A DNA stretch of 61,790 nt from assembly GCA_904063045.1 (NCBI GenBank), contig CAJFCJ010000124.1, positions 27,233 through 89,022 of the forward strand, read 5' to 3'. The stretch is from Dimorphilus gyrociliatus (Eukaryota > Animalia > Annelida). A program made the translations under genes and the position numbers. Below the pieces are notes generated by a model. That model saw nothing but the letters and a program-made list of their open reading frames with translations, did not search any database and was not told the DNA's origin. Numbering within the stretch: position 1 is the stretch's first letter; each line of letters opens with the position of its first letter. Shown piece after piece: positions 1-61,790 of this stretch.

Positions 1-150
1 TTTCTGCAATAAGTTTAAGATATGGCTATCAATTTATGTTAAAATGTCCAAATCCATACAATTTTACACTTTGTAATATTTCAATAAAGAATCCTGAAAT
101 TCAGTAAATAAAAACAAAAAAGAAAAAAGATTTTTTGCGCAAATATCAAC

Positions 151-3100
151 ATGACGTATGGTTTCTTTTTTTATAGGAAAAGAGGCGATGTTATATTCAA
201 TATTCATTTTGTTTTAAAATGTAAAAATACTACGGATATTTTCTGCTTAAAACAATATTCGTATAGTTTTAACGATCATTGTTTCAAATTAATAAAAGTT
301 GATGGAAAAGTATCTATTGAGGAGAGTATTAACTTTTGTAAAAAGGTTAATGGGACATTATTCCATGTTGAAAATGATGTATATCCATTTTTGATATATT
401 TATTAAATATGGATAAGCTTGTTGATGATATTCCAGGAAGTATATTTTCATTTTATGTTTATAGAATTTCTTTAAAAAGAGATGTTTCTAATTAAGAAAT
501 TAGTATACAAAGTGATGAGAAAGGTAATGAACATCTCGTCTACAATGATAATATTCCGTACGAATTTCATGGTTTTACAATAAATTTTAAATCAAGGTAA
601 GATTTTCTCTTTTCTTTTATCTCTCTTTTTTTCATTCACACACACTCACACACACGCTCTCTGTCTCACTTACTCTCTTACTTTCTCCCACAGTCTCCCC
701 GACCCTCTCTGTCTCTCTCAATCTCTTTCTCTCTTCTTAGATATTATGATAGCTGTGTCTCAAAACATTTAGAAGAAGGCACAAATAACTATTTTACATT
801 TGAACAAAAGATGGCGTGCTATTATCTAGAGACTGTTCAATACGCTAAACCTATTCTCTATTCCACAAATTCTTACAAATGTGATTCGAAATTTTTTCAA
901 GAATTTGTTTGTAAACTTCCACGTATGACGTCATTTCCTTTTTGTGCGTGTGTCATTTTAATTTCACAAAAGAAAAAATACTCTTTGCAGATACTTTTCA
1001 GTTATCTTTATCATTGGAATTGGAAAATAGAGATTTTCGAGGATGCCCTGTGAATTTCTTTCATTGCGTTCGAGATAGTGTGTGTATAAATTCAATTAGC
1101 GTTTGCGATGGACAATACGATTGTTTTTCGGGGGAAGACGAAAGAAATTGTTCAAATATTCAATTATTCCACTGCAATTTTAGTCAAGCAATTCCCGTTC
1201 AGTTTGTTTGCGATTTCGTATACGATTGCCCAAATAAGATGGATGAAAGATATTGCAGTAGGTTACAGTTTCTAAGTTATACTAGAAAATTTTGGAAACT
1301 TTCTCTCAAAATCTTTTTTTTTGTGTTTTCAGAAACAAAATACTGCAATAAAAAAAATCGGTAAATATTTTTCTTTTTTCCTGCTTGGAAAATTTTTTCA
1401 ATGGAGAACAAAAAAACATTTTCAGATGCGAAAATAATCAATGCATAGATGAGGAATATTTTTGTAATGACGAAAAGAATTGTTTCGACGAAAGCGATGA
1501 AAAATGTACAATGAGACCAGATTTAAGGGGACAAAAATTCAAAATTGAATTCAATTCAGGAAAAGGTAGTCTTTAAGGTGGTTGTTGACTTAACGCCTCT
1601 ATTTTGATGCTATTTTTTCGGGGTAAAATTACGGGATTAAGAAATTCTTGAGTGTTTAGTGCTCACTGCAAAATTGCAGGCGTTTATCCACAACATCCAA
1701 TTACAATAGAGATTTTGTATAAAAGATTTGAAAAAATCATTATGATAATTTATCAGAATGCAAAAAATATAACAAATCATCATGCGAAGAAAAGTGTATT
1801 TCAGAAAATGAATTTTGTGATTTGCAAATTGATTGTATGAGTGGAAAAGACGAAGAAAAATCCTTTTGCGCTCGGAAAGATTTCAATGGAAAACGTTGTA
1901 TAGATCTTGAATATGAAGAGAAAACTGATGACAAATGTTACGTTGTTTATAATTCATTGGGAAAATTATTGACAAACATTCATTTCCCATTTTTTAATTT
2001 GAGAAACTGCAAAATAAAAAGGTGTAAAAGTAATTATTACCTTTGTAAGAAAAGTGAATATTGTATATCAATAAAACAAGTTTGCGATGGAATTGTTCAT
2101 TGTACTCATCACGACGACGAATTCAATTGCGGTACTGAACTTGAAACAGTATTTGGCGTTTATTAAAATTTCTTTTGTTTTAAAAATATAGATTCATTCA
2201 AACCTAGGGGTTATTTTAAATGTCGAAATGAGAAGACTTTTATTCCTTTAAATGAAATTTGTAATAGAATTGTTGATTGTCGAGGCGGAAGTGATGAATT
2301 GTATTGCGATATCGTCCATTCAAATTGTCCCAAGCATTGCCATTGTAGAATAGCTTATTTAATGGAATGCAAATTTCCAAATTTAATGAATAATTATGAA
2401 ATTAATCAAACTGAAATGGTACTTTCAAACTATAAACGACAAAATATTTCCCATATGCCAATAAATATAAAACCGGAAGTAATTGATATATTACTAGAAA
2501 ATCAATTAGTAACATCGCTATCATTTTATAAAAGTCATCTAAGTTTCTACGATATTTCCAAAATTTTTCCAAACTTAGTTTTACTTTCAATTGTTGATTG
2601 TAAATTTGTGGATATTTCATCAATTTTTACAAAACCATTAAAGAATCTTCAGCAATTGAAAATAAATAATGAATATCTAAAATTGGAAAAAAACTTATCA
2701 CTAAAACATTCGTTACTTTTACGAAAAATTGATTTTTCTTATTGTAAAATATTTTATTTTAGCAATGAATTATTTAAAAATTTAAATAATTTACAAACAT
2801 TTATTATTAATAATTCAGTAATTATGGATTATGATCTCAATACCTTCAAACCATTATTTGGGTTAAAGATACTTTTACTAAAGGAAACAATAGTACCACT
2901 ATTATATAAAAGTTCATTAATTAAACACTTGATTTCACTTGAACAGTTGTACAGTGAATATTTTTCATTTTGCTGTTTCTCTTGGAGATACTCGAATAGA
3001 ATTGAAAAGTGTTATCCAACTGCATCGTTATTCAATTCTTGTACGGATCTTTTAGACTTGAAATCACTTCGTTGGATATTATGGATTCTATCAACATTTG

Positions 3101-4837
3101 CATTTTTTGAAAATTCTATATCATTAATATTTCGTGGAATTATTAAAAGGAAACGAAGGAACTGGTTCCAGTTAAGCCTATCGTTCGGTGATTTATGTAC
3201 ATCAGTCTATTTGACAATTATCGCCAGCATCGACGTTTATTATAGAGGATATTATATTGAACACGATTTCACATGGAGAAATAGTATATTCTGCACAATT
3301 ATTGGATGGTTTTGCAGTTGGTCTATTCTAGTATCAGTATTAAGCTTATTATTGATAACAATTGAAAGATATCTTATCATTCTATGGCCATTTAAAAGAA
3401 TTTTCACACAAACTAGATCGCTATTTCTCGTTTGCTCAACATCCATAGTTGCCGGCCTAATTTCGATATTTCCGCTATTCATCTACGAAGTAAGTATTAC
3501 GCAATAATATTAATGTAAACAAGTAGAAAATAAGTATATTTTCAAATTGAGAATTACTACTCAACGAGTCCTGTATGTTTTACATTACACATGACTAGTG
3601 AAAAAGTAGAGGGTTGGGCATTTTCATTTATTATCTTTGGAATATTCATCTCCATTGTTTGTCTATTCATATTTGGTTTATACGTAAGAATATGGAAAGA
3701 GACTTTACTAGCAAAATCATTAATACAAAAAGATAAATTTGAAAGTCAGCAAAAGAAATTAAAATTGAATGCATTTTTTATTGTAACAACAAATTTAATT
3801 TGTTGGTTTCCAATATCAATTTTAGGTTTGTTTTGTATTTTGAATTTTAAAATTTTTCCTCTTCTTTTTCTTTTTCCTCTCCTTCTGTAGGAATTTATTC
3901 AGCATTTTTTCAATTAATTATCAAAAAAGATATCTATGTTGCCATTGTTCTTGTCATTCTGCCTATAAATTCAGTTATAAATCCTTTGTTATATACATTT
4001 AGAGATATAAAATCCTATTATTATTCATTAAAGAAGAGACGAATGGAAAAAATGTATAATATAAAATCTCTTTCTCTTCTTCTTTTCTCTTTCAATTTTT
4101 AATACTTTTCTTTTTTTCCGTCTATAAACATTTAGACAAAAGTGTGTCAATCATGCTTTGGAATCAAATTTAATGAGATGTAAAATACAATAATGTTGTT
4201 GGAAAGTAGCATTACCGAGAGAGAGAGAGAGAGGGTGGGAGGAGAAGGAGGAGCAGGAGCAGGACGGAGAAACAGAGTATGGTGTGCCAAATTTTTCTCA
4301 GAATAAATACAACTATAAAATTAAAATATGTATAAAAATAAGAGACACAGGGAATGCTACTCTCCAAGTCATCATTCATTCATTCATTCATTCATTCACC
4401 GTATTCATAGATTTAAACTACATCAATTCAAAAGAAGAGAAATTAACTACCTTCAATTTTTTAATTTCTATAAACAAATGGAAAAATACCAGTTCATTTT
4501 ACAATATAAAAAATATTTTTATACTGCTTAGAGATGTCTGTAAATTCTTAAAACTCTCACACCAATCGGATTTTTGTTTTAATAATGGAACTATTGATTA
4601 TTCAAATATTTATTTATTTGTTTGTATTGTTTGGCTTTTTATTTTTTTGAGTTTTTTTGAAAAATTTAAGACGGTTTGTCATTCTTTTTTCAGATTAGAA
4701 AAAAGAAAAAATGTTATATCTTAACAAGTAAAATGCTTGCAATTGCTAAAGAAAATTCAAAATCTAAAGATTTGTATAGTGTTGGTGATTTTACTAAGAA
4801 AATATTACAAAAGAGATCATATTATACTTTAAAATGA
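151..4837 (+). CDS. GRL101-like: GRL101-like receptor 1 (5'-partial, multi-exon): CTL-like, LDLa repeats, LRR, 7TM, pseudokinase-like tail
   Basis: CTL-like YSFNDHCFKL..ESINFCKKVNGTLFHV (151-495). LDLa repeats such as CINSISVCDGQYDCFSGEDERNC and CISIKQVCDGIVHCTHHDDEFNC. LRR plus hinge CCFSWRY..CYP..SLFNSCTDLL. 7TM with TIERY, CWFP and INPLLY. Last exon 4694-4837 ends ..KDLYSVGDFTKKILQKRSYYTLK*. Short GT-AG introns throughout. Confidence 0.85.
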
Positions 4838-5097
4838 GTCATCTTTTCATGTTATTATTTTGAAACATTATTTAAAATACAAATTTATGACGTCATAATT
4901 ATGTTTGTTAAATTATTAGTATTTTTTTAAATTAGGTTACAAAGACTAAAAGTATCCTATAGCTTGTTATTAGTTTCAATAAGCCTCATCCTCTCAGTTG
5001 GAAGGTAAGAGAATACTAGCTATAAAATGTCCTTGACCTAGCTTCATTCCAATTATTATTCTATTCATACTCGATTCGTGTAGAGAGTTTGCATATT

Positions 5098-8000
5098 ATG
5101 GCATTATTTTATGTTCTTGTTTGTGTGACCTATTTTATTACTTTATCATTCACACCAGCCTCTTGCAATTGTAAATTACATAATAAAACTGTATATGCAA
5201 AGTATTTGGATGAAACTTTTTTAAAATACTCAATTAAACCATTAATTGAAAATGAAGTATCAATTTATGGAAAAATTTCTATTATCGTAAAAACTGGTAA
5301 AGAAATAAAATATCTCGCATTTGGTGTTGGTCTAGAGGCTATACATCATGAAAGATTATGCCAAATTCTCGGATACGATGATATTCATTTTATCGCCGAA
5401 ACCTGCGCTCCGGATGGCGGTAAAGATTTTTCAACAGAAGAAAAAAAACATTACCTTTTTTTATTTATAGATAATTTGTCATTAATACCTATGTTAGATA
5501 AGAAACGGGGAGATATAATGCTATTGTAAGAAAGGGGAGATGGGATAAGAAGGGTTTCTCCTTTCCCATTTTCTTTTTATTTCATCCTCAGCCAAAATAA
5601 TTCATTATTTCCCTATAGAAATTTTACTTACAAACCAACACAAAAAATTGGTTCATTTTGTCTGAAGTGTTTTAAAAAAAATTCAACATGTTCGTTTTTG
5701 TTTGTTTGTTTGTTTATAATTTCATTTATTTAAACTATATACTTAGTTATTTTTGGTGTTTTAAACAATGGAAATAACCTGTATCACCAATTAATTAGAT
5801 TTCAAAAGAAAACATTTATACTATTTAAGAAAAAATCGGATAGAGTTGAAGACGAGATTTGCGAAAAGAGTAACTTCTATAAAAATTTTAAAACTTCAAT
5901 GAAATTTGAAAAGGAAAGAATTTTTGTTCAAATTGTAAACAAAACTATAAAATTAAATTTTCAAACTGATTTAAAAATATTTAATGTATCGTCTTTTGAT
6001 TTGATTAATTGTTCAAAAAGTGAATTTAAAGGTTAAAAAAGATTTTTATCTTCTTCTTCTTCTTCATTCTCTTTCTTCTCTTTAACAGATATCTTTTTCA
6101 AACATATGCCAACATTTTACAAATTCTTTTTATTCGGCGAAAGATTAAACAACAGTTTGTCATATATTGTCATTTCAAAAACTTTTGGTCATATTCCATT
6201 CTTAATACCGGCGATGGTGGCCGAAAATACAATTTCAAAGATTCTATGTAGAATTGAAGGAAAAATTCCAATACCAGTTACAAATCCTAGAAAAATGTTT
6301 TTTAAATCTAAAGTAAGCGTTTTTAATTAAAAATAAAGAAAAATTGCCTAATCTCTATTTTAAAGTTTCTTGTTAGCAGGTGTCCAATGATGAATTATTT
6401 TATTAGAATAGGACAATCACCTATGTATCATTCATGCCATTGGAAAAATGATACATTTGAAGGATGTCAATTTCTAGATGGTTTTAAATCAGCTTACTCA
6501 TTGGCGATATTATGTTCAAAGAAACTTACCAGTTTTGTTGAATACATTCAAAATTCTACAATTTTGCCTTTTGTTTTTACATTTTCCAGATAACGATATG
6601 GTCTTTCTTTCGAATGGAAGAGAATTCCTACTTGAAAGCGATAGATTACATAAACAAGAATATATAGGAATAATTGTTTTATACTACAACGGAGAATGGT
6701 ATAAAACATTGATAAATGAATTTAAAGCCTACGAATCGACGGCAATGTGCAAAAAATTCGGATTTAAAAAAGGAACTTTAACGGATATCTTTATTGAAAA
6801 TATTGAAAAAGGAATTGACAAAAATTTATTTTCATTCAAATGTCCAAATTCATCAAACTATTTTGAATGTAGGATTAAAATTTTAAAAAAAGTGAAATTT
6901 AGTTTTAGTAAGAAAAAAATTTTTTTTATTTGACAAACAAAACTTTCATTTTTCATCAATTTTTAGTTGATAATGTAAAACCAACTTCTATTCGTTGTCA
7001 TAACGACGATAGTAAATATTTAAATAAATATATAACTGAATATATGGATTAATGCGAAAATACTTTTAGGTATTATTTGTCATCACTCTGAAGCTTATAG
7101 CTTTAGAGATCACTGTTACGTTCTACTTACTAGCAAAAGGAAAGTATCAATCAATATGGCGGCTGAATTGTGTAAAAAATATAATTATACATTATTTCAT
7201 GTTCCGAATCGAGCTGTTGGATATATTACTGAATTTCTAAACAAGAAAAAATCTTCAAACCTAGTTTCAGTTTCTCTACCCGGAAGTATAATTATTTAAT
7301 ATTTATTTGTATAATGTTGTTTTATATTCTACCCGTTTTCAGAAGTACACAAAATGAAAGATATAAAAGGATTTGAACACTCCGTCTATGAAGATAACAA
7401 ACCTTATTACTTTCACGCATTTATCATGCATTTTCAATCATTTTAAGTATTTTTTTCATTTAAGTGAAAAATTATATTGAATTTTTGATTTAATTAAAAA
7501 AACAGAATTTTGAGAAAATGTTTCCTTTTAGTAAATAAAAAACATCATAATTCTTATATGAATTTTGACAAAAATAACAAAGAAGGACGATGTTTCTACT
7601 TGAAATATTCAAGAAATTCACCAAAAATTCAACACGAAAATTATTTATACGATTGTGACAAACAATTGGAAACAAACTTTTTTTGTAAATCTGATTGTAC
7701 GAAGATAATGATTACGCTGATCTTTTTTTGAAATTCGAATTTTTTTTTTCTTCAGATGAATTTCAATTTTCACTTACAAAAGAATTGGAGAATAGAAATT
7801 TTATTTCTTGTCCTAAAAATTCATTTCATTGTATATCTGATAGTTTATGTATTAATTTAATAAACGTTTGCGACGGTGAATTGAATTGTTTCTCCGGTGA
7901 AGATGAAAGAAATTGTTCAGTTATTCAATTATTCAATTGCGATTCAACTGAAACAGTTCCAGTGCAATTTGTTTGCGATTTTGTCTACAATTGCCAAAAT

Positions 8001-8733
8001 AGAATGGACGAAATGAATTGCAGTAAAATTTTATTTCAACATTTAAAAAACAAACTTTTAAATTATATTTTTAACACAGAAAGAGAGAATTGCGATAAAA
8101 AGAAACAGTATAAAAAACACAAAAATACAAAAAAACTATTTAAATAATGTATTTAAATGCTGCTTCTAGATGTGAAAATAAACAATGCATAGATGAGAAA
8201 TATTTCTGTGATGATGAGAGAAATTGCTTTGATAAAAGCGATGAAAAATGTTCAAGTACTCACTATTCAAAAAATTCTAATATTTCAGAAAAAGAATGTT
8301 CTCAATACAATAAATTCACTTGCAATAATAAATGTATTCCGAAAAATAAATTATGTAATCTACAAAATGACTGTCACAATGGAGAAGATGAAAAACACGA
8401 CAAATGTCATCATCAATCGAATTTACTTCAATCTTCTAATTGCTCATTAATCAATCAAATAAATAAATATAAATGTCGAGTTGTTTATAATTCAATGGCA
8501 AAATTATTAACGAACGCACATTTACCTTATTTTGAATTAGAAAATTGTAATATGGCACGCTGCGAAAATAGTGAATATCTTTGTAAATATAGTGAATATT
8601 GTATTTCTATTAAGCAAGTTTGCGATGGAATTGTACATTGTACTCATTACGACGACGAATTTAATTGCGGTAATTATATTTAAAGAATTAATTAATCTTT
8701 CTTTTGATATAATGTCTCTTCCTGATTAATGTT

Positions 8734-8765
<32 letters not shown>

Positions 8766-11121
8766 ATTCTCTGTCGGAAAACAAAGATTCCTTCAGACCA
8801 AAAGGATATTTTAAATGTCGATCTAAAAATAGTTATATACCAATTAATGAAGTTTGTAATGGAATAGTCGATTGCAACAATGGAAGTGACGAATTATATT
8901 GTAGTGGAAACTTAAGTTGCCCCTATCCTTGCAAATGTCATTCATTTTCAATAGAATGTTCATTTAAAGTAGATGATGATTATATAATGAAAAGAAATTT
9001 CTCCGAAATTATTAAAAATGAAATCGTAATTTCAAAATTTAAAAAAATTAATATTTCCAATTTAAAATTATTAAAATTGAATATTGAAAGTACTCAATTA
9101 ACAACAACTTCATTATCATTTTACAACACTTTTCTAAACGATTTTCAAATATCAGAACTATTCCCAAATTTAGTTATACTTTCAATAATTGATTGTAAAT
9201 TGTTGAATTCTTCAACAATTTTTACATTTCCGTTGAAAAATCTTCAAGAATTACGAATTAGAAATTTAAATTTAAAATTATCAAAATCAATTTCATTAAA
9301 ACATTCAAAAAATTTAAGAATAATTGAATTTTCTTGGTGTGAAATTATTTATTTAAGTAAAGAATTGTTTGAAAATTTAAATAATTTAAAAATTCTTATT
9401 TTAAATAATTCAAATATTCTGGATTTTCATTTAAATACTTTTAAATCTTTAGTTAATTTAAAAATACTTTTATTAAAAGGAACCAGAATTCCACTTGAAC
9501 ACGTGTCATTTTTGATTAAGCATTTAAGTTCCCTTGAGCAATTGTATAGTGAATACTACTCTCTTTGTTGTTTTTCTAAAACGCGAAATTGTTGGCCATT
9601 GGCATCATCGATTCAATCTTGTACTCATCTTATTGGTTCCAACATTTTTCGATCCATTATTTGGACAATCTCTCTAATTGGTCTTGTTGAAAATATATTA
9701 TCTCTCTCATTTAGATTAGGAGTTGTATTAAATAATCATCAAAAAAGAGAATGGTTCCATTTAGGCCTATCATCTAGCCACTTGTCTACATCAATCTATT
9801 TAGTAATTCTTGCTAGTTTTGACTATTACTATAGAGATCACTACATGCAAAATGAATTTGAATGGAAGAATAGTATATCTTGTAAAATAATTGCTTTCCT
9901 TTTCATCTGGTCAATTCTGGTATCAATAACAAGTCTATTACTAATATCAATTGAAAATTATTTAAAAATTTGTCAACCCGTTAAAGAGTTTTTTACTCCT
10001 ACTAGATCAGTGATTTTAACACTTGGAATGTTTATTTTTTCAGCATTTGTATCAATCTATCCCCAATTGATTTATAATGTAAGCTCACTATTAAAGATAT
10101 CGAATTTATTGAATAAAAAAAATAACAATAATTCAAGGATTATCATTCAAAAAGTCGTTTATGCTCCAGTCTATTTAGTTCCAGTGAACATAGGGAGAGT
10201 TGGATGTTTTCATTCTTAATGTTTGGATTATATATTTCTTTCCTCTGTACCATAATTTTAGTTATATTTGTAATGGTATTGAAAAAAGAGAGCACTTGGG
10301 TAAATTCATTGAAAATTCAATGGAATATCAATGAATTTTTTATTATAACAACAAATTTAATTTGTTGGTTTCCAATTTCAATTTTAGGTTTTTATCATTT
10401 TTTGTTAAATTTCTATCTACTTTCTTCTTCTCCTTCTAGAAATTTATTCAGCATTCTTTGAATTAATACTTGACAATGAGGTTTATTTTGCAGTTGCCAT
10501 AGTGATAATACCAATAAATTCAATTATAAATCCAGTAATATATACATTGAGAGATATAAAATATTATTATTATTCATTAAAGAGAAAAAGGAGGGAAAAT
10601 ATGTAAAACAATTCAAAATCCATACCAATATTTTTAATTCTCCTTTATTAACATTTTACAGTGAAAAATGCATCAATGACGCAATGGAATCCAGTTTAAT
10701 GAAATGTAGAAAAAATGGGTCATTCTCTGTTTTTATATTTTTTATTTTCGTTTTTTCTTTTATAGATTTTAATTATTCAAAAACAGTTGAATTCTATTTA
10801 GTAGAGAGAAATGTGCTGATCTCAGCTAAAAACTGTCAAAATTCATTACAATCATTCTCAAATTTAAAATCTGTTAGAAATATTATGAAAGATTTAATTG
10901 AACAATTGATATTAGCTCATAAATGTCAATTCTCTTTTGATGGATTATTTGATTTAAATAGCCTGCATTTTCATGCAAAAAGTTTAAAAATACAAAAAAA
11001 AATCCTGAATAAGAGAAGGTTTGTATTGTCTTCAAGATATCTTGTTAATGCTAAGAATGACAGTAAATTCAAAGATATTTCTACATTTGGAATTATTTTT
11101 AAAAGTTTTATGCAAAAATAA
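5098..11121 (+). CDS. GRL101-like: GRL101-like receptor 2 (multi-exon): signal peptide, SRCR-like x2-3, CTL-like, LDLa, LRR, 7TM, pseudokinase-like tail
   Basis: Hydrophobic start MALFYVLVCVTYFITLSFT. SRCR-like GIIVLYYNGEWY..AMCKKFGF (6600-6890). CTL-like YSFRDHCYVLL..AELCKKYNYTL (~7075-7290). LDLa exons 7755-8670, LRR 8780-9560, 7TM 9640-10560 with CWFP and INPVIY, tail 10662-11121. Confidence 0.85.
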
Positions 11122-11999
11122 AATATTTTGAGATTTTTAATTTGTAAAATTTTATGGTCTACTTTCAATTTATCATAGTCTCATAAACAATATTTTAGGC
11201 TATAGAATTCTTCTTTTCAATATTTTTCTTTTACCTTTTTTAACGTAAAAGCCAAATGATCATTTACTTCAACATGAAATTCTGTTCTTATAAATACCAA
11301 AATTAACTTTAATAAAATAGACTGTCTCTAAGGGTGCTGTTAAAAAAATCCTGTAATTCAAAGTGTAAAATTCCTAATTGTCATTGATATTGACTTTGTT
11401 TTTTATAACTTTGAACAACTACTACTAATTTTTTTCAATATAGATGCCAATGTACTGCAATGAATTCCAAGCTTTACTATAGTAAATATTAATTTCCAAA
11501 AACATGGTACTGGCCTTTCTATCAGTAGTACATTTTCAATGTTGAGTGATTTTAAACAACATCTGTAGGGATTATATAAAAGATAAAACAATGATATGTC
11601 AGCTGAACTGAAACTAAAGACGTTAGTGTTATTAATCCTAACAAAGTTACAGAGATATTTAACAAGTAAATTTACCAAATTTACTCTTTGTTTGAACAGT
11701 TCAGTTACTGTTCATGTGAAAAATATATTCTATTAGCCAACGTAGGCCTAAACATTTACTTTGTAAATATATTCTACTACTATCATATTTTAATGAATTC
11801 GCATTAAATATATTTAAGTGCTATTTTACCATCAAGTAGGCCTATCATTTCAACGAAATGCACATGTTTTTGCCAACTGAAACGCAGTTTTTGTTAGATT
11901 ACCTCTTTACACTACTCAACATATGATCCTCATCGAACATATGAAATTTCCCATGTTAGTGCGAGATTATTTCCAATTAGAGAGAATGCATTTTCAGAT

Positions 12000-14900
12000 A
12001 TGTTTTTCTTACAGTATCATTTCAGTATCTTTCTATTAAATATCCTTTTGATTATTCCTATTCTTTCAAGAAGATGCGTAAGATATTTTACAAGCAATTC
12101 TCATTTCGTAGATCAAGGAGAATTTGATTTTATCATTAATCCCATTGAAGAGAATGACGTTTCTATCTATGGAGAATTAAATGCCAAGATAAAAGCAACA
12201 AATCAAACAGAGATTATTGCCTTTAATCCGGAAAATCTTTTACAAAATTTTAAGGCAATATGCTCTTCAATGGGATACGACTCAATACACATTGTTGCTC
12301 AAGTGTGTAAAACACCAAAAGGTAAGCCAAAGCTATTAAAATCTTTAAGATAATTTTTCTTTTTGATTTATCTTTAGAAAAAGCTACAGCATTTTTAATT
12401 CAAAAAGGGTTTGTCATAAGATTGTATGTATAGGAGACATGTTGTATGGATAGATATTTTCAATTTAAAATTTGCTTTAAAATTTCCTCCACGCACCTTC
12501 TTCCACCTCCCTCCCACCCTACCCATCTAGACATAAATTCCTAGACAGATTTAAGAAAGAGACTCTACTATGCCTAAAATGTTTTAAAATTAATAAAGCA
12601 TGTATGAAAATATTTCATTTCATTAATTGTTTGTCAATTTTAGTTTTAAAAAAAACAGTTTTGTTTGCAATACCAGCTTTGGAAAAGTCGTCGTTAGTGG
12701 GCATAATGTTGAGATATATGAAACAAACTTATGGTTTATCATTTAAGAAAAGGTTCAGCAATGACAAAGAAATATGTAATAAAGTTGTGTTCACTGGACT
12801 AGTTGATAGGGAAGATAGGACGATAAAAAATATTTTACAAGTGATTATCAAAAATAATTCTTACAGTTTTCGAAATTCTTCGCGATATGTAAAAAAGTTG
12901 AATTGTTATCAAAGAGACTTAAATGGTTGATAGGAAAGAAAAATCTTTTCTTCTTCTAATTGTAGATCTCTTTATCTTTCTTTTCAAGATTTTGTAATTG
13001 AAAAGGCGTCTCCTCTCTATGAGAAACTTTTATATTTTAATACAAATCTATTGAATAGCGGGACAACGTATGTACTTAATTCCAAATCAATAGGATACAT
13101 TCCTCTTATCCTGGATAAAAGTGAAGATGTTTTGAAATCTGCTCTATTCTTGTGTAAACTTGAACAAAAGCTTCTTATACCCGACATAAACACTCTTCTT
13201 TACAGGATTTTCGTAAAAATCTTAGATTATCTTTCCTTTAGATGATAATACTTACACTATTTTTATTCTCTATTCTATCTCTCTCTCTTTAGGATGCTAG
13301 AAAGAAATCATGTAAATTACCAAATTTATACTACTATAAGAAAAAAATACCAATCCTGTTTAAGTGTCATTCATCTAAACTTGATTTGAGTACTTGTCAA
13401 CTAATAGAAGGCAAACATGACGCCTATTTGATATCTGTAAAATGTGAAAAAAACAATTATACAGGTTTTTAATTGATTAATTAATTTACGAATTAAATAA
13501 TTTTTTCTTTTGCAGATTTGCACTATAGGCTTTTTAAAAATGAAGGAAATTTTTTAAATTTTATGGAAAATCATAATTTAACACATTTTATTGGAAATTT
13601 GCAAATTTTATATAATGGCGTTTGGTACCAACCAGTTTTTGAGACATTTTATCAGCATCATCTGACATCAATCTGCAAAAGTTTTGGTTTTTTATACGGC
13701 AATATCTATAATATTAGTGAAAATTCAACGTTTTTCTCTCACTTTTACGCATCACTTGAACAATGTAACAACTCAACTGGAAAGATACCTTGTACCTTTA
13801 GAATTATTCACGATCGTTCTTCCTTATCATTCAATGCCGAAATGATAATGGTTGAATCATACTTTAAAGTTAATGTAGAAATTGAATGTTCAAACATTCG
13901 CAAAGGTTTTTTCAAACAAAGTCGAATCCGCCATTGTTATATTGAGTTGAGAGTTTTTTTCAGTGATCTGTAAAGATGGAAAGGCATTCCTGTACAAACG
14001 GTTTTGCTACACTTTTACAAAGCAACCTAGGAAGATATCAACGGATGAGAGTGAAGAGTTTTGCAAGAAGAGAAATACTACCCTATCCCATTTATCATTT
14101 AAACAATTCCATTTTCTATTACTCATGGAACAGATAAGGATACTATCTTCAAAAAGAACAATTGGTATAAAGGAATTTTGGTCTTTTATAGAAGAATTTC
14201 AATTACCTGGAAGTGAGAATTAAACAGAAACTAAATAATTTAAAAAATTGAATTTTGTTTTTTAAAAAAGAATTAAGATTAATGAAAGATAGAAGAAACA
14301 ATTCAATAGTCGTTCATACGGATAAGAAACCATATGATTTTACATCATTTCAACAGAATTATCAAGTGTAAAATATCAGTTTTTGTATAAATAACAAAAT
14401 CAAATCTTCCTTTTGACTGTTTTTTACAAATAGAGGTCAATTTTTATGTTCAAGGCAAATTGGTATTTTGACAAGTTTACCATCTCCATCCAAAATCTCT
14501 AACTGCATTTCCTACAAGAAAGCAAATGAAAGATTATTTGATCAAGACAATATTCATAAATCTAAACCTAAACCTTATAATATTGAATTATCTGAGTGTC
14601 ATTTTAGGAAATATTCAACATCTTTGTGCATAGCTCAAGCCAGTTATCATCTAGATTATCTTCTTTTCTCTTCTAATCCTTTTCTTTTTGAAATTTTTCA
14701 GTTCCGGTTTCTGACATGGAAAATCGTAATAAACAAATAGGAGATACTAGCTTAAAAGTTAAATGTACTAAACATTTGTTCCTTTGTCGAGAGGAACAAG
14801 TTTGCATCAATCAAATTTATCAGTGTAACGGCGAAAAGGATTGTTTGGCGGGTGAAGATGAAGAAAATTGTACATTTTCTGAAAAGTTTCAATGCGATGA

Positions 14901-17900
14901 CAAACAAGCTATAGATTTTAAGATGATTTGCGATCATATCGAAGATTGTTCTAATGGAAGAGATGAAGAGAATTGCGGTATAATTGTTATAATATTATAA
15001 TTTTTCGTGATAAGATTATCTATCCCTTACTATGCTTAGGGGTAGATATGCTTAATTAGCAGAGTCAAATACTAATTGAGTATTTTGAATTTCTCCTTTG
15101 AATAGAATGGGAAAAATGTAAGAAACAAAATAAAAAAAGATGCTCAAATTATCAATGTATTGAAGAAGAGAAATTCTGTAATAGCGAAATAGAGTGTTAT
15201 GATGCAACTGATGAGATTTGCCTTCAAAATCTTCACAATCATTTGCTCAATTCCAGTAAGAGAAGATAATAATTTTTCATTTTTTGGATAGTATTGCAGT
15301 AATTTTACAAAGATTGCAGTAATGATAAAGACTACTTACAATGCGACAATAAGTGTATTCCTATGATGAAAGTTTGCGATAGTCAGAAGGATTGCTTTGA
15401 TTCTTCGGACGAAACAATGGACTCTTGCTATGTTAGACATAGAGTAAGACAGTTAACTTATGTTTGTGAAATGATATCTTCAGATATTAAGCATCATAAA
15501 AGAAGCTGTCGAGTTAGATACGACTCAATGGGAAACTTACTCACTAAAGTTCACTATCCGTATTTCGATTTGAAGGAATGTGCCCTTAAAGAGTGCAAAT
15601 TTGGCGAGTACTTGTGTAAAAATCATCACTATTGCATATCAATCAAACAAGTTTGCGACGGCGTTGTCCATTGTCCGGAATTTGACGACGAAAATAATTG
15701 TGGTTTGTATTAGTTTGTCAAAATTCAATTTTTGAAATCAATTGTTCATTTCTCTCTCTTCCTAATAGAAAATTTTAGACCAAGAGGATATTTCAAGTGC
15801 CGGAAGGAGAGATATTACATTCTACTCCAGGATGTTTGTAATGGAATTATTGACTGTTTGAAAGGAAGTGACGAATTATACTGCAAAAGTATTAATATTC
15901 CTTGTCCAGAGTTTTGCATTTGTCAATCAATTATTTCAATCAAGTGTAGTTTTCAATTGATTGCAAATAATACTTTAAACACTACTCAACATTTTATCTG
16001 GAAGAATGTTTATATCTCAAATCTAGCAGCAAATTTCACTACACTTTTCCGAAATACTTTTTATTCCGTTACGTATTTAACAATGACACTGAGCAGTGTA
16101 AATCTGGATAATATTGCCAAAAAATTTCCCAATATCATTGTCCTTAATATTGAAAAGAATATAATGATAAATTTAAAAAAACTATCTACTTATCATCTGC
16201 AAAAACTGCAAATTCTTAATCTGTATAAAAATGTTCTAGTCGTTCCAGATTCTTTTACTTTTGGAATATTTGAAAATCTTAGAAAACTCAATCTATCAAC
16301 TACAAACTTTACAAAACTTTCAAATTCACTTTTCAAAGATTTAACAAATCTTCAAAGTTTAGATTTGAGTAATAATCTTATCAAGTCAATTGAAAAATTT
16401 TCGTTCATGTATCTGGAAAAACTGGAAATTTTAACACTAGAAAATACAATAATCCAAATGGAACATAGTAATTTTCTAGTACAAAGTTTAAAAAATCTTA
16501 AAAATCTTAAAAGCAATTATTTTGAGTTGTGTTGTTTCGCTTGGAAATTTGCCACAGAAATGAAGAGATGCGAACCGAATAGATCATTGTTCAGTTCATG
16601 CTCTGACCTTTTAGAGTCAAAATTGTTGAGAACTCTATTATGGATTTTTAGCCTTTTGGCATTTGGTGAGAATATTGTCTCTTTGGCGTTTAAACTGTTT
16701 ATATCGAAGAAGAGGAGTAATTTGTTCAATCTAAGCCTTACATTTGCGGATTTGAGTACTTCAATCTATTTCATTTCAATTGGTATAGCAGATTTAACAT
16801 TTAGAGGAGAATACATAGAAAATGATCTCAAATGGAGAAATAGTCTAGGCTGTACTCTAATTGGCATCTTTTGCAGTTTTTCCATTCAACTCTCAACTCA
16901 GAGTTTACTGTTTATCACACTTGAAAGATATCAAATTATAATTTATCCTATGTTAAAAATTTTTAATTCAATATCAACTTTATGTTTTGTAATCTTTATA
17001 TTATGTTTGTCAATTATATTTGCCATTCTACCAGTTTTCATTTACAGTGTAGAAAAAATAATAAAACATTTAAATAGTCACTAAATTGTTCTTTTGTTTA
17101 TTTGTTTGCAGAATTACTACTCAAAGAATTCAGTTTGTTTTTCATTGCATATTTCCAGTGAGAAGAAAGAAGGATGGTTCTATTCCTTTCTACTCTTTGG
17201 TTGCTTTATCAGTATTCTTTGTTTATTGATATGTTTACTCTATTTTAGAATATGGAAAAGAACACTTCATTCAAAAGGATTAGTTGAAAAGTTAGCATTT
17301 AAATCCCAACAGAAGAAGATAAAAAAAAAAGCATTCTTAATTGTTTTGACAAACGTTCTATGTTGGCTACCAATTTCAATATTAGGTTTGGCAAAAAAAT
17401 TCTACAAACAATGTCCATTTGTCTACTTTTCTTCTCTTTTTTTCCTTACAGGAATATATTCAGTGTTTTTCAAGTTTATACTCTCTAGAGAGTTGTACAC
17501 CTTAATGGTTATTATTGTTCTTCCATTGAATTCTGTTATCAATCCCCTTTTGTACACATTGAGCGATATTAGGCAACATTTTGAAAAAAGTTTACAGGAT
17601 AAAAAAAGGAAAATGTTGGTAGGATTAAGATTGGTATATTTCATTACTAGTTTATCAAATTCTGACAACTAAACAAAAAAACCCTTTCTTATGAACTAGT
17701 GGTGAACTTTTTTTCCAATCTTTCTAATTTGATTTTATTAAATCTAACCCTAATCAACAACTTAAAAAACATAAACAAATCTTCTTAGAGAGAGGCATTT
17801 GCAGTTTATTGAAAGTACTCATCTGGCAAAGAGTTAAGAGATTAACCATAGTTTTAAACACTTACATTGAAATATCATTTGTATTTAATAGATTGCGAAT

Positions 17901-18315
17901 TTTTGAATGGAATGAATTCTCATTTTCTATCTGCTCAATCCTCCCAAAACACTTTGGAGAATTACAAACATTCTTTTTCCACATTCTCCATTACAAATAT
18001 TTACAGTATTTCTAAATGTACAGTCACTGCACTGTTGTTTGCCCATACTTTTAAATATAGCTTTCAGGGAAAAATCTCTTTCAGTAAGATATTCTTTCAG
18101 GTTTGTCTTTTGTCGGATAGTTTTCTTTTAATCTTCTTTAATCTTTGAATGTTTAAAATGAAAAGGAATTAAAAGAGAAGAAAAGGAAATTCTTTTTGTC
18201 ATTCATCGAAGTAAGCCAACTGAACAAAGAACTTGAATGGGAAGATATGTTTTCTTTTGGTAAAACTTTAAAGAAAATGTTGTTAACAAGAACTATACTA
18301 TTTCTTAAAAAATAG
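12000..18315 (+). CDS. GRL101-like: GRL101-like receptor 3 (multi-exon): signal peptide, SRCR-like x2-3, CTL-like, LDLa, LRR, 7TM, pseudokinase-like tail
   Basis: Signal MFFLQYHFSIFLLNILLIIPILS. SRCR-like GNLQILYNGVWY..SICKSFGF..VEIECS (13520-13900). CTL-like YKRFCYTF..SEEFCKKRNTTL. LDLa exons 14700-15700. LRR LRKLNLSTTNF/LQSLDLSNNLI. 7TM with TLERY, CWLP and INPLLY. Last exon ..WEDMFSFGKTLKKML..* ends 18315. Confidence 0.85.
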
Positions 18316-19399
18316 GCTGAAAAATGTGTTTAAAAACTTGAATAAAAAATCTGAAATTCTTTTTATGCAACAGCAAAAAATCAATCAATATGTTTTGACA
18401 ATCTAGTCCTCTCTTATGCAGGGAAATAAATCAGTTTTTTAAGGATTTGTCTTCGATACCTTAAAGTTGTTAGCTTTGTTATTAACCTAACCATAGCCTG
18501 TAGCTTTAGATGGTTGTATTGTAGTTGTAGGAATTTTTGGCTTGTCAAAACTGTTTTTATGTTTTTCAATCATTTACCAATTTACAAAGTACTAACCTTT
18601 AGAATGAATTTGCCAAATCAATTTTATTTCTATACAATCATAAAGTAATGATTTGCTTGTTTCCAGAAATGTTCACAACATTGAAATTTATATTAATAGG
18701 ATTTAAATTTGGTCATATTGACATTATTGCAAATTCTAATAAAAAATTAATATACAATTTAAAATATAAATTTTTCAACTAAAAAAAATCCTATATTATC
18801 TCAATCATTGACTATTTAATATTCACAACTGATTTGAACAATAATAAATTGCAGCATTGGTAAAAAAGTATTTGTCATATAATGAAAAATATATCTCTAT
18901 CATGTATTATTGTTAGGTTTGCTGAAATATATTTTTAAACTATTGTGTGGTTGATCTAAAAACTACAAAGCTTAAACTCAATGCAACTAAATCTATAGGT
19001 AGACCAACCATTAAAAGCCAAAATCACACAAATTTGATTTTTCCACTGGTAGAAAAAATATAGTTAATGAAGTTGATATGCAATTATGTTCAACACAAAT
19101 AGGGGTGCAACCGTACCCATTGGCGGTGAATCCCTTGCTTTGATCAAGTAAATTTGTGGCTGTTGATACATATGGAAATAAAAAAAATATGATAATGTAT
19201 TTTGAATATTTGAATATTATAATGAAATAACAAGAGACAATTGAGTTATTATAGTATATATTAACTAAAGAAAAAAATTTCAAATATTTTCTTCTCTATA
19301 TCACCATATTTTTTTATCTGATATTTGATAATCATTTTCTCAGAGAGAAGTTTTTCATAAATACAAACCAAACCAGCCTCTTTCTTCAATTCATCTATT

Positions 19400-20550
19400 A
19401 ACAAAATAAAATGATCCTTTTGATTGTACTTTATTATTCATTCTATTATGCCATCTTTCCATACTGTTATTAGTCCTTTTCAATAAGCCAAATATTTACC
19501 AATTCAATGGTTTCCAAGTATAATTCAAAATCCAAACACTTTCAAAATATTCCAGCAAGTCGGAAAATTTTCTCTTTTCTTCCCGTTGACTCTTTAAGCT
19601 GAAAAGTGTTGGAGTGATAATAGCTGAAGGTAGAAAGGTTACAGCCATCAACTTCCTCAGGTCTCTCCAGTCCTCTCCTTTCTCCATATATCTTCCTGAG
19701 TAGCCAAGAGACTAAAGAGAATGACAAATATAACAGAAAAGTTAAAAGCAGCACATTTAATAATGTCTGGAACTGAAGTTCTTTATAGATTGCTTGGGTG
19801 AAGTCCGCTTTTCATGAAACATAACCATGAATTTTTGCTTCTGGATAGATCTTTGAGACAGCTTTCTACAAACTCATCTCAAAATCCATTGTTATTTCCT
19901 CAGGCTGTTACATGGAAGTCAAATTCATGTTGCTGTGAATTGAGAAGTAGAAAAATTGTCAATGAACTATTAAGATTTATACCTTAAATGCCTTTTTAAA
20001 ATATTTTTCATGTTTTGATGTTGTAAAATGAATGCACACGCAAATGCTACTTTTAGAAGTTTTAGCCTTGAGTGTGAATGAAAATCCATTGTTTATCAGA
20101 ATGCCCTTTCCCAGTTGACTTTCACCCCTAATTATTTGAAAATCGTCATCCATAACTTCTTGGAAAGTGTCAACCCCATTGTCTAAAATTTCATTGTTGT
20201 TTACATTTGAATCTCTTAGACCATCACCTTTACTATTATCTGTTGCATCTTCTTCAATTTTATCATTTTCATTTTCATCCATTGCATCTCTCTCTTCTAT
20301 TTCTTGATCTTCTAGCTTTGTCCTATGCAGGCGACACTGTCTCTCTTCACAATCTAGACAAACTGACAGCCTGGAGTCTGTAAGGAAATAATTGTATATT
20401 TACAATAGACCAGACGAATTGCAAAATTCTTGCTGACATGTTTCATAAGGAAGCTCGTTACATAGTGAACAAAATTTTCTCTTTTGTAAACTGTAAGTTT
20501 GCAATTTCTGCATTTGATTGCAATATTTCATCATTTGCAGATTTGACATG
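19400..20550 (-). mobile_element. Degenerate MULE/Mutator (FLYWCH-type) transposase relic
   Basis: FLYWCH-like IIRGESQLGKGILINNGFSFTLK..SICVC (19977-20282). MULE core MDFEMSL*KAVSKIYPEAKIHGYVS*KADFTQAIYK (~19770-19890, in-frame stops). RKLMAVTFLP..LLEYFESVWI..P..W (19496-19687). No TIRs identified by eye. Confidence 0.7.
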
Positions 20551-23199
20551 TTTAATTTAATATTTGAAAGGCAATGAAAAGCTTTGAAGCAAATAATTAT
20601 AATACAGTTTCAAGATTCTTTTATCAAGTATTCAACAAACAAATGGGTTTAAAAAAATAAAAATTTCTTTAAAGTACACTATTATATTTTTTTCAATTTA
20701 CAATTTTTAATAGTGCAGAATCCAAATTTTCATTCAAAAAGAAATTAATTGAATGAATATGAAATAAAAATGTAGCAACGTAAAAGATATATTTATATAA
20801 ATATTGTACACAATCCTGTTCTTTCAGTCTGAGTGAGAGAAATGCAATTATCAGTTTTGTAAGCTTTACATTCTCTACCATTTACATTTAGTAAATAAAA
20901 ATAACCATCAGGCCATTGTTGTGGCCAGGATACACCATTTCTATAGTGATAGCAAATATTTGTAATAAATATATATATAAATTTTCAAATCAACCAGATA
21001 ACTTTGAAGTTCTTAAAATCCCATGTTAAAATATATGTAATTATTCAAATAAATTGACATACACAGATATAGCAGTAATATTTGAGTAACGATTGTCATC
21101 ATTTCAATTTGTAGAGAAAATAATATTGTCAATAGAAGAAATGTGTGATTTATATAGATAAAATATTATTTATTATCTGGTATACTCACATTAATATGCA
21201 TTTAGTGAGCTGTAGATAGCATTTGATATTTATACAAGTATATTATTTTCAATTTTATGATTAAAAGTCAAAAATTGGTATTAAAAAAAACAATTTCTAT
21301 TTTCTTGTAGTTTGTTGTTTGATAATTGTAGGAATTTCTGATTCGTCACAACTGTAATCGTCCTTTCCAATCATTTACTAATTTGCCAAAGTACTTACAC
21401 AAGTAGAACCTTCAAAGTTCGTCCACAAATAGTCTAACAAATGTAATCTTAGTATAAATTAATCAACAAAACACCAGTATTTCGTCCAAAGAATATGTAT
21501 TGAGTAAAATCAGCTTCTAGTTTTAAACAAGCTAGTTTAACAACCAGCTCATGGTTAGAGAACTGAACTATCAACTGTTAATTTCGTAGAGTTTATATAC
21601 TCTTTTAAGGGTTGATAGTTCACAAATTTCAATGTTTACAAGAACAAAAGTAACATTTTAAGACAAAGAAAAGTTGTAAATATGGTCATGTTTTTATTGT
21701 TTTCCTCTTCTAAATAATAGTTGAATTTCTCAGGTTGGAGAGTTGCATAAGATGTAACAATATTAATAGGATAAGTCCAACAATCAAGAAAACATGTGGA
21801 TTGTATATTTGACCATTTTTACATTCTACTTTAATAATGATATTCAATTGATTGAGTTAGTAAATTTAGCATCAGTATGTGCAGAGGAAGTATATCTGGT
21901 TAATGCATGTTAAGAAGAACAGTATTGTGTATACAATCAGCTCAGCCTGTATTGTGTATGGAATACTGTTGAATAGTGAATATAATCTAAACTTAGAATT
22001 TAAGCATAATTCATATTTAATTAAACTGCTTTTGGTTCCAAATCATAAATTTATAGATTAATAAATTGTAATAATAATGCTGGGTTGCAAATAGCAATAT
22101 TCTGCATATAATTTAATAGGTTTTATTGCCACAAATTGTACATTCACTGCCCTACGCGAAACTAGGTCAATATTGCATCAGTGCTATCTGCATAGTTCAA
22201 TACTGTTTCAATACTACTTATCTATTGTAGGGTATAGCTGACGAATGTATGTGCACATATTTTCTCATTAGTCTTTTCATAAGTTCACCTAAGTTAATAA
22301 ACTTTTTGGTTTGCTTTACTTTAAATATTACTTTTAAGTGATCAAGGTAATGCTGAAATTTTCCATTAAATTCTTATTAGAAAGTATAAAATATGACAAA
22401 CTATTAGTAATGAAATTGATTTGAACAGGTTACCGCAACAAGATATGATAGAAAATAATAAATATTACTTGGACTTGATAACTATATTTAGTTTTATGTG
22501 AAGATAAGTGCAAAAAAACCCACAAATCAAATATTTTTTTTGAATGTTAATGTATTTTTTCTTCAAACATTTATTAATCCAATAATCTAACAATAATTTT
22601 TCATAGACTGAAATCAGCTCAGCCTGTTTGTAACAATGCATTCTTCTGTAAATGTTTCTGTAAATGTTTCCCCTGTAAGCCATTCCCATTTTTATATATT
22701 AAACTGTATTTATTTTTTTCTAACTAATAATCTTGGTAAAAAAGTACTAATTAAATGAAATATATATAATTCGAAGAATTCAAGTAATAGAGCTTTTTTC
22801 AAATTCTATATTCTCTTCATATTAAATTTTTCATAGAAAATTAATTGCAAAAAAAATTAATTGATAATGAAATTTAATAAAAAAATAGATTGGAATTAAT
22901 ATATATTTTTCTTTATAAAGAATGAGAGCAAAATTTGAAAAAATTATTTCAAATAAAAAATGACTCCTGTTATTTTTTATTTAATAATATTAAATAATTT
23001 TTCATCAACATTTCAGTTTTCTTCTGACAAAATGGTATGAAAATGCATTTCTTTCTTTTCGTCTTCCCCCCGCATTAACAGTCTTTTGTAGACCTACCAC
23101 TGATTTTAAATAATCAATATTCAAAATTTTAAAAAATAGTATATTATTTAAAATTAGAATAAAATCGTTTCTCAGATATTTAAATTTTCTGAATTACAA

Positions 23200-26100
23200 A
23201 TGCAATTTTCAAGAAGAATTTGTGAAGAAGGATTTTGTACAGGATTTGTTATGAATCCTTTTAAAAATTATAATAAATATTTCTTAATACTTTTCTCAAA
23301 AAAAGAAGAAATAGAAGACTTTTGTTCCAAACAATCACATTTATTTGATAAAAATAGGGTTGATGGAATTATTCAAGTTGGTCAATTAATAGCCTCTTCC
23401 CCTAAGAAAATTTTACACTACTCTACTTTTTTTATGTCTTGTAAAAAGAAAGATAAAACCTGTTATTTTGAAAAGCTAAAAGAAAATTATGCAACCAAAG
23501 TTACATGTTTTTTTAAAATGAAACCATGTCAATAAAAAAAATTCAAAAAAGTAAATAAAAATTTTTCTCTAATTTTTTTGTTTTTATGATTTTCAGATTA
23601 TTTTTCTTTTTACAAAGAAAATCGTGTTATTTATAAGAGAAGTTTTGGTAATGATACTGTACATTGTTTTTTAAAGACTGATCAAAAACACTGTGGTAAT
23701 ATAATACATTTTGATGGTTTAATTTTGGATAATAAAAATTATTCTTTACTAAAACCTTGTACTGATTTTGTATGTTATGGTGAAAATAACACTTTCAAAG
23801 GGGATCCTATTAGTGACATCATCTTTAAAGATAATAATTTATTATTTAAAGATACTAGAAATTTTCAAAAATTGGAACGGAAATTTCAAATTCCAGGCTT
23901 TTACAGAAACAGGAGATTTATACCAATTTTGTTTGAATTTCATAATTTTAGAGAAGAATTAATTACATATAAAATTCTATGTAAAATATCTTCGAAATTT
24001 TCTTATGAATATCCAAAAACAACTCCTTTTAAAAAATATAGACATCAAAGTCTCTTTTATTTATATAATAAAAATTTCAATCAAGATTTTGTTTATAGAT
24101 GTAAATTTGATGTGAAAAATATTAAAGATTGTTCTATTTTAAAGAAAAATTTAAGCCTTTTTGACCATTCTATTTTTGGTTTTATTTGTTTAAAAAAACC
24201 AAATGTATCTTCTCAAATAGATATAAAAGGTATGTTATTTCTGAAATCTGATTAAATAATTTTTTTTATATCATTTTGGATAACTTGTCTATTTTTATCA
24301 GATTTTATATTTTCTCTTGTAAATCGTAATGTTGATTTAAATTTTAAAATAATTAATCAATCAGAATTCTCCGGAAGGGTTGTAGCAAAATATAAAAATC
24401 AATTTTTACCAATTTCAAATATCTATTCAAATTATCATCAAATACAATTGATATGCAAAAACTTCGGTTTTTTAAGTGGAACATTTGTAATAAATTCCAG
24501 GAGAAAAAAAATTTTAAAACCATTTGTATATTTTAGCATATTTTGTAATTCAAATTCTACATCTTTAAGACAATGTCAAATTAAACACTTTTTTGAATTT
24601 GAATGGTTAAATAGATTTTACATAAATGATTTATTTATAATTTGTTATGATCATTTTATGAGTAATTAATATTTTAGATACATTTTCCTTCGGTATCTTT
24701 CTCATTTCCGCTTTCTTCCTCTCCATTCTCTTTCTCTCTTTTCCTCTCTGTTTCTCTTACACTATTTCTTCTATTTCAAAACTTTTTTCAACAACAGGTT
24801 GCTCAAATAAATTTCCACATTGTAACAATGTTTTTGCATTTTTAAAAAATTGCTATTATCTCTGTGAGGCTAAAAATATTAAAATTTCACATAAAGATAG
24901 TTCTTTAAAATGTTACAAAAAACTTTCTGGTATTTCACATCAAAATGAAGCAATTTTTATTTCATTTGTAATAAATTCTTTTGAAACGATAAAAAGACAT
25001 TCAATTTTATCAAATTTAAACTATTCTTTAAAATTACATAAAATTCCATTAGGTGTATTTTATTTGCTTAAACTCTAATATTTGTAATGATATTGTTTTC
25101 TTTTTCATTAATATTCAAAAAGGATTCTATTATAATCATTCATACAACAACTTTTTGAGTAATGAGAAAGTTCCTTTTGAATATATTGGAATGTTGAATC
25201 CTGATATAAGTATTAATTTCCAATTAAGGTAAATATCTAAAAGGTCAAAGGTTAAGAGTAAAAATTATAATACAATCATTTTGTATTCAAATTTTATAAC
25301 AGTGTTTCAAAAGTATACAACTCTATGAAAACTGGATGTGGATATTTTAGAAAATCAAATCATTTTGAAATATATTCATTTTTTGGTTGTCGATGTAATG
25401 AAAAGATATTTGAATATTTTGTTTGTAAAGAGCATTCTGGTATTAAAAAATAGTATGATTTGTATTTTTTTATCTTTTATTAATCTTTTACCTATTTTAT
25501 AAACTTAAAATACAGTGTCAAATGGACTACCTAAAAAGTATATTAACTTTACCAGTAAAGAAGAAAATTGTAGCACATTAAACAGTTTTGTTTGCAAGTT
25601 GGATGGTTATTGTATAAATTATAAATATGTCTGTGATAATTTTTATGATTGCAATGATAAAAGTGATGAATTTAATTGTTCGATTGGAAAACATGATAAA
25701 TTTTATTGTCTAGATGGATTATTAGAAATTGGTTTTCAACTTGTTTGTGACTTTATATATGATTGTTTAGATAAAAGTGACGAATTGGATTGTGGTTTGT
25801 AAATTAGTGGTTTTTAAATTTTCCAATTAAAAACGAAACTAATAATAAACTTTACTGAAAAAGAAACAAGGAAATGTACATTTGATGAATTGTAACTATT
25901 TTTTCTGTGGTTAAGATATATTAATACTTAGTTGTTTGTTTTGTTTTGATTTTAAGCAAATGTGAAAGTGGCCAATGTGTTCCCTACAGTTTACAACAAT
26001 TTAATTCTAAATGTTATGATCGAGCTGATTTCATCATTTCAAAAAGTATCAATTTTGGATGATATGAGAAAAATGTTTATTTTTTTAAATATCAGTTATA

Positions 26101-28476
26101 GACTGATTAACATTCTATTTAATCTTTTTCTCATTCTTTTACACTTTTAAAATTAGAATTGAAGAAATTTGTTTTGTTTTGTAGAAAATTTTCTTTTCAA
26201 AGTTATATTTACAAAGAAACAATTTTTTTGTCTCAGTTGGAAACGAGACTTACATATATGTGGAGAAGATGACGAAATAGAAGCTATGAATATTCTTGAT
26301 TATACTGAAAATGATAAGGAAGGTTTTAAACATTCACTAAAATCAATTCTTATTGATTCAGTATCTAAATCATTCTTCTCTTTAACAATTCCTTGTAAGT
26401 TATTCCAAAATATAACTTTACATGAATAACAGAGAAAAACTATTTTTTCAATTCTCTACCCCAGATCTTGTTTCATCATCAATAATTCTTGACTATGGTT
26501 AGGGTTAAGGGCAGAGTGTTAAATACTCAATTTTTAATTCAAAAAAATTACATGCTCTCTTCTTTAGAATGTGAAGATGGTCACAATGAATACAATTTAA
26601 AAAAAAGATTATCAGTTTTTGGTGAAATGATATCAACTTGTGAAACAAATTGTTACGGACTTGACACTTTTCTTTGTAAAACAGATGTAAGTGAAACTGA
26701 TGAATTATCAAAGAGAGATAGAGTGAGAGAAGCGAGAGGAAAAATACTAACACTGTAGAATAAGGAAAAACTTTCTCTATATTCTATATCTATCTAGGTA
26801 TGGAGTTGATCTTCTCTTATTTTCTTCAATATAGATTATTACTAAAAAGGGATATTGTATTTCATATGATTTAGTTTGTGATGGTATTTCACAATGTATT
26901 TTTGGAGAAGATGAAGAGGATTGTAATCAAAGTAAAAAAAAAGCTTTATTCAAAAATACATTGTTAACTTACTTTTTCAAATAACATAATAGTTGAATTT
27001 AATGCAAAGGGACATTTTAAATGTAGATTCAGAAATATTTTTAAGGAAATAAGAAATTATGCAGTATATGGTGATTGTCCATTTTATGATAATTATGAAA
27101 AGAATGTTGTAAACAAGCCTTCATGTCCTCCTCAATGTTTTTGTAAACAATTTTTAAAAATTCAATGCTGGAATAAAATTGCAAATTTCACATTTAAGAA
27201 TTCTATGGATTCACATTCTTGGAAAATTGTCGAATTTTCGAATTTTTCAGCTGTATCAAGTATTAATAAGCTAATTTATTTAAATAATTTGGAAATTATA
27301 AAACTGATGATCTTTAATGGAAGTTTACTGAATTTGAACTTTTTAAATAATTTATTTAACCTTGTATCATTGGTTTTAAGGAAAAATAATTTAAACTTTC
27401 TTTTTTCAAATAATTTTAAAAATTTAAAAATTATTCAGAATATTATTTTATTGGAAACAAAATTATCAGAAATTAAAGAAAACATTTTCAAAAAAACTTT
27501 ACTAAGCTTAACTATATTTTTAAATCAAAATATCTCTTCAAATCTATTTAAAACATTAGTAAATTTGAAATATTTAAATATTTCAAATTCAAAAATTTAT
27601 AAACTATCTGGAAAATCTGTGCAAAATCTAAAAAATTTAAGAGAATTTTATATGAAAAATGTGAAATTTTTAACAAGAGATCCTGGAAAAATATTTTTCA
27701 CCAGTTTAAGCTCATTGAAAAAATTGGTTTCCGATAAATACAAATATTGTTGTTTTGTTAAACATTTCAAAATGGATTCTTGTTTACCTAAAAAGTTGGA
27801 TACAGATTCGTGTGGAGAATTAATCAATTCAATTATATTAAAAAGTAAAATTCGATCAAATATTCAAAATGAAAAAATGAATAAATATTTTACGCTTTTG
27901 TTAACCAGTTTTTCTTTACTGCATTTCATTCATTTGCTTTCTATCAAATTGCATTTGCTTATTAACATCTATAAAAGCATTTAGTAAAGGACTACACCAA
28001 TATCAAATTATGGCAAATTTTTCAGATCTCCTCTTCAGCCTATATCTTTTAGGTATAGCAATTAATGATAGAATTTTTTCAAACACATTTATAGAAAAGA
28101 AAGATTTATGGCAAAATAGTAAAATATGCCTTATCTTTGGGTGTTTGGCTAGTTTTTCACATATTCTATCACAATTTTCTAATTTATTAATGACTTTTGA
28201 AAAATTCTTTATGGTAAAAAGAGGCCTAAAATTTAGAGAAACAACACATCTATGCTCTGGAATACTTGTTTCTATTTCAATAGCATTATCTACTGTTTTA
28301 TCCATACTACCAGTTTTTGTGTATAATGTCTGTTTGATAACTATTTTTGATAAAATTATGATGATTAAGTCATAATTTTTACATGTATGTTTCAGTCATA
28401 CTACTCAAGGCATTCTCTATGTTTTTCACCACATATGACAAATGATAAACCAGAAGGATGGATATATTCTTTCAAT
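23200..28476 (+). CDS. GRL101-like: GRL101-like receptor 4 (divergent, very AT-rich; 3' end cut at the N)
   Basis: N-terminal GFVMNPF matches DFIINPI of receptor 3. SRCR-like GRVVAKYKNQ..LICKNFGF (24370-24660). LDLa CINYKYVCDNFYDCNDKSDEFNC and CISYDLVCDGISQCIFGEDEEDC. LRR 27205-27720, TM1-4 27900-28330. ECL2/TM5 exon ..EGWIYSF runs into the N at 28477. True start uncertain. Confidence 0.75.
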
Positions 28477-28477
28477 N
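28477..28477. other. Single-N assembly join
   Basis: Left of the N is TM5 of receptor 4; right of it is the last LDLa (NEVCNGIVDCLKGSDE) of a different paralog. The two sides are not colinear. Confidence 0.9.
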
Positions 28478-30837
28478 CAATGAAGTTTGTAACGGAATAG
28501 TTGATTGTCTAAAGGGAAGTGACGAATTGTTTTGCAAAATTTCAAATCTTTCCTGTCCAATCGTGGACTGCGGTTGCGAAAATTTCTACACCGCAAAATG
28601 CGATTTAACAACAACACGACCAATGAGTCGTAATAATACTATTTCCGGTCGGATGCCGTGGAAAAATCTTTTCATTATAAATTATTATGTAGCCTCTTTT
28701 GAGCGTCTCGTTTCAGTGACGTATTTAACAGTAACACTGAGTACTATAGATATATTCCATACTCTGGCAAACTTTCCCAACGTTATATTTTTCAATGCAA
28801 GCTACAACGAAATGATTTCCCTTAAAGGATTATTATCATCATCCAATCGTAATCTGGCGGGAGAAAAACTCCAAATTCTTCTCCTTCGTAGAAATCATCT
28901 TCTCCTATCATATACGTTCTCTTTTGGTGTTTTTCGAGATTTGAGGAAATTGGATATTTCCAGTACAAATCTGACAGTACTCTCCAATCAGATTTTCAGA
29001 CATCTCGACAAACTTCAACATCTGGACCTGAGCTATTGTCGTATCAAAGAGATTCAGGAAAGATCATTCTATCATCTGCAATCTGTGGAGAATTTCCTAC
29101 TAGCAGGATCGGAGATTCCGATGGAGAATGGAAAATTCCTTATGGAACATTTAAGAAATCTAAACAATTTACTAAGCAACTATTTCGAATTGTGTTGTTT
29201 GGCGAGGAAATATTCAAATGAGCTTAGAGTTTGTCAACCGAATAGATCGTTGTTTAATTCTTGTTCGGATTTAATAGAATCTAGACTGTTGAAAAGTCTG
29301 CTATGGATATTAGGCGTTGTGGCGTTGTTTGAAAATCTGACGTCATTAATCTTTAGACTTTTCTTCTCGAGGAAGAAGAGAAATTTCTTCTATTTATGCT
29401 TAATCTTTGCGGATTTGAGTACTTCGATCTATTTCATTTCAATTGGAATTGTCGATTTAATATTTCGAGGAAATTATATTGAAAATGATTTTAGATGGCG
29501 GAATAGTTGGAGTTGCTCAATCATTGGGATATTTTGCAGTTTTTCCCTGCAATTATCAGTAATAAGTCTATTGTTTATAACGATTGAAAGATTCCAGATA
29601 ATCGTCTATCCTTGGTTGAAAATCTTTCAATCCCTATCGAAATGGTGTTTTGTTTGTTTCATATTCTCCTTATCAATTATCTTATCAATCCTACCGGTTT
29701 TCATCTACGACGTTAGGCCAATATTAATCTTTTGTTTGTTTACAATACATTTGTATTGTTTGTTTGTTTGTATAGGATTACTACTCAAAGAGTGCAGTTT
29801 GTTTCACTCTGCACATTTCCAGCAAAAAGAATGAAGGATGGTTTTACTCATTTCTGCTTTTTGGCTGTTTTATTAGCGCCATCTGCTTGATCATTTCTTT
29901 TCTGTATCTGAAGATATGGAAGAGAACGTTAGATTCGAAAGGTCTAGTTGAAAAGTCAACATTTAAATCGCAACAAAAGAAGATAAAGATAAAAGCATTT
30001 CTAATCGTTTTGACAAACATTCTATGCTGGTTTCCAATTTCTTTCTTAGGTTTGTCAAAAAAGGAACGGATTACTTATCATATTACTCTTCTTCATTCAT
30101 TCATTCACTCATTCATTACAGGAATCTATTCGGTGTTCTTTGAATTGATTCTGTCGAAGAGACTGTACACTACACTGATCATAGTGATTCTACCAATGAA
30201 TTCGGTGATTAATCCACTCTTGTACACTTGGAACGATTTGCATTTGCATTACAAAAATTTAGCAGGGGAGAAGAAAAGGAAAATGTTTGTCATGTTTATA
30301 ATATTCTTCTATAACAATCTCTCTTTTTCTTTCCCTTAAAGCCAACAACAGTTACAAACATTACTGACAAAACAATTTGAAAATAGTTGAGTACATTTCA
30401 ATTGAGTTTAACAACTCTTCTTCTTCTTCTTCTTCTTCTTCTTCTTTATAGATTGCGAATTTCTGTGTAAAATGAACAGCAATTTCCTATCCGTCGATGT
30501 TTCTTCGAGAAATTTGGAGAATCATAGAAAATCTCTCTTAATTTTCACTATTGGAAATATCCTCGATATTTCAAAGAGTACTATGATAGCAATCTCGTTC
30601 TGTCATTCGTTTCAATACTCTTTGAGAGGCGAGATCTCTTTCAACACTATATTCTTTAAGGTTTGTACGAATAGGAAGAGATTGAGATGGATGCTATCAT
30701 TGGTGAAAGTTTGCAGTTTGCGATCTAATATTGATAAGGAAGATATTCTCTCGTTTGGAAAGACTCTAAAGAGAATGATACAAACTAGAACCAAGTTGTT
30801 GATTATGGCAAGTTCAAGTTGGAAATCAATGGCTTAA
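28478..30837 (+). CDS. GRL101-like: GRL101-like receptor 5 (5'-partial): last LDLa, LRR, 7TM, pseudokinase-like tail
   Basis: Close paralog of receptor 3: CCLARKYSNELRVCQPNRSLFNSCSDLIES, TIERF, CWFP, INPLLY. Tail ..KEDILSFGKTLKRMI.. in ORF 30472-30837. Confidence 0.85.
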
Positions 30838-31025
30838 CTGAAAGAAATCTACCGCAAAACCCCCGCAATTATATCTGACACTACTCTTGATATACGTTTC
30901 AATGCACCAAGTTTGTCGTATTTTCTGCGCAGTTCATATGCCTAAAATTGTATAGTTTGTCAACTGCAAATATTAGCAAAAATAAAGCAAACATATTGTC
31001 TTTTTAATCTTTCTCTCTTTCCTCT

Positions 31026-32261
31026 CTATTCCCTTTCCAGTTCGTCTGCATTAACGATTGGACTACCGTCCGCCTCACTCCACTCTTTCCAGCCACCGTC
31101 GTAGATCGAGATGCTCTTCCATCCCAGCGCGTAGGCGTAGAACCATATTTCGGACGCCCTCCACCCAGTACCGCAATAGAACGAGTTGGAATCATTTGCA
31201 GTAATGCCGTTATTCGCCCACCGATTAACGATATAGTGAAAGTTTATCATTGTATTATCCGGAGTTCTATAATCCGACATATCCCAAGGATCCAGACCCG
31301 CAAATCCGTGAACGGCGCCCTTAATATGGCCAGATTTTTTAATATAGCTATAACCGCTAGTTTGGCCAGTGTACTCGGGCCAACTGCAAATGCTTATGAG
31401 GCGTCCATTCTCTTCCGAGAGTAGTTTTTTCACATCTTCCAAATCGATTATATATTCGGGATGTTGAGGTATTCGAACGCCGAAATCGGAAATGGGCGTT
31501 ACTTGCTGGTCGCCTCCTTCTAACTCGTATAAAGCGTCTCTCCACGCAACGAAACCGCCGTCTAAAATGCGAACGTCTTCAACTCCGGCATATTTCATAA
31601 TTAGTCCTATGCGGCAGGCTGCGGTTGTATCGTCGCTGTACAAAACAACCTTTGCCGATCGGTTAATGCCGTAGAAGAGAAGAGATTGAAGAATATCTTG
31701 ATCATTTTTCCTATTCCACAAAGGACCTTCTTCAAAACGATCCGTGTTTAGATGAACAGCCGTAGGAATATGACCCTGTCTGTAAGATTCTCCTTCTCCC
31801 TGGCTAACTTCGAATATTCTAATATCTCTCTTATCCTTTATCATCAACTCGTTCCTTATCCAGAAGGGAGGAACGAGAACTCGATAATTGGGTAAGATTT
31901 CCATTTCTAGAGAGTCGTCCGCCGACCAACCTTCGATACCTTCGCCGTAGACCTTGACACTTTTATAGCCCAAATTTTCAAGTTTGTCAGCAACGTAGCG
32001 AGCCGTTTGAACGCTGTGGCCATAGGTTACTATGGTTTTTTGCTTAACAATAGAATAACGGTCAAGTTCCAATTGTACCGACTCTTCCTCGTCGGATAGT
32101 TTGTCAAACCAGGTTGACGAGAAAACGGTTGACCCTTTAATGTGACCTCTACGAATGTTTGCCCTCGTTGTCCAGCCATTAAATTCGTACGTTGGACGAG
32201 TATCGACAATAATCGTACTAGGATCATTTAGCAGTTTTTTTAGTTCATTCGTGCTGAGCAT
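31026..32261 (-). CDS. ynjE-like: Three-domain rhodanese / thiosulfate sulfurtransferase, YnjE type (411 aa, intronless)
   Basis: Rhodanese motifs IVDTRP..GHIKGS, Y..GHIPTAVHL, VRILDGGFVAW, SGHIKGA. Catalytic loop FYCGTGWRASE in the third domain. C-terminal SIYDGGWKEWS signature. One uninterrupted 1236-bp ORF. Confidence 0.9.
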   Translation of the reverse strand: MLSTNELKKLLNDPSTIIVDTRPTYEFNGWTTRANIRRGHIKGSTVFSSTWFDKLSDEEESVQLELDRYSIVKQKTIVTYGHSVQTARYVADKLENLGYKSVKVYGEGIEGWSADDSLEMEILPNYRVLVPPFWIRNELMIKDKRDIRIFEVSQGEGESYRQGHIPTAVHLNTDRFEEGPLWNRKNDQDILQSLLFYGINRSAKVVLYSDDTTAACRIGLIMKYAGVEDVRILDGGFVAWRDALYELEGGDQQVTPISDFGVRIPQHPEYIIDLEDVKKLLSEENGRLISICSWPEYTGQTSGYSYIKKSGHIKGAVHGFAGLDPWDMSDYRTPDNTMINFHYIVNRWANNGITANDSNSFYCGTGWRASEIWFYAYALGWKSISIYDGGWKEWSEADGSPIVNADELERE

Positions 32262-32955
32262 CTTTCAGGAGAGAAAAGAGAGAGAGAGAGAGAGAGAGAG
32301 AAAGAAAGAGTGAGTAAGTGAATGAATGGGAGAGAAAGCCATAAATGGAAAGACAGACAGCACAAATGACTGATATTCTAAAGAGAACATTTTTTTTTTT
32401 TTTGAATCTAGGTCATAAACTAGAACTATTAAAGAATAATTGCAAAATCATAAACGATTCTTACTTCAAAGGGTCACGTGGTCGTGTAACCTACTATCTA
32501 TGCAACAGGTGTTTGTCCGATAAACATTTAAAGGGTCAGATGAAAACAACTAACAAACAAACCTTATCATCTAATTAGCGACTCTATATTAACAATAACG
32601 GAAAAGAGATTAACGTACGTCAATGTCAATGTCAAGTAGGCTGATAAAATGTTTGTCACTGAAAAAGCAATAAAAACAACTGTAAGAGTGTTTATGAAAT
32701 GTGAACGAACTTTGCTGCTATCGTTATCTTATCAGCTGATATATTTTATATAGATACATGAAGAAAAGTAGCCAAGAATAGGATGATAATTTGTGAAGAG
32801 CCAATAATCTTTAACATAGTATTTTTATATTAGGAATAAACCAAACAAACAACGGACAAACAACAATAATATCATAGCGTTTTAACGTTCTTTCACACTT
32901 TCTTCGCACAGAGAGAGAGAGAGAGAGAGGTGAAGGATAAATGTAGAATCACTGT

Positions 32956-33198
32956 TCATTTGAAAGAGTCCCTTAGTCTTTGTCGTTCCATGAGCAAGTG
33001 TTGATAGAGAGGAGGGTTAGTTTGCTGTAAAGTTGGATCAATAGGTATATCTGGTTTCATGGCTTCCTTCAATTCGGCGTCTTTCTGTTTAATATCAGTT
33101 AAACGAACTCCGTTTATTCTAACTTTATTGTTTGGATCTCGTAGTTTTCCATTAGGATCATTTAGTTTACCGCCAAACATGCTTTTGCTGTTCTTCAC
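32956..33198 (-). CDS. Small ORF of unknown function (about 75-80 aa, possibly a terminal exon)
   Basis: Open frame with protein-like composition (..DPTLQQTNPPLYQHLLMERQRLRDSFK*), flanked by GA/CT repeats like other genes here. No recognisable domain. Confidence 0.35.
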   Translation of the reverse strand: MKNSKSMFGGKLNDPNGKLRDPNNKVRINGVRLTDIKQKDAELKEAMKPDIPIDPTLQQTNPPLYQHLLMERQRLRDSFK

Positions 33199-33504
33199 GG
33201 ACGATAAGAGAGAAATTATTTATCCTCGATGTGTAAAATGCCTATGTGAGCGAAAATATGAAATGTTATGACGGTTACTATGGTAGGTCATTGATCCTTT
33301 CGTTTTTTTAAATAAGAATAACTGCAAAATCAGCATTAAAACTGCAAACTCCCCAAAAAAAAAAATATGTAAAAAGAGGGTTAAAATAGATGTTTGTATT
33401 GAATCATTGCTTGTTTATCAACTCGTTCCATTTTGGCATTTATGTTTCTTAGTTTAATATTTGTAACGATTGAGCAGGGTAAAGAGTAGATAGTGGATAT
33501 AGGA

Positions 33505-33541
<37 letters not shown>

Positions 33542-34087
33542 ACTCACTCACTCACTCACTCACTCACTGCGTAGTGATTCCACTTTAGTTTTACATTCTC
33601 CCACAGTACCATTCAGACGATGGTGAAAAATCCTACACTCTTCTCTTCTTTACCTGCGTATTGGTTGCAGTAGTAAAGTGACGTTCAACTCTGCAAACCA
33701 ACGCCTATCGTTCATCCACCGACCGACGTTGTAGATCATTTATCCAAGTTAAACACAGTAGCTGAACGAATTCTACCATTCGTTCTTCATTCATTTGCAG
33801 GAAAGATGAAGAGAGGAAGAGAGGAAGAGAGTGGGTTTTCCTGCTGCTAGTTGAAAGCGTTCAGGGCGGAAGAAGATAATAAAAGGAATGTCGTAAATTT
33901 GCACTAATTAGTTTCGGAAGTGGAATTGACCAGCTACAACGATCCCCGGAGAATAGGGATATATACTTGTCTTATCTGTAACTTTCCGATTGGCGAAAGT
34001 TTGTCCCTCCCTCCCTCCCTCTCGCCCTCCGTCTCGTTTGTTTGTCCATTTCTTGTTAGCAACTCACCGGCGACGCATCGAAGAAGG

Positions 34088-34872
34088 ATGAGGATGATAA
34101 AACTACCGTCGTTCAAGAGACAGTCTCTTCCGTTGAATCTTTTGGTCTTTCTCTCCCTACCAATAAACATTGTTTGCATTGGCCTAGCGACACTACTCCG
34201 CAGGTGGATTGTCAACGATGACATTGGAAAATACTCTGTCTACGTTGGACTCTTTGAAGTTTGTACGTACATTGACGAGAAAGCGGCGCAATTGTTTGCG
34301 ACAAACAAGAGTACTGTACAAGGTTTATTCTGCGTTGCAGTCGACCATCCTCTACTGGAAAAGGGTAAGTTTGTTTATTACTGTAGGAGGGAGGGAAGGA
34401 GGGAGAGAGAGAGAAGAGTTTTGTTCCAAGTAGATAATAGACGTTTTTCGTTCCTTTTGCAGACGCACCCGGTTTCAAGGCCATACCGGCAATGATGATT
34501 GCGTCTTGGTGTCTTCTCTTCGGATCGATGATGTTGGGTTTTGTGGTTAGAGATACGAATTTAATGAGGAACGCCGTCTGTACAAAGATTGTTGGTTTTC
34601 TCTGTTTAATGGCTGCGTTGATAACTATCGTCTGCTGGGCTTTTTTCGCCGGTATCTATAGGGAGAGGAAGAGAGATCTTGACGTTGGTTTCGCTCTGGC
34701 CGTTCTCTCCTCCTTCTTCTCGTTGATCAATTCTGCGCTAGCGTTTAAGATACCCAACAACGAAACGGCTAATTCTTCAACACCAGAGACGATTGATCTA
34801 AACGACGGTAATTGGTCGACTACGAAGGAAGAGAAGGCGGACGAAGAAGGAAGAAAAAGAGAAGAAGAGTAA
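34088..34872 (+). CDS. PMP22/EMP/claudin-superfamily tetraspan protein 1 (2 exons)
   Basis: W..GLFEVC..C ECL1 signature and four hydrophobic helices. Phase-1 intron ~34365-34461 (gtaag..ttgcag). Charged C-tail. Confidence 0.8.
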
Positions 34873-35312
34873 CATTTTCTTTTGTTAGTTTGTACTTTGT
34901 TTGTTAGTTTAGAAGAAAGCAAAAGAAAGCGTTGAAAATAAACGATTAGAGAGTGGAAAAAGCGTTATCAGTTGATGAATGATAAGAGACAGAGAGAGAG
35001 AGAGAGAGAGAGAAAGCCAGACCACAAATTGATCCTATCGCTTATCTTTATTTTGTTTAGATTAGCAGTTAATAGCTATTTAATCAAAGGACAGTATTAT
35101 TCCCCAATGATCTTGTGAAGTGGTTGCCGTATCAATTAAGAGATGTGTGTCAAAGATTAACGATTAGATTACAAGAAGGAGAAGAGGAAGAAGAAGAAGA
35201 AGAGAATTTTATCTCTAAACATAAGGAAACGACGTAATTGTAGGAGAAGTTTCCCTTTTTCGTTACATTGTTTCTAGTGATGACAAATGCTACTTTCGCC
35301 TTTGTTGTATGA

Positions 35313-35394
35313 GCAGTCGTGGCCGAGTGGTTAAGGCGATAGACTAGAAATCTATTGGGCTCTGCCCGCACAGGTTCGAATCCTGTCGACTGCG
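35313..35394 (+). tRNA. tRNA-Ser-AGA: tRNA-Ser (anticodon AGA)
   Basis: GCAGTCGTGGCCGAGTGGTTAAGGCG; anticodon arm ATAGA-CT-AGA-AA-TCTAT; long variable arm; GGTTCGAATCC; acceptor stem closes; 82 nt. Confidence 0.95.
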
Positions 35395-35479
35395 CAAAAT
35401 TTTCCTTTTTTCTTTAATTTTTCTTCTTTTGCAAACAATCAGAGTTTGTCATACAGAGAGAGAGAAAGAGAGAGAAAGA

Positions 35480-36235
35480 GCGTCCTTTTGACAATTACCA
35501 GCTCCTTCAAGTCAGCTGAGCAACAGATGGATTTCAACAACGTAAACACATTCTTCTAACAAAGATTGTGCAAGATTGAAAACATGCCGAATAATAATCC
35601 GATTGAAATTCAAAGAAAGCTCCAACATCTAACACTCCAATATCATCCCAATTACATGTTCATCTATTTAAAATGGAAAGGTCAAGGACGGCGGCATTCG
35701 TTTCTTCATCGTACGGAATACGATCGATTAGTGGACGAAATGGACGTATCCGTCAATGAGATCATCTCCATTTGTAATAGCTATTGCTATCCTACGAAAA
35801 TTCTCCTTTTAGCTGATCTTATTAGTCCGGGTAGTTCTTTCTTTGCTTTTTTTTTGTAATAGGGAATATTAAGATATGATTGATTGATAAATTATTTCTT
35901 CCCTATTCTTCCAGATTTTATAAATATGAGATACCAGACAACGGGTAAACAAACTAGTGTGCCTTCTCTTCCCGACGGAAGATGCTATATCCAAATTTGC
36001 AATGTGGCAGGTTTGTAAAGAGAGATTTATTTCCAAAGAATTCTTGTTGTTAAAAGCCTCTCTCTTTATAGAAAGTGCGGAACTTTTAACACCACTTCTA
36101 CGCAGTCTCTCAACTGTAATTGAAGCCTACAATGGCAACTCGTTAACTGATCTTCTTGATCTAGTTACTCAAGGTGTGGAGGACATTCACATGGCATTTT
36201 GCGGAAACTGGTTGTCAGGGCCAGTTAGCCTGTAA
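35480..36235 (+). pseudogene. Caspase-fold family A copy 1, 5'-truncated pseudogene
   Basis: Homologous to A2-A4 with the same two introns. Lacks the start region (fused to a GA tract after the tRNA) and has an in-frame TAA at 35557-35559. Confidence 0.75.
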
Positions 36236-36269
36236 GGAAAAGAGAGTTCTTACAATCATACTATCCCCG

Positions 36270-37640
36270 CCAACAAGCTGAATGAACGAAGAAGAACTAT
36301 AGCGAGAGATGCAACGGATATAAGCCGGATAACCCTGCCCGAATGAGTTTCACTCATTTCGTTCGTCTACCACTGGGCCCGTATAATTAATGGCCACCAC
36401 GAAACGACTAGTTTTGGTCATGTGCCCAAGTTGAAGACTCCAACATGTTAACTAACGTTATACTTGTAAACGCGGTGTTACTATTTGAAAAACCTCAGTT
36501 CAGAGACTGAAGATTTTATCATTCGTTCTAGGCTATTTTATCCATATCACATCTGCCCAAAAAATAACTATATACACTTTTTATACGAAATACATTAATT
36601 ACATTTTTATTTGATCTTTGTCAAATAGATATTTCACTTATCAAAGCATCTTTCATTCCTTCATACTGGTGTTTTATAAAATCAGGGTTAGGGTTAGGGT
36701 TAGGGTTACGAATTTCATTCACTTTTCCTTTTGAAATAACCCTATAAATTCTCAATGGGATCAACATCTGGTGAATTACCGAGATCATTCTCCTCCTGCC
36801 TCAACCTCATAAAGTTCTCACCAAATTTCTCCCTAAATATTGGAAAAATTGTTCCGTGGATTCGGCGTTGGGGTTAGGGTTAACCATATATGCATATTTT
36901 TGTCGGCACCTTTATGCTAGATGAACTTACTTGAGTTAAGCTTCTTCATTATCCGAATATATCGGAAAAAGGAGAAGGAGACGACGAGTTTGCCGGAGAA
37001 AGAATGTTCAACATATGCGGAAAGAATTTCATTCTCTTTTCAGAGTAGTTTCAAGAGTGGAAGACGCCAGCCTTCATAAACATTCGGTGTTCAAATTAAC
37101 TCAGAAGAAGAAGAAAAAGAAGAAGAAGAAGAAGAAGAAGAGAAAAAACTGTAATGAAAGTTACTTTAGCTATTTGGTCAAGAATCCAATGGTTAAGCGC
37201 TATTTTAAGGATAACGACTAGATTTATCACAAAACACTCTCTACCTCTCTTCCTTCAAACACAACGAACGAAGAAGAATTGAAGAAGATAATATAGAATC
37301 ATTCGCTTACCGTAAATTCCGTAAAAAGGCGGCTTAAACAGCTAGAGGAGAAATGATTTCAACTGTTGAGACGAGTTTCCCAAATGTTTGGTTAGTCAAC
37401 AATGATTAAGCGTTTTCCGGGAGACGATGAGAAAGAAAAGGCCGTTAGTTCAATTATGTCCTCGAAGAATTCTTTAAAGAGACAGAATTGTTATGTAAGT
37501 CTGTATTGCTTCATTACGCCGAAGGATTTTGTTGAGTTTAAACAAAAAATGACTCTTTCATTAGTCATAATTTCATTATGATGGCAATCAATCCATAATG
37601 TTGCAGTAATAACATACAGTGTATATTTCATTGTATATTG
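36270..37640. repeat. Segmental duplicate block (unit 1); near-identical to 46830-48125, diverged partial copy at ~40400-41400
   Basis: Line-by-line sequence identity visible, e.g. aatgaacgaagaagaactat..ggataaccctgcccgaatgagtttcac..gagatatttatc. Confidence 0.9.
36685..36882 (-). mobile_element. Tc1/mariner (DDE_3-like) transposase fragment flanked by (TTAGGG)4 and (TTAGGG)2
   Basis: Minus-strand translation NSPDVDPIENL*GYFKRK matches the Tc1 motif SPDLNPIENLWxxLKRK. Confidence 0.6.
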
Positions 37641-37664
37641 AGATATTTATCTAGCTCAAATTCC

Positions 37665-37980
37665 TGAAGCTAGCAATGGATTAGATTAGACACAAAAACA
37701 AACAATGTTAATCGATCATATTTTGTTTATTAATTCATTCATTTATTCATGCCTTCCTTCCTTCACCCATCCATCCAGTGAAAAAGATAGACGACACAGA
37801 GAGTGCGACATTTCCCTGCAACAACCTCTACAAAAGTGATGTGTGCGACGCTCTACAACAATGATTTTTACTCAACAGTCTACTGAATGAAATGACTGCC
37901 GACGTCCAATATGTTAACGATACGGTTGATGCCGCTTTAATAAACGCCAATAGACCCAAATCATTGATAATGGATTATCT
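37665..37980 (+). pseudogene. Caspase-fold family C 3' fragment (pseudogene)
   Basis: Matches gene C from EATNG through its last exon (44540-44850), with a premature TGA and indels; the 5' part is missing. Confidence 0.7.
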
Positions 37981-38035
37981 TTTAAAAAAAATTTAATCAT
38001 CATGAAAGATATTATTTATTAATTGCATTCTGTTA

Positions 38036-39134
38036 TTACATATAAGCCAACTTTCGGAGAGTGTCGAAAACAATTGGAACGTTTCTACTATTATAGTTTT
38101 CTCCCAACGTCTCTTCGAGATTCCGTTTACATTCCCACATGATCTTTTTCATGTTTAATCCTCTATTTTCCGTCAACGCTCTCAGATAATTCTCTGTGAA
38201 GCACGATCCATCCTCGTTATCCGTCCTCTCCATTGCATCTGTTTAGAGAGAGAGAGAGAGAGAAATGATTAAAGAGAAAAGAAAATCCGTCATTCATGTA
38301 CCGTTCGCCGTAGCGTAGACAATATAGAAATGAAGATGATTATCTTTCTCATTCGACAATAGTCGAAAGATATTGTTGAATTGGCAAAGCGTTTCCTTTC
38401 GGACATCGTCTGCTGGATTAGGAAGATATTAAGAAAGATAACTTTGGAGCGGATATACTCTTGTTCGAATAGTTAACCTTTATTATTTCCGATAACGAAG
38501 AAACACTTCAAGGAGGAGAAAAGGGTAGAGGAGAGAAAGTTGATAAACAGTTCATTTAGCGGAACGTCAACAACGCCATCTTGTTTATTGCAGTAAATTC
38601 TGAATGAATGATTACAGTAATTGGATAGAAGGATACACCAAATAGGACGTTGCCTATTCTTCCATTGTTGACACATACGTTGTTTGCTGTCCAAAAACGA
38701 TTTCAGAGTTTGCAAATGCCTGCAAACTCTACAAAAATACAAATAATTGTAGGAATGGAAAAATTTTTCCCATTTTCTCATATCGTTTAGCATGGACTGA
38801 GTTTGGTTTGCGGAAGCTCCTTCGTTATTCATTATTACAATTCCAATACCATTATAATGTTCCACCTATTTAGATAAGTGAAAATGGTTGCCAAACAGTT
38901 GTTTGTTTATGAAAAAAAAACAAAACTTACAGTATCGACATGATAGGATTGGTCGTCTTCCCAGTTGTCCTTTTCCAAAACATTGGTATGTTCAACCTTT
39001 TCAGAATCTTCATACCGGGAAATATTCTCCTTACATATAAAAGGAATACAATTGGTAATTTCTGTTGTAGAACCATCATGGATTGCGCGTTCTGGTTTAA
39101 CTATTGCGATATTGATAAATTCCTCATTACCCAT
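38036..39134 (-). CDS. Caspase-fold protein B1, catalytically inactive (about 4 coding exons, acidic N-terminal region)
   Basis: p20-like GIGIVIMNNE..DMRKWEKFFHSYNY..IWCILLSNY..DGVVDVPLNELF..KCFFVIGNNK. p10-like HLHFYIVYATANG|DAMERTDNEDGSCFTENYLRAL..VFDTLRKLAYM*. The SHG and QACRG positions read SNY and IGNNK. Confidence 0.8.
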
Positions 39135-39492
39135 GTTTTCTATGTGAGAAGAAGAAAGAAGCAAAGTTACAATCCTGACTTGTAATCGTACAAGTGTATA
39201 AGATTAGCCGGAACGATATTGTGACTAAAAGATAAGATTCACCCCTGATGGTTATATCAAGTGGTGGTTGTTAATCTTATAAACTCATAATAACCATAAG
39301 TAAACACTCATCCCTAACCCTAACCCTAACCTATTTTACTCATGGTAAATGATTTAGAGAATTTTCATGAATATATGTTAGAAAAAAAACAAGAAAAGAA
39401 CTACTATACTGTATTTTCACAAATTTATTACTTTAAATGAAATATTTTTAATCCTGAGGGAGAGAGAGTGACGCAGCACTATTCACTTCAAG

Positions 39493-40092
39493 ATGGAGAC
39501 TTCTCCCGAACCGTCCGATATTAACACGCTACAGAGAATCAGGAAGAGCGTCTTTTTGACAATTGCCAACACCAACGATTTAACTGACCACCAGGGAGGA
39601 TTTTTCCACAAAGTAAACACGTTCTTTGGCCAAAGATTGTGGAAGATAGAAAGAATAACCAATAATAATCCGATTGAAATTCGAGGAAGGCTGCAAAGCC
39701 TCTCACTACAGTGTGATCTCGACTACATACTCATCTACTTAATATCGAAAGGAAAAGGTCGGCATGCGTTTCTTTATGGTACGGAAGACGATCGATCAAT
39801 CGACGAGATGGACGTATCCGTCAATGAGATTATCTCCGTCTGTAATGGATTTTCTCGTAATGGAATTCTGCTATTAGCTGATCTTATTAATCCAGGTATT
39901 TCTTTCTAAGATATCATTGATTGATTGATTGATTGATAAATGATTTTTCCGTATTCTCCCAGATTTTATAAATATGAGATACCAGACAACGGGTAAACAA
40001 ATTAGTATACCTTCTCTTCCCGACGGAAGATGCTATATCCAAATATGCAATGTTGCAGGTTAGTAAAGAGAGATTTTTTTTGCAGTTCGTAA

Positions 40093-40135
<43 letters not shown>

Positions 40136-40300
40136 ATAGAATGTAGTCGCCGTACACCACTTTTACGTAGTCTTGCAACTGCAACTGAAACGTACAATGG
40201 AGATTCGTTAACTGATCTTCTTGATCAAGTTGCCCAAAATGTGGAGGTCGATGATATGACATTAGGCGAAAACTGGTTATTACAGCCAGTTAATCTATAA
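39493..40300 (+). CDS. Caspase-fold protein A2, catalytically inactive (3 exons)
   Basis: KSVFLTIAN (beta1), DYILIYLISKG (SHG becomes SKG), DVSVNEII, ILLLADLIN (QACRG lost). p10-like IPSLPDG..TPLLRSL..DSLTDLLDQVAQNV. Stop at 40298-40300. Confidence 0.75.
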
Positions 40301-40663
40301 GCTAACCACGATCTAAAAAGTCCAAAATAAGTTTGGTGATTGAGACGACTTAAGAAGGTCAACACTTAAGCTCGATTTGTGCCGTAGAACTATGCAGCCT
40401 GCCCAATGAGTCGCATTTTGTTTCTCTTCCCTTGGCCGTGTAATTGGCCAGGGATAGATGACTTGCCAAATGTCATATAACCTTATATGTTTATCAGAAT
40501 AAATGAGCGATTGTCATGTAAATAAACCTTAATTAAGACTGAATACTTCGTTCAATGCTATTTTATCTATATCACATCTACTCAAAACAAGTAATACATT
40601 AATTACATGTTTATTTGATCCTACTTATCTTTCATTCCCGCATACAGCTGCTTTATAAAATCA

Positions 40664-40848
40664 GGGTTAGGGTTACGAATTTCGTACACTTTTCGTTCGA
40701 AATAAGCCTATAAATTCTCAATGGAGTTAACGTCTGGTGAATTACGGAGATGATTCTCCTGCTGCCGGAGCCTCATCAAGTTTTCACCAAATTTCTCCTA
40801 AAATATTGGAAAAATTGTTCCGTGGATTCGGTATTGGGGTTAGGGTTA
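40664..40848 (-). mobile_element. Tc1/mariner fragment copy 2, flanked by (TTAGGG)2 on each side
   Basis: NSPDVNSIENL*AYFERKVY; paralog of 36685-36882. Confidence 0.6.
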
Positions 40849-41419
40849 ACCATATATCGATATTTTTGTCGGTAAATTTATGTATATGTATGTAAGTAGT
40901 TTGAAGAGTGGAAGGCGGATGTCTTCATAAACATTCGGTGTTCAAATTAACTCAGAAGAAGAAGAAAAAGAAGAAGAAGAAGAAGAGAAGAAACTGTAAT
41001 GAAAGTTACTTTAGCTATTTGGTCAAGAATCCAATGGTTAAGCGCTATTTTAAGGATAACGACTAGATTTATCACAAAACACTCTCTACCTCTCTTCCTT
41101 CAAACACAACGAACGAAGAAGAATTGAAGAAGATAATATAGAATCATTCGCTTACCGTAAATTCCGTAAAAAGGCGGCTTAAACAGCTAGAGGAGAAATG
41201 ATTTCAACTGTTGAGACGAGTTTCCCAAATGTTTGGTTAGTCAACAATGATTAAGCGTTTTCCGGGAGACGATGAGAAAGAAAAGGCCGTTAGTTCAATT
41301 ATGTCCTCGAAGAATTCTTTAAAGAGACTGATCCCATAGTCAGTTTCGAATTGTTATGTAAATCTGTATTGCGTCATTATGCGGTGAGATTTCATTCATT
41401 TAATCATAAAATAACCCTT

Positions 41420-41670
41420 TCAATATTTCGGTTCGCTTCCCCATATCATCCGCTTTCACGTCTGTTTAATCCTCTATCTTCCGTCAATTTTCTCACTTAA
41501 TCTAGTAATAGACAGACACAGAGAGAGAGATGATTAAATAGAAAAGAAGATCTGTCATTACCGCTCGCCGTACCATAGACAATATAGAAATGAAGATGAT
41601 TATCTTTCTCGTTCAACAATAGTCGAAAGATATCGTTGAATTGCCAAAGCGTTTCATCTCGGACGTCTCC
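41420..41670 (-). pseudogene. Caspase-fold family B p10 fragment
   Basis: Matches B1 exon 38300-38410 (..HLHFYIVYG) and part of the next exon; the rest is absent. Confidence 0.6.
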
Positions 41671-42012
41671 AACTAAGTATGCTGTCAGGAGAATTCTTCT
41701 ACATTACTCTATACACCTGGTTAGATAGCAAAGGTAGAATCCAGTGCGTAGAGCGGTCGTCTTAGTAATCTTCTAAGTTTGGTAAACTCCTCCTATCGTC
41801 TATACAGTAATTCTCTAAAATACAAATGTAGCGTTTTGTTAGTTTGCCAACAGGGACATCATCCAAGCGGTAAAGCATTTTACTGCATTCGACGAAAGAG
41901 ACGATGGCAAACAATCCTCACGATTAGCCCCAATCAAAAAATAAAATACTATAGTCTATGATAAAAAGGAAAGGAGTGTAATTCCACTTTGAATATACGC
42001 AAAACTTGTATC

Positions 42013-42055
<43 letters not shown>

Positions 42056-42609
42056 GAGATAAAGCAAAAGAGTTAATATCAAAGATACGACAATAGACAA
42101 TATTTGTCGACGGCATTCTAGTATGACGCAAATGTGCTTTTTATCTCTTCCTCTTCTCCTTTATCGGTAATCATTCTCTTATCTCTCCTATTAGTAACTA
42201 CTCTACAGAGTAACGGCAACTAGACAACAAATACACCAAGAATCTCGATCTTTTTACGAGGCGACAAGCAAAACGGATTCCAAATGTTGTCTTTCCGATT
42301 TCCGTTGACAAACAATACAAACTAAATTTTCATCGTATGGACGTTTTGACGCGAAATCTGAGAATTTACACGAATTGTTATGATCTTTGTGAAAAAGGAA
42401 GACTAACAAAATATCCAACTTGAAACTTTAAATGAAAATCTGATATCCGTGTTTGCAAGACGTCGCTCTGCCATTTTAATCCGAGTCGTATCAATTCTAA
42501 TAGACATTTGGCGTCTATCGTTCTACTCTTCACCTACAAACTGTTTTTAAAATATTCTCTTTATTATAATTTTGTTAATAAATCATATGTATCATTCACC
42601 TTAAAGAAG

Positions 42610-42642
<33 letters not shown>

Positions 42643-42751
42643 GGAATGAAAGGGAAAAATAAAGAGGACAACGAGTAGAGAATCAGCAATTAGTTAGGCA
42701 ATAGTGAAGGTTAAGGTAATTAGTAAACAATAGGTAAATTACTTTTTATAA

Positions 42752-42833
42752 GCAGTCGTGGCCGAGTGGTTAAGGCGATAGACTAGAAATCTATTGGGCT
42801 CTGCCCGCACAGGTTCGAATCCTGTCGACTGCG
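42752..42833 (+). tRNA. tRNA-Ser-AGA: tRNA-Ser (anticodon AGA)
   Basis: Identical 82-nt sequence to 35313-35394, and shares about 70 bp of 3' flank. Confidence 0.95.
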
Positions 42834-42890
42834 AAAAATATTCTCTTTTTTCTTTAATTTTTCTTCTTTTGCAAACAATCAAAGTTTGTC

Positions 42891-42960
<70 letters not shown>

Positions 42961-42989
42961 GCAAAACGTATTTTTCTTTCTAGTTTGAT

Positions 42990-44041
42990 TTACATCATGT
43001 GCATATAAAATCTCTGTCGGAGAGTATCGAAAACTACCGGAGTTTGTCCCTCGTAGTAGCTCTCCTTTGCGGTTTCTTTTAAAATCCTTTTAGTTTCCCA
43101 CATAATCTGCTTTAAATCCATCTGTGGATTCTCTCCAACAGCTTTCACGTAACTTTGTACAAACCACGATCCATTTTCGTCTCCAAGACAATCGAAACCT
43201 AAAAGAAGATGAAGAATGGAGAATGAAGAAAGAGAAGAGAAAAATCTTACCCGGTTCTGTACTGAAAACTATGTAAATGTCGGGTGAATCTTGCAGTGTT
43301 GTTATCTCTCGAGTAAGTTGATTGAAGAGCGAAAGAGTAGAGATTGTTTGTCCTTGTTGTTGATATTTTCCGATGATAAAGAAACTCATTAAATCGAAAT
43401 GTACTCTACGATACGACAATATATCTCGAATACTTAAAACAATTGATATGGAAGAATTGTTTGGCATTTCCAACGAGATTGTCCTCAAATCCGACATATC
43501 CACAATGAAGTAAACAAATATTGATCTTCTTGTCTTTCGTTTGCCATCGTCGTTGTAGACTGAGTGTAAAAACTTTCTAATCTCTTCATGATTAGGATTT
43601 CGAAGAAATTCTACTTTGTAGTGAAGACTCTTCATCAGTTTTTGCAGTAGGTTTAGATCACATTCAGTTTGTCGTGTAACGAAAGCGCCGGTCGCTACAA
43701 ACAAGATAAACAGACAAATTGCTTCATTCGGACAGGTAGAATTCGATGTAGTAGTTGTCGGAGCATCCTGTGGTGGTGTAGAGCCTAAAGAATAGAATGA
43801 CCAATCAAGACAAAAGATGACGACGACGACGAATCATTTTAAAAGCGTTTCTTTCCGCTGCTTACCTTTTCTTTCGCCCTGGAAACTGATTAACAAATAC
43901 AAGATATTGGAATGGATTAAAATTGAAAAGAATAAACAAGATATGAATTAAAAGATAAGGTAAGAAAACTTACATAAAGGGCATGATGTCTTGATGATTA
44001 ATCTTTCCGCAAAAGTGAAAATAGGATTGCCCTCTAACCAT
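42990..44041 (-). CDS. Caspase-fold protein B2, catalytically inactive (4 exons)
   Basis: Exons 44041-43974, a ~20-nt microexon near 43865-43885, ~43780-43250 and ~43200-42990 splice in frame. Motifs AICLFILFV, DLNLLQKLMKSLHYKVEF, SIFVYFIVDM (no His), MSFFIIGKY (no Cys), DIYIVFSTEPG, canonical p10 GSWFVQ, TPVVFDTLRQ. Confidence 0.8.
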
Positions 44042-44047
44042 ATACAC

Positions 44048-44066
44048 ATATAACCAGAGGTTATAT
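44048..44066. promoter_or_regulatory. Perfect palindrome ATATAACC-aga-GGTTATAT between the divergent starts of B2 and C; candidate bidirectional core element
   Basis: 8-bp inverted repeat with a 3-nt spacer and TATA-like on both strands, inside the 59-bp gap between the two predicted ATGs. Function is inferred. Confidence 0.4.
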
Positions 44067-44100
44067 AACGTACTACTTAATTTTTTCACTAATTGACCGG

Positions 44101-44864
44101 ATGTGCCAGGTGCAAAACGAGGTAGGATGATAATCATTGCATTTCCCCTTTTCTTCTTCTTCTTCTACTAGTAATACTACTACTACTACTACTACTTCTT
44201 TAGTTTCAAATTCTGGCCAATTCAAAGTGCTTTGTGCGAGTATTCAATACAGCGGAGAACCGTGAAGATCGTGAAAATGACGATCAATTAAAGATGATAC
44301 AGATGGAAGAGTATTTAACGGAGAAAATGTGGATAGCGGTAAGTTTGAAGAATAAATCTCGTTCGACGATCGAAAGCTCGTTTACCAGTTTATCTTTATC
44401 CAATCCGCAATGCGTGGTTGCCTACATTAATTCGGCAATGGATAACGGCGGAATACGTTGTCGTGAAGGAGGCCTACTAAACGTGAATACTGCTATCCAA
44501 CTCCTTCGAAGACATTCTCAATATCCTCTATTTTTTATTATGGAAGCTACCAATGGATTAGGTTAGACACAAAAACAAACAAACACTCACAATGTTAATA
44601 TTGTTCCTATTCCATTCATTCATTCATTAATATTCCTTCATTCATCCAGCGAACAACGGAGACGACACAGAGAGTGAGACGTTTCCCTGCAGCAACCTTT
44701 ACAAAGTGGTGTGCGACGGCCGGCAACAATCATTTTTACTCAACAGTCTACTGAATGAAATGACTGCCGACGTCCAATACGTTAACGATATGATTGACGC
44801 GGCAATAATAAACGCCAACAGAGCATTGACAATGGATAATCTTTCAGATAAAGTGTTAATTTGA
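44101..44864 (+). CDS. Caspase-fold protein C, catalytically inactive (3 exons)
   Basis: MCQVQNE, intron 44122-44203, then FQILANSKCFVRVFN..QCVVAYINSA (no His)..GGLLNVNTAIQLL..PLFFIMEATNG (QACRG becomes EATNG), intron, then ..QSFLLNSLLNEM..VNDMIDAA..*. Confidence 0.7.
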
Positions 44865-44939
44865 CTACAATACATCATCCATAGCAAATTGTTGAAAAAG
44901 AAAAGCATTTTAGAGCTTTAGTTTGTTTTTTTTTATCAT

Positions 44940-45529
44940 AAATAATCCAACTTTTTCGGAGGGTGTCGAAAACAATTGGAACGTTTCTACTATTGTAGTT
45001 TTCTCCCAACGTCTCTTCGAGATTCCGTTTGCAAAAAATCCCTGCAAACTCTACCAAAATACAAATAATTGTAGGAATGGAAAAATTTTTCCCATTTTCT
45101 CATATCGTTTAGCATGGGCTGAGTTTGATTGGGGGAAGTTCCATCATTAATCCCTATTACAATTGCAATACCTGTCTGTTCTGCCTATAACGATAACACT
45201 GTTAATGGTTTGCCTGCCAGTTTTTTATGGAAAAATGAAAAGACAAAACTTACGGTATCAACACAACAGAATTGGTCGTCATTGCTGTTGTCCTCTTTCA
45301 AAGGATTCAATAGTTCAGTATCTTCTTTCTTTTCAGGATAGTCAAACCACAGAACATCATTTTCAGTTCTACTTAGAAATTGACAATCAGCTACTTTGAA
45401 TGAAAAAGCATCATCATCAGGTTGTTGTTGTTGTTGTTGTATATCAGCTTCTATTCCTTTAACCCTAACCCTGTTAATATATTCCTCATTTCCCATATTT
45501 TCGTCAGATTCAAAAGACCAGTCAACCAT
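44940..45529 (-). pseudogene. Caspase-fold family B copy 3 with an internal frameshifting deletion
   Basis: Acidic N-terminus with a poly-Q run and GIAIVIGIN..DMRKWEKFFHSYNY, joined directly and out of frame to the end of p10 (NLEETLGENY..TLRK) at about 45030. Confidence 0.75.
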
Positions 45530-45751
45530 CAATTATATGTTAGGTTACTAGTTGACATTTACCATTATCACATCCGGTTAATCGATGGTTTTAAGTAAAA
45601 TCCTGTGTGTATAAGCAGTGCTTTTCAGACATTAAACAGTTGACAAACACAATAGCGTTCACTTTTTCTTATCTCAATCTTATCATCCCATAATTAAGAT
45701 AAGATTGAGATTTTTGAATCTGACGAATAACATAGCACTATCCATTTCAAG

Positions 45752-46385
45752 ATGCAGGCTTTCTTCCATCCATTGGATGTTATACCGATAGGCAGAATGA
45801 GGAAGGGCGTCTTTTTGACAATTGCTAATCCCTCCGAGTTAAGTGAAAAACAGACAGGATATTGCAACATCGTAAACTCGTTCTTCGAGGAGAGATTGTC
45901 CGAAATTGTTAACATCCCAAATAATCATCCAACCGAAATCCGAAGAAACCTTCAAAATCTAACAGTCCAATATCATCCCGATTACTTGCTCGTCTACTTA
46001 AAGTGGAAAGGAAAAGGGCAGCACACGTATCTTTATGGAACAGAACACGATCGATTAATCGACGAAATGGACGTATCTGTCAATGAGATCATCTCCATTT
46101 GTAATAGCTATTGCAATCCTACCAATATTCTCCTATTAGCCGATCTTATTAGTCCAGGTAGTTCTTTCTTTGCTTTTTTTTTTATAATAGGGCCTCTTAA
46201 GATATGATTGCTGATTGATAAATAATTTCTTCCGTATTCTTCCAGATTTCATCAATATGGGCTATAGGATGACGGGTAAACAAACATGTGTGCCTTCTCT
46301 TCCCGACGGAAGATGCTATATCCAAATTTGCAATGTGGCAGGTTTGTAAAGAGAGATTTATTTCCAAAGAATTCTTGTTATTGTA

Positions 46386-46418
<33 letters not shown>

Positions 46419-46586
46419 ATAGAAAGTGCGGAACTTTTAACACCACTTCTACGTGGTCTTTCAACTACAATTGAAACGTACAACGGAGAATCGCTAACTG
46501 ATCTTCTTGACCAAGTTACTCAAGGTGTGGAGGACAATCACTTGACATTTAGTGGAAACTGGTTGTCAGGGCCAGTTAGCCTGTAA
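45752..46586 (+). CDS. Caspase-fold protein A3, catalytically inactive (3 exons)
   Basis: RKGVFLTIAN, DYLLVYLKWKG, ILLLADLISP; same intron positions as A2; stop at 46584-46586. Confidence 0.75.
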
Positions 46587-47244
46587 GGAAAGAGAGTTCT
46601 TACGATCAGGTTTCAACTCAGGTATCCCACGATGTATATATATACAGTATATACCGTATAAGCAGTATACTTAGTCAATTATCACAATGACTAGTGTTTG
46701 CGAGATGCCAAGTTTAAGCTGGTACATCTTTACGTCACATTGGGAAAGGAAGAACAATTACGAGAAATAAAAACAGGCCGCCATTCGATTTATGCTATAT
46801 AATTACAAACTAAGGTCATATTACCCCAGCCAACAAGATCAATGAACGAAGAAGAACTATACGGAGAGATGCAACGGATATAAGCCGGATAACCCTGCCC
46901 GAATGAGTTTCACTCATTTCGTTCGTCTACCACTGGGCCCGTATAATTAATGGCCACCACGAAACGACTAGTTTTGGTCATGTGCCCAAGTTGAAGACTC
47001 CAACATGTTAACTAACGTTATACTTGTAAACGCGGTGTTACTATTTGAAAAACCTCAGTTCAGAGACTGAAGATTTTATCATTCGTTCTAGGCTATTTTA
47101 TCCATATCACATCTACCCAAGAAATAACTATATACACTTTTTATACGAAATACATTAATTACATTTTTATTTGATCTTTGTCAAATAGATATTTCACTTA
47201 TCAAAGCATCTTTCATTCCTTCATACTGGTGTTTTATAAAATCA

Positions 47245-47448
47245 GGGTTAGGGTTAGGGTTAGGGTTAGGGTTACGAATTTCATTCACTTTTCCTTTTGA
47301 AATAACCCTATAAATTCTCAATGGGATCAACATCTGGTGAATTACGGAGATCATTCTCCTCCTGCCTCAGCCTCATAAAGTTCTCACCAAATTTCTCCCT
47401 AAATATTGGAAAAATTGTTCCGTGGATTCGGCGTTGGGGTTAGGGTTA
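47245..47448 (-). mobile_element. Tc1/mariner fragment copy 3, flanked by (TTAGGG)5 and (TTAGGG)2
   Basis: Near-identical to 36685-36882 with one extra telomeric unit. Confidence 0.6.
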
Positions 47449-48199
47449 ACCATATATGCATATTTTTGTCGGCACCTTTATATATATGCTAGATGAACTT
47501 ACTTGAGTTAAGCTTCTTCAGTATCGGAATATATCGGAAAAAGGAGAAGGAGACGACGAGTTTGCCGGAGAAAGAATGTTCAACATATGCGGAAAGAATT
47601 TCATTCTCTTTTCAGAGTAGTTTCAAGAGTGGAAGACGCCTGCCTTCATAAACATTCAGTGTTCAAATTAACTCAGAAGAAGAAGAAGAAGAAGAAGAAG
47701 AGATAACGATTAGATTTCTCACAAAACACTCCACCTCTCTTCCTTCAAACACAACGAACGAAGAAGAATTGAAGAAGATAATATTGAATCATTCGCTTAC
47801 CGTAAATTCCGTAAAAAGGCGGCTTAAACAGCTAGATTAGAAATGATTATAACTGTTGAGACGAGTTTCCCAAATCTTTCGTTAGTCAACAATGATTAAG
47901 CGTTTTCCGGGAGACGATGAGAAAGAAAAGGCCGTTAGTTCAATTATGTCCTCGAAGAATTCTTTGAAGAGACAGAATTGTTATGTAAGTCTGTATTTCT
48001 TCATTACGCCGAAGGATTTTGTTGAGTTTAAACAAAAAATGACTCTTTCATTATTCAAAATTTCATCATCATGGCAATCAATCCTTAATGTTGCAGTACT
48101 AACATATATACTTTATTGTATATTGAGATATTTATCATGGTCAAATTCCACTCCTTTGTACGGTATCAAAATTTTGTTGAATGACAAAAACAATCGGTT

Positions 48200-48790
48200 C
48201 GTTTCTCCTTTTAACCCTGATTTAACCAATTCTCTCATCAATATTTTGCTTCGCTTCCCGTATCATCCTTTTTCACGTCTGTTTAATCCTCTATCTTCCG
48301 TCAACGTTCTCAGATAATTTAGTAATAGTAATAGGCAGACAGAGAGAGACAGAGAGAGAGAGAGAGATGATTAAAGAGAAAAGAAAATTTCTCATTACCG
48401 CTCGCCCTACCGTAGACAACATAGAAATGAAGATGATTATCTTTCTCGTTCAACAATAGTCGAAAGATATCGTTGAATTGCCAAGGCGCTTCCTCACGGA
48501 CGTCTTCAACTGGATTGCGTGAATATTGACTGGAATAAGAACGGATTGCTTTCTTTCATAGTGGAGATTAATTCCATCATATTCGATATTCAACGTTTGC
48601 AGCTTTGGAATATGGAAGAGAAAGTGGATAAAGAATTCATAGGAGAAGAATGAGAAGATTTTTCCATTTTTCAACTGTAATTTTCATGGATGGAGTTTCT
48701 CTGGCGAAACTCGTCTATGGATATTTCACTATTAGAACTGCAATACAAGTTTTAATCGTCTAGGAGACTAACGCTGTCCAACATTCTGTC
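48200..48790 (-). pseudogene. Caspase-fold family B copy 4, decayed
   Basis: The HLHFYVVYG exon (48400-48510) matches B1. Upstream are a degenerate CIAVLIV.. and a frameshifted KWK/WEKFF-like segment. Confidence 0.55.
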
Positions 48791-49019
48791 AAATTGTTGT
48801 TAAATAATAGTTCTGCTTATTTACAATTATACTGCTTTGATATCAGGTCATAAATAGATAATCATATAATTTCTCATATTTAAAATCAGGGATAGCTGAA
48901 GTTGAGTCATCGGTTGATATTATCAATCTTAGCACTCGGTGTTTGGATTACGTGTAATACAGTACCGGAGGCAAATGACAAAGAAGCGGCTATCGTGACC
49001 TAGCACTATCCATTTCAAG

Positions 49020-49842
49020 ATGCAGGCTTCCTTCCATCCATTGGATGTTTTACCGTTAGGAAGAAAGAGGAAGGGCGTCTTTTTGACAATTGCTAATCCC
49101 TTCGAGTTAACTGAAGAACAGGGAAGATATTGCAACAACGTAAACTCGTTCTTCCGCCAAAGATTGTGCAAGATTGAAAACATGACGAGTAACGATCCGA
49201 TTGAAATTCAAAGAAAGCTCCAACATCTAACACTCCAATATCATCCCAATTACATGTTCATCTATTTAAAATGGAAAGGTCAAGGACAGCATTCGTTTCT
49301 TTATGGTACTGATTACAATCGTTTAGTGGACGGAATGGACGTATCCGTAAATGAGATCATTTCCATTTGTAACAGGTATTGCAATCCTACCAATATTCTC
49401 CTATTAGCCGATCTTATTAATCCAGGTAGTAGTAGTTCTTTGTTGCTATATTTTTGTAATAGGGGGAATCTTAAGATATGATCAATTGATTGATTGATTG
49501 ATAAATGACTTTTTCCGTATTCTTCCAGATTTCATTAATATGGGCTATAAAATGACGGGTAAACAAAGTAGTATACCTTCTCTTCCCGACGGAAGATGCT
49601 ATATCCAAATTTGCAATGTTGCTGGTGAGTAGAGAGAGATTTTTTTTGCAGTTCGTAATCTCTCTCTCTCTCTCTTTATAGAATGTAGCCGCCGTACACC
49701 ACTTTTACGTAGTCTTTCAACTGCAATTGAAACGTACAATGGAGATTCGTTAACTGATCTTCTTGATCAATTTGCGCAGGATGTGGAAGAAGATTATGAG
49801 ACACTAGGTGGAAACTTATTGTCGCTGCCTGTCCTCTTCTAG
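49020..49842 (+). CDS. Caspase-fold protein A4, catalytically inactive (3 exons)
   Basis: RKGVFLTIAN, NYMFIYLKWKG, ILLLADLINP; same introns; TAG at 49840-49842. Confidence 0.75.
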
Positions 49843-50674
49843 TAGAGGAAGAGAGTTCGTAGAAAGGTGTTGCAAAGGATTTTCTGTAGAATACGAATTA
49901 GGCGGACGAAAGACGCAAGAATGATGCCGATTGATTGGTCAAATTTCTTCATCGGAACCTAGCTAAAAGAGAAGAAAATGATATAAACTATCTGCTAAGT
50001 CTGCTGTCAGGAGAATTCTTCTACGTCATACATCATGTTATATAGCAAAGGTAGAATCATTCAGTGCGTAGCAATCTTCGGAGTTTGGTAAACTTCTCCT
50101 TTATATTGTTTTGTGAATTCAGAAGAATTTCTTAGAAAATAAACATTTATCTTGAAATGTAAACATTTTGTAAACGCTTTCATATTATCGCTACACTTCC
50201 GATGCGGGGTAAAAAAAATGCGGTGTCCATATTTGTTTTGTTCTATCTTTCGAATGTTTCGAAGTAAAAAGTTTCCATCTTTTTAATTCAACTAGAAATT
50301 CCTTGATATCCTCGTTGTATCGATGAAGAGAGGAAAGTTTTTCAATAATCGTAGCCTGAATGGAAGAAGAAGAAGAGACGGAATTTAAAAAGGAAAAATC
50401 TCTGACGAACGAATTATTGAAGAAGATAAAACGGAATCATTCACTTACCGTAAGTAAGGGAAAAAGCCGGCTTAAACTGTTAGAGAAGAAATGATTACAA
50501 CTGTTCAGATGAGTTTGTAAAATCCTCTTCCGGGATTCGATGAGAAAGAAGAAATATCAAAAAACCTTTTCGTCCAATTATGTTCTTAAAGAATTCTTTA
50601 AAGAGACTGTATCCGCCCATTCAACGACTAACGCGTTAACCGCCATTTCAGCACAGCAATTCCTAGAATAAAGT

Positions 50675-50755
50675 GCAGTCGTGGCCGAGTGGTTAAGACA
50701 ATAGACTAGAAATCTATTAGGAAATGCCACCACTGGTTTGAATCCTGTCGATAGA
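50675..50755 (+). pseudogene. tRNA-Ser(AGA) pseudogene
   Basis: The 5' half and anticodon arm match the other two copies. The variable arm, T-loop (GGTTTGAATCC) and 3' acceptor strand are degraded. Confidence 0.8.
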
Positions 50756-51013
50756 AACCCTAATTAATAATTGGACAAGGGTTCCATTTTCTAATGTTTC
50801 TCTTAAAGATTCTCTATGATTGATAAAAAGCGTATTGTTAAATATCTATTTTATTTGAATAATTGATTATTGAAATTTCAACGAGGTTTGTTATTAATTT
50901 ACTGTACTCTATCATAAATTATTTCATTTCTTAAAATATTTAGTTTCTTACCGCAAATTCAATATGTGAAGTTGATCATATCGGTAGTGAATTTACAAAG
51001 CTGTAACTAAAAT

Positions 51014-52870
51014 ATGAATATAAACTATCTTCTTTATCTTCAAATCATCAGTAAGTATGGAGGATTAACAAAAAGTCCTCTTCTTTTTCTATTATAAAAA
51101 ATTCAATATTTTTCAGGTATTTTCTCTATTCCATCAAAATCTACAACAAATTTAGCATTACAAAAGCCCACCTATCAAAGTACTACGTATTTTGACGCTA
51201 GACGACCCTATCCAGCCTACATGGCAGTTGACTTGCCCGTGAAATACGGCACAGTGGCTGATCACTATCATTGTTCTATTGCCAATACAGAGTTAACAAG
51301 ATACAGTTGGTGGACGGTAGATCTGGGAGCTATTTATCAAATACACAACATCTCTGTAGTTAACTGTTGCGAAGACACTTGGGGTAAGTTTTATCATTTT
51401 CATTCATTCATTCATGCTTTCTTTCTTGTATGTTCCATTTGCCTTTTTCTTCCTATTCCTTCTAGCTCATCATACAAAAGACTTTAATATTTATGCGGAA
51501 AAGTTCCCGAATCATGAAGATAAGAAGTATTGCTCAAAACATGTTGGACTTTTACCTCCCGGCTGCAATACGAATCAATACGTAAATTATATTTGTGAAC
51601 CAAACGTCACTGGATCGTTTCTTACACTACGCCAATATGTTACTAATAGTATCTTTAGTTTTTGTGACGTTCAAGTGAACGGAGAGTACATAGAAGACAG
51701 AGGTCAGTTTTCATTCATTAGTTAAAATATGATTTACCATTCTTTCAAATAATCTCTCCTTTCTCTCTCTCTCTTTCTCTCTATCTCTCTCTTTGTCGTT
51801 AAAGATTATACTCTTCTGAATTTGGACGGAATGAGTACTTTCACTGAAGGTACTATCAACAATTTAAAAGATAATGATTTAAGTACAATTTTCAATGCCG
51901 AAAGTTCAACGGAAGTGTTTTTCCGTTTGGATTTTAAGCAAACTATGCAGATATTCGGTCTATTAGTGACAAACACAAAAATGGAATGTAAGTAATATTT
52001 CGAAAATCTCTAGTTGCAAGTTAATCCTATGTCCATTCTTCCTCAGATTTGGAAAAGGATTTTATCAATGTCTATGTATCGATAGATCATAATCCTCACA
52101 CGCTTTTCAATGCCAACAATTCGTTTATCTCGTATAATTTCACATCAGAAGCGGAAAGTAATTGGCCTACTCACACCTTTTTCAATGAAACATCTATCGA
52201 AGGAAGATACTTGCTCGTGAATATTCACAATCCATCTATTCAAAAATCCACTTATAAATTAGCGATTTCCGAATTGGCCATCTATGGTAGGATTGTTAAT
52301 GAACAACGATGTAAGCATAGAATAAGATTATTACTCAGTCGTTAGATTAACGATAATAATCCGCCGTTTTTTAATAGATAATAATCGACGCATAACAAGT
52401 ATTAAAAAGAATGGCGTCGAATTGAAGTCGCTGTTGACCGACAACGTCTATCTAAATGACGGAGTTGGAGATAAAGTAGATATGATTGAAGACGATGAGC
52501 TCATCATCGTTTTAAACGAAAAGACACTGATTGATACCATTTGTATAACATGTTGGTAAAATTACAAACAAAACAATTAATCAAACTATTTAGGTAGAGA
52601 AGGAATAAATTGGAATTTTTAATAATTTCAGCCTTGAATACAGTAAAGACGAACGGATACGTGATTAAGACTGATGATCTGAAAGACGGTGTCCCTATTG
52701 AAAGACAAATCATTTTACACGGAGATTTCGAGACATCGCAAACAAACTGCGCAAAATTTGAAACAATATTCATAAACGGTTTAAAGATCATTTCAAAAAG
52801 TTCTCATTCCGTTAGCGAAATTGATTTGGGCGTTGAACAAGGTTTGTTAATCAGTTCTCTAAGATTTTAA
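51014..52870 (+). CDS. Secreted F-type-lectin (FTP)/discoidin-like multidomain protein, copy 1
   Basis: Short hydrophobic exon 1 (MNINYLLYLQII) then NLALQKPTYQSTT..AVD..HCS..SWWTVDLGAIYQIHNISVVN (FTP signature). Two further galactose-binding-like domains follow (LKDNDLST..FRLDF..EGRYL..ISELAIYG; LTDN..ELII..GLKIIS..VSEIDL). 3' end uncertain. Confidence 0.75.
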
Positions 52871-53632
52871 TCGTATTTTGTCTCTTTTTATCATTACTCA
52901 TATACAAATTTCAAATGAACCGTTTTTCGCAAAAAAAAATCCACAATATTAGCCATTTAGAGACACTTTTTACATAAATTGATAGTAAAGTTTTTGCTAA
53001 TGTAGAATGATGTACATTACACGAAAAATCTTTGAAAGGCAGTTGGTGTTTTTCTACTTAATCCTTTGTTGGAGGTTGATACTAATGATAGAATTCATTG
53101 CTGTTGAGCAATATTGAACTGAATATGACTGAATTATGATTGAAATAGAGAAGATTGCTGGTCAATAGGAAAAATAATTACAAAGACTGGTTGTGTAATA
53201 TCAAAAAACTAACGTAGTTAGGGTAAGGACAAATTTCCAACTATATTCTTTGATTGATGTAAGAGAAGAGAGAAAGAGAAAGCGGGAATAGGTAAGAAGT
53301 GATCTAAATGTCAGAATGAAAACTAATCGAATGAACGATGTACAAATGTGATAATTGTCAAGAAAAACCCGAACAACAAAAAGACAAACAAGTACGTTTA
53401 AAAAATTAGATTCAACGATTAATCTCAATATTCAAATTTTCATTTTTCCACTTTATAACATGTTTTCTTCAGACTTAATTATCTTTATTGATATTGATCA
53501 AACTCGCTTAAAAGCCAACAATAAGATTAGTTTGTCATTTCTAAATTGTTTGCGGTTGATGAGTCAAGTTGTCGGATATGGACATGAAATGTATTCTCTT
53601 TCTTCACATATTCTGTAAGAGGTTTGATAAAG

Positions 53633-55648
53633 ATGTGTATCTTTTTACTTGTAACGGAGTTTATCGTAGGCGTCTTCATTATCTCAGTAAGTTCTTCAGT
53701 GAATCTGGCACACGGAAGGCCAGCCTATCAAAGTACTACGTATTTTGACGTTAGACGACCCTATTCAGCCTATATGGCAGTTGACTTGCCAGTGAAATAC
53801 GGCACAGTGGCTGGTCAGTATCATTGCTCTATTGCCGATAAAGAGTTAACAAGATACAGTTGGTGGACGGTAGATCTAGGAGCTATTTATCAAATACACA
53901 ACATCTCTGTAGTCAACTGTTGCGAAAACTCTTGGGGTAAGTTTTATCATTTTCATTGGGGTCGACAGAAAACGTCCACAAATGAGAAATTTCAAGACAA
54001 AAATTTGGATTGAGAAATGGTTGGGCAAAAGAAAACAGCAACTGATTTATACTTAGCAGGGTCTCCTCTAAGGGTTAGGGCTAATGGAAAATGTTAGGTA
54101 CAGATAAGGGCTGGGTTAGGGTTAGGGTAAAAGCACTGATTTGTGGACGTTTTCTGTCGTATCCATTTTCATTCATTCATTCATTCATTCATTCATGCTT
54201 TCTTTCTTGTATGTTCCATTTGCCTTTTTCTTCCTATTCCTTCTAGCTCATACAAGAGATTTTAATATTTATGCGGAAAAGTTCCCGAATCATGAAGATA
54301 AGAAGTATTGCTCAAAACATGTTGGACTTTTACCTCCCGGCTGCAATACGAATCAATACGTAAATTATATTTGTGAACCAAACGTCACTGGATCGTTTCT
54401 TACACTACGCCAATATGTTACTAATAGCATCTTTACTTTTTGTGACGTTCAAGTGAACGGAGAGTACATAGAAGACAGAGGTCAGTTTTCATTCACTAGC
54501 TAAAATATGATTTACCATTCTTTCAAATAATCTCTCCTTTCTCTCTCTCTCTTTCTCTCTATCTCTCTCTTTGTCGTTAAAGATTATACTCTTCTGAATT
54601 TGGACGGAATGAGTACTTTCACTGAAGGTACTATCAACAATTTAAAAGATAATGATTTAAGTACAATTTTCAATGCCGAAAGTTCAACGGAAGTGTTTTT
54701 CCGTTTGGATTTTAAGCAAACTATGCAGATATTCGGTCTATTAGTGACAAACACAAAAATGGAATGTAAGTAATATTTCGAAAATCTCTAGTTGCAAGTT
54801 AATCCTATGTCCATTCTTCCTCAGATTTGGAAAAGGATTTTATCAATGTCTATGTATCGATAGATCATAATCCTCACACGCTTTTCAATGCCAACAATTC
54901 GTTTATCTCGTATAATTTCACATCAGAAGCGGAAAGTAATTGGCCTACTCACACCTTTTTCAATGAAACATCTATCGAAGGAAGATACTTGCTCGTGAAT
55001 ATTCACAATCCATCTATTCAAAAATCCACTTATAAATTAGCGATTTCCGAATTGGCCATCTATGGTAGGATTGTTAATGAGCAACGATGTAAGCATAGAA
55101 TGAGATTATTACTCAGTCGTTAGATTAACGATAATAATCCGCCGTTTTTTAATAGATAATAATCGACGCATAACGAGTATTAAAAAGAATGGCGTCGAAT
55201 TGAAGTCGCTTTTGACCGACAACGTCTATCTAAATGACGGAGTTGGAGATAAAGTAGATATGATTGAAGACGATGAGCTCATCATCGTTTTAAACGAAAA
55301 GACACTGATTGATACCATTTGTATAACATGTTGGTAAAATTACAAACAAAACAATTAATCAAACTATTTAGGTAGAGAAGGAATAAATTGGAATTTTTAA
55401 TAATTTCAGCCTTGAATACAGTAAAGACGAACGGATACGTGATTAAGGCTGGTGATATGAAAGACGGTATCCCTATTGAAAGACAAATAATTTTACACGG
55501 AGATTTCGAGACATCACAAACAAACTGCGCAAAATTTGAAACAATATTCATAAACGGTTTAAAGATCATTTCAAAAAGTTCTCATTCCGTTAGCGAAATT
55601 GATTTGGGCGTTGAACAAGGTTTGTTAAGCAGTTCTCTAAGATTTTAA
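53633..55648 (+). CDS. Secreted F-type-lectin (FTP)/discoidin-like multidomain protein, copy 2
   Basis: Signal MCIFLLVTEFIVGVFIISVSSS contiguous with NLAHGRPAYQSTT. From about 53725 on it is near-identical to copy 1, introns included. Confidence 0.75.
53958..54164. mobile_element. 207-bp MITE with ~20-bp TIRs and a 9-bp TSD (Mutator-like), containing TTAGGG repeats
   Basis: TIR CGACAGAAAACGTCCACAAAT / ATTTGTGGACGTTTTCTGTCG; TSD ATTTTCATT at 53949-53957 and 54165-54173; empty site in the paralogous intron at about 51390. Confidence 0.85.
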
Positions 55649-57025
55649 TTGCTTTTTTTTATCATTAACTCTTATTAAATAATTGAAATATTTATCATAC
55701 ACATTATATCATATAATGAGTAAATGTCTGGTTTGTTAATCGTAACATTTAAAAGAAAGATCATGTTCATTATGATTTTACTGGAAATAGAGAAAGAGCT
55801 AGTCATAGAATTAAAAGAACAAATGAGATATTGATAAACGTAAGAATTGAATTTTTATCCTAATGATAATCGGTAACCTTTAATAGGTAACGACAAACTT
55901 TTGTATGTAAGTGATTATGTAAATATTGAACTGTATATTGAGATAAGTTAAAGATAGAGAATTTTGGTAAATTTTCCAAGAGAAATTGAATTTTTGTTGA
56001 ATGGAAAAGCTATCAAATTGGATTTGATGCTGTTTTCTCGTTTGAAATGGGTAAGTAGCCTTTTTTTCTTAATAGAGATTTGCCCTAATCAAGAAAGAAG
56101 ATGGCAGTAACATTCGCAATGACGTAGCGATAATATTGCCGAGAAGAATAACATGATAGATTGGATAAAGGGGAATAGCGAGCTGTTTGATTTGAATAAT
56201 TCATTTCATTCTTTCATTGATGAGTTTCGAAATGTTTGTTTGAATAAATGATGGAATAATATTAAAATGGTATTTGGTGATAATTTGTCGTACAAAACAT
56301 GCTGGCAAACAATGGAGAAAATGAAAGGTGCGCCATCTGTCTCTAATAAAAAGAAAAACTTTTTTTTAACTGCCGTAAGAAGGTGGAAAGAAAGATTTTT
56401 AACAGAGTATGTGCAATATACATGTATACTGTATATATACTGTATATGTAGTAGTAATAGATTATCGTTAATCCGTTTTAAACTAAACGAGAAGGTAAGT
56501 TTGTTAACAAACTTTTGACCGTTAATTTAATACAAACTAACTGGATTAAGGCCGAATTTTTAAACTATTCCCTAGAAAAGCGTGGGCAGTGTACTTTGGT
56601 TAAGGGTGACGTAAAAAGTTGATACTAATCCTTTTCATATTAGGAAACTAATTAATTAGAATATTAATTAAGATGGTTGCGCAGAAATTAATTTATTCCA
56701 TCACTTAAAGTCATTCCAACTAAACTATTCTTCGTTATCACTTACAAATCTTCATCTTTATCTTCTTCTTCTTCTTCTCCTTCTCCTTCTTCTTCTTCTT
56801 CTACAGGTAAACTTTTCTTTTCGACTAACTTTCAAAAAGAAGGATGACAGGGGAGCGGGGCGGGCTGAACGGGCAGGTAAAATAGTCTGTCAATAGATTA
56901 ACAATTAAGACGGCCAACAATGTGGGATAAATGAACTGTATGATAAAACTCTACTGTGGAAACGATAGAAAAAAAGGTTTGGCTAGGGAATTTGAATCAT
57001 TTACCTTTCAGAACTTGTGAAAAGC

Positions 57026-57909
57026 ATGTCTACTTTTTCAAGGACCTCTTGCCAAATGAAGATCCTATTCTTCGCTCTGATTCCAGTCCAATTGGTCATA
57101 CATTCGATTGCAGTTGGCAGCGTCTACTGGATCCATATTCAGACTCTGGATTTGGATATGGATGGAAACCCTTTGAAGAGTTTCGAGGATAGTGGACTCT
57201 TTCAAATATGCCGGGAGGAGACTGGATTTGAAGGAAGTGGACGAAGTTGCACAGATATTGAGCCTATTCCAGGTATTATTTTTATTCTTATCTCTTATCT
57301 ATCTATCTATCTATCTATCTTTTCTATATATGAGCTGTTTCCTCTTTAGAATGGTTGCACGCCGTTAGAACGTTGATGCTTTCGTCTTTGATTGTCATAA
57401 TGCTAACTGGCGCCGTAGCTCTGGTCGTCAACTGTTCGGCAAGACCAAAGTATCCTCTGAACAAGTACATTCTGACAGTCATCTGCCTGATAACCTGCCT
57501 CCTAACCACGTGTGGTTGGTCGATCTACGTTTTGAAAACTTCTTCGACGATGAGGGACAATCTGACGGCTAGTTTCGGTTTGGCTATTGTTTCCTCTGTA
57601 CTCTCGTTAGTCAATAGTTTTGTTGCGATTACAAGTCCACCGCTGAGTAGGCCTATTACTACTGTAGAAGTCGTTGGAGAAAGGCAATTCTTACCGTTCG
57701 AAGGAGCTTATATAACGGTACCGAGTACTGCCGAATACTCTTTGAGGAACAATAGCCAACAGTCGAATACTGACCCTTTCCTTAGTCCTTCGATTAGTCA
57801 ACAATCCAATTTTGCCGATAGTTTCGAACTTACCTATCAGCCATCATCCAATTCGCTATTCCCACCCCCTCCCTATTCGTCAATTACCACCTCTCACCGC
57901 TTCAAATAG
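57026..57909 (+). CDS. PMP22/EMP/claudin-superfamily tetraspan protein 2 (2 exons)
   Basis: YW..GLFQIC..C signature; phase-1 intron 57273-57349; four TM helices; Ser/Pro-rich tail with PPPY. Confidence 0.8.
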
Positions 57910-58840
57910 AATCCTTCCTCTCCTTTAGTATTTCCCTCTTCCCCTTCCTTTCCCTCTGCCTCTCCTCCCCTCCCTCTTCTCTTTGCCGGAAAAGCGAATT
58001 TAAAAAAACGAAACTAGCCGTCTCTACGAATCCTACAAAGAAAATATTTACAAACAAACAAACAAACAAACAAAAAACAACATCATCGTTCGCATAGCAT
58101 TAAATGAACAACAATTTCGTGTTTGTTTTTCATGCATTTTTTTCTCTCGTTTCAAAACAACATCGTCTGTAACAAAAAAAACAAAAAAAAAATGAAAGAA
58201 GACAAACAACACAACACAACCCTATTTATTCAATGCTATTATGATCTATTTATCTATCTATCTATCTACTATGAATATTTTGTTTAGTTGCTTGCTTTTG
58301 ACAAACAACTGTATGTATATAGTTATTTAAAAAAGATACAAACACTATTCTAATCGTTTGTCATATTTTTAACGCTAATCAATAAATTTTGTGTTACATC
58401 AACAATTTTCAAACAACTAATTTGCCAAACAAACCGGTAAAAAATTAGTTTTTTCTTTTTTCTTTAAAAAAAAAAGTTTGCAATTATTTCATTGGGGAAA
58501 AAAACAAACAACTAGTAGAAATTAGTAATACATTTTTTAATTATCGTCTATACAAAACTTTTGTCTATTTAAGAGAAATCCTACTTGACAAACAATCCTG
58601 TTTAGTTTGTCGTATAAAAATTTTATTCCGCAGTTTGCATAAGATTATACAGGATTAATAATATAAATATAATATTCCTTAATTAATTTTACTTAACTAA
58701 AATAGCTCTACAGATAAACCTATTTAAAAAAAAACTAGTAGAGTTTGTCGCCTTGTTTGTCAAAGATTAAAAATGATATTTGCAAATGTTTATGGGAAAG
58801 AGAGAGAAAGAAAGTCGTGACTGCTGGCTTATAGATAGAT

Positions 58841-58875
<35 letters not shown>

Positions 58876-59069
58876 GAGAAAAGCGGAAATTGATTTATAA
58901 CCAATAAATTTAACAATGGGCGGTAGGTGGTGGACGGTTAACTGATAAGGTAGCTATTCTGGTCTTGAATAGATTCATACACGATTTCTATGTTAAACGC
59001 GATTGCAGCGTCTAGATATCGTTTTAATCAACTCAACCCAAAGACAGAAGAGAAGGTGGACGGAGGAAA

Positions 59070-59795
59070 ATGGTGAAATTCTGCAATAATCCTTATCAGA
59101 TAAAGATACTACTATTTGTACTTTTACCAATTCATATCATTGTGCATTGCGTATCTTTGGGAACAAAGTACTGGATTTATGAAGAGCGTGGAAAGTCTCT
59201 GTTTAACTACAGAACGTTCCAACTGGGTTTATTTAGGCTTTGCTACGAGACATCTAGCATGGAACAGCAGTTCCGAGTGTGCATTGACAATATAGATTCA
59301 GGTTTGTAATATCGATAACTATCTCTCTCTTCCTCTCATTCTAGCCATCTGTCTATCAAATGAATAGGTTGGGTATCGGCGGTGAAAGGTTTGATGATAA
59401 CTTCCCTTTGTACCATTATCCTATCGGCTATTGCGTGTATTGTTGTCTGTGTTGGGGAGAGGTCAAAGTTTTCGAGGAACTCTACTCTTTTGGGCATTCT
59501 CTGCTTTGTGACGGCTGTATTGACGATAATTGCTTGGGCCATCTACGTTGGGAAGACGCCGCAAAAGAGGAGAGGCGCACTGCACGCCAGCTTTGGATTG
59601 GCCGTTTTGTCAACGTTTATCGCAATCATTTCCGGTTTATTGGCGTTTACGGCTCCCATTCCCAAGCCGGTAAATGATACATCTAAGAGAATAAAAATAG
59701 GAGTTATCGAAGCTCCTCCAGCCTATTATCCGGCTGAAGAACAACTACCACCTACCTACGAAAACGTCGTCCAAACCTCAACATCCAACTGCTAA
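59070..59795 (+). CDS. PMP22/EMP/claudin-superfamily tetraspan protein 3 (2 exons)
   Basis: YW..GLFRLC..C signature; phase-1 intron 59302-59367; exon 2 GWVSAVKGLM parallels EWLHAVRTLM of protein 2; PPAY and PPTY tail. Confidence 0.8.
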
Positions 59796-60012
59796 TTCTA
59801 TGATTGAGCAATGACAAAGAAACCATTTGATTTCAAATTAAAAGACCGCAATAATTAAATAAACAAACATATAGACGGACAAACAGACAGAATAGTTGAT
59901 ATGTGTGTTTGTCAAAGTTCAAAATAGTTCTTTTTGTGTCCTGAAAAGTCAACATTCTCTCAATATTTTTCTATATTATAGCATAGGTTCAATAAACTAT
60001 AGGTAAGATTAT

Positions 60013-60043
<31 letters not shown>

Positions 60044-60216
60044 TGTCTAGACAAGTGTTAATTTATGCAAAACTCATAAGAAAGATTTTTTAATTATCCT
60101 CAAACAGCGTTGGTTTAATACGTTTCTAAGTAAATTTTTATTTAGAATAGTTTGTCCTTGCTTATACTATTCACTAGTTTTTCTTCTCTCTCACACACAC
60201 AACACACACACACACA

Positions 60217-60239
<23 letters not shown>

Positions 60240-60256
<17 letters not shown>

Positions 60257-60421
60257 GTTTCTTTGCCTACTTAACACCGACTTTGTCAGTTTTGGTCTTT
60301 GAACAGGCCCAAAGCCTGTTGATTTGTTGATGAGTGGAATAGCCTTTAGAGCGTTAACACTGTTACACAGATGACATTGGCCATCTGTGGGATATTGTGA
60401 AAACTAAAAAGAGGACCAAGC

Positions 60422-60464
<43 letters not shown>

Positions 60465-61790
60465 ACGCAATAAAATTATTTATATGCTTTTGAAAGAGCT
60501 TTTATGATAAGGTCAATAGGTTGCCTTTAAAATGCATTATGGCCCGTAAAAATGTATTGTTATCTGTGTAGGATAGATAAATGTCTATTACATTCTTTTA
60601 CAAATTTTCCAAGAGAATTAACTTGAAGCGACAAGTTAACTAATCTCATTTAATCTCGTTCATTCCCTCTCTCTCTCTTAATAATCACAGATAATTTTTG
60701 TACACTTATCTAATCCCTGTAAATCTTCCTGATTCAATTAAAACTACTCCAAGCATCTTTTCTATAGTATTTATCCCTACTTGACAAACTATCAAAAACA
60801 CACTTTTTCTCCTCTTCGCTATTTCTTAACGTTCGCCTCTTTTTTGATGAAAGAAGCGCCATCTATCGGTTTATTTATTTTAATCACTTATCTATAGTGA
60901 TGAACTATTCTATCTCTCTTCCCCGATGAAGAGAGATTAATTTTCGCAAGACATTGGAATCGAACAAAAAAAATCCCACACACATAAATTTGACAAACAT
61001 CAATTGATTTTAAATAAAAAAACCATATTATAAGGAAATAAGAAAAAAAAAATCCATTCTATTGTTTGTCAAAAAGAGAAAGTACTTTGGAGTATTTATA
61101 TCCTTTTATAAACGAAAAGAAAAAGAACAAATGACAAACTAGCAAACGCTTACACTGGGAATTAATTATATTTAGAAAAAAAGAATGAGTATTTCTGGTG
61201 TTAATAAGCTTAAGAAATGAACAGGAGAAAGACAATACCCCCAGCAGAGACATATATATATATATATATATATACTGTATATATATACTGTATATGCCTT
61301 AGATACATCTAAGGATATATAATAATACAGTATATGGCATTTTAATAATATTTTTCACCTCATTAATATTCATTTAAGCTGCAGTATACTTAATATTCAA
61401 ACTTCCAAAGAAGCGTCTAAAAGACGTTTATTAGAAAAGTCGAATAGAATATAATGTATATAAAGAGTACTGCATTTTACTGTAATTTATAAGCGTAAAC
61501 GATTTTTGAAGTGGGTCTTCTCAAGTCAGGAAAACAAGCTAAACAACAACATATAAACAAACAATTAATAGAGAGACATATTTGAATAATAACCATAGTA
61601 TAAACGTTTCAATAGGAAAGAGAGAACTGATTGATTAATTGAATATCAATAGGAGGATAGAGATGATCTACCCTGGTTCAATTCCATTCTTAGTTCGGCC
61701 ATATGCTCGTTTAGACGAATTCTCTTGTTAAAATAGCTATTTTTATCTGTACTCTTCTCATAATCGGCAAGGGCTTCGTAGCATTTGTCT
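60240..61790 (-). CDS. Multi-exon gene of unknown product entering from beyond the window end
   Basis: Short open minus-strand exons with GT-AG borders: DKCYEALADYEK..ELRMELNQ (61790-61672), ACFPDLRRPTSKIVYAYKL (~61535-61480) and FSQYPTDGQCHLCNSVNALKAIP (~60405-60290). The full chain was not resolved. Confidence 0.4.

Follow-up and report, generated by a model that had tools for sequence, protein, structure and literature searches.

A cluster of caspase-fold genes at 35.5–49.8 kb of a 61,790-nt window (the whole stretch of DNA analyzed, from Dimorphilus gyrociliatus contig CAJFCJ010000124.1) consists entirely of members that lack the catalytic His/Cys dyad. Because the dyad is lost, the genes are paired and the proteins have remained under selection, the products are putative regulators of cell-death proteases that probably act by binding, not cutting. 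Dyad-less caspases are already known (c-FLIP, CSP-3, CASPS18 and bivalve members); what is new is a paired family devoid of death-fold domains. We regard it as an even call that these are dimer-forming pseudo-caspase regulators, constituting a free-standing, lineage-specific family kept by purifying selection after dyad loss.

Gene content and paired organization

Six-frame reading with splice-site checks identified six intact genes (A2, A3, A4, B1, C and D), encoding products of 197–301 aa with every intron GT-AG, and five broken copies among the 11 (A1, B2, two B remnants and one D remnant). These counts agree with the initial annotation, which had proposed about six intact and five decayed copies from at least three very divergent subfamilies, and all motifs that it quoted are present in the sequence. 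Its membership required revision: the B copy at 44.9–45.5 kb (B2), formerly taken as intact, has suffered a deletion, and its place as the sixth intact gene goes to D, whose dyad sites read NSA and EATN; the subfamilies number four (A, B, C and D).

35313–35395, plus strand: tRNA-Ser(AGA), with further copies at 42752–42833 and (degenerate) 50674–50759
35467–36235, plus strand: A1, A-type pseudo-caspase, broken; 5' end missing, with the break at an AG microsatellite; TAA at 35557–35559
37666–37996, plus strand: D remnant; end of the p20 exon, intron, and last exon with an in-frame TGA
38036–39134, minus strand: B1, intact, 301 aa, 4 exons (39134–38931, 38865–38478, 38412–38302, 38238–38036)
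39493–40300, plus strand: A2, intact, 219 aa, 3 exons (39493–39895, 39963–40058, 40140–40300)
41410–41680, minus strand: B remnant; exon 3, followed by the decayed beginning of exon 4
42990–43984, minus strand: C, intact, 257 aa, 4 exons (43984–43974, 43885–43866, 43784–43251, 43198–42990)
43985–44100, no strand: C/D start-codon spacer, 116 bp; candidate shared promoter
44101–44864, plus strand: D, intact, 197 aa, 3 exons (44101–44121, 44204–44561, 44650–44864)
44933–45496, minus strand: B2, broken; ~575 bp deleted at about 45030, frameshift
45752–46586, plus strand: A3, intact, 221 aa, 3 exons (45752–46157, 46246–46341, 46423–46586)
48179–48516, minus strand: B remnant (exons 3–4), upstream of A4 on the opposite strand
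49020–49842, plus strand: A4, intact, 220 aa, 3 exons (49020–49425, 49529–49624, 49682–49842)

An alternative upstream ATG at 44041 would extend C to 276 aa, and the B2 deletion is flanked by short TG.AAAC repeats (microhomologies). The tRNA-Ser(AGA) copies punctuate the array and were duplicated along with it. A fifth subfamily suspected in a repeated spacer (~37.2, 41.1, 47.8 and 50.5 kb) did not score above background and was discarded.

The array is laid out in head-to-head pairs, each combining one B/C-type with one A/D-type gene. The opposed ATGs are separated by 358 bp in B1/A2 and 255 bp in B2/A3, and the shorter C/D spacer harbors an inverted repeat at 44048–44066 (8-bp arms, 3-nt loop) and a 10-bp TATA-like palindrome at 44060–44069. 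Two further dyad-less B-type genes were located on unlinked contigs (G000:C46 and G000:C99, hereafter C46 and C99). The C99 gene faces a divergent, partly seen D-like caspase-fold neighbor head to head at 112–172 bp, bringing the family from at least eight intact-looking genes to nine. As C46 has no recognizable partner within 870 bp upstream and the ratio of A genes to intact B genes is 3:1, strict one-to-one pairing has not been maintained. Kinship between A and D is not significant by BLAST and relies on exon layout and a shared C-terminal end point. Neither the two-lineage layout nor its recurrence on other contigs featured in the initial annotation.

Evidence for the caspase fold

Sequence searches and folding were carried out exon by exon. 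C gave PF00656 matches on two exons, each at E ~5e-4 and narrowly missing the Pfam cut-off, with A, B and D left open by this search; against p20 and p10 HMMs built from the genome's own caspases, C ranked top of 776 window frames (E 1e-6 and 1e-5). Atlas, which compares language-model features, returned PF00656 as the top match for both B (0.94) and A (0.91), with Raptor_N among the weaker A matches (0.84, a lead only). The B p10 is 48% identical to that of C, the A profile aligned in register by hhalign (P 0.08), and D was supported by hhalign (P 0.002) and by intron position: a phase-1 intron two codons past the Cys position is shared by B1, D, C46 and C99 and by the active caspases L007, L013 and L020. 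Searching PDB sequences with C exon 3 gave no match.

Structure prediction for A4 exon 1 yielded a model of pLDDT 74 whose top six VIA matches are caspase p20 chains (Z 8–10). Since its alignment contained caspases, the model is partly circular and shows compatibility with the caspase fold only; Foldseek was not discriminating, ranking unrelated SphA chains level with caspases, and AlphaFold on A exon 1 from the four A rows alone reached pLDDT 41. Overall, evidence for the fold is strong for C and B and moderate for A and D, and a p20 part, for which the order beta1-alphaA-beta2-alphaB-beta3-alphaC-beta4 is expected, was recognized in all four subfamilies. The caspase fold originally proposed for the array is supported by Pfam (C), Atlas (A and B), the alignment of profiles and intron positions in common with active caspases.

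The p10 region (beta5, the GSxF helix and, at the C terminus, the dimer strand) is clear in C, B1, C46 and C99. In the p10 alignment the B/C types keep the complete dimer strand and C-terminal motif (QxPVVxDT..xFY-like), whereas A/D chains appear to end halfway along this strand; p10 support is accordingly weaker for A and D, being alignment-only with a chain apparently ending mid-strand.

As initially noted, no CARD or DED was found. The leader exons of B1 (68 residues, acidic) and B2 have no Pfam match, and the 116–358 bp between opposed start codons leave no room for a death-fold exon, although such an exon may lie further upstream. The former description of the family as prodomain-less thus holds in the sense of no death-fold prodomain, since B1 does have its acidic leader.

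Loss of the catalytic dyad and degradation of the S1 pocket

Dyad columns were read from a 22-row alignment that included the genome's own caspases. The His column holds K (A), N (B1), M (C; Asp instead if shifted by one) or A (D), in the contexts W-K-G (A4), S-N-Y (B1), V-D-M-S (C) and S-A-M (D); the Cys column holds L (A), N (B1), Y (C) or T (D), within A-D-L-I-N (A4), I-G-N-N-K (B1), G-K-Y-Q (C) and E-A-T-N (D). Both the (S/T/A)HG His and the QxCxG Cys of active caspases are therefore absent from all subfamilies, as the initial annotation had stated for every member. An alternative His/Cys pair, which it had named as evidence against its reading, was not shared across subfamilies: in this alignment, no two of them have a His or Cys in common near either catalytic column. 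The C46 and C99 genes read S-D-N at the His site and I-G-N-R-K at the Cys site, giving an I-G-N-x-K motif conserved at the former active site of three B genes. The S1 pocket is also degraded, with its first Arg (Arg64-equivalent) kept in C and D only, its Gln replaced in all subfamilies (by Glu in D) and the p10 Arg not clearly kept.

Purifying selection, turnover and age

The A copies showed dN/dS of 0.42–0.50 (bootstrap upper limits 0.63–0.73), well below neutral simulations at the locally measured kappa of ~2 (median ~0.85, 2.5% limit 0.55–0.59), in which 0 of 400 pairs stayed free of stops and frameshifts. C46 versus C99 gave 0.28 (0.18–0.41) at dS 0.60. B1 versus B2 was uninformative. The ratios obtained indicate that the open reading frames have been kept by selection, in line with the check proposed at the outset. 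The ratios report the past, because the dead A1 shows a similarly low value.

Dyad loss is old, given that synonymous sites are saturated between B1 and C and between B1 and C46/C99. Branches of 3–5 changes per site prevent the p20 tree from placing the array, and a single clade for it is neither shown nor rejected (p-AU 0.33). The A copies are exon-by-exon mosaics, which together with the five broken copies bears out the birth-and-death evolution suggested earlier.

Putative role and alternative readings

Under the regulator model, each pair would be co-transcribed from its short shared spacer, and the proteins would act via the caspase dimer surface instead of the active site, possibly as a B/C plus A/D heterodimer. 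Their most likely job would be tuning the genome's ~15–20 catalytically intact caspases by heterodimerization, as do c-FLIP(L) and CASPS18, either by inhibition or by enhancement and with no adaptor platform to recruit them. The cluster itself keeps being remodeled by tandem duplication, gene conversion at the scale of exons, and loss. Potential partners exist, as ~15 distinct loci elsewhere in the genome keep His-Gly; further dyad-damaged caspase loci are present as well. Divergence of 3–5 changes per site counts against a caspase-binding role, exceeding expectation for a protein that binds conserved caspases. A more specific proposal, which we hold to be rather unlikely, is that the co-regulated head-to-head pair of anciently diverged lineages forms an obligate heterodimer of two dead chains with no catalytic partner, the full dimer strand of B/C and the truncated strand of A/D together making a binding or signaling unit; no such pseudo-caspase heterodimer is described in the literature found.

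The foremost alternative, likewise rather unlikely, is that the proteins have left caspase control and serve, singly or as B/C plus A/D heterodimers, as peptide- or protein-binding scaffolds. The caspase-like N-terminal domain of Raptor is such a scaffold, and the Raptor_N lead for A, the extreme divergence from all caspases, residues newly conserved where the active site once was and the conserved pairing of two types are all consistent with this. However, a ligand lacks positive evidence, and all of the characterized animal pseudo-caspases found act on caspases (PMC7586951, PMC4840389, PMC4715348).

It seems doubtful that the array supplies decoys which sequester the caspase inhibitors or effector proteins of pathogens and diversify in host–pathogen conflict. 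Fast turnover, mosaic A copies and a moderate dN/dS of 0.4–0.5 would suit such a function, but substrate-like inhibitors of the p35 and CrmA type bind the caspase active site, whereas the S1 pocket is degraded here, and no dN/dS above 1 was obtained among intact genes.

We give still less credence to an array now decaying, in which once-functional genes survive as six open frames that are recent or unexpressed relics. Breakage of 5 of 11 copies and the low dN/dS of the dead A1 point that way, as does the search record. The only sequencing run listed as containing the stretch is not recorded as RNA, and none of the proteins was found in the public protein collections searched; when C exon 3, A4 exon 1 and the p20 exon of C46 served as queries, word-based searches of proteins 0.55–1.75 times the query length returned nothing, the query itself included. 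Against decay, the six genes and the two elsewhere keep frames, starts, stops and splice sites at dS from 0.4 to saturation, with neutral survival below 1 in 400 per pair, and even under decay selection would have acted long on dyad-less proteins. A four-subfamily profile search matched a WD40 protein and a low-complexity repeat protein, both rejected as repeat-driven chance.

Continued proteolysis via relocated residues is highly improbable: B1 reads S-N-Y-C-N-H, a His five residues past the site is invariant in four A copies and D has Thr at the Cys position, but nothing of the kind is common to subfamilies, the C46 and C99 genes lack the Cys of B1, and in A types the nucleophile position is occupied by none of Cys, Ser and Thr.

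Relation to known pseudo-caspases

The regulator model draws on several precedents. In vertebrate c-FLIP(L) (CFLAR), a caspase fold without the dyad, Arg and Tyr replace both residues (PMC7586951), and gene C likewise has Tyr at the Cys position; c-FLIP(L) acts by heterodimerizing with an active caspase, the same action as proposed for the array proteins. Unlike c-FLIP, which has two DEDs, is a single gene beside CASP8/CASP10 and is recruited to the DISC, the array has no death fold, comprises at least eight or nine genes and adjoins no active caspase in the window. C. elegans CSP-2 and CSP-3 also lack a death-fold prodomain and are reported inhibitors of CED-3 zymogen activation, although the csp-3 anti-apoptotic phenotype was not reproduced (PMC3591282); CSP-3 is without the active-site region and CSP-2 keeps VCCRG, whereas the array genes encode full p20 plus p10. 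In Acropora caspase-X, an inactive domain without His and Cys, modeled to pair via strand beta-6, dampens an active domain (PMC4715348); there both domains lie on one chain, while the inactive domains here are separate genes.

Duplication-born homologues are a further parallel. CASPS18 of Aedes aegypti and other dipteran caspase-like decoys are inactive, short-prodomain homologues of this kind, and CASPS18 is cited as an enhancer of its paralogue CASPS19 (in PMC4840389 and PMC3141678). These homologues are close paralogues of an active caspase; the array has no active close paralogue, each of its pairs consists of two dead members, and it has diverged much further.

Bivalves provide lophotrochozoan tandem expansions in which several members are substituted at His or Cys. 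A dyad residue is altered or absent in about 11 of the 47 Mytilus coruscus caspases (PMC10967218), and several oyster (Crassostrea gigas) caspases are dyad-mutated (PMC7836458). Going by the cited sections of these reports, such members are readily recognized as caspase-2/9 or -3/6/7 and are mixed with active genes, and there is no description of a cluster made up wholly of dead members, of paired genes or of a test for selection. With these numbers and the further loci in this genome, the earlier statement that pseudo-caspases usually occur as one or two genes was too strong.

Most known animal pseudo-caspases are either single genes, each associated with one active paralogue, or dyad mutants in bivalve gene lists. 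Here, in a genome known for shrinking, a whole death-fold-less family of at least eight intact-looking members has been under selection since losing catalysis. It escapes standard searches, with one of the six window genes approaching the Pfam cut-off and none present in the protein sets searched. As small, single-domain, paired proteins, its members would allow one to test directly whether the caspase dimer surface can by itself be a selected function, and would also show which partners that surface chooses.

Array organization

The array comprises six complete genes in four subfamilies, A–D (at least three in the initial annotation). Six-frame translation and splice-site checks gave each an ATG, GT-AG introns of 52–103 bp in consistent phases and a stop:

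39493-40300, plus strand: A2, 219 aa
45752-46586, plus strand: A3, 221 aa
49020-49842, plus strand: A4, 220 aa
39134-38036, minus strand: B1, 301 aa
43984-42990, minus strand: C, 257 aa
44101-44864, plus strand: D, 197 aa

Five copies are broken: A1 (5′ end gone, in-frame TAA), B2 (frameshifted, with ~575 bp deleted between microhomologies) and three remnants, two of them from B and one from D. The gene counts and motifs first reported hold, except that the B copy at 45 kb, taken as intact, is dead and D is the sixth intact gene.

Divergent pairs make up the array: B1 with A2, C with D, B2 with A3, and a remnant of B ahead of A4. The C–D spacer contains an inverted repeat together with a palindrome resembling a TATA element. 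A–D kinship was not significant by BLAST. The pairs are probably descendants of one ancestral pair and hence not independent events; what counts as evidence is that they have persisted over saturated synonymous divergence. Each pair may share a promoter and be co-expressed. The D. gyrociliatus genome is described as lacking operons and trans-splicing (PMC7854359).

Two repeats are restricted to the array. One (36256-37129, 40547-40888, 46816-47701) contains short TTAGGG runs and has no Pfam match. One of its minus-strand frames resembles the SPDLNPIENLW motif of Tc1 transposases, as a candidate only. The other (37044-37664, 40895-41425, 47702-48149, 50405-50614) carries splice-donor-like sites on the minus strand and is possibly a decayed gene; its caspase score was not above background.

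Caspase fold and catalytic site

The caspase fold proposed initially is supported by several lines of evidence, with all searches and folds run on single exons. Two separate exons of C each match Pfam Peptidase_C14 (E ~5e-4, just below cut-off), and C ranks first of the 776 frames of the window against HMMs for p20 and p10 (E 1e-6 and 1e-5) made from other caspases of the same genome. The p10 regions of B1 and C are 48% identical (E 3e-22), and the best Atlas feature matches of the A4 and B1 p20 exons are Peptidase_C14 clusters (0.91 and 0.94). Caspase-profile alignment gave P 0.002 for D and P 0.08 for A, with the strand-3 motif in register in both. A phase-1 intron two codons past the Cys position in B1 and D exactly matches that of the active caspases L007, L013 and L020, providing independent support. 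AlphaFold modeled A4 exon 1 with pLDDT 74 from an alignment including caspases, and the top six VIA matches were caspase p20 chains (Z 8.1–10.1); without the caspase rows the model failed, and the prediction indicates compatibility with the fold only.

As initially claimed, every subfamily has lost the dyad. In a 22-row alignment, the His column carries Lys (A), Asn (B1), Met (C; Asp with a one-residue shift) and Ala (D), and the Cys column Leu (A; Asn if shifted two residues), Asn (B1), Tyr (C) and Thr (D). The leader exons revealed no death fold and opposed start codons lie 116–358 bp apart, consistent with the reported lack of a CARD/DED-like prodomain. The array genes are predicted pseudo-caspases, outside active caspases and outside c-FLIP; a p20 tree could not place them.

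Dyad-less caspases occur within expanded bivalve families (PMC10967218, PMC7836458), so dyad loss itself is not new. What is new is an all-dead, death-fold-less and very divergent family kept as head-to-head, two-type pairs at unlinked loci.

Selection and copy turnover

Among A2, A3 and A4, Nei-Gojobori dN/dS is 0.42–0.50 at dS 0.38–0.52. Because this method is biased below 1, neutral divergence was simulated; at kappa ~2, the ts/tv value measured in duplicated non-coding stretches of the array, the neutral median is ~0.85 (2.5% limit 0.55–0.59). The frames were maintained by past purifying selection. Whatever the kappa, every one of 400 simulated neutral pairs acquired a stop or frameshift; at kappa 8, dN/dS alone is not significant and frame survival still is. 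Nearest neighbors vary by exon (A1–A4 in exon 1, A1–A2 in exon 2, A1–A3 and A2–A4 in exon 3), a mosaic of the kind that gene conversion or unequal crossing-over would leave.

Relatives elsewhere in the genome

Searching the 77.9 Mb assembly (349 contigs) with the C p10 exon disclosed two further genes; the related features are:

L082:871-1692 (G000:C46 ~270.6-271.4 kb), plus strand: B-type gene, from the genome search
L083:1501-2400 (G000:C99 ~66.0-66.9 kb), minus strand: B-type gene, from the genome search
L083:2474-3192 (G000:C99 from 66928), plus strand: D-like caspase-fold partner of the C99 gene, head to head, 112-172 bp apart
G000:C106:52097-52174: a further fragment

Both B-type genes are dyad-less (His site S-D-N, Cys site I-G-N-R-K) and carry the same two phase-1 introns. 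They are 65–77% identical, and their dN/dS of 0.28 (0.18–0.41) at dS 0.60 is the cleanest evidence that selection acted once catalysis had been lost. The layout of the C99 partner resembles that of D: a tiny first exon is followed by a phase-0 intron, the p20 exon and a phase-1 intron, with the last exon beyond the sequence covered. This partner has a caspase-like profile score (P ~0.002; E 2e-5 against a mixed HMM as a single comparison), no Pfam match and, in our alignment, Tyr at both catalytic positions. Upstream of the C46 gene, no partner is visible within 870 bp.

The genome holds ~30 PF00656 matches and ~15 distinct loci with His-Gly. His, Cys or both are replaced at L004 (G000:C12:2118231-2118800), L010 (C70), L026–L028 (C34, three identical copies) and L066 (C339), with sites S-Y-G/QAC, G-H-G/QSY, A-D-G/QVH and S-Q-G/QNH. 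Protein searches found no relative outside this genome; since the sequences are highly divergent and the searches were blank even for self, this speaks to annotation and search sensitivity more than to true absence.

Proposed role

Caspases dimerize through strand β6. The C-terminal dimer strand is kept in the B/C types, and A and D seem, depending on the alignment, to stop just past its Pro-Val. The proteins would act through the caspase dimer surface. Given this biology and the precedents of c-FLIP(L) (heterodimer-based regulation; PMC7586951), coral caspase-X (modeled pairing through strand β6; PMC4715348) and CASPS18 (caspase regulation, as cited in PMC4840389), the most likely role, to which we give an even chance, would be to tune the active caspases of the worm by forming heterodimers with them.

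A caspase-independent scaffold, or a heterodimer of two dead members, is the foremost alternative and rather unlikely. A decoy for microbial inhibitors is less plausible still, because the S1 pocket is degraded: the S1 Gln is substituted in A, B1, C and D alike, and the first S1 Arg is kept only in C and D. The dead A1 has a dN/dS similar to that of intact A copies, so the ratio reports history and not necessarily the present; that the array is now decaying is nevertheless improbable. Relocated catalysis is very improbable, and in the 22-row alignment no two subfamilies have in common a His or Cys close to the catalytic columns.

Neighboring genes

Several tandem LDLa-LRR-7TM (GRL101-like) receptor genes occupy 151-30339, as read from ORF translations. 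An intronless gene at 31026-32261 (minus strand), GC-richer than its left flank, encodes a 411-aa protein in which Pfam recognizes three rhodanese domains (E 8e-47). Genes for claudin-like membrane proteins with four helices lie on the plus strand at 34.2–34.9 kb (weak Claudin_3 match) and 57.0–59.8 kb. The plus-strand genes at 51164-52903 and 53716-55675 are a recent tandem duplicate (94–98% identical) resembling, by reading, F-type/F5-8 lectins.
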